64,000 bases of DNA from an uncultured Actinomycetes bacterium. Lineage in GTDB: Bacteria; Actinomycetota; Actinomycetes; S36-B12; CAIYMF01. Below, piece by piece: positions 1 through 64,000 of the stretch. The DNA lies in assembly GCA_963697345.1 (NCBI GenBank), contig CAVONS010000001.1:15580-79579 (forward strand), given 5' to 3'. Each line of letters starts with the position of its first letter. Positions within the stretch are counted from its first letter, which is position 1. The notes below the pieces were generated by a model. It was given only the letters and a program-made list of their open reading frames with translations, made no database searches and was not told where the DNA came from. The translations under genes were made by a program, and so were the position numbers.

Positions 1-8557: not shown

Positions 8558-9506
8558 GTGAGCCCTCCTGGTGGAGCTTGGTGAGCAGGGCCGCCATCGC
8601 GGCGGTCATGGGCTGGCCTGTTCGCTCCTCGACGAAGCGCCACTCACCCGCGGGGTTCACCTCGAGGAAGACGTATGCGCCATCTGCGGCCTTGAGCAGG
8701 TCGATGGCACCGTACACGAGCCCCAGGCGGGCCAGCAGTCGGCGCAGGCCGTCCTCGACGGATGGGGGAAGTGCGGTCGGGCGGAACCGGGCCCGGCCGA
8801 GGTCGACCCGGTAGTCCAGGTCGTAGCCCCCGGGCGACTTGGTGATCTCGGTGGCGAACAGGTCCTCGCCGATCACCGTCACGCGGAGGTCGGCGACAGC
8901 CTGCACCCGCTGCTGGAAGATCACCGGAGCCAGCGCGACGTGGTCGAGCAGGTCGACCTCCTCCTCGCGCAGGACGCGCGTCTCGCGCCAATGGGACTCG
9001 GTGGCCAGGAAGGTTTTATAGACGGTCTGCGCGGGCCCCCAACGCTCGACGAAGGCACTGGCCTGGGCGGGGTCGTTGGTGATCAGCGTCTCGGGGACGG
9101 GCAACCCGAGGTCTCCGGCCACGGCCAGCTGGTAGGGCTTGTGGTGCGCCACCTCATCGAGGTCCGGCGGGTTCACCCAGGTTGCGTCCAAGCTGTGCCA
9201 CATGCCCGACATGGCCTCGTGCGCCTCTGACAGGGCGAACGGAACCATGCCCGGCTCCAACTGCGGGTCCAGCCCGTAGGGCCGCGGTCGACGCCACCAC
9301 ACCACGCGCGTGGCATCGAGGTCGAACACAGCTCCGGCAGATTCCAGCACCGTCTGCCGCGTCCCGCCGCTGAAGTGCTGCGTCAGCCGGCTGTGCCGGG
9401 GGAACGCGCCGGTATCGACCATCGTCACCGGCGCCCCCGAGCGGTGCAGGTGTTCCAGCACGACGGCCGCGTGGTCGTCGTCGTCATGCGAGGCTACGAC
9501 GATCAC
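8547..9506 (-). CDS. ATP-grasp enzyme, MvdC/MvdD-like (RiPP-maturase type)
   Basis: N-terminal pre-ATP-grasp MIVVASHDDDDHAAVVLEHLHRSGAPVTMVDTGAFP. C-terminal DYRVDL...YGAIDLL...YVFLEVNPAGEWRFVEERTGQPM. GTG start at 9506. Confidence 0.8.
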   Translation of the reverse strand: MIVVASHDDDDHAAVVLEHLHRSGAPVTMVDTGAFPRHSRLTQHFSGGTRQTVLESAGAVFDLDATRVVWWRRPRPYGLDPQLEPGMVPFALSEAHEAMSGMWHSLDATWVNPPDLDEVAHHKPYQLAVAGDLGLPVPETLITNDPAQASAFVERWGPAQTVYKTFLATESHWRETRVLREEEVDLLDHVALAPVIFQQRVQAVADLRVTVIGEDLFATEITKSPGGYDLDYRVDLGRARFRPTALPPSVEDGLRRLLARLGLVYGAIDLLKAADGAYVFLEVNPAGEWRFVEERTGQPMTAAMAALLTKLHQEGSHDR

Positions 9507-9543
9507 GCGACCGCCTCGTCACGCTGGCGTGGCAGCGGTCGGC

Positions 9544-10851
9544 TCATCCAGCGCCCATGGCCTCGTCGTAGGCCGCCGCGATCGCGTCGCGGATTCCCTG
9601 CAACTGCCCCAGCTCCAGTCCGGCCTCGGCCGCCGCGGCCTGGGCCCGGCCCATTGCGGCTTCCACCTCCAGTAACTGGGTCTGCAGCGCCTCCAGCGCG
9701 CTGGCCGCGGCCACCTGCGCCTGCTCTTCGGCCCCCAGATCGGCGTGGTGGCCGGTCGCCATGGCGAACGGTCGCAACCCGCCCAGGGGGTTGGGGTTGA
9801 CCAGCGGCCCGCCACCACCCGGGAGGTTCGGCACGTCGTAGCCCGCCAGCTTGACCGGCCCGGGATCGCGCGGTGGCTTGCGCGGATCGCGCACGACCTT
9901 GATGATCCGCTCGTCATCGATGACCTTCTTGAACACCTTCGGGTCGCGCACCGGCTTCAGCGGTTCCCGCCAGAGCGGCTTGACCACGCCACCGCCGCAC
10001 CCGGGGTACATCGCCTGGACGGCCGCGATGTCACCGGGGCTCAGCCCGTTGCGCTGGCCGATCTGGGCAGTGGGATCGACCGGCGTGATCGTCTCGAGGC
10101 CGTTCTTGGAGAACGCCGTGCGCGGGTAGTGCATGATCGAGCCGTAGTCGTAGCCACCCAGGTCGTCGCCGTCGGTGATGTGCTGGGAGAACTGGGACGC
10201 CATCCCGGTCTGGATGTTCTGCCAGTTGATGGTCACGAACTGGTCGCGATCCTCACGGCTCTGCTCGTGCCACAGGCCGACCGTGTGGCCGATCTCGTGG
10301 ATCGCGTTGCCGGTGGAGCACCCGGTCCCGAGGCTGATCGTCTGGCGCCCGCCCCGCATGCCCAGCATCGACCAGCACCCGCCGCTGTCGGTGAAGAAGA
10401 CCCAGTTCGCCTCGGTCGTGCGCACCGGGAAGCGGAAGTTGGTGTTGGCCTCCCAGTGCGCGATCGCATCGGTGACCCGCGCCTGATTCGGAAGGTTCGG
10501 GTCGATCTCATAGGGGATCCGGCAGTTGGGCCAGCGGAACTGCTCTCCGGTGATCCCGACCCCGAACGCGACCCCTAGGCCGGCCTGGTCCCGCATCGCC
10601 GTGGTCGCCGAGTCGACGGCGTCCACCGACCCGAGGGCGATGTCGCCGTCGACGATGGCCATCCCGTCGACCTCCACGTACTGGATCGCCTTGATCCCGA
10701 ACGTGGTCCCGGCGATCAGCGCGGTCCCGATCCTCGGTTCGTCCGGCACAGTCCCGTACTGCTCGGCCCGCTGGACCTCGTCGCCCGCACCTGCGTCGTC
10801 GTGATTCGGTGGCGTTCCACCGCTGCCCCTGCCCTTTCCTGACGTTGCCAT
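9544..10851 (-). CDS. Astacin-family (M12A) zinc metallopeptidase without signal peptide; Lys/Arg-Asp-Pro repeat tail and Ala-rich helical C-terminus
   Basis: HEIGHTVGLWHEQSREDRD (HExxHxxGxxHE) and the SIMHY Met-turn. Tail: LKPVRDPKVFKKVIDDERIIKVVRDPRKPPRDPGPVK, then ...EALQTQLLEVEAAMGRAQAAAAEAG. ATG 10851 with a GAGAGG SD. Confidence 0.9.
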   Translation of the reverse strand: MATSGKGRGSGGTPPNHDDAGAGDEVQRAEQYGTVPDEPRIGTALIAGTTFGIKAIQYVEVDGMAIVDGDIALGSVDAVDSATTAMRDQAGLGVAFGVGITGEQFRWPNCRIPYEIDPNLPNQARVTDAIAHWEANTNFRFPVRTTEANWVFFTDSGGCWSMLGMRGGRQTISLGTGCSTGNAIHEIGHTVGLWHEQSREDRDQFVTINWQNIQTGMASQFSQHITDGDDLGGYDYGSIMHYPRTAFSKNGLETITPVDPTAQIGQRNGLSPGDIAAVQAMYPGCGGGVVKPLWREPLKPVRDPKVFKKVIDDERIIKVVRDPRKPPRDPGPVKLAGYDVPNLPGGGGPLVNPNPLGGLRPFAMATGHHADLGAEEQAQVAAASALEALQTQLLEVEAAMGRAQAAAAEAGLELGQLQGIRDAIAAAYDEAMGAG

Positions 10852-11404
10852 ATGTCAACCTCTCGTTGGCGTCGGCGCCGTTCGACTGAACGATCGCCTC
10901 CACTCTCCTCGCGGCCCCGCGCCAGTGTCAATGGTCAGGGCAGCCTCACCTGATGCCGCCGCTCTAGGACCGCGTTCCCGGATGCCGTGCTTGCGCGGAC
11001 GAGGCCGGCACGCCGCTGCGCCCTGAGACGCTGGAACTTGAGTGGGACCGACTGTGCCAGCAGGCCAGCGAGGCGGAGCGGGCGGCTGAGCGAGCGGAAG
11101 CCCCGGTCGTCGGGCTGCACGCGGCCCCGCACGAGGAGGTGACGATCCTGCGTGCCGCGGGCCTTTCGGATCGTGACAGTCGTTGCGCGGCTGGGTCAAG
11201 GGGAGAACGTGATGCGTGCAGGGCGCGGTTTTGGAGGCCACCGTGAAACGTCGCCGACGTCGACCTCCATCCGGGCACTGGGGCCTTCTGGCCCTTGTCT
11301 GACAAACGCGAGGTCGGGACGCTGTTGATGGAAGTTCGTTGGCGGGACAGTAGGTTCGATCCCGCGCAACAGGGGGTCTTGGGTGGCTTCCGGGAAGGGG
11401 CGGC

Positions 11405-13000
11405 ATGATCGACGTGGTGGATGGTGCCGACAAGGTCGGCGTACAGGCGTCCGATCGGCCGGACGCGCAGGCGGGCAGCCCCAGCGGCCACCTGCTGTCC
11501 CGGACTGGGGGAGCGCTGACCGGGAATGCGGCCCGATGGGCCTTTCCGTTGATGGTGGCCGTCTCGGTAGGCGCTTTCGCGATGTGTTTCCCCGACGAGG
11601 AGTTCAGCGGACGGTGGTGGGTAAGTCTGGCGATCTTCCTGCTGCTGTCAGGATTCCCGAGTTGGCTCTACCTTCGATTTCTCAGGATCAAGTTGACACC
11701 GATCTACCGTGAGTTTGTGCACAGCCTGCACCGACTCGGGATAGACGATCCGGGCAATCTGCCCCGCCCCTTGGAGTCGTCTCCCTATTTCGACGCTTGG
11801 CAAGAGGAACGGTGCCGGCAGGCAGCCAAGCGTCAAGCGGACACTCCCGGTCCGGGGACGAATCTGTACGACCAGAAGTTCGTTGCGTACTTCGGCCGTT
11901 TCGACGAAGACGCGCGCTTCAGCGGTATCGGCAGTCTTCTCCCGGTCGTGGCCGCATGGATCGCGTTCGGAGTCGGTTGGCTGACCATCATCTGCAACCC
12001 GGCGTTTGTGTATCCGGACTTGACCTTGGACGACGCGCTGAGATTCGGATTCATGGGCGCCTACGTGTTCAGCCTTCAACTGACCGTGCGGGCCTTCTTC
12101 CAGAACGATCTGCGTTCGGGCACATACGTGGGGATGGTGGAGAGGCTCGTCGTGGTCGCCGTGCTCGTTGCTGTCACCTATGTCGCTTGGACCAGCATCT
12201 TCGAGGGTGGATCCCAGCCGGGGCTGGCCGTCGTCGCGTTCGTCATCGGCTCCTTCCCGCTCGTCGGCCAGGAATGGGTAGGTCAGTTGGCCGCCTCGAA
12301 GCTTCGGAAGAGGGTGCCCTCTGTCATGTCTCGCCACCCCCTGTCCGAGATCGATGGCATGAATGTCTGGTATCAAGCCAGACTCCTCGAGGAAGGCATC
12401 GAGGATGTGCAGAACTTGGCTACCGCGAACATCGTCGACGTCGTCATGCACTCGCGGGCACCGGTAGGTCGCATCGTCGACTGGATCGATCAGGCGCTGC
12501 TGCGCCAGCACCTCCCACCCAATCAGGCGACGGATCGCCCGGACGAGGTCGACCACGAGTCCGACAAGGCCCTAATCGCGGCCCTATATGCACTCGGCGT
12601 ACGAACAGCGACCAACCTGCTCGAGCTGCATGCACCGCTAAGCGTCAAATCCGTCTCGAGGCTTCGGCGCGACGTGCCTACGCTTGAGCCGCACGACCGT
12701 TCGGCTGAGGCGTTTGCCCGGAACATGCTGGACATCGTCCCGGACAGCCGACTGCGCCACGTGGTCGAGGTGCGGATGCTCGCAATCATGCGCTGTCTCG
12801 GATCAGAGCCGAATCTGATGTATGTCCTCAACTGGCGGATCGGCCACATGACGCCGCCCCGCAAGAGCGCCGATGAAGCGCTGCCCGTTGCGCGTGTCAC
12901 GACGAGCCCATCCTCCGAGATCCCGACAGCGGAGCCTGACGTCACCGTTGGGCAGCCAGTCGTCTCAGCGCCGCCGACGCCCGCTCCGGTCGGCCCGTGA
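11405..13000 (+). CDS. Multi-pass membrane protein of unknown function, convergent with the sheath gene
   Basis: ATG 11405 after GGGAAGGGG. Several hydrophobic helices (WAFPLMVAVSVGAFAM, WWVSLAIFLLLSGFPSWLYL, LLPVVAAWIAFGVGWLTII, LVVVAVLVAVTYVAW, LAVVAFVIGSFPLVG). Soluble C-terminal half. No family recognised. Confidence 0.8.
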   Translation: MIDVVDGADKVGVQASDRPDAQAGSPSGHLLSRTGGALTGNAARWAFPLMVAVSVGAFAMCFPDEEFSGRWWVSLAIFLLLSGFPSWLYLRFLRIKLTPIYREFVHSLHRLGIDDPGNLPRPLESSPYFDAWQEERCRQAAKRQADTPGPGTNLYDQKFVAYFGRFDEDARFSGIGSLLPVVAAWIAFGVGWLTIICNPAFVYPDLTLDDALRFGFMGAYVFSLQLTVRAFFQNDLRSGTYVGMVERLVVVAVLVAVTYVAWTSIFEGGSQPGLAVVAFVIGSFPLVGQEWVGQLAASKLRKRVPSVMSRHPLSEIDGMNVWYQARLLEEGIEDVQNLATANIVDVVMHSRAPVGRIVDWIDQALLRQHLPPNQATDRPDEVDHESDKALIAALYALGVRTATNLLELHAPLSVKSVSRLRRDVPTLEPHDRSAEAFARNMLDIVPDSRLRHVVEVRMLAIMRCLGSEPNLMYVLNWRIGHMTPPRKSADEALPVARVTTSPSSEIPTAEPDVTVGQPVVSAPPTPAPVGP

Positions 13001-13074
13001 CTCAGACCCTGGGACGACCGGGAGCGAGACGAAGTTGGCTGCCCCCTCGGGACGCCGCGGCCCAGTCCTGAGGG

Positions 13075-14658
13075 TTACCGGCCCGGAGGCGCCGTGGACT
13101 GGCGGAGCCTGATGATGATGAACTCGCTCGGTCTTAGTGGTGCGAAGCCGACGAGCGTGTTCACGATTCCCCGGTCGATGTCGGCTTGGGTTGTGGTGCT
13201 GCGGTCGCACCGGACGAAGTAGGCGTCGCGCGGCGTGGTGCCTTGGAAAGCGCCGGCCCGGAACAGGGTGTCCAGGAAGTTGTCGACCGTCGTGCGCAGC
13301 GCGGCCCACAGCGGCTCGCCGTTGGGCTCGAAGACCACCCACCGGGTGCCCCGCTCCAGGCTCTCCTGGATGAACAGCGCGGTGCGCCGCACGGGCAGGT
13401 ACTTCCATTCCGATCGGGTCGCATCAGCCCCGGCGGCGGTGCGCGCCCCCCACACCACCGGACCGGAGGAGGCCAGTTCGCGCAGGCAGTTGATTCCCAG
13501 TCGGGTCAGCGCCCCGGTCTCCTCAGTGGTCAAGGTCCTGGTCAGCGCCGATACCCCGAGCAGGGTGCTCTCGCGGCCGGCCGGTGCCTTCCACACCCCG
13601 CGCTGTGCGTCGGTGCGGGCCAGCACTCCGGCGATGGCCCCGGCGGCGGGGAACGCCTCGACCTGGTCGCCGTGCAGGGGGTTCGCCGCCTCGATGCGGG
13701 GGACGTAAACGGCGGCGTTGGCTCCGATCGCCCCGATCCCACCGGCGGCTGCGGCGGCCACATTCGGGGTTGTACTCCAAGTGGTGGGGCCGTCGAGCAG
13801 CAGGATCGCGTGCCGCTTCTGGCAGTACGCGTGCGCGGCGCTGACCACTACCGGATCCAGGTCATCGGACGGCGGGTCGGGCGGGATGACCAGCAGGCTG
13901 AACAGGTCGACGTCCTCCAGGGCGTACAGGCCGGTCCGGTCCGCCCCCGCGGCGGAGCCCAGCAGGCTGGTCTGGGTCAGCGCGCCCCCGTCGGTGCCCC
14001 CGTCGCCCGGGTCGTCAGCCACCCCGGTGCTGGTGGTGTCCGACGCCCACGGCGATTGCCCCACGCCCGGGTCCGGGTGGGGTTCCGGCCGGGATGTGGT
14101 CAAACCGGGTCCGGGGGCCAGCAGTCGGAGCAGGCTCGACCTGCTGGCCAGCATGGTCCCCAGGTCGCGGGGATGCCCGGCGATGCCGACGGTGACGTCC
14201 TGGTGCGCCTCGACATGACCGGTGCCGCCGTCGCGGATCGTGAGGTTGAACAGCGACTGGGGTGTCTCGCCGAGGTCGGCCCGAGGCGGGCTGGTGTTGT
14301 GGTCGACCCGGACCCGTAGCTGGTTGCCCCAGGTCCCGGGGTCGGCGGCCACCAGGGTCAGCGGGCCGTGGCGCAGGACCGCCGGTCCCGCGGTCCCACC
14401 AACCACCCGCACGATGACGGCCGTCGACCCGCCGTTGGTGAAGAAGTCCCGGACCGCGAACCCCAGCAGGCTGCCGTCCCACAGGCCGCCGAACTGGCGC
14501 TGGAACGCTGTGAAGCTGTGGATCGCGACCGGGGTGTCGACTGGGCCACGTGCTGCGCGTCCGACGAACGCGCAGATCGACGTGGGCACCGCCGCGATGA
14601 CGCGCGGGCTGGGGATCTCGGGGATGAAACCCCCGGGAGTGCCTGGCTGCGAAGGCAT
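13075..14658 (-). CDS. Phage-tail/CIS sheath family protein (Afp2-4/Pvc2-4-like)
   Basis: N-terminus PGGFIPEIPSPRVIAAVPTSICAFVGRAARGP. C-terminus GVWKAPAG...GINCLR...VVWGARTAAG...EWKYLPVRRTALFIQESLERGTRWVVFEPN...PRDAYFVRCDRSTTTQADIDRGIVNTLVGFAPLRPSEFIIIRL. ATG 14658 after GGGAAGGGGA. Confidence 0.92.
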   Translation of the reverse strand: MPSQPGTPGGFIPEIPSPRVIAAVPTSICAFVGRAARGPVDTPVAIHSFTAFQRQFGGLWDGSLLGFAVRDFFTNGGSTAVIVRVVGGTAGPAVLRHGPLTLVAADPGTWGNQLRVRVDHNTSPPRADLGETPQSLFNLTIRDGGTGHVEAHQDVTVGIAGHPRDLGTMLASRSSLLRLLAPGPGLTTSRPEPHPDPGVGQSPWASDTTSTGVADDPGDGGTDGGALTQTSLLGSAAGADRTGLYALEDVDLFSLLVIPPDPPSDDLDPVVVSAAHAYCQKRHAILLLDGPTTWSTTPNVAAAAAGGIGAIGANAAVYVPRIEAANPLHGDQVEAFPAAGAIAGVLARTDAQRGVWKAPAGRESTLLGVSALTRTLTTEETGALTRLGINCLRELASSGPVVWGARTAAGADATRSEWKYLPVRRTALFIQESLERGTRWVVFEPNGEPLWAALRTTVDNFLDTLFRAGAFQGTTPRDAYFVRCDRSTTTQADIDRGIVNTLVGFAPLRPSEFIIIRLRQSTAPPGR

Positions 14659-14674
14659 CACGTCCCCTTCCCGT

Positions 14675-16189
14675 TCAGGCGGTCTGCCGGTCGATGCGTC
14701 GAAGCCCAAGCATGGCAGCGGATGACCTCCGGCGGCCGGCGCGTCCGGCCCCCGGGTGGTGTCGCGTGGCTGCCGGGTCCGTTGCCGCCTGACAAGGGAC
14801 GGAGACTCCTCGGGTGGTCGGGGGCTGCAGGAGGCGGGCGAACCGGTCCCGGTCGGGCAGGGCCAGCAGCGGGTAGTCGTGTAGGACGTGCAGGTTGCAC
14901 ATGGCCAGCACGTAGGAGTGCTGCAGCAGGTCGAGGGTGGTGTCGGTGCCGAGTTTGCGCAGCACGGTGGGCACCGTCTCGCTGCGCGTGGCCCAGGTTG
15001 CCCACGCGGCGCGGGTCTGGTCGTCGTCGCCGAGCAGGGCGATGACGGCACGGGCGCGCTGGGCCAGTTCGGGGGTCCTGGACTGCCGGTAGGCGTCTGC
15101 GACCGTGTAGGGGGTTTGGGCGATGTGCACCAGGGCCCCGCGCTGCCCGGTGCCGGTGCGCGCGACGGCCCGCCACCGGGCCACCATGTCCTGGCGGCGC
15201 CGTTCGGTGGTGACCTGGTACATGATGCTGCTGGCGCGTTGCAGGGTGGCTAGCTCGCCGAGCAGGATCAGCCGGGCCCGCCGCAGCCGGGTCCAGCCCG
15301 CGGCGCTGCTGGCGTTGACCACGATGACCTGGTCGAGGGTGCGCCCAACGGCCGGCAGGTCGGGTCGGTGCCGCAGTCGGGCGTCCAGGCCGCTGATCCA
15401 CTGGTCGGCCATGTTGTCGTACACCCCGCCGTCGGTGAGCAGGAACTCGCCCGCCCCGGCGGCTTGGCCGTGGCCGCCGCGGAACCCGTGGGGTGCGGTC
15501 TTCAACCGCCGGGGGGAGAACGCCCCGGGCAGGCACGCCGATGCCTGGACCGCGGTGGACAGGCGCAAGTCGGCCGGCGCGCCCAACCCGAGCCGGTAGG
15601 AGTACAGGAACTGGGGGCTCAGGTAGAGGTGCTCGGCGGACTGCAGCTCGGTGGCACACAGGATGTGATCGATCGACCGATCCAGGTCAGCCAGCCGGGT
15701 CGGCTTGCCCTCCCGGGCGAAGTGCGTTCTGGCCAGAGCGCGGTCGACGACCTCGGAGCGCCGTTCGAACCAGTACCCGACCACAACCAGCAGCACCAGG
15801 GCGGCGATCAGGGTCACCGCGGAGGCCCAGGTCAACCCGTCGGCCAGCAGTTGCACGATGCCGGCCAGCAGGGTCAGCACCGCCAGCCCGGCCCCGGCGA
15901 GCACCGACACGACGTAGCCGTTGGTCGCCGGGCCCCAGAAGAACAGCCCCGTGTCGGCCACGTGCCGGACCAACGGGGTCACCGTGCGGTCGAAGGTGGC
16001 GGTGTCGGTGGTCGGGAAGTCGACCTCGTGGGCGACCACGCCGTTGGCGATCGACCCGCGGGATACCGAGGAGATCGCGGCCACCTGCCGGTGCCTGCCG
16101 CTGTCGACCTGGTACAGCAGGGTTCCCAGCCCCCACATCGTTGCCCGGTGCCCGCCACCGGAGATCGCCACACCGATGTGCTGGTCCAT
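14675..16189 (-). CDS. Patatin-like phospholipase with an inserted two-helix hydrophobic hairpin
   Basis: ISGGGHRA oxyanion motif and the LTDGGVYDN catalytic-Asp motif. The nucleophile elbow reads SVSRG rather than GxSxG. Hydrophobic stretch: VVSVLAGAGLAVLTLLAGIVQLL...ASAVTLIAALVLLVVVGYWF. ATG 16189 after GGGAGG. Confidence 0.82.
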   Translation of the reverse strand: MDQHIGVAISGGGHRATMWGLGTLLYQVDSGRHRQVAAISSVSRGSIANGVVAHEVDFPTTDTATFDRTVTPLVRHVADTGLFFWGPATNGYVVSVLAGAGLAVLTLLAGIVQLLADGLTWASAVTLIAALVLLVVVGYWFERRSEVVDRALARTHFAREGKPTRLADLDRSIDHILCATELQSAEHLYLSPQFLYSYRLGLGAPADLRLSTAVQASACLPGAFSPRRLKTAPHGFRGGHGQAAGAGEFLLTDGGVYDNMADQWISGLDARLRHRPDLPAVGRTLDQVIVVNASSAAGWTRLRRARLILLGELATLQRASSIMYQVTTERRRQDMVARWRAVARTGTGQRGALVHIAQTPYTVADAYRQSRTPELAQRARAVIALLGDDDQTRAAWATWATRSETVPTVLRKLGTDTTLDLLQHSYVLAMCNLHVLHDYPLLALPDRDRFARLLQPPTTRGVSVPCQAATDPAATRHHPGAGRAGRRRSSAAMLGLRRIDRQTA

Positions 16190-16219
16190 GCCCGCACCTC
16201 CCAGTTCCACACCGGCCCG

Positions 16220-17374
16220 CTACGGGCCGGTCATTCGCAACGCTGATCGCAGGGCGGTGGCCGTCGGCCCCCGGCTGGGGGTGTCACCCAGGCGCCACAC
16301 CTGCGGGTTGCGGCGCTCCTCCAGGACCGTGACCACGCTCCCCAGGGTTCGGCCGTCGGTGTCCCGGTCGGCGGTGTAGTAGATCTTCAACGCCCAGTCC
16401 TGAACCTCGCGCCGCCCCCCGGAGCCTGCCTGCGGGTCACGGGCCTCCCGCAGGATCTCCTGGGCCAGGTCGTGGGGGAAGTGGTAGCGCGGGGAGTTCG
16501 GGGCGCAGGACACCACCGCCACCCGGGGGTTCACCCGTTCCATCAACTCGAGGTTGACCCCCCGCTTGGAGGCATGGTGCGACACCTTGAACACGTGGGC
16601 GCGCAGCAGGTCGACATCGCCGGTGGCCGCCGCGATCGCCGCCGAGCTGGCCGAGTTCGACTTCATCAGGTACGGGAAATCGGTCAGCACATAGGACCAG
16701 GACAGAGTTTGCGCGTCACCGCCGAGCACCAGCGACATCGCAGCCAGATCCCTGTCGACCACGTTGCCCGCTACGTCGCGGGTGAGCACCCGCGCAGCCG
16801 GGTGCTGGATCCGCAGCGAGATCGAGGAGTCGTTGATCTCCACCCCGTAGGTGTCGAACCGGTTGCGCAGGTGGATCGACGGGGACAGCACGGTGATCCC
16901 GGTACGCCCGATCCACCGGCTCAGCCCGGACGCCGGCTGGCTGTACACCAGACCGGTTCGCCGCTCCACCTCGGCCATCATCTGGTGGAACGCCCCGATC
17001 GGGTGGAAGTAGCCCGGGTCCCAGAACTCGGCCACCCGATCCCCCAGCCCACCCAGCACCGTGGCCATCCCCCCGATGTGGTCCTGGTGCGGATGGGTGG
17101 CCACCACCAGGGCCACATCGACCTCCGGCGCACCGGGCAGCAGCCCCACCTCAGTCAACTGCTTGACCAGCTTCAGGGGCTTGGCCGTGGCGGCGTCAAC
17201 AATGATCGCCCGGCGATGCCCGGCCACCGGGTCGGAGGGCAGCAGCACGACCTGAGCGTCGCCGTCGCCCACATTCAGCACGAACAACGCCAACGCGTCC
17301 GGGCGCCCAGCCAACTCGTCGACGAGGTCGGCCGTGGCGAACCGGTCGGCCGGGATCGGCTGCGGGGAGGCCAT
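16220..17374 (-). CDS. MBL-fold metallo-hydrolase (ComEC C-terminal-domain-like)
   Basis: VLNVGDGDAQVV...VVATHPHQDHIGG (HxHxDH)...KVSHHAS. The ATG at 17374 sits one base after the upstream stop (TGAC-ATG). Confidence 0.85.
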   Translation of the reverse strand: MASPQPIPADRFATADLVDELAGRPDALALFVLNVGDGDAQVVLLPSDPVAGHRRAIIVDAATAKPLKLVKQLTEVGLLPGAPEVDVALVVATHPHQDHIGGMATVLGGLGDRVAEFWDPGYFHPIGAFHQMMAEVERRTGLVYSQPASGLSRWIGRTGITVLSPSIHLRNRFDTYGVEINDSSISLRIQHPAARVLTRDVAGNVVDRDLAAMSLVLGGDAQTLSWSYVLTDFPYLMKSNSASSAAIAAATGDVDLLRAHVFKVSHHASKRGVNLELMERVNPRVAVVSCAPNSPRYHFPHDLAQEILREARDPQAGSGGRREVQDWALKIYYTADRDTDGRTLGSVVTVLEERRNPQVWRLGDTPSRGPTATALRSALRMTGP

Positions 17375-17375
17375 G

Positions 17376-17930
17376 TCAGACCGCCGGGGACGCCACGCCG
17401 GTCGCCGGACGCGACTCCGGGGCGTCCTCATCCGGTTGCCCGTCCGGGCTTGCGGCCCCGGTCGCGGGGTCGGGCGCGGGCTGGCGCAGCGCCGGGTTCG
17501 CCGCCACCAGCTGCGCGGCGCGCGCCGCCCGCCGCGCCGGACCGGTCACGTCCAGGATGCGCCACTGCCCCGGGCGCTCCAGCCTGCTGTCGTCACCGGC
17601 GCAGATCCAGAACACGTCGCCCACCCGCAGTGCCCGGTCGGCCGCCGGCTGCCCGCCCGCCGCCCGCTGGGCGTTGACCAGCCCCTGGAACTGCCCCACC
17701 GGCATGTTGCGGGTCACCGCCCGCCCAGGGAACACCAGATGCCCGGTAGCGTCGACCGTCGGCCACCGGTCAAGCACGAGGATCACCTGCCCGGCCTCAA
17801 GGTCGTCGACAACCCCGTACCGATCACCGACCTCCGCGGCGAAGTCCGTATTCGCGCCCTCGGGCTCCGGGTGCCACACGCCGGCGACCCTCCGCGCCGC
17901 TGGTACCGACTGCCTGCGCTGCTGGTACAT
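17376..17930 (-). CDS. Hypothetical protein (start uncertain; the ORF extends to TTG 18062)
   Basis: GC3-rich frame from ATG 17930 onward. The stop abuts the MBL start. No recognisable domain. C-terminal Pro/Ala-rich tail. Confidence 0.6.
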   Translation of the reverse strand: MYQQRRQSVPAARRVAGVWHPEPEGANTDFAAEVGDRYGVVDDLEAGQVILVLDRWPTVDATGHLVFPGRAVTRNMPVGQFQGLVNAQRAAGGQPAADRALRVGDVFWICAGDDSRLERPGQWRILDVTGPARRAARAAQLVAANPALRQPAPDPATGAASPDGQPDEDAPESRPATGVASPAV

Positions 17931-18054
17931 CCCCACACCCCGGCTCCCGACGATCGCAACGGCCCCGCCTGAATAGAGAGTCCACCCTCGACGCATCCAC
18001 GTCCAGCCCTCGTACACCACCCGTGCGGGGGTCGGGTGCAGGAAGAGGGCCGTC

Positions 18055-18495
18055 CTACGCAACGGGGCTCAACGTGTGTCGATCGATCCGGTCCTCCGCT
18101 ACGAAGTCGAAGGCAGCAGCCAACTTCCCCTGCCCGATCGGCCTGAGCGTCACGCTCATCTCGACTCCGCTATCAAAACGAGCCGGGCCAACAAACCTTG
18201 TGCCATCCCACGTGACTCGGCCGGTGAACGGCCACGGGCCTTCGGGCTCGGACATGTCGTAACTGCCTGTGCCCGCGCCCTCGATAGCGATGACCCGCGG
18301 ACCGGCGTCCATGTAGTAATCCCCAGCGATGTTAGGGGCCGACGCCGCCGTGCTGGTCTCGGGCGAGGCCCCTGAGTCACTACTGCCGTCGTCAATCAGA
18401 CCAGGGAGCACAGCAGCTCCAACCAAGCCAAGTGCGCCGATTACAGCAACGAGCAAGGTGACGAGCCAAGGGCTGCGTTGGCGGCTATCGCCCAT
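18055..18495 (-). CDS. Small N-terminally membrane-anchored protein, first gene of the sheath operon
   Basis: ATG 18495 after GGGAGG. One TM helix (WLVTLLVAVIGALGLVGAAVL), followed by a Ser/Asp linker and a ~90-aa beta-looking domain. Confidence 0.75.
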   Translation of the reverse strand: MGDSRQRSPWLVTLLVAVIGALGLVGAAVLPGLIDDGSSDSGASPETSTAASAPNIAGDYYMDAGPRVIAIEGAGTGSYDMSEPEGPWPFTGRVTWDGTRFVGPARFDSGVEMSVTLRPIGQGKLAAAFDFVAEDRIDRHTLSPVA

Positions 18496-18865
18496 CTCAG
18501 CCTCCCTGCCCGAAAGCGGCTGTCACCTTCATGATCGCAGGTGCCAGCACCGCCTGCCAATGGCATTTGGTCCCCCCGCTGGCGATCCAGCCGATCGACA
18601 CCATCCCCGGGAGGGGAGCAGCCGCCGTGACATGTGATGAAGGCGGAGGGCTAGAGGCTGGTGGCCTGCTCATCCACTCCACTGAGGGGCCAGGCCTCAT
18701 CCCCGTGTCCCGCCACGCCTTCCGCGTCAAGAGGGGCTACGCGCCGTCGTGAAGCATCGTTCACTTTCGGGCTCTTGAAGTAGCTTGGGGCACAGGTCTA
18801 GCCTCGAACGCACGGCAGGCACGCACGCTCTCGCCCCGTTGGCCTGCTGGGAGAGGCGATGCCCG

Positions 18866-21800
18866 ATGGCCACCACATCGCGACCCACCCGGAAGGCCAC
18901 CCCTCGACCCGCAGGTCGCCGCTCTGCGGCCTCGCAGCCCCGGGACGTCCACGTCTTGGAGGTGCCGCATGAGCCGCTGGCTGTCGTGACCGGCGAGCCC
19001 GGGCTACCGGCGGTGTCGGTGGACGGGCACTGGTTCCGTCTGCTGCGCCCCGGCGACCTGGTCGCCCTGGACGTGCGCGCGCATGGCATGGACCTGGTGT
19101 CCGACGGCTCGGGGGTTGCGCTCGTGCCCCGCGGCGCGGGAGCCCGACTGGAGGTCCGCTACTCGTTCCAGCACGCGATCGAGACCGCCGAGCCGGAGAT
19201 GGCCGTCCCGCCCCCGTTGACGCCCGTCCCAGTCCAGGCCAGGGCAGCCCGGGGCAGCCGACTGGTGTACGCCGTCGCAGCCGACGACCGGATCGAGTAC
19301 AGCGTGGCCGGCGTACTTGCCGCGATGAGCCGACTGCCGCTGATCGTGGTGCCGCTGGCGACTCCGCGGGCGTTCCCGCGCCAGTTCAGGCCCAGCGCCT
19401 TCCCGGAACTGGTGGGATCGGCGGAGCTGCCCGGCGGGATCCGGTTGCTGCGCACCCCCGTTGGCTTGGTCCTGGCGCCCGCGGGACGCCAGCGCGACGC
19501 CCACCAGGCCGATCGGGGTCGTGCCCTGATCTCGGCGGCCACCTCTCTGCGCACCGCCCGGGTACTCATGGCCGCAGAACGTCCTGTTGATCTCAGCGGC
19601 CTGGAGTTCAGCACTGCAGGCCTGAGCGTCGGTGAGCTGACGTTCCGGCCCCCGATCGTGCGACCGGTGCACCAACGACCCCGGGCTCCACGGCCCGACG
19701 AGACCGCCATCGAAGCACCGTTCCGACTCGCGCTCTCCCCGAGCGCGCTGGGCGGGTTCGCCCACGCGACCACGCCGGTGCGCGTCCCGGCCGATCCCAC
19801 CCGGCCGCGCGACCCCGAGCGGATCGAGCTGTGGCACAGCAGGCTGGGCGTGCGCCGCGTGGCCCGCGACGGGACCGTCCACATCGACGAGACCCGCGAC
19901 CCGCAGAAGGCGGTGCGCGCGGTGTGGGCCCGCGACCTCGACCAGCCCTCCCCGGGCACGATCGGCTTCCTGACCTCGCTGACGGGCGAGAACCGTGAGG
20001 TGCTCGTGCGCCAGAGCGCGGACCCGCGGGTCGCCCCACCGCAGCCCGTCGACACCGACCGGCTCTACCTCAGCGCCCTGGGCGCCTGGCTCGAACTGCA
20101 CGGCCGATGGACCATCAAGCCCTACGCGCAGCAGCAGCTGCCCAGCATCGAGGCCTGGGACCACGAGGCCACAAGCGGCCGCGACCAGTACGTGCGCGTC
20201 GTCGAGCCGTACTACCTGTTCCCGTTCGGGCACCGGGCCAGCCTCATCACGATCACCGAGCGCAAGATCAAGGACCAGCTCGCGCCGCAGGCCAGGCTCT
20301 ACCAGCGCAAGTTCATCACGATCGCCGAGCCGGTCCGCGGGTTCGACGACCGCACAGTGCCGTTCCTGCAGGTCCGGATCCGACCGCTGGTCACGCCAAA
20401 CCTGGACTTCAAGCTCCCCCTAGGCTCCCCGCCCAATGTGGCCGGGACGGTGGGCGCCTACGGCGACGACCTGTTCTGGCCGGTCGTCGCTGGGGCCAAG
20501 TACCGGTTCGTCCTCGATTGCCTGGACCATGACGGACGCCGGGTGGTCCTGCGCGCCCCGTTGCTGGCGGTGGCCGCGCACTTGGGCAACGCCACGCAGA
20601 AGACCGACATCGTCACCGCCTACACCACCGACCCGGAGCACCCGATCCCCGCCGACGGGCAGTCGGTGGCCATGGCCCCCAGCACGCTACCGGGGGACAC
20701 CGCATTCGAGACCGTGACCCTGCGGTTCACCGGCGACCCCGGATCGCCAGGAGACCGGAGTTCGGCCCCGCACCTGGCGGAGTCCGACCTCGTCATCCCG
20801 GCGATGCGGCACCTGGCGCCGATCAGCGACCCAGTCACCGTGTCCTACGCGCAGGCCTACCTGGTCGATGGCTTCACGGGCAACAACGCCTCGGCCCAGG
20901 TGCTACTCGCGCTCAAGACGATGACCCAGATCTCATTCGGCGGCGGCACCGACAGGGCCGGCGGGTTCGTGCAGCCCGATCTGCCGGTGCGCGGGCTGTC
21001 CCGCGCGATCGGCGTCGTGGGCGACATCGACTCGGTGGTCAACCCGCCCAGCCCGGCGCAGGCGTTCGACCCGCAGGCCTTCCTCGCCGGCGCCCTGCCC
21101 AAGCTGTTCGGGCTGTTCGAGCTGACCGACATCCTGGCCCTCGCCGGCCTGGACAAGGCCCCCTCGTTCGTGACTGAGCAGCTCGACCGGGTCGCGGCCC
21201 TGCTCGCCGATCTCGACGACCTCACCGGCGCCCTCCAGCGTGCCGTCACGCGCCTTGCCGACGATGCGGCGACCGCGCCGACCACCGCCCTCAAGGACCA
21301 GGCCGCGGCGGCCCAGACACAGATCGCGGCCGTGCAGGGCACCTTCGCCGCCCGCGTGAACGACCTGCACGACGCCCTGGACGACCTGATGTCCCTGAGC
21401 GATCCCAGCGACCTGCCGGCCGTCACCGCCGCGGTTTCCGGACTGCTGGACACCCTGGCGGGCTTCGTGAACGACCTGGCCACGACGGTGCGCACCGTGC
21501 CGCTGCCCCCGGCGGTCAAGGCCGAGCTGGAGCGACTCGTCGGCGCGTTGGCACCTGTTCTCGACGCCGCCGAGGTCGCACACACGCTCGAGGCCATCGC
21601 GGACTTCGTCAACGGCCTGGACCCGGCCAACGGCTCCGTGCGGGCGCGGTTCCAGTGGCGCCCGACCCTGACGAACTTCCCCAGCTCGGCGACCACCGCC
21701 GAGGACGCTCTTTTCTTCGTCAAGCCCGACGGATTCCTGCTCTCGGTCGAGGCGCGCGCCTCGGGCAGCGACGGGGTGGGCATCGACGTCCTGGCCGAGC

Positions 21801-22666
21801 TCGCGGACTTCGGGCTCAACCTGTTCCCGGGTGCGTCTCTGCTGACGATGGGTTTCGACCGGCTGGCCTTCCGCGCCTCGAGCGGGCGCAAGCCCGAGGT
21901 GGACGTGGTGTTCACCGGGATGCAGTGGCAGGGGATCCTGAGCTTCATCGAGACGCTCAAGGAGCTCGTGCCCTTCGACGGGTTCTCCGACCCGCCGTAC
22001 GTGGATGTGAGCACCGACGGGGTCACCGCCGGCTTCGACCTGGCCCTGCCCAACGTGGCGGTCGGGGTGTTCAGCCTCGAGAACATCAGCCTCGGTGCGG
22101 ACGTCCGGGTGCCGTTCCTGGGCGATGCCGTGACGGTCGGGTTCAACTTCTGCACCCGGGAGAAGCCGTTCCGGATGACGGTCATGTGCATCGGCGGCGG
22201 CGGATTCGTCGGCCTGCGCCTGTCTCCCAAGGGCCTGGTCGTGCTCGAGATGTCGCTGGAGGCCGGTGCCAGCCTGTCGATCAACCTCGGGGTGGCCTCC
22301 GGATCGGTGTCGATCATGGTGGGGCTGTACCTGCGCCTCGAGGGCGAGGAGGGGTCGCTGACCGGGTACTTCCGGATCCGCGGCGAGATGGACGTGCTGG
22401 GCCTGATCTCGGCCTCGATCACCCTCGAGCTGTCACTGACCTACGAGTTCGCCACCGGCAAGATGGTCGGCCGGGCCAGCATCAGCATCGAGGTCGAGGT
22501 GCTGTTCTTCTCGTTCTCGGTCGAGGTCAGCTGCGAGCGCCGACTCGCCGGCTCCAACGGGGACCCCACCTTCGCCGCAGTGCTGGGCGTCCCGGAGGAC
22601 GGCACTCCCCTGGTGGGGGTGCCCGACGCCTGGGCCGACTACTGCGCCGCCTTCGCAGGAGCGTGA
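18866..22666 (+). CDS. Giant hypothetical protein 1 (1266 aa), no signal peptide or TM helix
   Basis: ATG 18866 after GGGAGAGG. Very high GC3. Central Ala/Leu/Asp-rich helical block (LDRVAALLADLDDLTGALQRAVTRLADDAA...VKAELERLVGALAPVLDAAEVAHTLEAIADFV). C-terminal ~250 aa of alternating hydrophobic beta-like strands (GGGGFVGLRLSPKGLVVLEMSLEAGASLSINLGVASGSVSIMVGLYLRLEG...ISIEVEVLFFSFSVEVS). Confidence 0.85.
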   Translation: MATTSRPTRKATPRPAGRRSAASQPRDVHVLEVPHEPLAVVTGEPGLPAVSVDGHWFRLLRPGDLVALDVRAHGMDLVSDGSGVALVPRGAGARLEVRYSFQHAIETAEPEMAVPPPLTPVPVQARAARGSRLVYAVAADDRIEYSVAGVLAAMSRLPLIVVPLATPRAFPRQFRPSAFPELVGSAELPGGIRLLRTPVGLVLAPAGRQRDAHQADRGRALISAATSLRTARVLMAAERPVDLSGLEFSTAGLSVGELTFRPPIVRPVHQRPRAPRPDETAIEAPFRLALSPSALGGFAHATTPVRVPADPTRPRDPERIELWHSRLGVRRVARDGTVHIDETRDPQKAVRAVWARDLDQPSPGTIGFLTSLTGENREVLVRQSADPRVAPPQPVDTDRLYLSALGAWLELHGRWTIKPYAQQQLPSIEAWDHEATSGRDQYVRVVEPYYLFPFGHRASLITITERKIKDQLAPQARLYQRKFITIAEPVRGFDDRTVPFLQVRIRPLVTPNLDFKLPLGSPPNVAGTVGAYGDDLFWPVVAGAKYRFVLDCLDHDGRRVVLRAPLLAVAAHLGNATQKTDIVTAYTTDPEHPIPADGQSVAMAPSTLPGDTAFETVTLRFTGDPGSPGDRSSAPHLAESDLVIPAMRHLAPISDPVTVSYAQAYLVDGFTGNNASAQVLLALKTMTQISFGGGTDRAGGFVQPDLPVRGLSRAIGVVGDIDSVVNPPSPAQAFDPQAFLAGALPKLFGLFELTDILALAGLDKAPSFVTEQLDRVAALLADLDDLTGALQRAVTRLADDAATAPTTALKDQAAAAQTQIAAVQGTFAARVNDLHDALDDLMSLSDPSDLPAVTAAVSGLLDTLAGFVNDLATTVRTVPLPPAVKAELERLVGALAPVLDAAEVAHTLEAIADFVNGLDPANGSVRARFQWRPTLTNFPSSATTAEDALFFVKPDGFLLSVEARASGSDGVGIDVLAELADFGLNLFPGASLLTMGFDRLAFRASSGRKPEVDVVFTGMQWQGILSFIETLKELVPFDGFSDPPYVDVSTDGVTAGFDLALPNVAVGVFSLENISLGADVRVPFLGDAVTVGFNFCTREKPFRMTVMCIGGGGFVGLRLSPKGLVVLEMSLEAGASLSINLGVASGSVSIMVGLYLRLEGEEGSLTGYFRIRGEMDVLGLISASITLELSLTYEFATGKMVGRASISIEVEVLFFSFSVEVSCERRLAGSNGDPTFAAVLGVPEDGTPLVGVPDAWADYCAAFAGA

Positions 22667-22669
22667 ACG

Positions 22670-25600
22670 ATGGCCACCGAGTCCTTCCTCGTCACCGCAC
22701 TGCCGCACAGCGCCGACCCCGCGCGCGACGTGCACCTGTCACTGTTCGTCACGCACCGGCTGACCCCGGACGGCCCCTCGGGAGTCGTCGGGGACTTCCC
22801 CACGGTCAGCGCGTGGACCGCCGAGCTGGCAGATGCGCGGATCCGCCTGCTCGGGCGGACCGCCGGCGGGGGCCTGGTACGCATCCCGGTGACCGCCGAG
22901 CTGGGGGTCACCGAGCCCGGGCTCTGGCCCGCGGTGTTCCCGGCTGACCTCGCGGTCCGGCCGTGGGCGACCCCGGACCTCACGGCCGCGCCGTGGCGGA
23001 CGTTCCCCGCGCACCGCATGCAGCAGCACGCGGCCCTGGTGCACGCCGCCGCCATGTTCTCCTCCCCGGTCACGCCCCCCAGCGTCCGCGGCAACGCCCT
23101 GACGGCACCGCTGCTCAAGGCCATCGGCTACGGCGAGTTCCAACGCAGGCTCGGGGTGGAGACGCTGCTGCGGATGGCCCCGGACCTGGACGCCCGCGCC
23201 ACCGAACGCCTGGACGCGCTCTCCGGAGGCGGGCTGGTCGGCCAGGGCCTGGGCACGGCGGGCAACCTGACCGGAGCCGGCCTGGACCCGTTGAGCCTGT
23301 TGGCCGCCGACGTCCACCGCGCGCGGCGCTACTACCAGCGTCCTGAGGACGAGACCCCGCACCAGGACCGACCCACCCCGGGAGCCACCGGGGTCCCGCT
23401 GGCCAAGCCCGATCCGGACTTCCATGCCCGGGCTGCCATGCTCGGCGACCTGTCGCCGCTGCTGCGCAGGCTCGGGCTCGTGATCGACCTGCGCATCGAC
23501 GACCTCGGCGCACTGGATGGCGTCGTCGCGGTCCAGGCCCTGCTCCGCCTTCCCCGGCTGGACAACCCCGTGGCCGAGCAGCCGTGGACGGCCTGCGCGG
23601 TGGCTGGTGTCACGTTCTCGGCGACCTCCGCGAGCGGGGACTACCTCGGGCCGCTGCTGCGCCTCGGCGACGAGCAGCGCTTCCGGGTGCTGGACCTTGA
23701 CCCGGACGCCTCCGGGCTCAAGCTCGAGGCCTACATGCGGACCCTGCCCCGGCTGATGGCCACCGAGACCAACGGGGACCCCGCCAACTCCGCACCGCCG
23801 ACGCTGCGCGCCACAGGCCTGGCGGTGGCACGGGTGGATCGCGCCGCCGACCTCAAGAAGCGCCTGACCGGAGCACCCGCCCGCGATACCGCGCTGCTGG
23901 CCGGGACGGCAGGGGACCTGCACCTCGAGGACGTCGCCCGCGGGGTCCGCCTCGAGGTCTGGGACGACGTGTCGCGCGCGTGGCACTCCCTGCACCGGCG
24001 GTTGATCGACGTGGAGGTCGACGGCGCCGGTCAGGTGCTGGACGACACCCCAGACGTGGGGTTCCTGCAGGGGGCCGCCCTGACCCGCTCGGACGGGCCC
24101 GACGGTGGCGTGCCCGGTGCGCCCTACCACGCCCATGAGGTGCTGGCCGGGTGGGACGGCTGGTCGCTGGCCGCCCCGCGGCCGGGGAAGCTCATCGTCC
24201 ACGAGGACGGCCAGGAGGTGCTCAAGGACGCCCCCGAACCCGACCCGGATCCGGTGAACCCGGTGTCCACCACCTCGCGGGTGGAGCCGGGTACGTTGCC
24301 CCGTCTGCGCTATGGGCGCAGCTACGCCCTGCGCGCGTGGGCCGTGGACCTGGCTGGCAACAGCGCCCCGCACCAGGTGGTCGGCCCAGCGGTGCCGCGG
24401 TCCGGTCCCGGCCCCGCGACTGGCCGGATCGACCCTGACGCCCGGGAGGACCTCGACCCACGACTGCACGCTGTGGCCCAGCGGATCGCCGCGGCTCGAC
24501 TGGCCGCACTGCCACTGGATGCCACGACGAGGACCGACCAGCCGGAGGCGACCGTGGGGCTGGGCGCGGTGCGCGACCAGATCCGGATCCTGCGACCCGT
24601 GGTCCAACCCGGGCCACAGGAGGGCCACGGCGCTGCCGGTCTGGACCTGAGCGAGTTCCGGCCCACCGGCGTGGAGCTCGTGGACCTGCTGGTCCGACAG
24701 CGGATGGTCCAGCGCGGGGAGCGCGCCCGGCTGGTCGCGGTGAACCGGCGGGGGCAGATCGAGGCCCTGTTCGGCGAGAGTGCTGCGACCCTCCCGCGGC
24801 TGCTGGAGCGCACCGACGCCCAGACGCCTGACACCTCGTATGCCGACGCCCTGGTGAGCTCCGTGCGGGCCGGCGGGCGGATCTCGGCCAGTGCCGCTGC
24901 TGCGCTGCTGAGCGCTGCCGCGGACCTGATCACCACCCCCCGCCCGTTCCTGCGCTGGGACCCGGTGATCGAACCGGCTCTGGTGCCGCGACATGCCTAC
25001 ACCGAGGCTGAGTCCCTGACGACCCTGGTGGTCCGCTCCGGCGTGCAGGGCCCCGCCGAGGACGGCCTGACGCTGACGATCCTCGCGCCGGACGAGTTCA
25101 GCACGCAGGCGGTGGCTGAGCATCCCGAGCTGCCGCTGGCCTGGCGCGCGGATTCGCAGCGCCACGTGGCCCCACCGAAGACCAGCCAGTACGACGCGGA
25201 GCTGCACGGGATGTTCGACGCGGCGATGGGCAGCGGCGACCCTGCTGCGGTGTCGGCCGCCCTGGCCGTGGCACTGCGCGAGTCCGGGACGTTCCTGGAC
25301 CCGACTGTGGCCGACCCGGTCACGCCCGGCGCGCGCCTGCCGCAGCCCGGGATCGCGTTCCACGCCTCCCCCACCGCGGAGGTGCCCGCCGCGGCCACCC
25401 CCGCAGACCTGCCGCGCGGCGAGCCGCTCACGCCGGGCCAGTACGTGGTGCACGACGTGGACGACCTCGTGCTGCCCTACCTGCCCGACCCCCTGGCCAC
25501 GGGCCTGTCCCTGGTCTTCCCCGACGCCGGCACCGGCCATCACCTGACCGGCCTGCTGGCCATCGAAGGGGTCACCCTGCGCTACTCGGGCACGTGGCCG

Positions 25601-27298
25601 GCACTGGCGCCCCTGCGGTTCGTGCTCGAAGGCGGCCCGGAGCTGGCGGCCCGGGTGGACGGCGACGCTGTGCATTTCGCGGTGCCGCCCGGCGAGCAGC
25701 TGCGGATGCGGCTGTCCTCCGCACTGGATCGCGCATCCCTGGACCTGATCGGGCTCTGGCGCTCGCTGCCCGCGGCCCTGCGCACCAACGACCTGCTGGC
25801 CGAGGCTGCCGCCGACGGATGGCTGTGGTGGCTGACGCCGGCGACCGAGGTCCGCTTGGTGCACGCGGTGCCCCGGCCGGTGGAGGTGCCGCGCCCGACC
25901 GTGCTGGTGCCTATCCGCACGCCCGGGGACACTGCGGTGACCCTGTTCGGCGGCGTGGACCTGCACGGCCCGAGCACGGAGCGCCTCGACGTGGAGGCTG
26001 CGTGGAGTGAGTGGGTCGATGACCCGACCAAGCCGGAGCCGACGCGACGCGACGTGGTGGCGGCGGCCGCGGACACGACCGTCCGGTACGAGGAGGACCT
26101 GGTCGTGCTCGGCGGCGTCGACAACGACCTGCCGCTGCCCGACGGAAGCGTCATGCATCTGCACAAGTGCGTGCACCAGCTCGGCGACACCCGCCACCGC
26201 AGCATCGACTACCGGATGCGGGCCACCACGCGCTATCGCGAGTACTTCGACCCACGGGTGCTGCCCAGCGTGGACGACGTGTCCGTGCTCGGGCCCAGCC
26301 GCACTCTGGACGTGCCCAGCACGGCCCGCCCCGCCAAGCCCGTCATCGCCGACGTCCTGCCGCTGTTCCGGTGGTACGAGCACACCGAGCCCGAGCAGCC
26401 ATTCGCGCTGCGTCGGGAACGCCGGGCCGGGCTGCGCATCTACCTCGAGCGGCCGTGGTACTCCTCCGGGGACGGCGAGCTGTTGGCGGTGGTCCTGGCG
26501 GCGGGCAACGCGCTGGCCGAGGACCACGTCAGCCAATGGGGTGGCGATCCGGTGTTCCTGCAGCAGGGCCCGGCGAACCGCTCGGTCCTCCCGCTGGTCG
26601 ACATCGCGCACCTCGTGGGCCTCGACGACCGGGCCGAGGGTGGTCGGCCAGTCGGCCCACCGGTGTCGCGGACCCTGACCGACGTGCCCGGCCAGCCCGC
26701 GGTCTGGGCGCTCGGGTACCGCCCGGAGTACTCGGTGGCGCGGGGCCAGTGGTTCGTCGACGTGGCACTGGACCCGGGGACGGCGTTCGCCCCGTTCGTG
26801 CGGCTGGCCGTGGCTCGCTACCAGCCCAGCTCGTTGCCCGGGCTGCACCTGTCGCCGGTGGTGCGCTGCGACTTCGTGCCGCTGCCGCTGGAGCGGACGG
26901 CCTCGCTGTCCCGACCCGATGCGCAGACCACGCGCGTGAAGGTGACCGGTCCGGTCGGGGTGCCCGGTGGACTGGTCCACGCCGTGCACGGTGCGAACTT
27001 CGCGCAGATGTTCGCCGCGTCGCGACGGATGCGGGCGCGGCTGGAGACCCGGGTGCCGGAGGTTCCCTCCGATCTCGGCTGGCGCACCGTGGCGGCCGTC
27101 GACCTGCCCGTTCTCGGGTTCGAGGGGACGGTCGTGACCTGGTCGGGGAGCCTGGACCTGCCCGAGGAGCTGCCCCCGCGCAGGCCGGGGGACGATGAGG
27201 CGTGGCGGGTCGTGCTCGAGGAATGGGAGACACTGCCCGCCGACGGACCGGAGGGAACCTCGACACGGCTGGTGTACGCCGACGTGCTGCCGCTGTGA
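22670..27298 (+). CDS. Giant hypothetical protein 2 (1542 aa), translationally coupled to giant protein 1
   Basis: ATG 22670 is 3 nt after the upstream TGA, with AGGAGCG upstream. Normal amino-acid composition and high GC3, unlike the Arg/Gly/Pro/His-rich 1533-aa antisense ORF. Signature stretch LPRLRYGRSYALRAWAVDLAGNS. No domain recognised. Confidence 0.85.
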   Translation: MATESFLVTALPHSADPARDVHLSLFVTHRLTPDGPSGVVGDFPTVSAWTAELADARIRLLGRTAGGGLVRIPVTAELGVTEPGLWPAVFPADLAVRPWATPDLTAAPWRTFPAHRMQQHAALVHAAAMFSSPVTPPSVRGNALTAPLLKAIGYGEFQRRLGVETLLRMAPDLDARATERLDALSGGGLVGQGLGTAGNLTGAGLDPLSLLAADVHRARRYYQRPEDETPHQDRPTPGATGVPLAKPDPDFHARAAMLGDLSPLLRRLGLVIDLRIDDLGALDGVVAVQALLRLPRLDNPVAEQPWTACAVAGVTFSATSASGDYLGPLLRLGDEQRFRVLDLDPDASGLKLEAYMRTLPRLMATETNGDPANSAPPTLRATGLAVARVDRAADLKKRLTGAPARDTALLAGTAGDLHLEDVARGVRLEVWDDVSRAWHSLHRRLIDVEVDGAGQVLDDTPDVGFLQGAALTRSDGPDGGVPGAPYHAHEVLAGWDGWSLAAPRPGKLIVHEDGQEVLKDAPEPDPDPVNPVSTTSRVEPGTLPRLRYGRSYALRAWAVDLAGNSAPHQVVGPAVPRSGPGPATGRIDPDAREDLDPRLHAVAQRIAAARLAALPLDATTRTDQPEATVGLGAVRDQIRILRPVVQPGPQEGHGAAGLDLSEFRPTGVELVDLLVRQRMVQRGERARLVAVNRRGQIEALFGESAATLPRLLERTDAQTPDTSYADALVSSVRAGGRISASAAAALLSAAADLITTPRPFLRWDPVIEPALVPRHAYTEAESLTTLVVRSGVQGPAEDGLTLTILAPDEFSTQAVAEHPELPLAWRADSQRHVAPPKTSQYDAELHGMFDAAMGSGDPAAVSAALAVALRESGTFLDPTVADPVTPGARLPQPGIAFHASPTAEVPAAATPADLPRGEPLTPGQYVVHDVDDLVLPYLPDPLATGLSLVFPDAGTGHHLTGLLAIEGVTLRYSGTWPALAPLRFVLEGGPELAARVDGDAVHFAVPPGEQLRMRLSSALDRASLDLIGLWRSLPAALRTNDLLAEAAADGWLWWLTPATEVRLVHAVPRPVEVPRPTVLVPIRTPGDTAVTLFGGVDLHGPSTERLDVEAAWSEWVDDPTKPEPTRRDVVAAAADTTVRYEEDLVVLGGVDNDLPLPDGSVMHLHKCVHQLGDTRHRSIDYRMRATTRYREYFDPRVLPSVDDVSVLGPSRTLDVPSTARPAKPVIADVLPLFRWYEHTEPEQPFALRRERRAGLRIYLERPWYSSGDGELLAVVLAAGNALAEDHVSQWGGDPVFLQQGPANRSVLPLVDIAHLVGLDDRAEGGRPVGPPVSRTLTDVPGQPAVWALGYRPEYSVARGQWFVDVALDPGTAFAPFVRLAVARYQPSSLPGLHLSPVVRCDFVPLPLERTASLSRPDAQTTRVKVTGPVGVPGGLVHAVHGANFAQMFAASRRMRARLETRVPEVPSDLGWRTVAAVDLPVLGFEGTVVTWSGSLDLPEELPPRRPGDDEAWRVVLEEWETLPADGPEGTSTRLVYADVLPL

Positions 27299-27642
27299 CC
27301 GGCGCCGGCACTGGGCGGCCGCCGCATCATGCCGGCCCATGACGGACGCGCAGCGAAACCCGGCGGACTACAAACGACCAGTTGCGCACCGGTAATGGGC
27401 CCGGCGCGATATGGCCGGGCTCCTGTGCCGGCCTGTTCCCCGACCCGCGACCGGGTTCGGCTGGCTGGCCGTCCACGGCGCGTTCCCGCATCTCGTGGAA
27501 CCCGATCTCGGCGGTGCGATCGCCTGGTTGGACCGGCTTTCACAGCCCGGGCAGATCGGCCCAGCCGACGTTGACCCAGAGGTCGCGCGGCGCCCGGTCG
27601 CGTTCGTCCGCGTCCGGTGTCCGCACGTGTCCGCAGCCATCG

Positions 27643-27746
27643 ACGCCAGAGGCCAGTCCTCGGTCTCCCGGGAACTGGCCTCTGACCTGCTACGACATTG
27701 GTAGCGGGGGCAGGATTTGAACCTGCGACCTCTGGGTTATGAGCCC
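27643..27746. repeat. Right copy of the 104-bp direct repeat (att), overlapping the 3' 48 nt of the intact tRNA-fMet
   Basis: Identical to 431-534. Confidence 0.95.
27648..27683 (-). terminator. Hairpin immediately downstream of tRNA-fMet (10-bp stem AGAGGCCAGT/ACTGGCCTCT, 16-nt loop), duplicated at 436-471
   Basis: Perfect inverted repeat read from the sequence, 16 nt beyond the tRNA 3' end on the tRNA strand. No T-tract, which is common in high-GC actinobacteria. Confidence 0.4.
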
Positions 27747-27775
27747 AGCGAGCTACCGAGCTGCTCCACCCCGCG
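27699..27775 (-). tRNA. Initiator tRNA-fMet (anticodon CAT), 77 nt with encoded CCA
   Basis: Reverse complement: CGCGGGGTGGAGCAGCTCGGTAGCTCGCTGGGCTCATAACCCAGAGGTCGCAGGTTCAAATCCTGCCCCCGCTACCA. It has a cloverleaf, a C1:U72 mismatch and three G:C pairs closing the anticodon stem (initiator hallmarks). It closely resembles E. coli tRNA-fMet. Confidence 0.95.
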
Positions 27776-27858
27776 TCGGTTGTCCTACTGTACGCCAGCC
27801 GGTGGGGACCCACCAAATTCTGGAGCCCTGAAGATCCTGAGGGCGATCACCCCGGCGA

Positions 27859-28641
27859 TCAGCCGTCCATGAACGGGACGCCGATGATCGAGTACCCGCC
27901 ATCGACATAGATCGTCTGCCCGGTGATCATCCGGGCCTCGTCCGAGGCGAGGAACGCCGCGCAGTTGCCGACGTCCTCCTGCGTCACGTCCTGACGCATC
28001 GGCGACACCTTGCGGTTGTACTCCAGCATCAGGTCCAGCTCCGGCAGCCCGGACGCTGCGATGGTGCGGATCGGCCCGGCCGAGATCGCGTTCACCCGGA
28101 TCCCCTCGGGCCCGAGATCGGCGGCCAGCTCACGCACGTAGGCCTCCAGTGCGGCCTTGGCCACGCCCATCACCTTGTACTTGGCCGACACCCGCACCCC
28201 ACCGATGTAGCTCAACGCGATCGCGGAGCCGCCGTTGGGCATGTGCACACGCGCTGCGTTCATCAGCGTGGCCATCGAGTGCGCCGACGTCACGAGCGCG
28301 GTGGTGAAGTCCTCCTCGGTCGTCTCCACGACCCGACCCTCGAACGCGGTCCTCGGTGCGAACGCGATCGCGTGCACGACGATGTCGATCGGCATGGTGA
28401 TCTTGGCGAAGAACGCCTCCACCTCGGCCGGGTTGCGGATGTCGCACCGCTCGTAGGCGATCAGGTGCGGCAGCGTCGGCGCCAGCTGCATGATCCGGCT
28501 GTGGAAGCGGAACTGGTAGCCCAGGATCACCCGCGCCCCGTGCCTGGTGAGCTCCTGGGCGATGGCCCAGGCGATCGACTCCTCGCTGGCCACGCCCATC
28601 ACCAGGGCGACCTTGCCCTTGAGCGGCTTCTTGATGGTCAT
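27859..28641 (-). CDS. fabI: Enoyl-[acyl-carrier-protein] reductase (NADH), FabI type
   Basis: GKVALVMGVASEESIAWAIA... and the Y-x6-K motif (YKVMGVAKAALE)...GIRVNAISAGPIRT. Confidence 0.8.
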   Translation of the reverse strand: MTIKKPLKGKVALVMGVASEESIAWAIAQELTRHGARVILGYQFRFHSRIMQLAPTLPHLIAYERCDIRNPAEVEAFFAKITMPIDIVVHAIAFAPRTAFEGRVVETTEEDFTTALVTSAHSMATLMNAARVHMPNGGSAIALSYIGGVRVSAKYKVMGVAKAALEAYVRELAADLGPEGIRVNAISAGPIRTIAASGLPELDLMLEYNRKVSPMRQDVTQEDVGNCAAFLASDEARMITGQTIYVDGGYSIIGVPFMDG

Positions 28642-28777
28642 GGCCTGCCTCCGGCTCGTACGTCAGGCGGTGATCGTAGGCGCGCACCACGCCGGGTTGT
28701 GGGCCAGCGGGAGGTCCACCCCCGGTCCCCACATCCCGCCTTCTGCCGCTGTCACCCGCTCGGGTTACCGTCATCCC

Positions 28778-29602
28778 ATGACTCGACTCATCTGCCTCGG
28801 GGACTCCTTCACGGAGGGAATGTCCGATGAGCCGCGCGCCGATGGCCGCCACATGGGCTGGTCGGACCGCGTCGCTGAAGGGCTGGCTGCCGACACGTCC
28901 GGAGCTGCCCCGGCGCCGGTCACCTACGCCAACCTCGCCGTCCGCGGCAAGCTCCTCGACCAGGTCGTCGCTGAGCAGCTGGGCCCGGCCATCGCGCTGG
29001 GACCGGACATCGTCACGTTCCACGCCGGGGCCAACGATGTGCTGCGCCCGGGCACGGACATCGCCGACCTGTACGCCCGCTACGACGCCGCGGTCGCGCA
29101 GCTGACAGCCACCGGTGCTCGCGTGGTCCTGTTCACGTCCTTGGCCCGCGCGGGTGGATCAGGGCGCTTCGCTGATCGGCTGGAGAAGCAGTTCCACGCC
29201 TTCAACCGGCACGTGCGGATCGCTGCCGGCGACCACGGCGCGATCCTGATCGACCTCGAGGCCATCCACGCCCTGACCGACCGACGCTTCTGGGCCTCGG
29301 ACCGGCTGCACCTCAACGAGCTGGGGCACGCCCGCGTCGCGGCCGCCGTCCTCAGCGCGCTCCAGGTCACGGACCCGGCGGTGCTCGGTGGCCCCGTCGG
29401 CTGGTGGGCCGAACCGCTGCCGCCCGCCGAACCCCGCTCGCGCCGCGACGACCTCGCTGCCGATGCCGAATGGGTACGGGTGCACCTGATCCCGTGGATC
29501 GGTCGCCGCGTGCGTCGGGTGTCCAGCGGTGACGGGATTGCGCCCAAGGAACGTCATCCCCGGGAGGTCACCCCCGGGCAACATGACCGCACGAGCGCCT
29601 GA
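28778..29602 (+). CDS. SGNH/GDSL-family hydrolase
   Basis: MTRLICLGDSFTEGM (block I GDS), NLAVRGK, HAGANDVL, and a DRLHLN-type C-terminal block. Confidence 0.85.
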   Translation: MTRLICLGDSFTEGMSDEPRADGRHMGWSDRVAEGLAADTSGAAPAPVTYANLAVRGKLLDQVVAEQLGPAIALGPDIVTFHAGANDVLRPGTDIADLYARYDAAVAQLTATGARVVLFTSLARAGGSGRFADRLEKQFHAFNRHVRIAAGDHGAILIDLEAIHALTDRRFWASDRLHLNELGHARVAAAVLSALQVTDPAVLGGPVGWWAEPLPPAEPRSRRDDLAADAEWVRVHLIPWIGRRVRRVSSGDGIAPKERHPREVTPGQHDRTSA

Positions 29603-29672
29603 CAACCTGAGCCGAGCATCACCCGGCACCACACCGCACCACCCGGCGTTCGCCGGGCCACGGAAGGACACC

Positions 29673-30425
29673 ATGCCCACCACACTGATCACCGGCGCGA
29701 GTTCCGGCCTCGGCGCCGAGATGGCCCGCCAGTTCGCGGCACTCGGCCACGACCTCGCGCTGTCCGCGCGGCGCGCCGACCGCCTCACGGAGCTCCGCGC
29801 CGAGATCCTCGACACCCACCCGGAGCGCCGGATCGAGATCCGCGCGCTGGACGTCACCGACGACGACGCGGTGTTCGAGGTGTTCCACGCCTTCGCCGAC
29901 GACTTCGGCTACCTCGACCGGATCATCATCAACGCAGGCCTGGGCAAGGGCGCCCGGATCGGCACCGGCAAGTACTACGCCAACCGCCAGACAGCCATGA
30001 CGAACTTCGTCGCCGCACTGGCCCAGGCCGAGGCGGCCATGGAGATCTTCCGCGAGCAGAAGCGCGGCCATCTGGTGTTCATCTCCTCGATGTCAGCGAT
30101 GCGCGGCATGCCCAAGGCGCTCAATGTGTACGCCGCCACCAAGGCCGGCGTGGCCAACCTTGCCGAGGGCCTGCGCAGCGAGATGCAGTCCACCCCCGAC
30201 CTCGATGTCGTCATCTCGACCATCTACCCGGGCTACATCCGCTCCGAGATGAACGAGTACGTCGAGAACGCCCTCTTCATGGTGGACACCGAGACCGGGG
30301 TGAAGGCGATCGTCGCCGCGATCGAGGCGGAGAAGGCCGATGCGCGGGTCCCGAGCTGGCCGTGGTGGCCACTGGGAACCGTGATGCGCAATGCGCCACT
30401 AGGGGTCGTGCGCCGCATGATCTGA
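29673..30425 (+). CDS. Short-chain dehydrogenase/reductase (SDR)
   Basis: TLITGASSGLGAEMARQFA (TGxxxGxG), NAGLG, YAATKAGV (YxxxK). Confidence 0.88.
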   Translation: MPTTLITGASSGLGAEMARQFAALGHDLALSARRADRLTELRAEILDTHPERRIEIRALDVTDDDAVFEVFHAFADDFGYLDRIIINAGLGKGARIGTGKYYANRQTAMTNFVAALAQAEAAMEIFREQKRGHLVFISSMSAMRGMPKALNVYAATKAGVANLAEGLRSEMQSTPDLDVVISTIYPGYIRSEMNEYVENALFMVDTETGVKAIVAAIEAEKADARVPSWPWWPLGTVMRNAPLGVVRRMI

Positions 30426-30460
30426 CCGGTCCACCGACCACCGGCACCGGCACCACCCCG

Positions 30461-30527
30461 GATCCCCTCCGCATCCGCGGATCTCCTCCGCGTGCCCAAG
30501 GAGGAGATCACAGCTAGCGGAGGGGAT
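30461..30527. terminator. Nested inverted repeats between convergent genes (outer arms ATCCCCTCCGC/GCGGAGGGGAT, inner arms GATCTCCTCC/GGAGGAGATC)
   Basis: Outer arms 30462-30472 with 30517-30527. Inner arms 30480-30489 with 30500-30509. All four arms derive from one ~12-mer. Lies between the SDR stop (30425) and the DUF3037 stop (30577). Confidence 0.45.
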
Positions 30528-30576
30528 TGCTTGGGGGCGTGGCTGCGCCGCCACTCGGTGCTGGCCACTCTTGCGG

Positions 30577-30958
30577 TCAGTCGAGCATGCACTCCGCGAT
30601 CCATGCCAGCTCGGCCTCCGGGTTGTCCGTCACGCCCGTGTGGACCGGGCCGGGCTGGATCACCACGCTCCGGGGTGCGGTCAGCCATCGGAACCGCCGT
30701 CCGGCGTCAGCCATCCCGGCCTCGCCCGCGTTCAGGCTGCCCTCGGCCACGGCCCTGGCTGCCACCAGCGCATCAGCGATCGACACCACAGTCCACCTTC
30801 GGCCACAGCGCCTCGGCGCCGCTGAGGTCCGAGCGCACCCGCATGCCGAGGAAGTCGGCCTGCTGGCAGTAGACCAGCACCGCACCGTTGACGAACTCGC
30901 CGCGGTCCACCCGCGGGACGATCCGCAGCACCGCATACTCGAACGGCATGCCGGTCAT
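30577..30958 (-). pseudogene. DUF3037-family protein with one apparent frameshift (~30785)
   Basis: MTGMPFEYAVLRIVPRVDRGEFVNGAVLVYCQQADFLGMRV...ALWPKVD is in one frame (ORF 30773..31162). VVSIADALVAARAVAEG...RFRWLTAPRSVVIQPGPVHTG... is in another (ORF 30577..30936). The combined length of ~127 codons fits the family. The ATG overlaps the upstream stop (ATGA). Confidence 0.6.
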
Positions 30959-31908
30959 GCGTCCCCCCGCCCGATCTTCAGCTCGGGGATCCACTCCGGC
31001 GGCCCGGAGCTCTGGCGCCCGGACCTCCGAACTCCCCCGACGTCGCGAGCGGGTCCCCGCTCGACGGCCTGCGCCAGGGCCGGAACCCAGGAGGCCCGTG
31101 CCGCAAGGCGAGCCGCGAGGAACTCCTGGTAGGCCCCCCGGACCGCGTCCACGCTCCCCCACTGCTCAGCATCGGCTGCCAGCCACTCCTCGGGGACCGC
31201 CCCGACCGCATCGCCGGCCACAGTCGGCCAGTCGATCGCGCTCAGTGCAGCATCAGCCGCCTCGATGTCCGGTTGGCACTCCAGCAGCGCATGGTCGGCC
31301 ACGTCGAACTCGCGCTCCGCGAAGCGATGCACCTGGTCGTCACGTCCCGGAGTCCACGAGTGATGGAACGTCAGCGCTGCACCGTGGTCGATCAGCTGCA
31401 GCTCGCGATGCCACATCAGCATGTTCGGGTTGCGCCAGGTGCGGTCCACGTTGCTGATCAGGGCGTCGAACCACACGATCCGCCCGGCAAGCGCGGAGTC
31501 GACTGTCGGCATGGGCCCGACATCCAGGGCTCCGGGCAGGAAGTCGATGCCCAGGTTGATGCCCACTGATGCGCGCAGCAGGTGCTGCACCTCCTCGTCA
31601 GGCTCGGCGGGAGCCAGCTCGGCCGGCACCTCGACAGGCGCCCATCGCGGCACCCGCAGCCCGACGCCCTCCGCCAGGCCGGCGCAGATCACCTCGGCCG
31701 CCAGCGCACGCGGCCCCTGACCCGCGCCGCGGAACTTCACCACGTACATCCCGAGGTCGTCGGCCTCCATGAGGCCCGGCAGTGACCCACCCTCCCGCAA
31801 CGGAGTCACATACCTGGTTGCGCGCACCGGATCCACCGGCCCAGCGTAGGGCGTCCACCCAGGGTCCCGCCGCCGATGACCGGACCCGCCGTGGAGCACT
31901 ACGCTCAT
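30955..31908 (-). CDS. HipA-like/PI3-4-kinase-fold protein kinase (the usual DUF3037 partner)
   Basis: ATRYVTPLREGGSLPGLMEADDLGMYVVKFRGAGQG...FDALISNVDRTWRNPNMLMW...LIDHGAAL. ATG at 31908. Confidence 0.75.
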   Translation of the reverse strand: MSVVLHGGSGHRRRDPGWTPYAGPVDPVRATRYVTPLREGGSLPGLMEADDLGMYVVKFRGAGQGPRALAAEVICAGLAEGVGLRVPRWAPVEVPAELAPAEPDEEVQHLLRASVGINLGIDFLPGALDVGPMPTVDSALAGRIVWFDALISNVDRTWRNPNMLMWHRELQLIDHGAALTFHHSWTPGRDDQVHRFAEREFDVADHALLECQPDIEAADAALSAIDWPTVAGDAVGAVPEEWLAADAEQWGSVDAVRGAYQEFLAARLAARASWVPALAQAVERGPARDVGGVRRSGRQSSGPPEWIPELKIGRGDA

Positions 31909-31938
31909 GCCGCGCCCCCAACCTCGAGGAGCCCTCGC

Positions 31939-32730
31939 ATGACCGCCCTGCCAGCCCTGCTGCTGTTCCACGGAGTCGGTGACTCCGGGGGGTGCTGGGA
32001 GCCGTTCGTGGGTCGGCTTCGCCAGCAGGAGGGCCTGGCCGACCTGGCCGTCAGCACACCCGATGCGCCCGCGCACGGGGGGCGTCTGGCCGCTGCAGGG
32101 CACTCCATCGCGTGGCCCGACCAGCTCGGTGAGGGCATCGCGCACGCGCAGGCGCTCGTGGCGCAGACCGGCCGGCGCATCGTGGTGGGTGGGCACTCGA
32201 TGGGCTCGATGACCGCCCTGGGCGTGGCCGCGAACAGGCCGGACCTCGTGGTGGGCACGTTCCTCGAGGATCCGCCGCTGATGTCACCGCTCCCCCCGCC
32301 GGACGCCCCCATCGAGCCGCCGACTCCCGCGGACGTCCACGAGTTCGGCGCCTGGTTCGCTGAGCTGCAGGCCACACCCTTCGAGGAGGTGGTGGCCGGC
32401 GCCCGAGCCGAGCACCCGACCTGGGACGAGGCCGAGTACGCCCCCTGGGCACGCGCGAAGCAGGCAGTCGACCTCCTGGCGTTCCGTGACCCGGTCATCT
32501 GGGTGCACGGGGACACCGTCCGCATCGTGCGCCACGCGCCCGCACCGGTCGTGGTCGCGGCCGGTTGGCCGGAGCGCGGCGGCCTGGTCATCGACGAGGT
32601 GGCTGCCCAGCTGCGCGCCCAGCCGGGATGGACGTTCCACCGGCTGCCCACCGGCCATGACGTGCGCCGCGACGCCCCCGAGGCCACGGTCACGCTGCTT
32701 GCCGACCTGATCCGCTGCGCACCGCAGTGA
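31939..32730 (+). CDS. Alpha/beta hydrolase
   Basis: LLLFHGVGDSGGCW...IVVGGHSMGSMTAL (GxSxG)...GHDVRRD. Confidence 0.85.
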   Translation: MTALPALLLFHGVGDSGGCWEPFVGRLRQQEGLADLAVSTPDAPAHGGRLAAAGHSIAWPDQLGEGIAHAQALVAQTGRRIVVGGHSMGSMTALGVAANRPDLVVGTFLEDPPLMSPLPPPDAPIEPPTPADVHEFGAWFAELQATPFEEVVAGARAEHPTWDEAEYAPWARAKQAVDLLAFRDPVIWVHGDTVRIVRHAPAPVVVAAGWPERGGLVIDEVAAQLRAQPGWTFHRLPTGHDVRRDAPEATVTLLADLIRCAPQ

Positions 32731-33722
32731 ACGATGAGTCGAAGCCGGGCGCACCGCCCCCCGATGCCCTCACCGGCCTCCCTGCGCCGCCGGCCCAGCC
32801 AGATGCGGGCTTCCACAGGCGACCCGTGCTGGGCTACGTCCTGTACCTCAGCGGGGCGTTGCTGTTCGGGATCAACGGCACGGTCAGCAAGGTCCTGCTC
32901 ACGTCCGTCGATGACGCGGCCAGGGTGTCGCAGCTGCGCGTCTCGTTCGCGTTCCTGATCCTGCTGGTCATCGTCGCGCTGGCCAACCCCCGCTCACTGC
33001 CCCTGCGTCGCCACGAGATCGGGCCGGTCGCTGCCTACGGCATCCTGGGCGTGTCCCTGACGCAGTGGCTCTACTTCGTCGCGTTGACCCGGATGCCCAT
33101 CGGGATCGCCCTGCTCATCGAGTTCACCGCCCCGATCATGGTCGTCCTGTGGGTGCGCTACGGATGGCACCGACCCGTGCGCAACACGGTGTGGCTCGGC
33201 CTGGCGCTGGCCCTCGTCGGGCTGGGCATGGTGGCGCAGGTGTGGCTCGGGCTGACCCTGGACTCCCTGGGGGTGGCCGCGGCCTTCGGCGCCGCTGCGG
33301 CGCTCGCGGTCTACTACCTGCTGGGCGAGACCTGCAGCAGGGACCGCGACCCCGTCTCGCTGACGCTCTGGGGGTTCGGCTTCGCCGCGCTGATGTGGGC
33401 CGTGGTGCAGCCCTGGTGGAGCTTCCCGTGGCAGGCCCTGGAGGGCTCCGCGAGCCCCCTGGGCGAGGACACGGCCACCGTTCCCCTGTGGGGGCTGGCC
33501 GCCTGGATGGTCGTGCTGGGCACGATCGCGCCCTTCTGGCTGGTCCTGGCCGCGATCCGGCACATCGGTGCTGCTGGGGCAAGCATCATCGGGATGACCG
33601 AGCCGTTCATCGCCGCGCTGGTCGCCTGGGTGGTCCTCGATGAGGTGCTGACCCCGGCACAGCTGCTCGGCGGCGCCGTCATCCTGACCGGCGTGGTGAT
33701 CGCGGAGCGCGCGCGGGGCTGA
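32727..33722 (+). CDS. EamA/DMT-family transporter
   Basis: About 10 hydrophobic helices in two EamA-like halves. The GTG start overlaps the upstream stop (GTGA). Confidence 0.8.
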   Translation: MNDESKPGAPPPDALTGLPAPPAQPDAGFHRRPVLGYVLYLSGALLFGINGTVSKVLLTSVDDAARVSQLRVSFAFLILLVIVALANPRSLPLRRHEIGPVAAYGILGVSLTQWLYFVALTRMPIGIALLIEFTAPIMVVLWVRYGWHRPVRNTVWLGLALALVGLGMVAQVWLGLTLDSLGVAAAFGAAAALAVYYLLGETCSRDRDPVSLTLWGFGFAALMWAVVQPWWSFPWQALEGSASPLGEDTATVPLWGLAAWMVVLGTIAPFWLVLAAIRHIGAAGASIIGMTEPFIAALVAWVVLDEVLTPAQLLGGAVILTGVVIAERARG

Positions 33723-33747
33723 ACCCCCGCCCAGGTGAAGCCGCTGG

Positions 33748-34944
33748 TCACTCCGCCTTGAACTGCTTGACGAACTGCCTGATCTGCTTGTCGTAGGCCT
33801 CCGGGTCCACGTTCCACGACAGGACGTGGTCGGCGCCGTCCACCACGACGTACGTGCCGTCCTTGCCCGCGATCCGCATGAAACGATCGTTGACCGCCAG
33901 GGGCACGGTCTGGTCGTCGGCGCCCTGGAACACCAGCAGCGGCACGTCGACCAGCCCCTCCTTGCCGGAGTAGTCGATGGCGGAGAAGTCCACGCCGTAG
34001 CGGAACGCGACGGCCATCTTGGCCGCGTCCTCCAGGGACTCCGGGATCGGCAGGTCACCGACCGGCAGGGTGCGGTACTCGGCCGCCTCATCGACGACGT
34101 CCTCGAAGCTCGACGCCGGTGAGTCGAGGATGACCCCGTCCACCCGGCGGGCGAGCACGCCCCGCTCGAGGAAGCCCAGGGTCACCGCGCCTCCGTGGCT
34201 GGCGCCACCCAGCACGACGATCCGCGCGCCCTCGTCCTCGGCGTACTGCACGGCCGCCTCGAGCTCCTGCCACTCGGTGCGCCCGAAGTGCACCATCCCG
34301 TCCTCATACTCGGGGGCTCCGACGTCGCCGGTGTAGGTGATGATCAGCACGGTGAAGTCCGCCTTGATCAGGGCGCGCGACATCCGCAGCATCTCCGAGC
34401 GCGATGCGCCCTTGCCGTGCGTGAGGATCGCCCACTTGTCGGAGTCCTCGGCCGTGATCTGCCATGCCGGGAAGACCCGGCCGTCCGGCGTGCTGATGTC
34501 CACGTACTCCGGGTCCAGGCCCGCCTGCTCGGGGGAGAGCCACACGTCGCGGGTCAACCCGTAGCGGTCCCCGACGCGCGGACCATCACCGACGACGTCG
34601 ATCACCGGTCGGGTCTCGGCACCGTCGGCGCCCGCCACTGCTGGGCCGACGACCAGCAGGGACTCGCCGATGGCCACACCCATCACCGCATCGTCGAACT
34701 TCGTCTCAGCCCGGTACTGCTCGTCGGGCAGGATCGTGATCGTGGGGTCCTCACCCGTGGCGTCATAGGCCTGCACGGTTCCGCCCTGCAGGTTGGCCGG
34801 GTCGTACGGCTCGGACTTCAGGGCGTCGGCGTACACCTGGCCGGAGAAGTACCAGGCACCCCCGACGTAGAACACCGCAACCAGGGCGATCGCCGTGAAC
34901 AGGATGGCCCACGGCCAACGACGACGTGTGCGCGATCGGGTCAT
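33748..34944 (-). CDS. Membrane-anchored alpha/beta hydrolase (S9/dienelactone-hydrolase-like)
   Basis: N-terminal TM helix WPWAILFTAIALVAVFYVGGAWYF. VVLGGASHGGAVTLGF elbow. ILTHGKGASR. Confidence 0.8.
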   Translation of the reverse strand: MTRSRTRRRWPWAILFTAIALVAVFYVGGAWYFSGQVYADALKSEPYDPANLQGGTVQAYDATGEDPTITILPDEQYRAETKFDDAVMGVAIGESLLVVGPAVAGADGAETRPVIDVVGDGPRVGDRYGLTRDVWLSPEQAGLDPEYVDISTPDGRVFPAWQITAEDSDKWAILTHGKGASRSEMLRMSRALIKADFTVLIITYTGDVGAPEYEDGMVHFGRTEWQELEAAVQYAEDEGARIVVLGGASHGGAVTLGFLERGVLARRVDGVILDSPASSFEDVVDEAAEYRTLPVGDLPIPESLEDAAKMAVAFRYGVDFSAIDYSGKEGLVDVPLLVFQGADDQTVPLAVNDRFMRIAGKDGTYVVVDGADHVLSWNVDPEAYDKQIRQFVKQFKAE

Positions 34945-35025
34945 GACAGGACTATCCCAGATCGCTCCCGGCGGAGCAGTCCGTCAGGACCCGCGTGGTC
35001 CGGCGACCAACCAGGCACCGGCACG

Positions 35026-38025
35026 TCAGGCTGTCGCCTCGGCCTCGGTCGCGGCCGCGGAGGCCTCGTCGGACGGGACCTCCTCAGCCGGCGGGTCCGC
35101 TGGAACCTCTCCCTCGACAGGAGCCTCCGCCGCCGTCTCGCCACTGATCCGGCGCTGCGCGGCAGCCGCCCTGTTCAGGGCCGCCTCCAGGTCAGCCTGC
35201 GCCCGGCCGTAGGCGGTGAAGTTCCCCGAGGCCAGGGCTTCCACTCCGCGGTCGTAGGCAGCCTGTGCATCGATGATCGCCTTGGCCAGGTCGGCCTGGG
35301 CGTCATCGGTGGGTTCTGAGGCTCCGTCCCCACCATCCGTTCCACCCTCACCTGAGCCGGACCCGCGACCGGAGTCACCCTCGGAGAAGACGGTGGCCAG
35401 GGCCTCACCCAGGGTGTTGCTCAGCACCGTCGAATCGCCGAAGCTCACCAGCACCTTGCGCAGCAGGGGGTAGCCCTGGCCCTGCGCGGCGCGAACATAG
35501 ACCGGCTCGACGTAGAGCAGCCCACCGCTGACCGGCAGCGACAGCAGGTTGCCGAACTCCACATCGGCGCCACCACGGCGCAGCAGGGTGAGCTGCTCGG
35601 CGATCGAGGGCTCGGACTCGAAGTTGTTCTGCACCTGGGTCGGTCCGGGCACAGTGGTGTTCCGTGGCAGCTGCAGCACGCGGATCGTCCCGTAGGTCGG
35701 CCCCGGGGCGGAGTCGACCGCCATGAACGCTGCCAGGGTCTGGCGTTTCAAGGGGGCGAACGTGGTGGTCAGCGAGAACTTCGGCTCGACGGTCCCGGGC
35801 ATCCGCAGCGTCAGGTAGTAGGGCGGCTGCAACGCGTTGACCGTCCGGTTCGTCGGATCGATCGGGATGGTCCAGAAGTCCTGGCCGTTGTAGAAGCTGG
35901 CCGGGTCCTCCACGTGGTAGCGCGAGAGGATCGTGCGCTGGACCTTGAAGAGGTCCTCGGGGTAGCGGAAGTGCGCCACGAGCTCCTCGGGGGCCTCGGA
36001 CAGGGCGGTGACCGTGTTGTCGAAGGCCTTGGTCCACGTGGTCAGGACCGGATCCTCAGGGTCCCAGGCGTACAGCGTGACAGTGCCGTCATAGGCGTCC
36101 ACCACGGCCTTGACCGAGTTGCGCAGGTAGTTGATCCGCTCGCTGGGCAGGGTCGCCACCGAGCTGGAGGTCGCGGTGATCGCGTCGGTCGTGGCGTCCT
36201 TGAGCGTCGTGCGCGACGAGTACGGGTAGGCATTGGTCGTCGTGTACCCGTCGATGATCCACAGGACGCGACCACCGACCACCACCGGGTACGGGTCGCC
36301 GTCGGTGGTCAACCAGGGCGCCACCTTCGCCACACGGGTCTGGGGCTCGCGGTCGAACAGGATCCGGGACTCGGAGTTCACCAGCGAGCTCAGGATGATG
36401 TTGGGGTCCTGCATCCGCGCGGCGAAGAGCAGCTTGTTGAAGAAGCTGCCCACCGGCACGCCGCCGGAGCCGTCGTAGGTGTTGTTCTTCTGGCCGGTGG
36501 CCGACTGGTCGTCGGGGAAGTCGAGCTCGCGCGGCTCGGTACCCTCCGGCGCACCCACGATGGAGTAGTCCGGGGACGAGGCGCCGAAGTAGATCCGGGG
36601 CTGGTCGATCTCGAGCTCACCGATCGTGGGGATGTCGGAGGCGAAGAAGTCCGGGCGGCCATCGGTGCCCGCGGTGTTGTCGTAGGCCGCGACCACGCCG
36701 TAGCCGTGTGTGTAGACAGCGTGGTCGTTGGCCCAGTTGCGCTCGCCGACCCCGTCGAGGTCGACCTCGCGCACGGCGATCACCGCGCCGCGGGTGCCAC
36801 CCTCGAGGGCGTAGCGGTCCACGTCCAGGATGTCGGGGAACGAGTAGAAGCCACGGATCTGCTGCAGCTGGCGGTACGTCGGGGACACCACGGCTGGGTC
36901 CAGCAGGCGGATGTTGTTCAGGGTGCCGGCGTCCTCCTTGAGGGTGTCGGCACTCGGATCACCCTCGCCCGAGTAGTCCTCGAACTGCGCGTCGGCCAGC
37001 CCGTAGGCGGCCCGTGTGGCCTCGATGTTGCGCTTGATGTACTCCTGCTCGCGGACCAGCTCGGAGGGCTTGACCTGGAACTGCTGGACGATCGCCGGAT
37101 AGATCCCGCCGATGACCAGGGCGGAGACGGCCAGCAGGCCGGTGCCGACCAGGGGCAGGATCCAGCCCTGGCGGAACGCATTGGCGAAGAAGAGCACGGC
37201 ACAGACCAGGGCGATCACGACAAGGATGTTCTTGGCCGGCAGGACCGCGTTCACGTCGCGGTACTTCAGCCCGGTGAAGCCGTCGACGAGCTGCTCGGAC
37301 TTCACCGCCAGTCCGTAGCGGTCCAGCCAGTAGCCGACCGCCTTGAGCAGCATGAACAACCCGCCCAGGATCGACAGCTGCACGTGAGCCGCCCGGCTGG
37401 TCCGCGGGGTTGGGCCCTGCAGGCGCAGCCCGCCGTACACATAGTGGGTGACTGCGGCCATGAGCAGGCACAGGATCAGCACCGCCACGCCGAAGCCCAG
37501 GAGGAAGCGCAGGAACGGGTACTCGAAGGCGAAGAACCCGATGTCGGTGTTGAACTGCGGGTCGGTCTCGCCGAAGGGTGTGCCGTTGCGGAAGGCGAGG
37601 AACTCCCGCCACTGGGCCGAGGCGGACATGCCTGCCATCACGCCGAACATGGTCGGCACGCCCACGAGGATGAGCGTGTGGAAGGGCTCCAGGCTGGCGC
37701 GGTAGCGCTCGAGGGAGACCTGCTCCGCGGACATCACACCCAGCTCGGGGCGGCTGCGGAAGGCGATCAGCATCGTGACGCCGATGGCCGTGGCCATGAT
37801 CAGGCCGAAGACGAGGAACAGCCCCAACTGCGTGACCAACAACGTGGTGAACACGGACTGCTTGTCCACCGACGCGTACCAGAGGTAGTCGGTGTAGAAG
37901 GTCGTGAACACCAGGAACGCGATGCCGAGCACGCCGAGGATGATCAGCGTGGGCACCAGCGGCCCGGAACGTTGCGGCGAGGACTGCGGCCGGGGGCGGG
38001 TGGTGGTCGGGGGTTCGAAGCTCAC
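35026..38025 (-). CDS. UPF0182-family large membrane protein (Rv3193c-like)
   Basis: 999 aa. N-terminal multi-TM block (FTTFYTDYLWYASV...) and a large extracytoplasmic domain. Gly/Ser/Asp/Ala-rich C-terminal tail. Confidence 0.9.
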   Translation of the reverse strand: MSFEPPTTTRPRPQSSPQRSGPLVPTLIILGVLGIAFLVFTTFYTDYLWYASVDKQSVFTTLLVTQLGLFLVFGLIMATAIGVTMLIAFRSRPELGVMSAEQVSLERYRASLEPFHTLILVGVPTMFGVMAGMSASAQWREFLAFRNGTPFGETDPQFNTDIGFFAFEYPFLRFLLGFGVAVLILCLLMAAVTHYVYGGLRLQGPTPRTSRAAHVQLSILGGLFMLLKAVGYWLDRYGLAVKSEQLVDGFTGLKYRDVNAVLPAKNILVVIALVCAVLFFANAFRQGWILPLVGTGLLAVSALVIGGIYPAIVQQFQVKPSELVREQEYIKRNIEATRAAYGLADAQFEDYSGEGDPSADTLKEDAGTLNNIRLLDPAVVSPTYRQLQQIRGFYSFPDILDVDRYALEGGTRGAVIAVREVDLDGVGERNWANDHAVYTHGYGVVAAYDNTAGTDGRPDFFASDIPTIGELEIDQPRIYFGASSPDYSIVGAPEGTEPRELDFPDDQSATGQKNNTYDGSGGVPVGSFFNKLLFAARMQDPNIILSSLVNSESRILFDREPQTRVAKVAPWLTTDGDPYPVVVGGRVLWIIDGYTTTNAYPYSSRTTLKDATTDAITATSSSVATLPSERINYLRNSVKAVVDAYDGTVTLYAWDPEDPVLTTWTKAFDNTVTALSEAPEELVAHFRYPEDLFKVQRTILSRYHVEDPASFYNGQDFWTIPIDPTNRTVNALQPPYYLTLRMPGTVEPKFSLTTTFAPLKRQTLAAFMAVDSAPGPTYGTIRVLQLPRNTTVPGPTQVQNNFESEPSIAEQLTLLRRGGADVEFGNLLSLPVSGGLLYVEPVYVRAAQGQGYPLLRKVLVSFGDSTVLSNTLGEALATVFSEGDSGRGSGSGEGGTDGGDGASEPTDDAQADLAKAIIDAQAAYDRGVEALASGNFTAYGRAQADLEAALNRAAAAQRRISGETAAEAPVEGEVPADPPAEEVPSDEASAAATEAEATA

Positions 38026-38161
38026 GGGTACAAAACTACCTGTATGTGGCGTATCCCACTCCCGCGGACTGCTGGAGCACGCACGCCACGGCCCGCGCCC
38101 TTACACACTCCGAGCGCTCCACCGACCCCCGCGCTGACCTGACCGGCCGCCGGGATGCAGG

Positions 38162-38935
38162 GTGGCCTCACACCAGGGGCGCACCGCTGCCCGGGCCTAC
38201 CCTGTCCCTGTGGAACCCCGGACCCGACGGCGCGTGTGGTGGGCGCTGGGCATCCTCGGGGCCACGCTCCTGGTCATCGTGGGGATCCTGGTCACCTTCG
38301 CAGTGCAGCTCAGCGGCGGCTGGGACGAGGTCCTGGACCGTACGCACCCCCGACCCGGCGATCCCGAGGTGGTCGCGGCGCGCGAGGCGGCAGCCGCGGA
38401 GGTCGACGCCGAGATCGTCCGGGTGATCGACGAGGTGGTCACCCCGACGCTGTCGGGCGCTCGGGTCGCTGAGGCTCCCGCAGTCGGCGCGGCGATGGCG
38501 CCCCTGCCCGACGCCGATGTCCGCAGCGACGCGCAGGGCTCGGCATGTGTGATCGGCCAGCACGACTGGAAGAGGGACGACGGCTTCGACCTGGCCTGCA
38601 CCGAGATCCGCGGCGGAGTCGTGGCCGCACAGCAGCAGCCCTTCGTCGACGACATGGTGGCCCTCGACGCCGCCCTGGCCACAGACGGCTACACCCCCGC
38701 GGGTACGGGCGAGGGACTTGCCCTCCCTCTCGAGTACTGGCAGAGCCTCGCCGGCACCCCCGCAGGCGACGGCGAGTACGGGATCGCCAACCTGCCCGGG
38801 GCCACGTACCGCAGCGCCGATGAGACGTTCACGCTCGTCGTCTCGTTCGGCCCACGCGACACCGGCGCAGTCACGCTGACCGGGGACGAGTACCTGGCCG
38901 AGATCATCGTGAGCACGCAGTCCTACCGCGACTGA
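38162..38935 (+). CDS. Hypothetical single-pass membrane protein
   Basis: RRRVWWALGILGATLLVIVGILVTFAV TM helix. GC3-rich frame. The GTG start at 38162 is uncertain. Confidence 0.65.
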   Translation: MASHQGRTAARAYPVPVEPRTRRRVWWALGILGATLLVIVGILVTFAVQLSGGWDEVLDRTHPRPGDPEVVAAREAAAAEVDAEIVRVIDEVVTPTLSGARVAEAPAVGAAMAPLPDADVRSDAQGSACVIGQHDWKRDDGFDLACTEIRGGVVAAQQQPFVDDMVALDAALATDGYTPAGTGEGLALPLEYWQSLAGTPAGDGEYGIANLPGATYRSADETFTLVVSFGPRDTGAVTLTGDEYLAEIIVSTQSYRD

Positions 38936-39013
38936 TCCGTCGTCGCGAGCGAGCCCGCGCCCATGGGCGCCCGCCCTTCGCGCGCACCCGGCGACGGCTG
39001 AGACAATGCCGCC

Positions 39014-39559
39014 ATGGAATCCCAGGACCTGCTCTCCGCGGCGCTGGACATCGAGCGCCACGTCGCCTCGCAGGGCTGGGACCAGCCGGCGCTGCTGTTC
39101 GCCCTGGTCCCCACCGACGTCCTGCGCGCCGAGCAGCCCCAGCTCGCTGCCCAGCTCGGGGTCGAGGACGGCGGACCGGCGCTGACGACCTTCGAACAGC
39201 CCGCACCTCCCGACGATGAGGACCTCGACGTCTTCCTGGCCCGGATCGAGTGGCCGGAGCAGATCGCCGGGGCCGCGCTCGTGGTCGAGCGCATCGTCCT
39301 GCCCCCCGAGGCCGAAGCCGAGCTGGCCGATCGCCCGGATGCCGTGACGGTCGCCCGCGAGCACCCCGATGCGCAGGACATGCGGATCGTCGTGGCGGTC
39401 ATGAAGGACGGACAGCAGATGAGCGTCCTGCGGCTGCGCGGATCCCAGGACGGCCCCGCTGACGGCTCCGACGGCTCCGGGACCTCCGACGACCAGGTGC
39501 TCACCGGGTCCGACCTCGTGCCGGGCCTCTCCGAAGCGCTGCTGGCAACGTTCGGCTAG
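39014..39559 (+). CDS. Conserved actinobacterial protein (PPA1309-like)
   Basis: MESQDLLSAALDIERHVASQGWDQPALLFALVPT... This family is typically found next to UPF0182 and the PDZ/Lon-like protease. Confidence 0.7.
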   Translation: MESQDLLSAALDIERHVASQGWDQPALLFALVPTDVLRAEQPQLAAQLGVEDGGPALTTFEQPAPPDDEDLDVFLARIEWPEQIAGAALVVERIVLPPEAEAELADRPDAVTVAREHPDAQDMRIVVAVMKDGQQMSVLRLRGSQDGPADGSDGSGTSDDQVLTGSDLVPGLSEALLATFG

Positions 39560-39574
39560 GTAGTCCGGGGCGGG

Positions 39575-40915
39575 TCAGCGCCCGGCGGCCGCGATCCCGT
39601 CCCCGCACTGCGGGAACTCGGCCTCGGGATCGGCGACCCAGGCCTCGACCGTGTCGCGCGCCTCACCCAGCGTGCTGACCGGGATCACTGTCAGCCCGTC
39701 GGGGATGTTGCCCTCGACGTCGTCGCAGTTGTCCTGCGGGGCCACGAACAGCGCCGCCCCAGCCTTCTTGGCCCCCACCAGCTTCTGCTGGATCCCGCCG
39801 ATCGGGCCCACGTTGCCGGCGGGATCGATGGTTCCGGTGCCGGCCACGTGCTGGCCGCCGTTGAGCTGCTCCTCGGTGAGCATGTCGATGATCCCCAGCG
39901 AGAACATCATCCCGGCGCTCGGCCCACCCACGTTGGAGTCGCCGAACTCGATGTCGAAGGGCGCCTGGTAGGCGATGCCGACCAGGATCCCCAGGTAGGC
40001 CTGCGGTGGGGCACCGGGATTGTCAGCCTCCGCCGTGGGGTTGACCTCGGTCACGATCTCGAGGGTCTCGGGCGTCGGGTCGGCGCCGGGCTCCTCGCTG
40101 CGCAGGACCTCCAGCACGACGGTGTCGCCGACCGCTCGCTCACGCACCAGCTCGCCCACCTCGGCCGGGGTGCTGACCTCCTGGCCATCGACGGTCAGGA
40201 TCTGGTCACCGGCCTGCACGATCCCGTCCGCGGGCGATCCCCCGCCCACGAGCGTCACGACGACCGCTTCCTCGGTCGGGATGCCCAACTCGTTCATCGC
40301 CGCGGCGATGGAGTCCGACTGGGACAGGGCGAACAACTGGTCGTTGCGCTCGGCCACCTGCTCCCCCGTCGTCTCCGGACCGTAGATCGACTCCCGCGGG
40401 AACACCGCCCGGCCAGGGGCAGCCCAGCCGAGCAACGCCTCCCCGAGGTAGACCCCGCCGGAGGATCCGCCCCGCTCGGAGATCGTGGTCATGTCCAGTT
40501 CGCCGGATGTCGGATACGTGGTGGTGCCGCTGATGGTGATCAGCGGCTCGCCGTTCGCCTCGCCGATCGTGTTGTAGGTCGGGCCCGGGCTCAGGATCAG
40601 CAGCGGGAGCTTGACCATGGAGCCGGCGACCACCAGGACCATGCCGACGACCACCCCCCGTCGGATCGCCCGCGAGCGCGCACGCTCCCGCGGCGTGCGG
40701 GGCGGCAGCCCGCCCCACCACAGCGTCACGCGGTCCCACCACCCGATCTCCACGGCGTCATCAGGCTGGGCGACGATGAAGGACTCAATCCGTCCGGGCT
40801 CGACTGGTCCGGGCTCGACGGTGCCGGGCTCGACCGGTCCGGGCTCGGCCGCGTCTGGCTCCGGCGGCAGGGTTCCGGGATCGTCGCCGGGCGCTGCCTG
40901 GTCGCTGTGGGTCAT
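39575..40915 (-). CDS. PDZ-domain Lon-like (S16) serine protease, membrane-anchored (Rv3194c-like)
   Basis: TM helix VVVGMVLVVAGSMV, PDZ region (GDQILTVDGQEV), Lon catalytic-domain motif GGPSAGMMFSLGIIDML. Confidence 0.88.
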   Translation of the reverse strand: MTHSDQAAPGDDPGTLPPEPDAAEPGPVEPGTVEPGPVEPGRIESFIVAQPDDAVEIGWWDRVTLWWGGLPPRTPRERARSRAIRRGVVVGMVLVVAGSMVKLPLLILSPGPTYNTIGEANGEPLITISGTTTYPTSGELDMTTISERGGSSGGVYLGEALLGWAAPGRAVFPRESIYGPETTGEQVAERNDQLFALSQSDSIAAAMNELGIPTEEAVVVTLVGGGSPADGIVQAGDQILTVDGQEVSTPAEVGELVRERAVGDTVVLEVLRSEEPGADPTPETLEIVTEVNPTAEADNPGAPPQAYLGILVGIAYQAPFDIEFGDSNVGGPSAGMMFSLGIIDMLTEEQLNGGQHVAGTGTIDPAGNVGPIGGIQQKLVGAKKAGAALFVAPQDNCDDVEGNIPDGLTVIPVSTLGEARDTVEAWVADPEAEFPQCGDGIAAAGR

Positions 40916-41091
40916 GCACGGCTGCCCGGGAACGGCCGGCGCAGTGCGTCGGCGAACCGGGCAAGGTCACGTTGGTCCGCTGCTGATCCGGGCTCGGGCC
41001 GTGGCCGCACGCGACCACCCCACGATCCGGCCACACGTGTGTAGGCCCACGCCAGCAGGGTGGCGACCACCGGGATGATCCACCAGAGCAT
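40912..41091 (-). CDS. Small (59 aa) membrane protein upstream of the PDZ protease
   Basis: ATG 41091 after GGAGAGGAGG. MLWWIIPVVATLLAWAYTRV helix. The stop overlaps the PDZ protease start. Below the ORF-track length cutoff when counted from this start. Confidence 0.55.
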   Translation of the reverse strand: MLWWIIPVVATLLAWAYTRVAGSWGGRVRPRPEPGSAADQRDLARFADALRRPFPGSRA

Positions 41092-41309
41092 GTCGCCTCC
41101 TCTCCGCAGGCCTGTCCGATGACGTGGCAGGGAGATGAGCGTACCTTCCGCAATGACGGTGCGACGGCCGTGCCGGACACGGTTTACCGGACCCGAACCG
41201 GGGTAGGTGGGCGCTGCCAGGAGGGCCGGCGCCCAGCACGTGAGCGACCACGCGCCTAGGCTGGTTCCCGTGGCCGACATGATCGGCCCACGACAGGAAG
41301 GCACGACCC

Positions 41310-42782
41310 ATGAGCAACGTCCCCTTCGGCTTCACACCTCCGGATCCGGACGACCAGGGCCAGCCACAGAACCCGTTCAACATGGGCGACCTGGGCTCAG
41401 CCCTGTCCCAGCTCGGAGCCATGCTCCAGGGCATGTCCAGCGACGCGAACCCGGGCGCGGTCAACTGGGACAACGCCACCGACATCGCGCGCAAGGCGAT
41501 CGCCGCCGAGGGCGACCCCGTGGTCAGCGACTCCCAGCGCCGAGGTGTCGAGGAGGCGGTCCGTCTGGCCGACCTGTGGCTCGACCCCGCGACCGACTTC
41601 CCCTCCACCGGATCCGGCGCTCGCGCGTGGAGCCGCTCCCAGTGGCTCGAGGGCACCATGCCCGCGTGGCAGGTGATCATCACGCCCGTGGCCGAGTCGG
41701 TGCAGGCCTCGATGGGCACGATGATGCCCAAGCCCGAGGACCTCGCCAGCGGGTTGCCCGAGGAGCTGCGGGCGATGCTGCCCGCGGACATGCCCGTCGA
41801 CCTGACCGCGATGCTCGGGCCGATGATGGGCATGGTCAAGCAGATGGGCGCCACGATGTTCGCCGCACAGGCCGGACAGGGCCTGGCCGGCCTCGCCGGT
41901 GAGGTGCTCGGCGCCGGTGACGTGGGCCTGCCCCTGACCTCCGATGGCATCCCGACATTGCTGCCCGAGAACGTGGCGGCCTTCGGCGGCGGGCTGGAGA
42001 TCGAGCCCGGCGAGATCGCGCTCTTCCTGGCCCTGCGCGAGGTCGCCCACCAGCGGCTGTTCGCGCATGTGGCCTGGTTGGGCCCGACCCTGCGCGGCGC
42101 CGTCGCCGAGTACGCCGCGGGCATCGGCCTGGACTCCAGCGCCATGGAGGAGGCCCTGCGCGACATCGACATGACCAACCCGGCCAACCTCCAGGACGCG
42201 CTGGCCTCCGGCGTGCTGGCCCCCCAGGACACCCCGGAGCAGAAGGCTGCGCTCGCGCGCCTGGAGACGCTGCTGGCACTCGTCGAGGGATGGGTCGACC
42301 ACGTGGTGTCGGCAGCCATCGGGGACCGACTGCCGACCGCCGGCAAGCTGCAGGAAGCGGTTCGTCGCCGCCGCGCGGTCGGCGGGCCTGCGGAGAAGAC
42401 GTTCCAGACCCTCGTCGGCCTGGAGATGCGACCACGACGGCTGCGTGACGCCGCCGCCCTCTGGCACGAGCTCGAGCGGGTGCGCGGGGTCGCCGGTCGC
42501 GATGCCGTCTGGGCCCACCCGGACCTCCTGCCCGGCCCCGCCGACCTCGACGATCCCTCCACCTTCGTCTCCGGATCGTCGATCTCCGATGACGAGCTGG
42601 CGGCCATCGCCTCCGGGGAGTTCCCGACCCAGTCGGCCCCGGAGGACAGCGAGCAGGCTGGTCCTGAGGACGTGTCGGACGACGACGGGGCAACAGCCAG
42701 CGGCACGGCCGACGAGGACGCGTCCGATGCCACGGAGCCGGGCGACACCGACGAGTCCGGCAAGCCCGACACCGCGGGATGA
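41310..42782 (+). CDS. DUF2342-family putative zinc metalloprotease (Rv3195-like)
   Basis: MSNVPFGFTPPDPDD...NWDNATDIARKAI...LALREVAHQRLFAHVAWL. Acidic C-terminal tail. Confidence 0.85.
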   Translation: MSNVPFGFTPPDPDDQGQPQNPFNMGDLGSALSQLGAMLQGMSSDANPGAVNWDNATDIARKAIAAEGDPVVSDSQRRGVEEAVRLADLWLDPATDFPSTGSGARAWSRSQWLEGTMPAWQVIITPVAESVQASMGTMMPKPEDLASGLPEELRAMLPADMPVDLTAMLGPMMGMVKQMGATMFAAQAGQGLAGLAGEVLGAGDVGLPLTSDGIPTLLPENVAAFGGGLEIEPGEIALFLALREVAHQRLFAHVAWLGPTLRGAVAEYAAGIGLDSSAMEEALRDIDMTNPANLQDALASGVLAPQDTPEQKAALARLETLLALVEGWVDHVVSAAIGDRLPTAGKLQEAVRRRRAVGGPAEKTFQTLVGLEMRPRRLRDAAALWHELERVRGVAGRDAVWAHPDLLPGPADLDDPSTFVSGSSISDDELAAIASGEFPTQSAPEDSEQAGPEDVSDDDGATASGTADEDASDATEPGDTDESGKPDTAG

Positions 42783-43354
42783 CACCCGCCCCGAACGCCC
42801 TCCTCGATGACGCCCGGGCAGTGCTGTCCGGGTGGAGTGCGCCGGACCAGGCGCAGGAGGAGATGCGACTGCGCTATGTGTCGTTCCTGGACGCGTACCC
42901 GCAGCAGGCCGCTGACCGGGACCTGCGCGCCGGGCACCTCACCGCCAGCACCCTGGTGCTCGACGACACCCGTGAGCACGTGCTGCTGACGCTGCACCCA
43001 CTGTCAGGCCGGTGGTTCCAGCTGGGCGGCCATGTCGAGCCGGGCGACGAGACTCTGGCTGGTGCGGCCCTGCGCGAGGCCACGGAGGAGTCCGGGATCC
43101 AGGACCTGGACCTGCACGCGACCCCGATCGGGCTGGACTGGCACCCGACACGCTGCCGGGACAGCGCCAGGACCCTGGGCCCCAGCAGTCACCTGGACGT
43201 CGAGTACGTGGCGGTGGCCCCTGCGGGCGCGACGCACGTGCGCAGTGACGAGTCCCTGGACCTTGCGTGGTTCGCGCTGAACGGGCTGCCGGACGGCACT
43301 GACGAGGTCGTGCGGTCACTGATCCGCCGGACCGGGTACCTCGACCTGGCCTGA
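42779..43354 (+). CDS. NUDIX hydrolase
   Basis: NUDIX box GGHVEPGDETLAGAALREATEESGI. The ATG overlaps the upstream stop (ATGA). Confidence 0.88.
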   Translation: MTPAPNALLDDARAVLSGWSAPDQAQEEMRLRYVSFLDAYPQQAADRDLRAGHLTASTLVLDDTREHVLLTLHPLSGRWFQLGGHVEPGDETLAGAALREATEESGIQDLDLHATPIGLDWHPTRCRDSARTLGPSSHLDVEYVAVAPAGATHVRSDESLDLAWFALNGLPDGTDEVVRSLIRRTGYLDLA

Positions 43355-43364
43355 ACGACCGCGC

Positions 43365-44504
43365 TCAGCGTCCGCTGGGCGCCGCCACGAGCTCGAAGCT
43401 CGGACCGTCCACGCGCCGACCGTTCACCTGGACCTGAACCATGTGCCGGCCCGGGTGGTGGGTGCGCGTGCTGAGCTGCGCCACCGAGATGGTCCTGGCC
43501 ACGGTCGCCACCTGACCTGGGCCAAGCTCCCGGATCCCACCCTTGAACACCTTCGGCGACGTGGACCCGTTGGCCTTCACGAAGTGCACGACGAGGTCGA
43601 CAGCCACCTGCTCGGCGGCTGCTCCTGGCGTGCCCGGGATGCGCGTGTCGCGCAGCGTCACCGTGATCCGCACGCGCTCCCCGATGACCACCTCGGCCGG
43701 TTCCGCGTCCACGTCAGCCACCTCGACGTGATCGGCCGGCGCGTGACCGAGCACGGCCAGGGCCTGCGGGTCACCGCGCTTGACCAGCGTCCGCAGGGCA
43801 TGGCGCACGAGCCGGCCGCGGTTCTGGTCACCATCGGCGGACCACCGCTGCGCCAGTGCCACGACGATCTCCGGGTGGTCCTTGCTGATGTCGTTGAGAT
43901 TGTTGGCGACGCTGCGCCGCACGTACTGGCTGGGGTCATCACGCAGCAGCTCGAGGAGTTCCAGCACAGGGGTCGGGTCTGCGATGAAGGCGGGCAGTCG
44001 TGCCGCCCACGGCAGGCGCGGACGGGTCCCCTCACTGACCAGGCGGCGCACGTGCTCGTCGGGGTCGGAGGTCCAGTCGCGCAGCCGGGCAAGGGTCCGC
44101 TCGGGTTCGCTGGTGAGGAAGGCGCGGATGCTGAACTCGGCGGTGAAGCGCTTGGTGAGCTCGTACTGCGCGGTCATCGACTCCTCGAAGGCGGGGCGCC
44201 CGACGTTCGCCACGTAGAGCGTCAGCGGGAGGAACCGCATCGGCGCCATCCCGGTGAGCCCTCGGTCGATGGGGCCCAGCGAGGCCGTCACGAGCGGGAC
44301 CGCCACGTGCGGGTCGGGGGGTAGGTGATGGCCCATCACGTCGGCGATACGGCGTGCGCGGTCCATCAACTCGAGATCGTCGAAGCCGCGCAGGCAGTCG
44401 TCGACGAACGCCTCGACGTCGAATTCCTCGACGACCGCAGCCAGCTGTTCGCCGAGGGCGCGCGGCACCTGCGGGCCGAAGGAGTTCTTCATCGGCTCAG
44501 CCAT
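43365..44504 (-). CDS. DNA alkylation repair protein (HEAT-repeat, AlkD/AlkC-like family)
   Basis: DPDEHVRRLVSEGTRPRLPWA...LRDDPSQYVRRSVANNLNDISKDHPE. ATG 44504 after GGAGG. Confidence 0.8.
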   Translation of the reverse strand: MAEPMKNSFGPQVPRALGEQLAAVVEEFDVEAFVDDCLRGFDDLELMDRARRIADVMGHHLPPDPHVAVPLVTASLGPIDRGLTGMAPMRFLPLTLYVANVGRPAFEESMTAQYELTKRFTAEFSIRAFLTSEPERTLARLRDWTSDPDEHVRRLVSEGTRPRLPWAARLPAFIADPTPVLELLELLRDDPSQYVRRSVANNLNDISKDHPEIVVALAQRWSADGDQNRGRLVRHALRTLVKRGDPQALAVLGHAPADHVEVADVDAEPAEVVIGERVRITVTLRDTRIPGTPGAAAEQVAVDLVVHFVKANGSTSPKVFKGGIRELGPGQVATVARTISVAQLSTRTHHPGRHMVQVQVNGRRVDGPSFELVAAPSGR

Positions 44505-44985
44505 GGCACCTCCGTCAGCGGCCCGCCCTGGGCGCTCATCCAAGGCCGACGCGTGGCTTCCATTCTGCCCCCAACAAACGGGACCCCCGGAGGCGCGTTG
44601 GTGCATGGGGGTCGACCCTTCACATGCACCCGTTATCTCCGGGGGTCCTTCGAGACGAGAACGTATTCACCTGACGTTCACCCGTCAATACCCCCCGGTA
44701 ACGCGCCTGTGGATGAGTTGGGGATGACTTGGGGACACTGCCGCGTGTCGGTGTGGATGAGCCGTGGGAGTCCTGTGGAAAACCCCTGTGCATATCGCTC
44801 GAACAAGCCTCTGACCTGCGACGATACGGTGCGGGATATGTGGAGGAAAAGAATTCTCCGCGACACGCCGAAGCAATCTTGCGGACACCGCGTGGATATG
44901 TCGATGGCCGCGTGGGCGCGCACCTGATGACGCCAGACAGCACGTCTATCGACGCGTGCGGGTGACGACTGGAGGATGTCCTGCC

Positions 44986-45753
44986 TCAGCGGCCGGTGAA
45001 CCGGGGTGGGCGCTTCTCCCGCAGGGCGGCCAACCCTTCGACGAGGTCATCGGAGGCAAGGGTGACAGCTTGAGCCAGGCCCTCCCACTGGGTGGCGCTC
45101 GTCCAGTCCTTCGGCCCCCCATCGCGAAGGACCGCCTTGGTCAGCTGCACAGCCACCGGAGCGCCCGCCGCGACGCCCTGGGCGCCGACCAGCGACTCGG
45201 ATCCGAGGGCCTCGTCCGGCACGACGCGGCTCACGAGCCCGAGGCTGAGCATCTCCTCGGCAAGGACGCGACGTCCGGTGAACAGCAGATCGCGGGCCGC
45301 GGCCACACCCACGACCTCAGTGAGCAGGTACGTGGACAGCATCCCCGGGTGCATGCCCATCCGCAGGAACGGCACGGACATGCTCGCCGAGGTGCTGGCC
45401 CAGCGGATGTCGCACGCCAGCGCCAGCGCCGCGCCCGCGCCGATCGCCGGCCCGTTGATCGCTGCGATCGTGGGGACCTTGAGATCGCGGATCGTCAGCC
45501 ACGTCGCGTAGTAGGCCAGCATCCGCTCGCGCAGGACCGACACCGGCTCGTGGGAGTCCGCCCCGATCCAGGACGTGTTCCCACCGGAGCTGAAGGCGGA
45601 GCCCTGACCGGTGACGAGAACGGCGCGCACGTCCGAATCGGCCGCGACCTGGGCCATGAGCCGACCCCAGGCGGCCGTCATCTCCAGGCCCATCATGTTG
45701 CGTCGGTCGTGGTCAGCCAGCTCGATGACCACGAGGTCCCCGTCGCGGCGCAC
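44986..45753 (-). CDS. Enoyl-CoA hydratase/isomerase (crotonase) family
   Basis: VRAVLVTGQGSAFSSGGN...AAINGPAIGAGAALALACDIR. Confidence 0.88.
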   Translation of the reverse strand: MRRDGDLVVIELADHDRRNMMGLEMTAAWGRLMAQVAADSDVRAVLVTGQGSAFSSGGNTSWIGADSHEPVSVLRERMLAYYATWLTIRDLKVPTIAAINGPAIGAGAALALACDIRWASTSASMSVPFLRMGMHPGMLSTYLLTEVVGVAAARDLLFTGRRVLAEEMLSLGLVSRVVPDEALGSESLVGAQGVAAGAPVAVQLTKAVLRDGGPKDWTSATQWEGLAQAVTLASDDLVEGLAALREKRPPRFTGR

Positions 45754-46030
45754 GGCCAGCTTGTCGACCTCGGGATCGTAGGCGGCGGGGTCCAGCCGGA
45801 CATGTGCTCCGGCCGGGCTGGCATAGGCGGGGGTGCGGGGCGGGGCCCGCTGAGGGGGCCGCGGAATCGGCCGTGGCGTCGGTCGTCGGGGATTGCGTGC
45901 TCGGAACGTCGGAGGACATGCCCGCAGGCTAACGGGGAGCCTGATGCGGGATTGTCAGGAGCCTGACGTATCGTGCTCCACGAGCGGCCGCAGCCATGAG
46001 GGCTCGGCCCCCCACTGACGGAGGACGTCA

Positions 46031-46192
46031 ATGTCGGAAGAGTCGTACACGGGCGAGGCCTACTGCGTGAAGTGCAAGGAGAAGCGCGAGTTCACCGGGC
46101 ACGTCGAAGAGGTCAACAACCGCCGCATGGCCAAGGGCATCTGCCCAGTGTGTGGCACCAAGGTCGCCCGCATCCTCGGCAAGGCCCAGTGA
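46031..46192 (+). CDS. Small zinc-ribbon protein (DUF5679-like), 53 aa; not in the ORF track (<60 aa)
   Basis: ATG 46031 after GGAGG. MSEESYTGEAYCVKCKEKREFTGHVEEVNNRRMAKGICPVCGTKVARILGKAQ, with CxxC...CxxC. Confidence 0.75.
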   Translation: MSEESYTGEAYCVKCKEKREFTGHVEEVNNRRMAKGICPVCGTKVARILGKAQ

Positions 46193-46253
46193 CCCACTGA
46201 ACGCACCGCCGGGGCGCGCCCTGGCATCGCACGCCCGCCGGAGGTTTCCGGCC

Positions 46254-46288
46254 CTGAGGGGCGTCCCTGACACAGGGGCGCCCCTCAG
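46254..46288 (+). terminator. GC-rich hairpin downstream of the DUF5679 gene (CTGAGGGGCG...CGCCCCTCAG with an inner CCCT/AGGG extension)
   Basis: Perfect 10-bp inverted repeat, 46254-46263 with 46279-46288, ~60 nt after the stop codon. Confidence 0.45.
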
Positions 46289-46368
46289 CGCTTGATCGGC
46301 GCGCATCGGTCCCGATCTCCGGTCCGCACGCGGTCGCGGGTTGGTGCCGGCAGCACCACAATGGACCT

Positions 46369-47703
46369 ATGCCCGACCTCCCCGTGCGAGCCCTGACCCG
46401 CAGCGCCAAGATGGCCGCCCTGCCCCTCGGGCATGCCAGCCGTGCGGCCCTCGGCGTGGGCAAGCGGATCGGCGGGGCCCCGGCTGAGGCCGTGGCCGCC
46501 GAGATCCAGGCACGCTCGGCCGAGCAGATGTTCCGTGTCCTCGGTGAGCTCAAGGGCGGCGCGATGAAGGTCGGCCAGGCCATGAGCATCTTCGAGGCGG
46601 CCCTGCCCGAGGACGTTGCGGCGCCCTACCGGGCCACCCTGACCAAGCTGCAGGAGCAGGCCCCGGCCCTCCCGGCCGCCACCGTCCATGTCGTGCTCGC
46701 CGACAACTTCGGCGCCGATTGGCGCGACATGTTCGATTCCTTCGACGACAGCCCGGCGGCCGCGGCGAGCATCGGCCAGGTGCACCGAGCCGTGTGGAGC
46801 GACGGTCGGCCGGTGGCCGTCAAGATCCAGTACCCGGGCGCGGACAAGGCCCTGCTCGCTGACCTGCGCAACGCGAGCCGCCTGGCTCGGCTCATGACAG
46901 CGGGCGTGCCCGGGGTCGACGTGAAGCCGGTGCTCGACGAGTTGGCCGCACGTGTGTCCGAGGAGTTGGACTACGAGCGCGAGGCAGCCTCCCAGCGCGC
47001 CTTCGCCGATGCCTACCGCGACGACCCGGACGTGGTCATCCCCGAGGTCGTGGCCGCCGGCCACACGGTGATCGTGTCCGAGTGGCTGGAGGGCACACCC
47101 CTGTCGAAGATCGTGTCCGACGGAACCCAGGAGGAGCGGGACGCAGCCGGCCAGCACTACCAGCGCTTCCTGCTCTCGGGGCCGACCCGGGCCGGGCTGC
47201 TGCACGCCGACCCGCACCCGGGCAACTTCCGGATCACCCCCGATGGGCGCTTCGGCGTGCTCGACTTCGGCGCCGTGGCCCACCTGCCCGACGGCTTCCC
47301 GCACGTGGTGGGCGCCCTGCTCAGCGCTGCGATGACCGGCGATGCGCAGGCGGTGATCGAGGGGTTGCGCGAGGAGGGGTTCGTCAAGACCGGCACCAAG
47401 GTCGAGGCCGAGGGGCTGCTGGACTTCCTCGACCCGTTCGTGGACCCGGCCCGGACCGAGACGTTCCAGTACAGCAGGGCGTGGCTGCGCGAGCAGTTCG
47501 CGCGGTTGAACGACCCGCGCAACCCCGATTTCGGGATCGGCATGCGGATGAACCTCCCGCCCTCGTACCTGTTGATCCACCGCGTATGGCTCGGGGCGAT
47601 CGGCGTGCTCTGCCAGCTGGGCGCGGAGGTGGCGATGCGCCGCGAGCTCGAGGAATGGGTCCCCGGATTCGTGGCCCCCGAGGTCGAGCCCGACCCGGTC
47701 TGA
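46369..47703 (+). CDS. ABC1/UbiB (AarF)-family atypical kinase (Rv3197-like)
   Basis: [16 protein letters not shown]...[11 protein letters not shown]...VAVKIQYPG...[12 protein letters not shown]. Confidence 0.9.
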
Positions 47704-47743
47704 GCGGTCCGGCGGCAGGCGGTCGACCTGGCGTGAGCTTATT

Positions 47744-47866
47744 GGCGTCGGGCGTCGGGGGTCGGGCGTCGGGCCCCTGAGCTTCGGGCGTCAGGGCTTC
47801 GGGCGTCAGGCCCCTGAGCTTCGGGCGTCGGGCCCCTGAGCTTCGGGCGTCAGGCGTCGGGCGGGC
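47744..47866. repeat. Degenerate tandem repeats (GGCGTCG heptamer-like units and three ~23-bp units GCCCCTGAGCTTCGGGCGTC[A/G]GG) between convergent genes
   Basis: Read directly: ...ggcgtcgggcgtcgggggtcgggcgtcgggcccctgagcttcgggcgtcagggcttcgggcgtcaggcccctgagcttcgggcgtcgggcccctgagcttcgggcgtcaggcgtcggg. Confidence 0.85.
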
Positions 47867-47911
47867 ACGATCCGCCGCCCGCTGGGATCGGGTCGGCGGG
47901 CTCCTCACGCA

Positions 47912-50125
47912 TCAACGGGCCGAGGCCCTCGAGTCCGCCACCACCGCGAGGATCTCCTCTGCGTAGCGCGCGAGCTTCTCGGGGCGGAACTCCGGGATCT
48001 CGGCCAGGGCGGTCTGGGTCTCCGGTCGGCGCTCCGCGATGGCTTGGAGCGTGAGGTCGCGCAGCACTGTGTTCACCGCAATGCCCTGCTCCTGCGCCGC
48101 GGAAGCCCGCCACTGGTCGAGGCTCTCGACCAGGTGCTGGTCGATGTCGCCGGGGCAGGTCAGGCACCGCCCCAGGGTGAGCTCCTCGGCCCGGATCAGC
48201 CGCGCCTGGCAGACCCGGCATCGCGCCTGTGGTCGCCGACGGGTCTCCTGCGGTGCGTCGGAACCGCCACGGCGAACCAGGCCCGCCGACGACGCGTCCA
48301 CCCTCGCAGCGCCGCGCGCCCGGACCGCCGCCAGGAACCGGCTGGGGTCCCGATGACGCCCCGAGCGGGGCCGCGTCAGCGCCCAGGTGATCACCAGCTG
48401 GTCGCGGGCGCGGGTCACCCCCACGTAGAACAGGCGGCGCTCCTCCTCGATGCGTTCCGGTGTGTCGGCGTAGACGATCGGCAGGCCACCCTCCGACGCA
48501 CCCACGATGAACACGACGGGCCACTCCAGGCCCTTGGCTGAGTGCAGCGTCGTGACGGTGACCCCGTCCGCGGTCGGAGCGTGCGACAGCTGCGCGCGGC
48601 GCTCGAACTCCGCGACCAGCTCGAGCATGGTGCTGCGCCCTGAGGCGGCGACCTCGTGGGCCAGGCCGAGGACCGCGGCCAGCGACTCCCAGCGCTCACG
48701 GGTGGCCCCGCCGCTGGCAGGCCCGGTCGAGAGCCACCCCATCCCGGCCAGGACGGCCTCCACCTGCTCGACGAGGCCGTCGACGTCGGTGGCTTCGCCC
48801 GCCCCGCCGGCGGCCCCCGCCACAGCGTGCCCACGCATCCGCACGACCGCCTCACGCACCTCGGGGCGTTCGAAGAACCGTTCGGCACCACGCAGGACGT
48901 AGCCGATGTTCGCCTCGGCCAGGGCCACCTCGAAGGGTTCGGAGGCGGCGTTGGTCCGCATCAGGATGGCGATGTCGCGGGCGGGGATCCCCCGTGCGAT
49001 CAGCTGGGTGATCCGACCTGCGACGGTTGCCCCCTCCTCGGCGTCATCCGCGCACGGAACCACCTCCGGGACGGCACCGGCCTCGCGCTGGGAGCGCAGC
49101 ATGACGGCCTGTTCCGGGGCCACGGCAGGCGTGTGGCCGCTCGGCGCGTCAGCATCGGTGAGTGGGTCCACCGCACGTGGCGGGCGGACTGCGACTGCCG
49201 AGCGGAGCACGGAGTTCGCGACGGTGACGATCTGCGGGGTGCACCGGTAGCACCGATCGAGGCGCACCTCCGTGGCGTTGGGCCACCGGCGCGAGAACTG
49301 GGCCAGGGAGTCCGGGCTCGCGCCGGCGAACGAGTAGATCGTCTGGCTCGCGTCACCGACGACGCACACGTCGTCGCGGTCACCCATCCATCCGGTGAGC
49401 AGCTGGTCCTGGGCGGGGGTGATGTCCTGGTACTCGTCGACGGTGAACCAGCGGTAGTGCCGGCGGATCTCGTCGGCGATGTCGGGCCGGTCACCGATCA
49501 GGGCGATCATCGTCAGCAGGACGTCCTCGAAGTCGATCGAGTTGGCCGCCAGCTTCACGTCCTGGTAGGCCGAGATCACCCGGGCGACCCCGGGTAGGTC
49601 GATCACGTCCGAACCCGCGCCGACCGGCGTCCGCCCAGCGGCCGCTGCGGCCTCGGCGTAGCCGCCGGCCGACACCAGGCTCGAGCCGGCCCACTCGATC
49701 TCCGCGGCGAGGTCGCGCACGAGGGGGCGCCCCGAGGGCAGTCCCAGCTCGCGGCACGCCTGCCCCACGAGGGCCGCCTTCTTGGACACGAGTTGGGGGA
49801 ACGGCCCGCCGACGGCCGTCGGCCAGAAGTAGCGCAGCTGGCTGAGCGCGGCGGAGTGGAACGTGCGCACAGCCACCGACGGGACCCCCAGCTCGGCCAG
49901 GCGGCCGCGCATCTCACCGGCGGCCCGGTTGGTGAACGTGACCGCCAACCCGGTACCAGCTGCATGGGTGCCACTGCCGACGGCGTGGGCGATCCGGTGG
50001 GTGATGGCACGTGTCTTGCCGGTGCCGGCACCGGCGAGCACGACCACCGGGCCGGTCAGGGCCTCCGCGACAAGACGCTGCTCGGGATCGAGTCCGTCGA
50101 GCACGTGGTCGGGCATGTTCGGCAT
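47912..50125 (-). CDS. uvrD2: ATP-dependent DNA helicase UvrD2 (UvrD core, tetracysteine module, HRDC domain)
   Basis: VLAGAGTGKTRAITHR, TVDEYQDIT, LHSAKGLEWP, YVGVTRAR. CRVCQARL...GRCLTCPG. C-terminal HRDC-like LTLQAIAERRPETQTALAEIPEF. ATG at 50125 (50116 is an alternative). Confidence 0.9.
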   Translation of the reverse strand: MPNMPDHVLDGLDPEQRLVAEALTGPVVVLAGAGTGKTRAITHRIAHAVGSGTHAAGTGLAVTFTNRAAGEMRGRLAELGVPSVAVRTFHSAALSQLRYFWPTAVGGPFPQLVSKKAALVGQACRELGLPSGRPLVRDLAAEIEWAGSSLVSAGGYAEAAAAAGRTPVGAGSDVIDLPGVARVISAYQDVKLAANSIDFEDVLLTMIALIGDRPDIADEIRRHYRWFTVDEYQDITPAQDQLLTGWMGDRDDVCVVGDASQTIYSFAGASPDSLAQFSRRWPNATEVRLDRCYRCTPQIVTVANSVLRSAVAVRPPRAVDPLTDADAPSGHTPAVAPEQAVMLRSQREAGAVPEVVPCADDAEEGATVAGRITQLIARGIPARDIAILMRTNAASEPFEVALAEANIGYVLRGAERFFERPEVREAVVRMRGHAVAGAAGGAGEATDVDGLVEQVEAVLAGMGWLSTGPASGGATRERWESLAAVLGLAHEVAASGRSTMLELVAEFERRAQLSHAPTADGVTVTTLHSAKGLEWPVVFIVGASEGGLPIVYADTPERIEEERRLFYVGVTRARDQLVITWALTRPRSGRHRDPSRFLAAVRARGAARVDASSAGLVRRGGSDAPQETRRRPQARCRVCQARLIRAEELTLGRCLTCPGDIDQHLVESLDQWRASAAQEQGIAVNTVLRDLTLQAIAERRPETQTALAEIPEFRPEKLARYAEEILAVVADSRASAR

Positions 50126-50380
50126 TGTGTCAGCCGGGTCTGACGTGGGGTCGTTGGCCACTGGCCGACGCTCCCCGGCAGCGGTATACAGGGAGTGGGA
50201 GCAGCGACTCCGGACCTCCGGAAGGGGGTGCGTCATGCGGATCGGACGTTTGTCCTCGTGGGCGTCGGCACTGACCATGGCGTCCGGAGGGATGACCCCG
50301 GGCATCGGAGGTTGGGCGACGATGCTGGGCGCCTGGACGTTGCACCACACCAACGACGGTGGAACGGTGCCGGACTGGCG

Positions 50381-50494
50381 TTGACGCGCTGGCGGGTGGA
50401 CGCGCGGGCGGCTGGGTGCGCGGGCCGGTGGACGCGCGGGCCGGTGGACGCGTGGGCGGGTGGACGCGCTGGCGGGTAGACGCGTCCGTTGACG
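50381..50494. repeat. Six copies of a 16-nt periodic unit GACGCG[C/T][G/T]GGC[G/C]GGTG upstream of uvrD2
   Basis: GACGCG starts at 50383, 50399, 50431, 50447, 50463 and 50479. The array is bracketed by TTGACGCG and CGTTGACG. Confidence 0.85.
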
Positions 50495-50545
50495 TGCGGT
50501 GTCAGCTGCCGCAGCGAGGCGTCAAGCGGTCGGCACGGGCGTGCG

Positions 50546-51636
50546 CTACCAGCGGCACCACTCGGGCGGCAGGTCGTGGCCGTACCAGAGCCGGATGAGG
50601 TGGTGGGCGATCGACAGCCCGCCGGGCAGGCGCACCTCGCGCGTCTCACAGAGCGCCGGCAGCTCCTCGCGGCTGATCCAGCGTGCCTCGGCGATCTCCA
50701 CGCCGTCGGGCTGCGGCTCGGGCCGGACGCCGGAGATCGTGGCGTGGTATCCCAGCATGAGCGACGCAGGGAACGGCCACGGCTGGCTGCCCACGTAGCG
50801 CGCACCGGTGACGTGCAGGCCCACCTCCTCGGCAATCTCCCGAGCGACCGCGGACTCCGCGGACTCCCCCGGCTCGACGAACCCGGCCAGCGTTGAGAAC
50901 GCGCCCTCCGGCCACCGCGTCTGACGCCCCAGCAGCGCGTTGTCCTCGTCGTCGATGAGCAGGGCGATGACCGCCGGGTCCGTGCGCGGGTAGTGCTCGG
51001 ATCCGTCCTGCGGGCAGGTGCGCCACCAGCCCAGGCCGGCTACGACAGTGGCGGCCCCGCACCGTGGGCAGCGCACGTGGGTGGCGTGCCAGTTGGCCAG
51101 GGCGAGGAACTCGGCGAAGATGCTGCGCTCCTCGGCGGGCAGGCGCAGTGCGACGTCGCGCAGCCCCGCCCACTCGACGTCCGCCGGAACGATCGGATCG
51201 TCGCGGGCCACCACACGCCCGCACCACAGCTGCCCGGACTCGTCAACGCCAAGCAGGATGTCGAGCGTCTCGCGGGCGCCCGGAACATCGGGGTCGGCCA
51301 GCGCGGGGGCGGCCGGAGCGGGGGCGGCCGGAGCGCGGGCGCGCGGAGCGGACGGCGCGGGGTCGACTCACGCGGCACCGCAGGACGTCCACCCGACTCC
51401 CCCGGTACCGCGGCCAGCGTGACCGAGCGATCCTCGCCACGGCGCAGCGCTGCCGCGCCCTCGTGGTCCAGCAGGAGCAGGACGCGCCGTTCGGGGACCC
51501 CAGCCCAGCCACCGGCGCGCAGGTCCGCGCGGCGATCAAGGGGGTCGTGGCCCAGGGCGAGGCGGACGTGAGCGCGCTGCGGGCTCTGCCCGACGACCGC
51601 GGAGGCCTCCTGCGCACTCTCCTGGCCCGGGGACAT
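50546..51636 (-). pseudogene. nudC: NAD(+) diphosphatase NudC with an apparent frameshift in a low-complexity linker (~51370-51385)
   Basis: The C-terminal two-thirds are intact (CPRCGAAT...C zinc ribbon; NUDIX box GFVEPGESAESAVAREIAEEVGL). The N-terminal domain (MSPGQ...LALGHDPLDRRADLRAGGWAG...RVLLLLD) lies in another frame, starting at ATG 51636. An in-frame TGA at ~51369-51371 separates the two frames. Confidence 0.65.
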
Positions 51637-51696
51637 GCCGCCACCGTAGTGGGCGTCGGGCCGGTCCACATCCGCGTGATGTGACAGTCTTTGCAG

Positions 51697-52665
51697 GTGC
51701 GCGTGGTCACCTTCAACCTGCTCCACGGGGTACCCCTGCGCGACCGGGTCGGGAAGAGGTCCGACGTCCCGGAACCCACCGCAACCGAATCCGCCGAGGA
51801 CCTCGAGCACGCGGCGCACGAGGGGGTCGCCCCGACCGACCGGCACCTGTGGTCCCCCGAGGTCAGCGACCCCGCCGACCTGGTCCGAAGCGTCGAGGAG
51901 CTGCTCGAGTCCGGGCCGATCGACGTCATCGCGCTGCAGGAGGTCGACAGGTTCCAGCCCCGGACCGGCGGTGTGGACCAGGCGCGCCTGGTGGCCGAGA
52001 CGATCGGGGCCAAGCACTGGCGGTTCGTCCCCAGCGTCCGTGGGACGCCGGGGATCGCCTCCGAGGGTGCCGCGTGGGTGCCGGCCACCGATGCCGACGA
52101 CCTGCCCCCCGACGAGTGCGAGCCCGAGATCCCGACGGGGTCCGGCCCGCGATACGGCATCGCCCTGATCAGCCGGTACCCCGTGCGCGGCTGGCGGGTC
52201 ATGCGCTTCCCGCCGGCACCGGTGTCCATGCCGCTGCTCGCCCCGACCGAGGACGGCCGCCCCAAGGCCATCCGCGTGCCCGACGAGCCACGCTCGGCCG
52301 TGGCCTGCATCGTCGAGCTGCCCTACGCGGACGTGACCGTGGCCACCGCCCATCTGTCGTTCGTGCCCGGCGTGAACACCAAGCAGCTGTCCAAGCTCCG
52401 CGCGTTCGTCGCCGGCATGCCCAGGCCCACCGTGCTGATGGGCGACTTCAACACCCCGGGTGGGATCCCCGGGCTGGTCACCGGCTGGGAGCAGGTCGCC
52501 CGGGTGCCCACCTACCCCGTGATGCGCCCGCGCGTGCAGTTCGACCACATCATGGCTGACGGCTGGACGCTCGAGGCGATGGCCCAGGCGCGCGCGTCAG
52601 CCCGCGCAGTGCCGCTGCCGGTCAGCGACCACTGTGCCCTGCTGGCTGACTTCCCCGACCCGTAG
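51697..52665 (+). CDS. Endonuclease/exonuclease/phosphatase (EEP) family protein
   Basis: (M)RVVTFNLLHG...IALQEVD...GDFNTPG...FDHIM. GTG 51697 is preferred over TTG 51691. Confidence 0.85.
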   Translation: MRVVTFNLLHGVPLRDRVGKRSDVPEPTATESAEDLEHAAHEGVAPTDRHLWSPEVSDPADLVRSVEELLESGPIDVIALQEVDRFQPRTGGVDQARLVAETIGAKHWRFVPSVRGTPGIASEGAAWVPATDADDLPPDECEPEIPTGSGPRYGIALISRYPVRGWRVMRFPPAPVSMPLLAPTEDGRPKAIRVPDEPRSAVACIVELPYADVTVATAHLSFVPGVNTKQLSKLRAFVAGMPRPTVLMGDFNTPGGIPGLVTGWEQVARVPTYPVMRPRVQFDHIMADGWTLEAMAQARASARAVPLPVSDHCALLADFPDP

Positions 52666-52948
52666 GCCAGTCCGCCGCGCCCCACATGCCCCGCCCCACA
52701 TGCCCCACACGCCGCGGACCCCGCGGCCCGCGCCACGACACCGCGGTCCGAATCCACCGTTTCAGCGCGGTGATCGGGTGGCTTGGGCAACGCTGCGCTC
52801 GAAATGCTCCGTATGAGCGTCCGACCGACCCTCATTGGGTGCATCTGGAGCGTGGCTTCTTGCGAGGCATCGGCCACCGGCGCGAGACGGTGCGAATCGT
52901 GCGCAGTGACTCTGGCTGACGAGCTTCGACGACCCAGCGGGTGGCATT

Positions 52949-52998
52949 GGGGGCCGGGGGCGGGGGCGGGGGCGGGGGCGGGCGGGCGGGGCGGGGGC
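52949..52998 (+). repeat. (GGGGC)n-type G-tract, ~10 runs of three or more G (G-quadruplex-capable)
   Basis: gggggccgggggcgggggcgggggcgggggcgggcgggcggggcgggggc, between the convergent EEP and adnB genes. Confidence 0.85.
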
Positions 52999-53054
52999 AA
53001 GGCCAGTCGCGATCCGCGGACAGCATCGAGCGGCGAGCCCGGGAACGCTCGCCC

Positions 53055-64000: not shown

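Follow-up and report, generated by a model that had tools for sequence, protein, structure and literature searches.

A co-encoded pair of giant bacterial proteins, very probably a self-contained mobile cassette, adjoining a tail-sheath operon

Introduction

The window analyzed here is a stretch of 64,000 nucleotides from an uncultured Actinomycetes bacterium. It contains two adjacent genes for giant proteins, here called A and B, that diverge from an operon encoding a tail-sheath protein. This arrangement raises the question whether the pair belongs to the contractile injection system (CIS)-like island in which it lies or forms a system of its own and, in the latter case, what the two proteins may do. 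A sequence-only reading of the window had listed divergent baseplate or fiber replacements, a Tc/ABC-toxin-like delivery pair, and an unrelated effector as candidate roles.

Results

Genes A and B

Both reading frames are present at the expected positions and lengths (Table 1), and GC3 is 0.91 in A and in B, as expected for true genes at a window GC content of ~70%. An in-frame TTG at 18785 is an alternative start for A. The proposal that the frames are intact and under selection is borne out, with dN/dS values of 0.12–0.21 for A and 0.08–0.23 for B; of 80 loci in which this could be tested, 71 have both frames intact. A and B are genuine genes, and purifying selection acts on both. An antisense ORF of 1533 aa at 22739–27340 was rejected as a gene, its translation being Arg/Gly-rich junk.

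The distance of 3 nt between the genes can be read directly as TGA-acg-ATG. The same distance is the commonest gap between the A stop and the B start across related loci, and the Shine-Dalgarno sequence of B (AGGAG) sits inside the 3' end of A. Comparison of the A and B profiles with hhalign gave a probability of 0.3%, that is, no paralogy.

Table 1. Features of the A-B locus in window coordinates.
Feature	Position	Strand	Description	Source
Mobile cassette	18749..27302	+	95.4% nucleotide similarity to closest relative L009	blastn, flanking alignments
Promoter-like motif (putative)	18775..18804	+	TTGAAG, 18 nt, TAGCCT	alignment A6 and sequence
Gene A	18866..22666	+	1266 aa, 135 kDa, pI 5.3; start ATG 18866	
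A aa 1-66	18866..19063	+	Variable basic tail, Pro/Arg/Thr/Ala-rich; conservation 0.29	alignment A1
A aa 67-773	19064..21184	+	N-terminal beta-sandwich, short helix and disordered loop, large beta-rich core	AF2 model m64b746f41fa6
A aa 775-915	21188..21610	+	Five long amphipathic helices in a bundle (the 'coiled-coil-like block' described earlier)	AF2
A aa 924-1226	21635..22543	+	Antiparallel beta sheet or barrel-like domain of ~20 strands, amphipathic; strands <=18 residues; GGGGF motif	
A-B junction	22657..22672	+	AGGAG 22657-22661 within A, TGA 22664-22666, acg, ATG 22670	
Gene B	22670..27298	+	1542 aa, 165 kDa, pI 5.3	
B aa 1-342	22670..23695	+	Conserved N-terminal region	alignment A2
B aa 424-565	23939..24364	+	Beta-sandwich region; motifs RLEVWDD, GWDGWSL, LPRLRYGRSYALRAWAVDLAGNS	
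B aa ~589-753	24434..24928	+	Mostly helical linker, length-variable; conservation 0.38-0.44	alignment A2
B aa 770-1542	24977..27295	+	Conserved C-terminal region: short alpha/beta part, then string of Ig/FN3/MG-like beta-sandwich domains	AF2 model m87034c7bd599

Domain Organization of the Two Proteins

AlphaFold2 (AF2) models of A without aa 1–66 and of B without aa 1–342 have pLDDT values of 81 and 83, respectively. The earlier description of A as helical and then beta-rich toward its C-terminus is reproduced in the model, with helices at aa ~775–915 and a beta block at aa ~924–1226, and the motifs quoted for A and B are found in their translations. The region upstream of the helices, mostly modeled with pLDDT >90, carries most of the invariant charged residues, while the N-terminal tail is Lys/Ala-rich and histone-H1-like in many homologs, with PF07382 matches on two of them (P0024 and P0082). 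The helical block has only compositional matches, to apolipoproteins and designed helical bundles, in family and PDB profile searches. The most conserved part of A is the C-terminal beta domain (conservation 0.73–0.86); the C-terminus itself is helical and ends in ...AAFAGA. Alternating hydrophobic strands had brought beta-barrels and pore-forming modules to mind, but soluble beta sandwiches typically have them too. B is modeled as helical segments plus a beta-sandwich array, and its C-terminal region has Foldseek matches to generic beta-sandwich arrays only.

The statement that neither protein has recognizable domains stands: searches of Pfam, NCBIfam, PADLOC, PHROGs, and PDB with sequences and profiles gave no match for A or B. 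The lone Pfam-type trace is a sub-threshold Baculo_PEP_C match on the helical block of A. Single-sequence searches of PDB returned nothing credible, with one match at E = 0.81 for B; profiles of A (A1, A9) found helical bundles by composition only, and the B profile found none at E < 0.1. A literature search with motif strings of A and B retrieved no paper containing them.

Relation to the Sheath Operon

The divergent neighbor of A was rightly taken for a sheath operon. In this facing minus-strand operon, the gene at 13075–14673 matches the PHROG tail sheath (4.5e-54) and the Pfam families Phage_sheath_1 and Phage_sheath_1C. Together with A-B it lies on an island of 27.1 kb whose ends are marked by a direct repeat of 105 bp, located at two tRNA-Met genes, and the share of 31% of the island previously calculated for A-B fits this length. 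A decayed integrase and a UDG-like gene, also reported for the locus, were not found: none of the ORFs tried had a credible Pfam match, even at E <= 1.

Several observations favor the view that A-B is a divergent baseplate, fiber or cargo of the CIS-like island. The pair adjoins, in divergent orientation, an operon that includes a true sheath gene; the same tRNA-Met island also holds a Pvc16_N-AAA ATPase; and the island has no recognizable baseplate. The baseplate and fiber proteins of eCIS/Afp-PVC (the Afp11/Afp12/Afp13 class) and gp6/gp7 of phage T4 are, like A and B, of ~1000 aa or more and encoded by adjacent genes, here located beside a sheath gene. However, the neighborhoods of homologs speak against this view in both directions. 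The sheath, patatin, MBL, and two small genes of the window, when searched for in A-B loci, were found in 0 of 84, and A or B was found around sheath homologs in 0 of 80 loci, whereas the Pvc16_N-AAA ATPase stands beside the sheath homologs in 37 of the same 80. A functional link to the sheath or CIS is unsupported because the homolog neighborhoods never include the other island genes.

The proteins themselves point away from a baseplate as well. Pfam, NCBIfam, and PHROG searches revealed no similarity of the DUF4255, Baseplate_J, gp25, VgrG, or PAAR type in A or B, and no CIS or T4 baseplate chain is among the 50 PDB folds that match either model best. Unlike the Afp11/12/13 and gp6/gp7 proteins, to which they show no sequence or profile similarity, A and B are not linked to a sheath elsewhere.

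The Tc (ABC) toxins, TcA and TcB-TcC, share with A-B a multi-hundred-kDa, multi-gene toxin-like layout, helical and beta-rich regions, and mobility. Nevertheless, A-B has two genes, not three, lacks RHS/YD repeats, a TcA-type channel and Pfam matches, and has no Tc chain in the same 50 fold matches. The suggestions of baseplate or fiber replacements and of a Tc-like pair are abandoned here.

The Cassette and Its Boundary

The intergenic region between A and the sheath operon is 370 bp long (18496–18865), so the length and divergent orientation described earlier are correct. The notion of a shared region is not, because the right-hand ~117 bp (18749–18865) moves with the A-B cassette, and the 370 bp are not a single evolutionary unit. 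Comparison of the window with L009/L006, a copy ~95% identical, shows that similarity is restricted to 18749–27302 and that the surroundings of this copy are unrelated, with no CIS genes in the context of the closest relative. The left boundary of the cassette, 18749, falls within the A/sheath intergenic region, which also argues against A-B being part of the sheath locus. The promoter-like motif TTGAAG-N18-TAGCCT is kept in four related loci and lies inside the cassette. An Rfam search of the 5' region gave no match.

A-B is simply a neighbor of the CIS-like locus and occupies the right end of the 27-kb tRNA-Met island, which is a mosaic. The neighborhood analysis has already largely refuted a baseplate, fiber or cargo role for A-B, which we regard as extremely improbable.

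Distribution and Genomic Neighborhoods

Of 185,579 species genomes, 274 encode a relative of B; the phyla represented are Actinomycetota, Acidobacteriota, Cyanobacteria, Gemmatimonadota, Pseudomonadota, Myxococcota, Methylomirabilota, and Verrucomicrobiota. Clustered at 50% identity, the A family falls into more than 4,000 groups from at least 12 phyla, and its source-named members listed are all 'hypothetical' or 'uncharacterized'. In all 84 loci with upstream DNA, representing at least nine phyla, A directly precedes B and has the same strand. The pair occurs on chromosomes, chromids, and plasmids; distant versions reside on plasmids of the Bacillus cereus group, Rhizobium, and Streptomyces, and on the chromid of Cupriavidus CH34 (at about 1.317–1.326 Mb). 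Kribbella lupini, Micropruina glycogenica, and Arthrobacter spp. are further native hosts.

All-versus-all clustering of 1,745 flanking ORFs in search of a third partner produced no cluster that exceeded 12 of the 82 loci. Similarly, a Pfam scan of 119 immediate neighbors matched 197 families, none of them in more than five neighbors, and most of these neighbors are housekeeping genes. A and B are always co-encoded, in this order and with a gap of a few nucleotides, and have no conserved third partner. A-B is very probably a cassette of two genes that is complete in itself, moves horizontally, carries its own promoter-like motif, and is unrelated to CIS.

Some loci have neighbors with a conflict flavor, namely TIR-WD40, RHS, a STAND-like AAA_16-TPR protein, HicA, Trypco1, and DUF222-HNH, and some neighbors match models of the MADS (mad2/3/6) and PD-T4-6 defense systems. 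PADLOC matches at E <= 1e-10 cover a minority of immediate neighbors, with the commonest model found in 3 of 119. The sporadic, horizontally transferred occurrence of an autonomous operon on islands and plasmids, in some loci flanked by TIR-WD40 or by matches to MADS, PD-T4-6, and phospholipase-effector models, would suit a new two-gene anti-phage defense system with B as the sensor and A as a membrane effector of abortive infection. On the other hand, PADLOC-DB v2 defense models have no match to A or B at E <= 0.01, and NTPase, nuclease, TIR, and other typical sensor or effector domains are absent. The predominance of housekeeping neighbors, the high cross-phylum conservation, atypical for phage-facing sensors, and the Tat-like signals of one subfamily, which point outside the cytoplasm, also disagree with this explanation, and an anti-phage system is quite unlikely.

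Lipid-related genes near A-B are anecdotal. They include a patatin, a GDSL lipase, and FabI in the window, LCAT in L004, PAP2 twice and a DAG kinase in L005, GPAT-type acyltransferases and a WS/DGAT in L006, and a patatin in Rhizobium. Patatin was considered as a recurrent partner and rejected: the patatins of the window and of Rhizobium pRlX2 are unrelated by BLAST, there is none beside the CH34 pair, and the window patatin has no homolog in 86 loci.

Fold Comparisons and Cellular Location

Foldseek comparisons (PDB for A and B, BFVD for A) yielded TM-scores of at most 0.3, RMSD values of ~20 Å or more, and probabilities mostly below 0.9. Judging from the models, neither A nor B appears to have a convincing structural neighbor in the searched PDB (A and B) or BFVD (A). 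Among the best 17 PDB fold matches of A, four belong to large lipid transfer proteins (two to MTP and one each to ApoB100 and vitellogenin), and many others are porins. The resemblances to porins, large lipid transfer proteins, J-like proteins, and A2M are treated here as weak leads.

Could A-B be a physiological complex for envelope or lipid handling, a bacterial analog of large lipid transfer proteins in which A binds or shuttles lipid and B is a scaffold? Vitellogenin, MTP, and apoB have the same order of parts as A, from a beta domain through a helical domain to large amphipathic beta sheets, and are its best whole-chain matches, with more than 1000 aligned columns in three of the four. 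The apolipoprotein-like helical block, the strong and uniform purifying selection, the anecdotal lipid genes in the window, L004, L005, L006, and Rhizobium, and the Tat-like signals on long-form relatives of A agree with such a role. However, these fold matches have TM-scores of at most 0.1 and probabilities of 0.06–0.30, with no sequence homology, and the 119 immediate neighbors show no enrichment of any lipid-gene family. The sparse distribution of the pair suits an accessory trait rather than core lipid physiology. Moreover, the large lipid transfer proteins are secreted eukaryotic proteins, whereas the window proteins carry no export signal. Overall, a physiological lipid-handling role is rather unlikely.

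The identity of A as an outer-membrane porin or autotransporter-like protein was also considered and is not supported. The porin matches in PDB have probabilities up to 0.99 but a TM-score of ~0.25 and an RMSD of ~20 Å; inspection revealed no signal peptide in A; its C-terminus is helical rather than an aromatic beta-signal; and many hosts of A-B belong to monoderm phyla (Actinomycetota, Bacillota).

The absence of signal peptides and TM helices from A and B of the window, reported earlier, agrees with a simple Kyte-Doolittle hydropathy scan and inspection of the N-termini, in which none is apparent. A search of A for the Tat motif S/T-R-R-x-F-L-K followed by an h-region found RR at residues 18–19 without the h-region. 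Among long-form A relatives, a Tat-like N-terminal export or anchor signal is present in eight of the nine inspected and absent from the ninth. Since this signal is seen only in long forms and not in the window A, the indication of export is confined to a distant subfamily. The N-terminal extensions of the long forms contain no Pfam domain.

A further explanation is that A-B is a domesticated siphophage tail-tip module, resembling protein J or a central fiber, for adhesion or puncturing. The best BFVD matches of A are a phage tail fiber, a host specificity protein J, and a 'possible phage tail protein' (E from 9e-4 to 1e-2, probability 0.44–0.77), and the matches of B include two tail-tip entries from phage T5, among them the central fiber protein pb4 (E = 5e-4 and 3e-3 for the two entries). 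The size of the proteins and the abundant FN3/Ig-like sandwiches strung along B are also reminiscent of tail-tip proteins such as lambda J and T5 pb4. These matches, however, have TM-scores of at most 0.12 and fall on generic beta-sandwich and beta-sheet segments. In addition, 50,697 phage genomes contain no tblastn match to A or B at E <= 1e-3, no PHROG is matched, and other tail genes were found neither in five Pfam-annotated neighborhoods, nor among the 119 neighbors, nor in any locus by means of the window sheath. A tail-tip origin is improbable.

For B, the fold matches include several A2M and C5 chains. Alpha-2-macroglobulin and complement C3-C5 resemble B, of ~1500 aa, in their MG-type beta-sandwich arrays. 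B differs from them in its TM-scores of at most 0.13 and in having no A2M-family Pfam domain and no signal peptide or lipobox. A2M of bacteria is not known to occur in a pair with a gene resembling A.

Discussion

Our best overall explanation, to which we assign a probability of about 0.45, is that A and B form an autonomous heteromeric complex, separate from CIS, that may act on membranes or lipids and is possibly a conflict effector. The sequence-only reading was right that the two proteins are real, intact, under selection, without known domains and, for A, helical and then beta-rich; its link to CIS and its relatedness to baseplates, fibers, or Tc toxins have to be given up. What survives of its interpretations is an unrelated effector, which is possible.

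In the proposed scheme, A and B would be made in fixed proportion and would assemble into a large heteromeric complex that lacks known enzyme domains and has ~300 kDa per A:B pair, an assembly that we infer from gene coupling only. A would supply a module engaging membranes or lipids, consisting of the amphipathic five-helix bundle and the long-stranded amphipathic beta sheet, and B would supply a beta-sandwich array, with a variable hinge, for scaffolding or recognition. The likeliest role of such a complex might be an accessory 'conflict' function, as a toxin-like or defense-like effector acting on membranes. Because no function-bearing domain or structural homolog was found, this mechanism rests on weak fold resemblance.

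The leaning toward membranes or lipids is based on the secondary structure of A, its fold matches to large lipid transfer proteins and porins, the apolipoprotein-like helices, the conserved C-terminal beta domain, and the Tat-like long forms; the lack of a signal peptide or TM helix in the window proteins stands against it. We hold this part tentatively, at somewhat short of even odds. A role in conflict, as effector, is doubtful. The conflict-type neighbors of some loci speak for it. Against it stands the slow and uniform evolution of the proteins, strongest in conservation at the C-termini, which most polymorphic toxins and many defense sensors do not show. Also unlikely is the more specific picture of a device that attacks membranes or captures lipids in interbacterial, anti-eukaryote, or anti-phage conflict, built of a vitellogenin/apolipoprotein-like subunit and a macroglobulin-like subunit and moving as a promoter-equipped 8.5-kb cassette.

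A-B might constitute a pan-bacterial class of giant-protein machine with two components that has not been described before, and for which no footprint in Pfam, PDB, or the literature was found. Some 300 kDa of strongly conserved protein per A:B pair is kept by purifying selection, in hundreds of species from many phyla and lineages (Actinomycetota, the Bacillus cereus group, Rhizobium, Cupriavidus, Myxococcota, Cyanobacteria). If A-B is a membrane- or lipid-directed effector or defense complex, it would represent a new class of bacterial conflict system. New folds would come with it, and perhaps a protein tool with which membranes can be engaged. Should its function be physiological instead, a very large family of 'hypothetical proteins' still gains a testable hypothesis. 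The analysis also removes a false association, as A-B should not be counted within the CIS-like island. Distant versions of the pair are carried by genetically tractable bacteria, including C. metallidurans CH34, strains of the B. cereus group, Streptomyces, and Rhizobium.

The A-B Gene Pair

The two giant ORFs proposed from sequence inspection, ORF-A and ORF-B, are both present exactly as described (see the table), and GC is distributed over their codon positions as in real genes (GC3 of 0.91 for each, in a window with GC content of ~70%). An antisense ORF covering almost all of B (22739-27340, minus strand, 1533 aa) is Arg/Gly/Pro-rich and fails the GC3 test; hence, it is a high-GC artefact and not a gene. 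Comparison with four relatives yielded dN/dS of 0.08-0.23 for both A and B, which are under purifying selection. The two proteins are not paralogs.

The claim that neither protein has recognizable domains holds. The sole Pfam match, Baculo_PEP_C on the helical block of A, is sub-threshold; NCBIfam, the PADLOC defence models, and PHROGs gave no match for A or B, and sequence and profile searches of PDB returned nothing meaningful. A known catalytic domain is absent from the pair. As stated previously, neither protein has a signal peptide or transmembrane helix, as far as a simple hydropathy scan and examination of the N-terminal residues show. At the A/B junction, AGGAG (22657-22661) is followed by TGA, three bases, and ATG. 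The ribosome-binding site of B thus lies inside A, making the suggested translational coupling of the pair plausible.

Features of the A-B locus and the surrounding island
Feature	Position	Strand	Comment
tRNA-Met	487-564	-	ARAGORN
Pvc16_N-AAA ATPase	786-2366	-	11 kb from sheath operon
S8 subtilase, mycosin-like	3747-5576	-	protease/RiPP-like run
S41 peptidase	5577-7562	-	protease/RiPP-like run
YscW-like protein	8192-8605	-	protease/RiPP-like run
Graspetide-type ATP-grasp maturase	8547-9518	-	protease/RiPP-like run; TIGR04187, 2e-78
LegP-like zinc metalloprotease	9544-10851	-	protease/RiPP-like run
Tail sheath	13075-14673	-	sheath operon; PHROG 'tail sheath' 4.5e-54; Pfam Phage_sheath_1 and Phage_sheath_1C
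Patatin	14675-16210	-	sheath operon
MBL-fold, ComEC-C-like protein	16220-17431	-	sheath operon
Orphan gene, 228 aa	17376-18062	-	sheath operon
Orphan gene, 146 aa	18055-18495	-	sheath operon
Promoter-like site	18560-18531	-	minus-strand operon
ORF-A	18866 (ATG)-22666	+	1266 aa
ORF-B	22670-27298	+	1542 aa
GNAT-like acetyltransferase, frameshifted start	27338-27395	+	remnant downstream of B
tRNA-Met	27699-27775	-	ARAGORN

Distribution and Genomic Context

The pair is part of a pan-bacterial superfamily that is very large and entirely uncharacterized. A phmmer search with A retrieved 4,129 clusters (50% identity) at E<=1e-3 and 1,870 at E<=1e-30. Each protein has many full-length homologs (42-98% identity), and every name given by the sources is 'hypothetical protein'; homologs of A and B share contigs, where their locus tags are adjacent. 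When each species was represented by a single genome, relatives of B were found in 274 species of Actinomycetota, Acidobacteriota, Cyanobacteria, Gemmatimonadota, Alpha-, Beta-, and Gammaproteobacteria, Myxococcota, Methylomirabilota, and Verrucomicrobiota; cultured hosts include Kribbella, Micropruina, Arthrobacter, Ornithinimicrobium, Actinotalea, Sphingomonas, and Nitratireductor. More distant pairs (B 27-34% identical) reside on plasmids of the Bacillus cereus group, Rhizobium, and Streptomyces, and on the chromid of Cupriavidus metallidurans CH34. With the Bacillus A-like protein as query, the names returned were again all 'hypothetical' or 'uncharacterized'; hosts included Paenibacillus, Planococcus, Priestia, Chloroflexota, Armatimonadota, and Thiothrix.

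Together, A and B make up a mobile module of two translationally coupled genes, which is autonomous. In 84 of 84 loci with upstream DNA, B directly follows A in the same orientation, and the commonest gap between the two genes is again 3 nt. Of 80 testable loci, 71 have both reading frames uninterrupted; the nine exceptions, mostly metagenome-assembled genomes of the 'MFD' series, may represent sequencing or assembly errors or true pseudogenes. On plasmid pRlX2 of Rhizobium ruizarguesonis (locus L087, 6947-19214), A is divided where the helical block begins, giving ORFs of 837 and 519 aa, followed by B (1569 aa), a small gene, and an 837-aa patatin-like phospholipase, unrelated by BLAST to the patatin of the window.

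The five neighborhoods annotated with Pfam are all different, containing (i) RHS and PAN_4; (ii) TIR-WD40 on both sides of the pair; (iii) PAN_4, Big_7/PKD, LCAT, and AAA_16-TPR; (iv) PAP2, DAG kinase, and Trypco1; and (v) housekeeping genes. Apart from synteny among close relatives, clustering of 1,745 flanking ORFs gave no family present at over 12 of 82 loci, and none of the 197 Pfam families matched by the 119 nearest neighbors occurs in more than five of them. PADLOC models matched only a few of these neighbors. This absence of a recurring neighbor argues that the cassette is functionally self-contained.

In an 87%-identical relative (L007), the gene upstream of the pair (2839-5928, plus strand) encodes a 1030-aa protein with a putative DUF4157-like N-terminus, recognized by eye from the zinc-binding-type motif HEVAHVVQ. 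DUF4157-type domains are associated with eCIS-associated and polymorphic toxins.

Relationship to the Sheath Locus

A-B forms the right-hand third of a 27.1-kb island bounded by a perfect 105-bp direct repeat (430-534 and 27642-27746), which consists of the 3' half of tRNA-Met and 57 nt of a downstream hairpin; both tRNA-Met genes lie within the repeat region. No integrase was found at either end, and the decayed integrase and UDG-like gene reported previously were not recovered among the ORFs tested. The sheath operon, beginning 370 bp upstream of A, is real. No tube, spike, or baseplate genes were recognized in the island. Together with the AAA ATPase, the operon looks like an atypical or degenerate remnant of a contractile injection system (CIS) joined to lipase and hydrolase genes.

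The sequence-only reading considered, among other options, a link of the pair to this CIS; the genomic evidence disagrees in both directions. Homologs of the window's sheath-operon proteins are absent within 10 kb of all 86 A-B loci, and neither A nor B occurs in 80 metagenomic loci centered on sheath homologs (794 kb in total). In those 80 loci, the Pvc16_N-AAA ATPase accompanies the sheath in 37; the patatin, the MBL protein, and the small genes are found in none. The closest relative of the pair (95% and 98% protein identity) is surrounded by housekeeping genes, and CIS genes are absent from its vicinity. At the nucleotide level, it resembles the window across 18749-27302 only, a stretch comprising A-B and ~117 bp upstream with a conserved promoter-like motif, TTGAAG-N18-TAGCCT. 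Given this edge and the separate promoter-like site of the minus-strand operon, the 370-bp region is a junction between unrelated pieces, and not the shared divergent promoter proposed before. Downstream of B, an intact GNAT-like gene is present in the closest relative (L009) and in L007; in the window it is severed before the att-like repeat. The pair is thus very improbable as a CIS component, and the option, also allowed for earlier, that it is unrelated to the CIS is supported.

Predicted Structures and Possible Function

AlphaFold2 models were built with 121-sequence alignments for residues 67-1266 of A (pLDDT 81.3, pTM 0.68) and 343-1542 of B (pLDDT 83.0, pTM 0.80). A variable, basic N-terminal tail of A, Lys/Ala-rich and histone-H1-like in many homologs, precedes a beta sandwich and a large, very confident beta-rich core with most of the invariant Arg, Asp, Glu, and His. 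The helical block and C-terminal strands noted earlier correspond to five long amphipathic helices (775-915) and a meander of ~20 strands of up to 18 residues each (924-1226), the most conserved segment of A. In B, a conserved N-terminal region precedes the modeled part, which comprises a sandwich region (motifs RLEVWDD, GWDGWSL, and LRYGRSY), a poorly conserved helical linker (~589-753), and a long C-terminal string of beta sandwiches.

Among PDB folds, A resembled the large lipid transfer proteins MTP, ApoB100, and vitellogenin (E down to 3.6e-4, TM <=0.1) and porins (probability up to 0.99, TM ~0.25, RMSD ~20 A), and B resembled FN3/Ig arrays, mastigoneme, T5 pb4, A2M/C5, and arrestin (TM <=0.24). 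The proposed baseplate or Tc-toxin affinity was not borne out, as Tc toxin, CIS, and T4 baseplate chains are absent from the top-50 PDB lists of both proteins. In the viral structure library BFVD, the best matches of A were J-like and tail fibre proteins (E ~1e-3, TM <=0.1). None of 50,697 phage genomes contains a relative of A or B, and a domesticated phage tail-tip module is quite improbable. All of these PDB and BFVD matches are resemblances in secondary-structure style and not demonstrated homology.

One subfamily of A relatives (1,650-1,870 aa) carries a conserved N-terminal extension of ~500 aa, lacking any Pfam domain and absent from A of the window. In eight of nine such proteins inspected (P0293, P0305, P0322, P0329, P0336, P0368, P0373, and P0386), a conserved RLNLxxLR segment is followed, at about residues 35-100, by a canonical Tat-like motif (S/T-R-R-x-F/L/M-L) and a hydrophobic h-region; the ninth, P0350, has neither RLNLxxLR nor the Tat motif. 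At one locus (L089), the long A gene (1503-6812) precedes a B-like gene without a signal. These signals suggest an extracytoplasmic site of action for at least part of the superfamily.

A and B may form a stoichiometric complex, in which the amphipathic helix bundle and long-stranded amphipathic sheet of A would engage membranes or lipids, and B, with its variable hinge, would serve as scaffold or recognition array. The pair is distributed sporadically, is carried on islands and plasmids, and occasionally has conflict genes as neighbors. These features favor an accessory role in conflict, that of a membrane effector of a toxin-like or defence-like kind, a tentative assignment (probability about 0.3). 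A physiological lipid or envelope function is unlikely. A dedicated anti-phage system, which overlaps the conflict role, is rather doubtful. None of the membership tests run assigned the pair to a known kind of system, and its motif strings had no match in the papers searched. It amounts to ~2,800 residues of mobile coding sequence, conserved and under selection, without known fold relatives or function; its importance is independent of the sheath locus, and tractable hosts are available for functional tests.

Other Features of the Island

A 147-aa ORF (12965-13408, minus strand) lies in a different frame over the 3' end of the sheath gene. This ORF has weak tblastn matches within sheath homologs at 8 of 80 loci and no Pfam or PHROG match; rather than a tube gene, it probably reflects alternative-frame conservation in GC-rich DNA. 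The protease/RiPP-like gene run inside the island (3747-10851, minus strand) may be a graspetide cluster.
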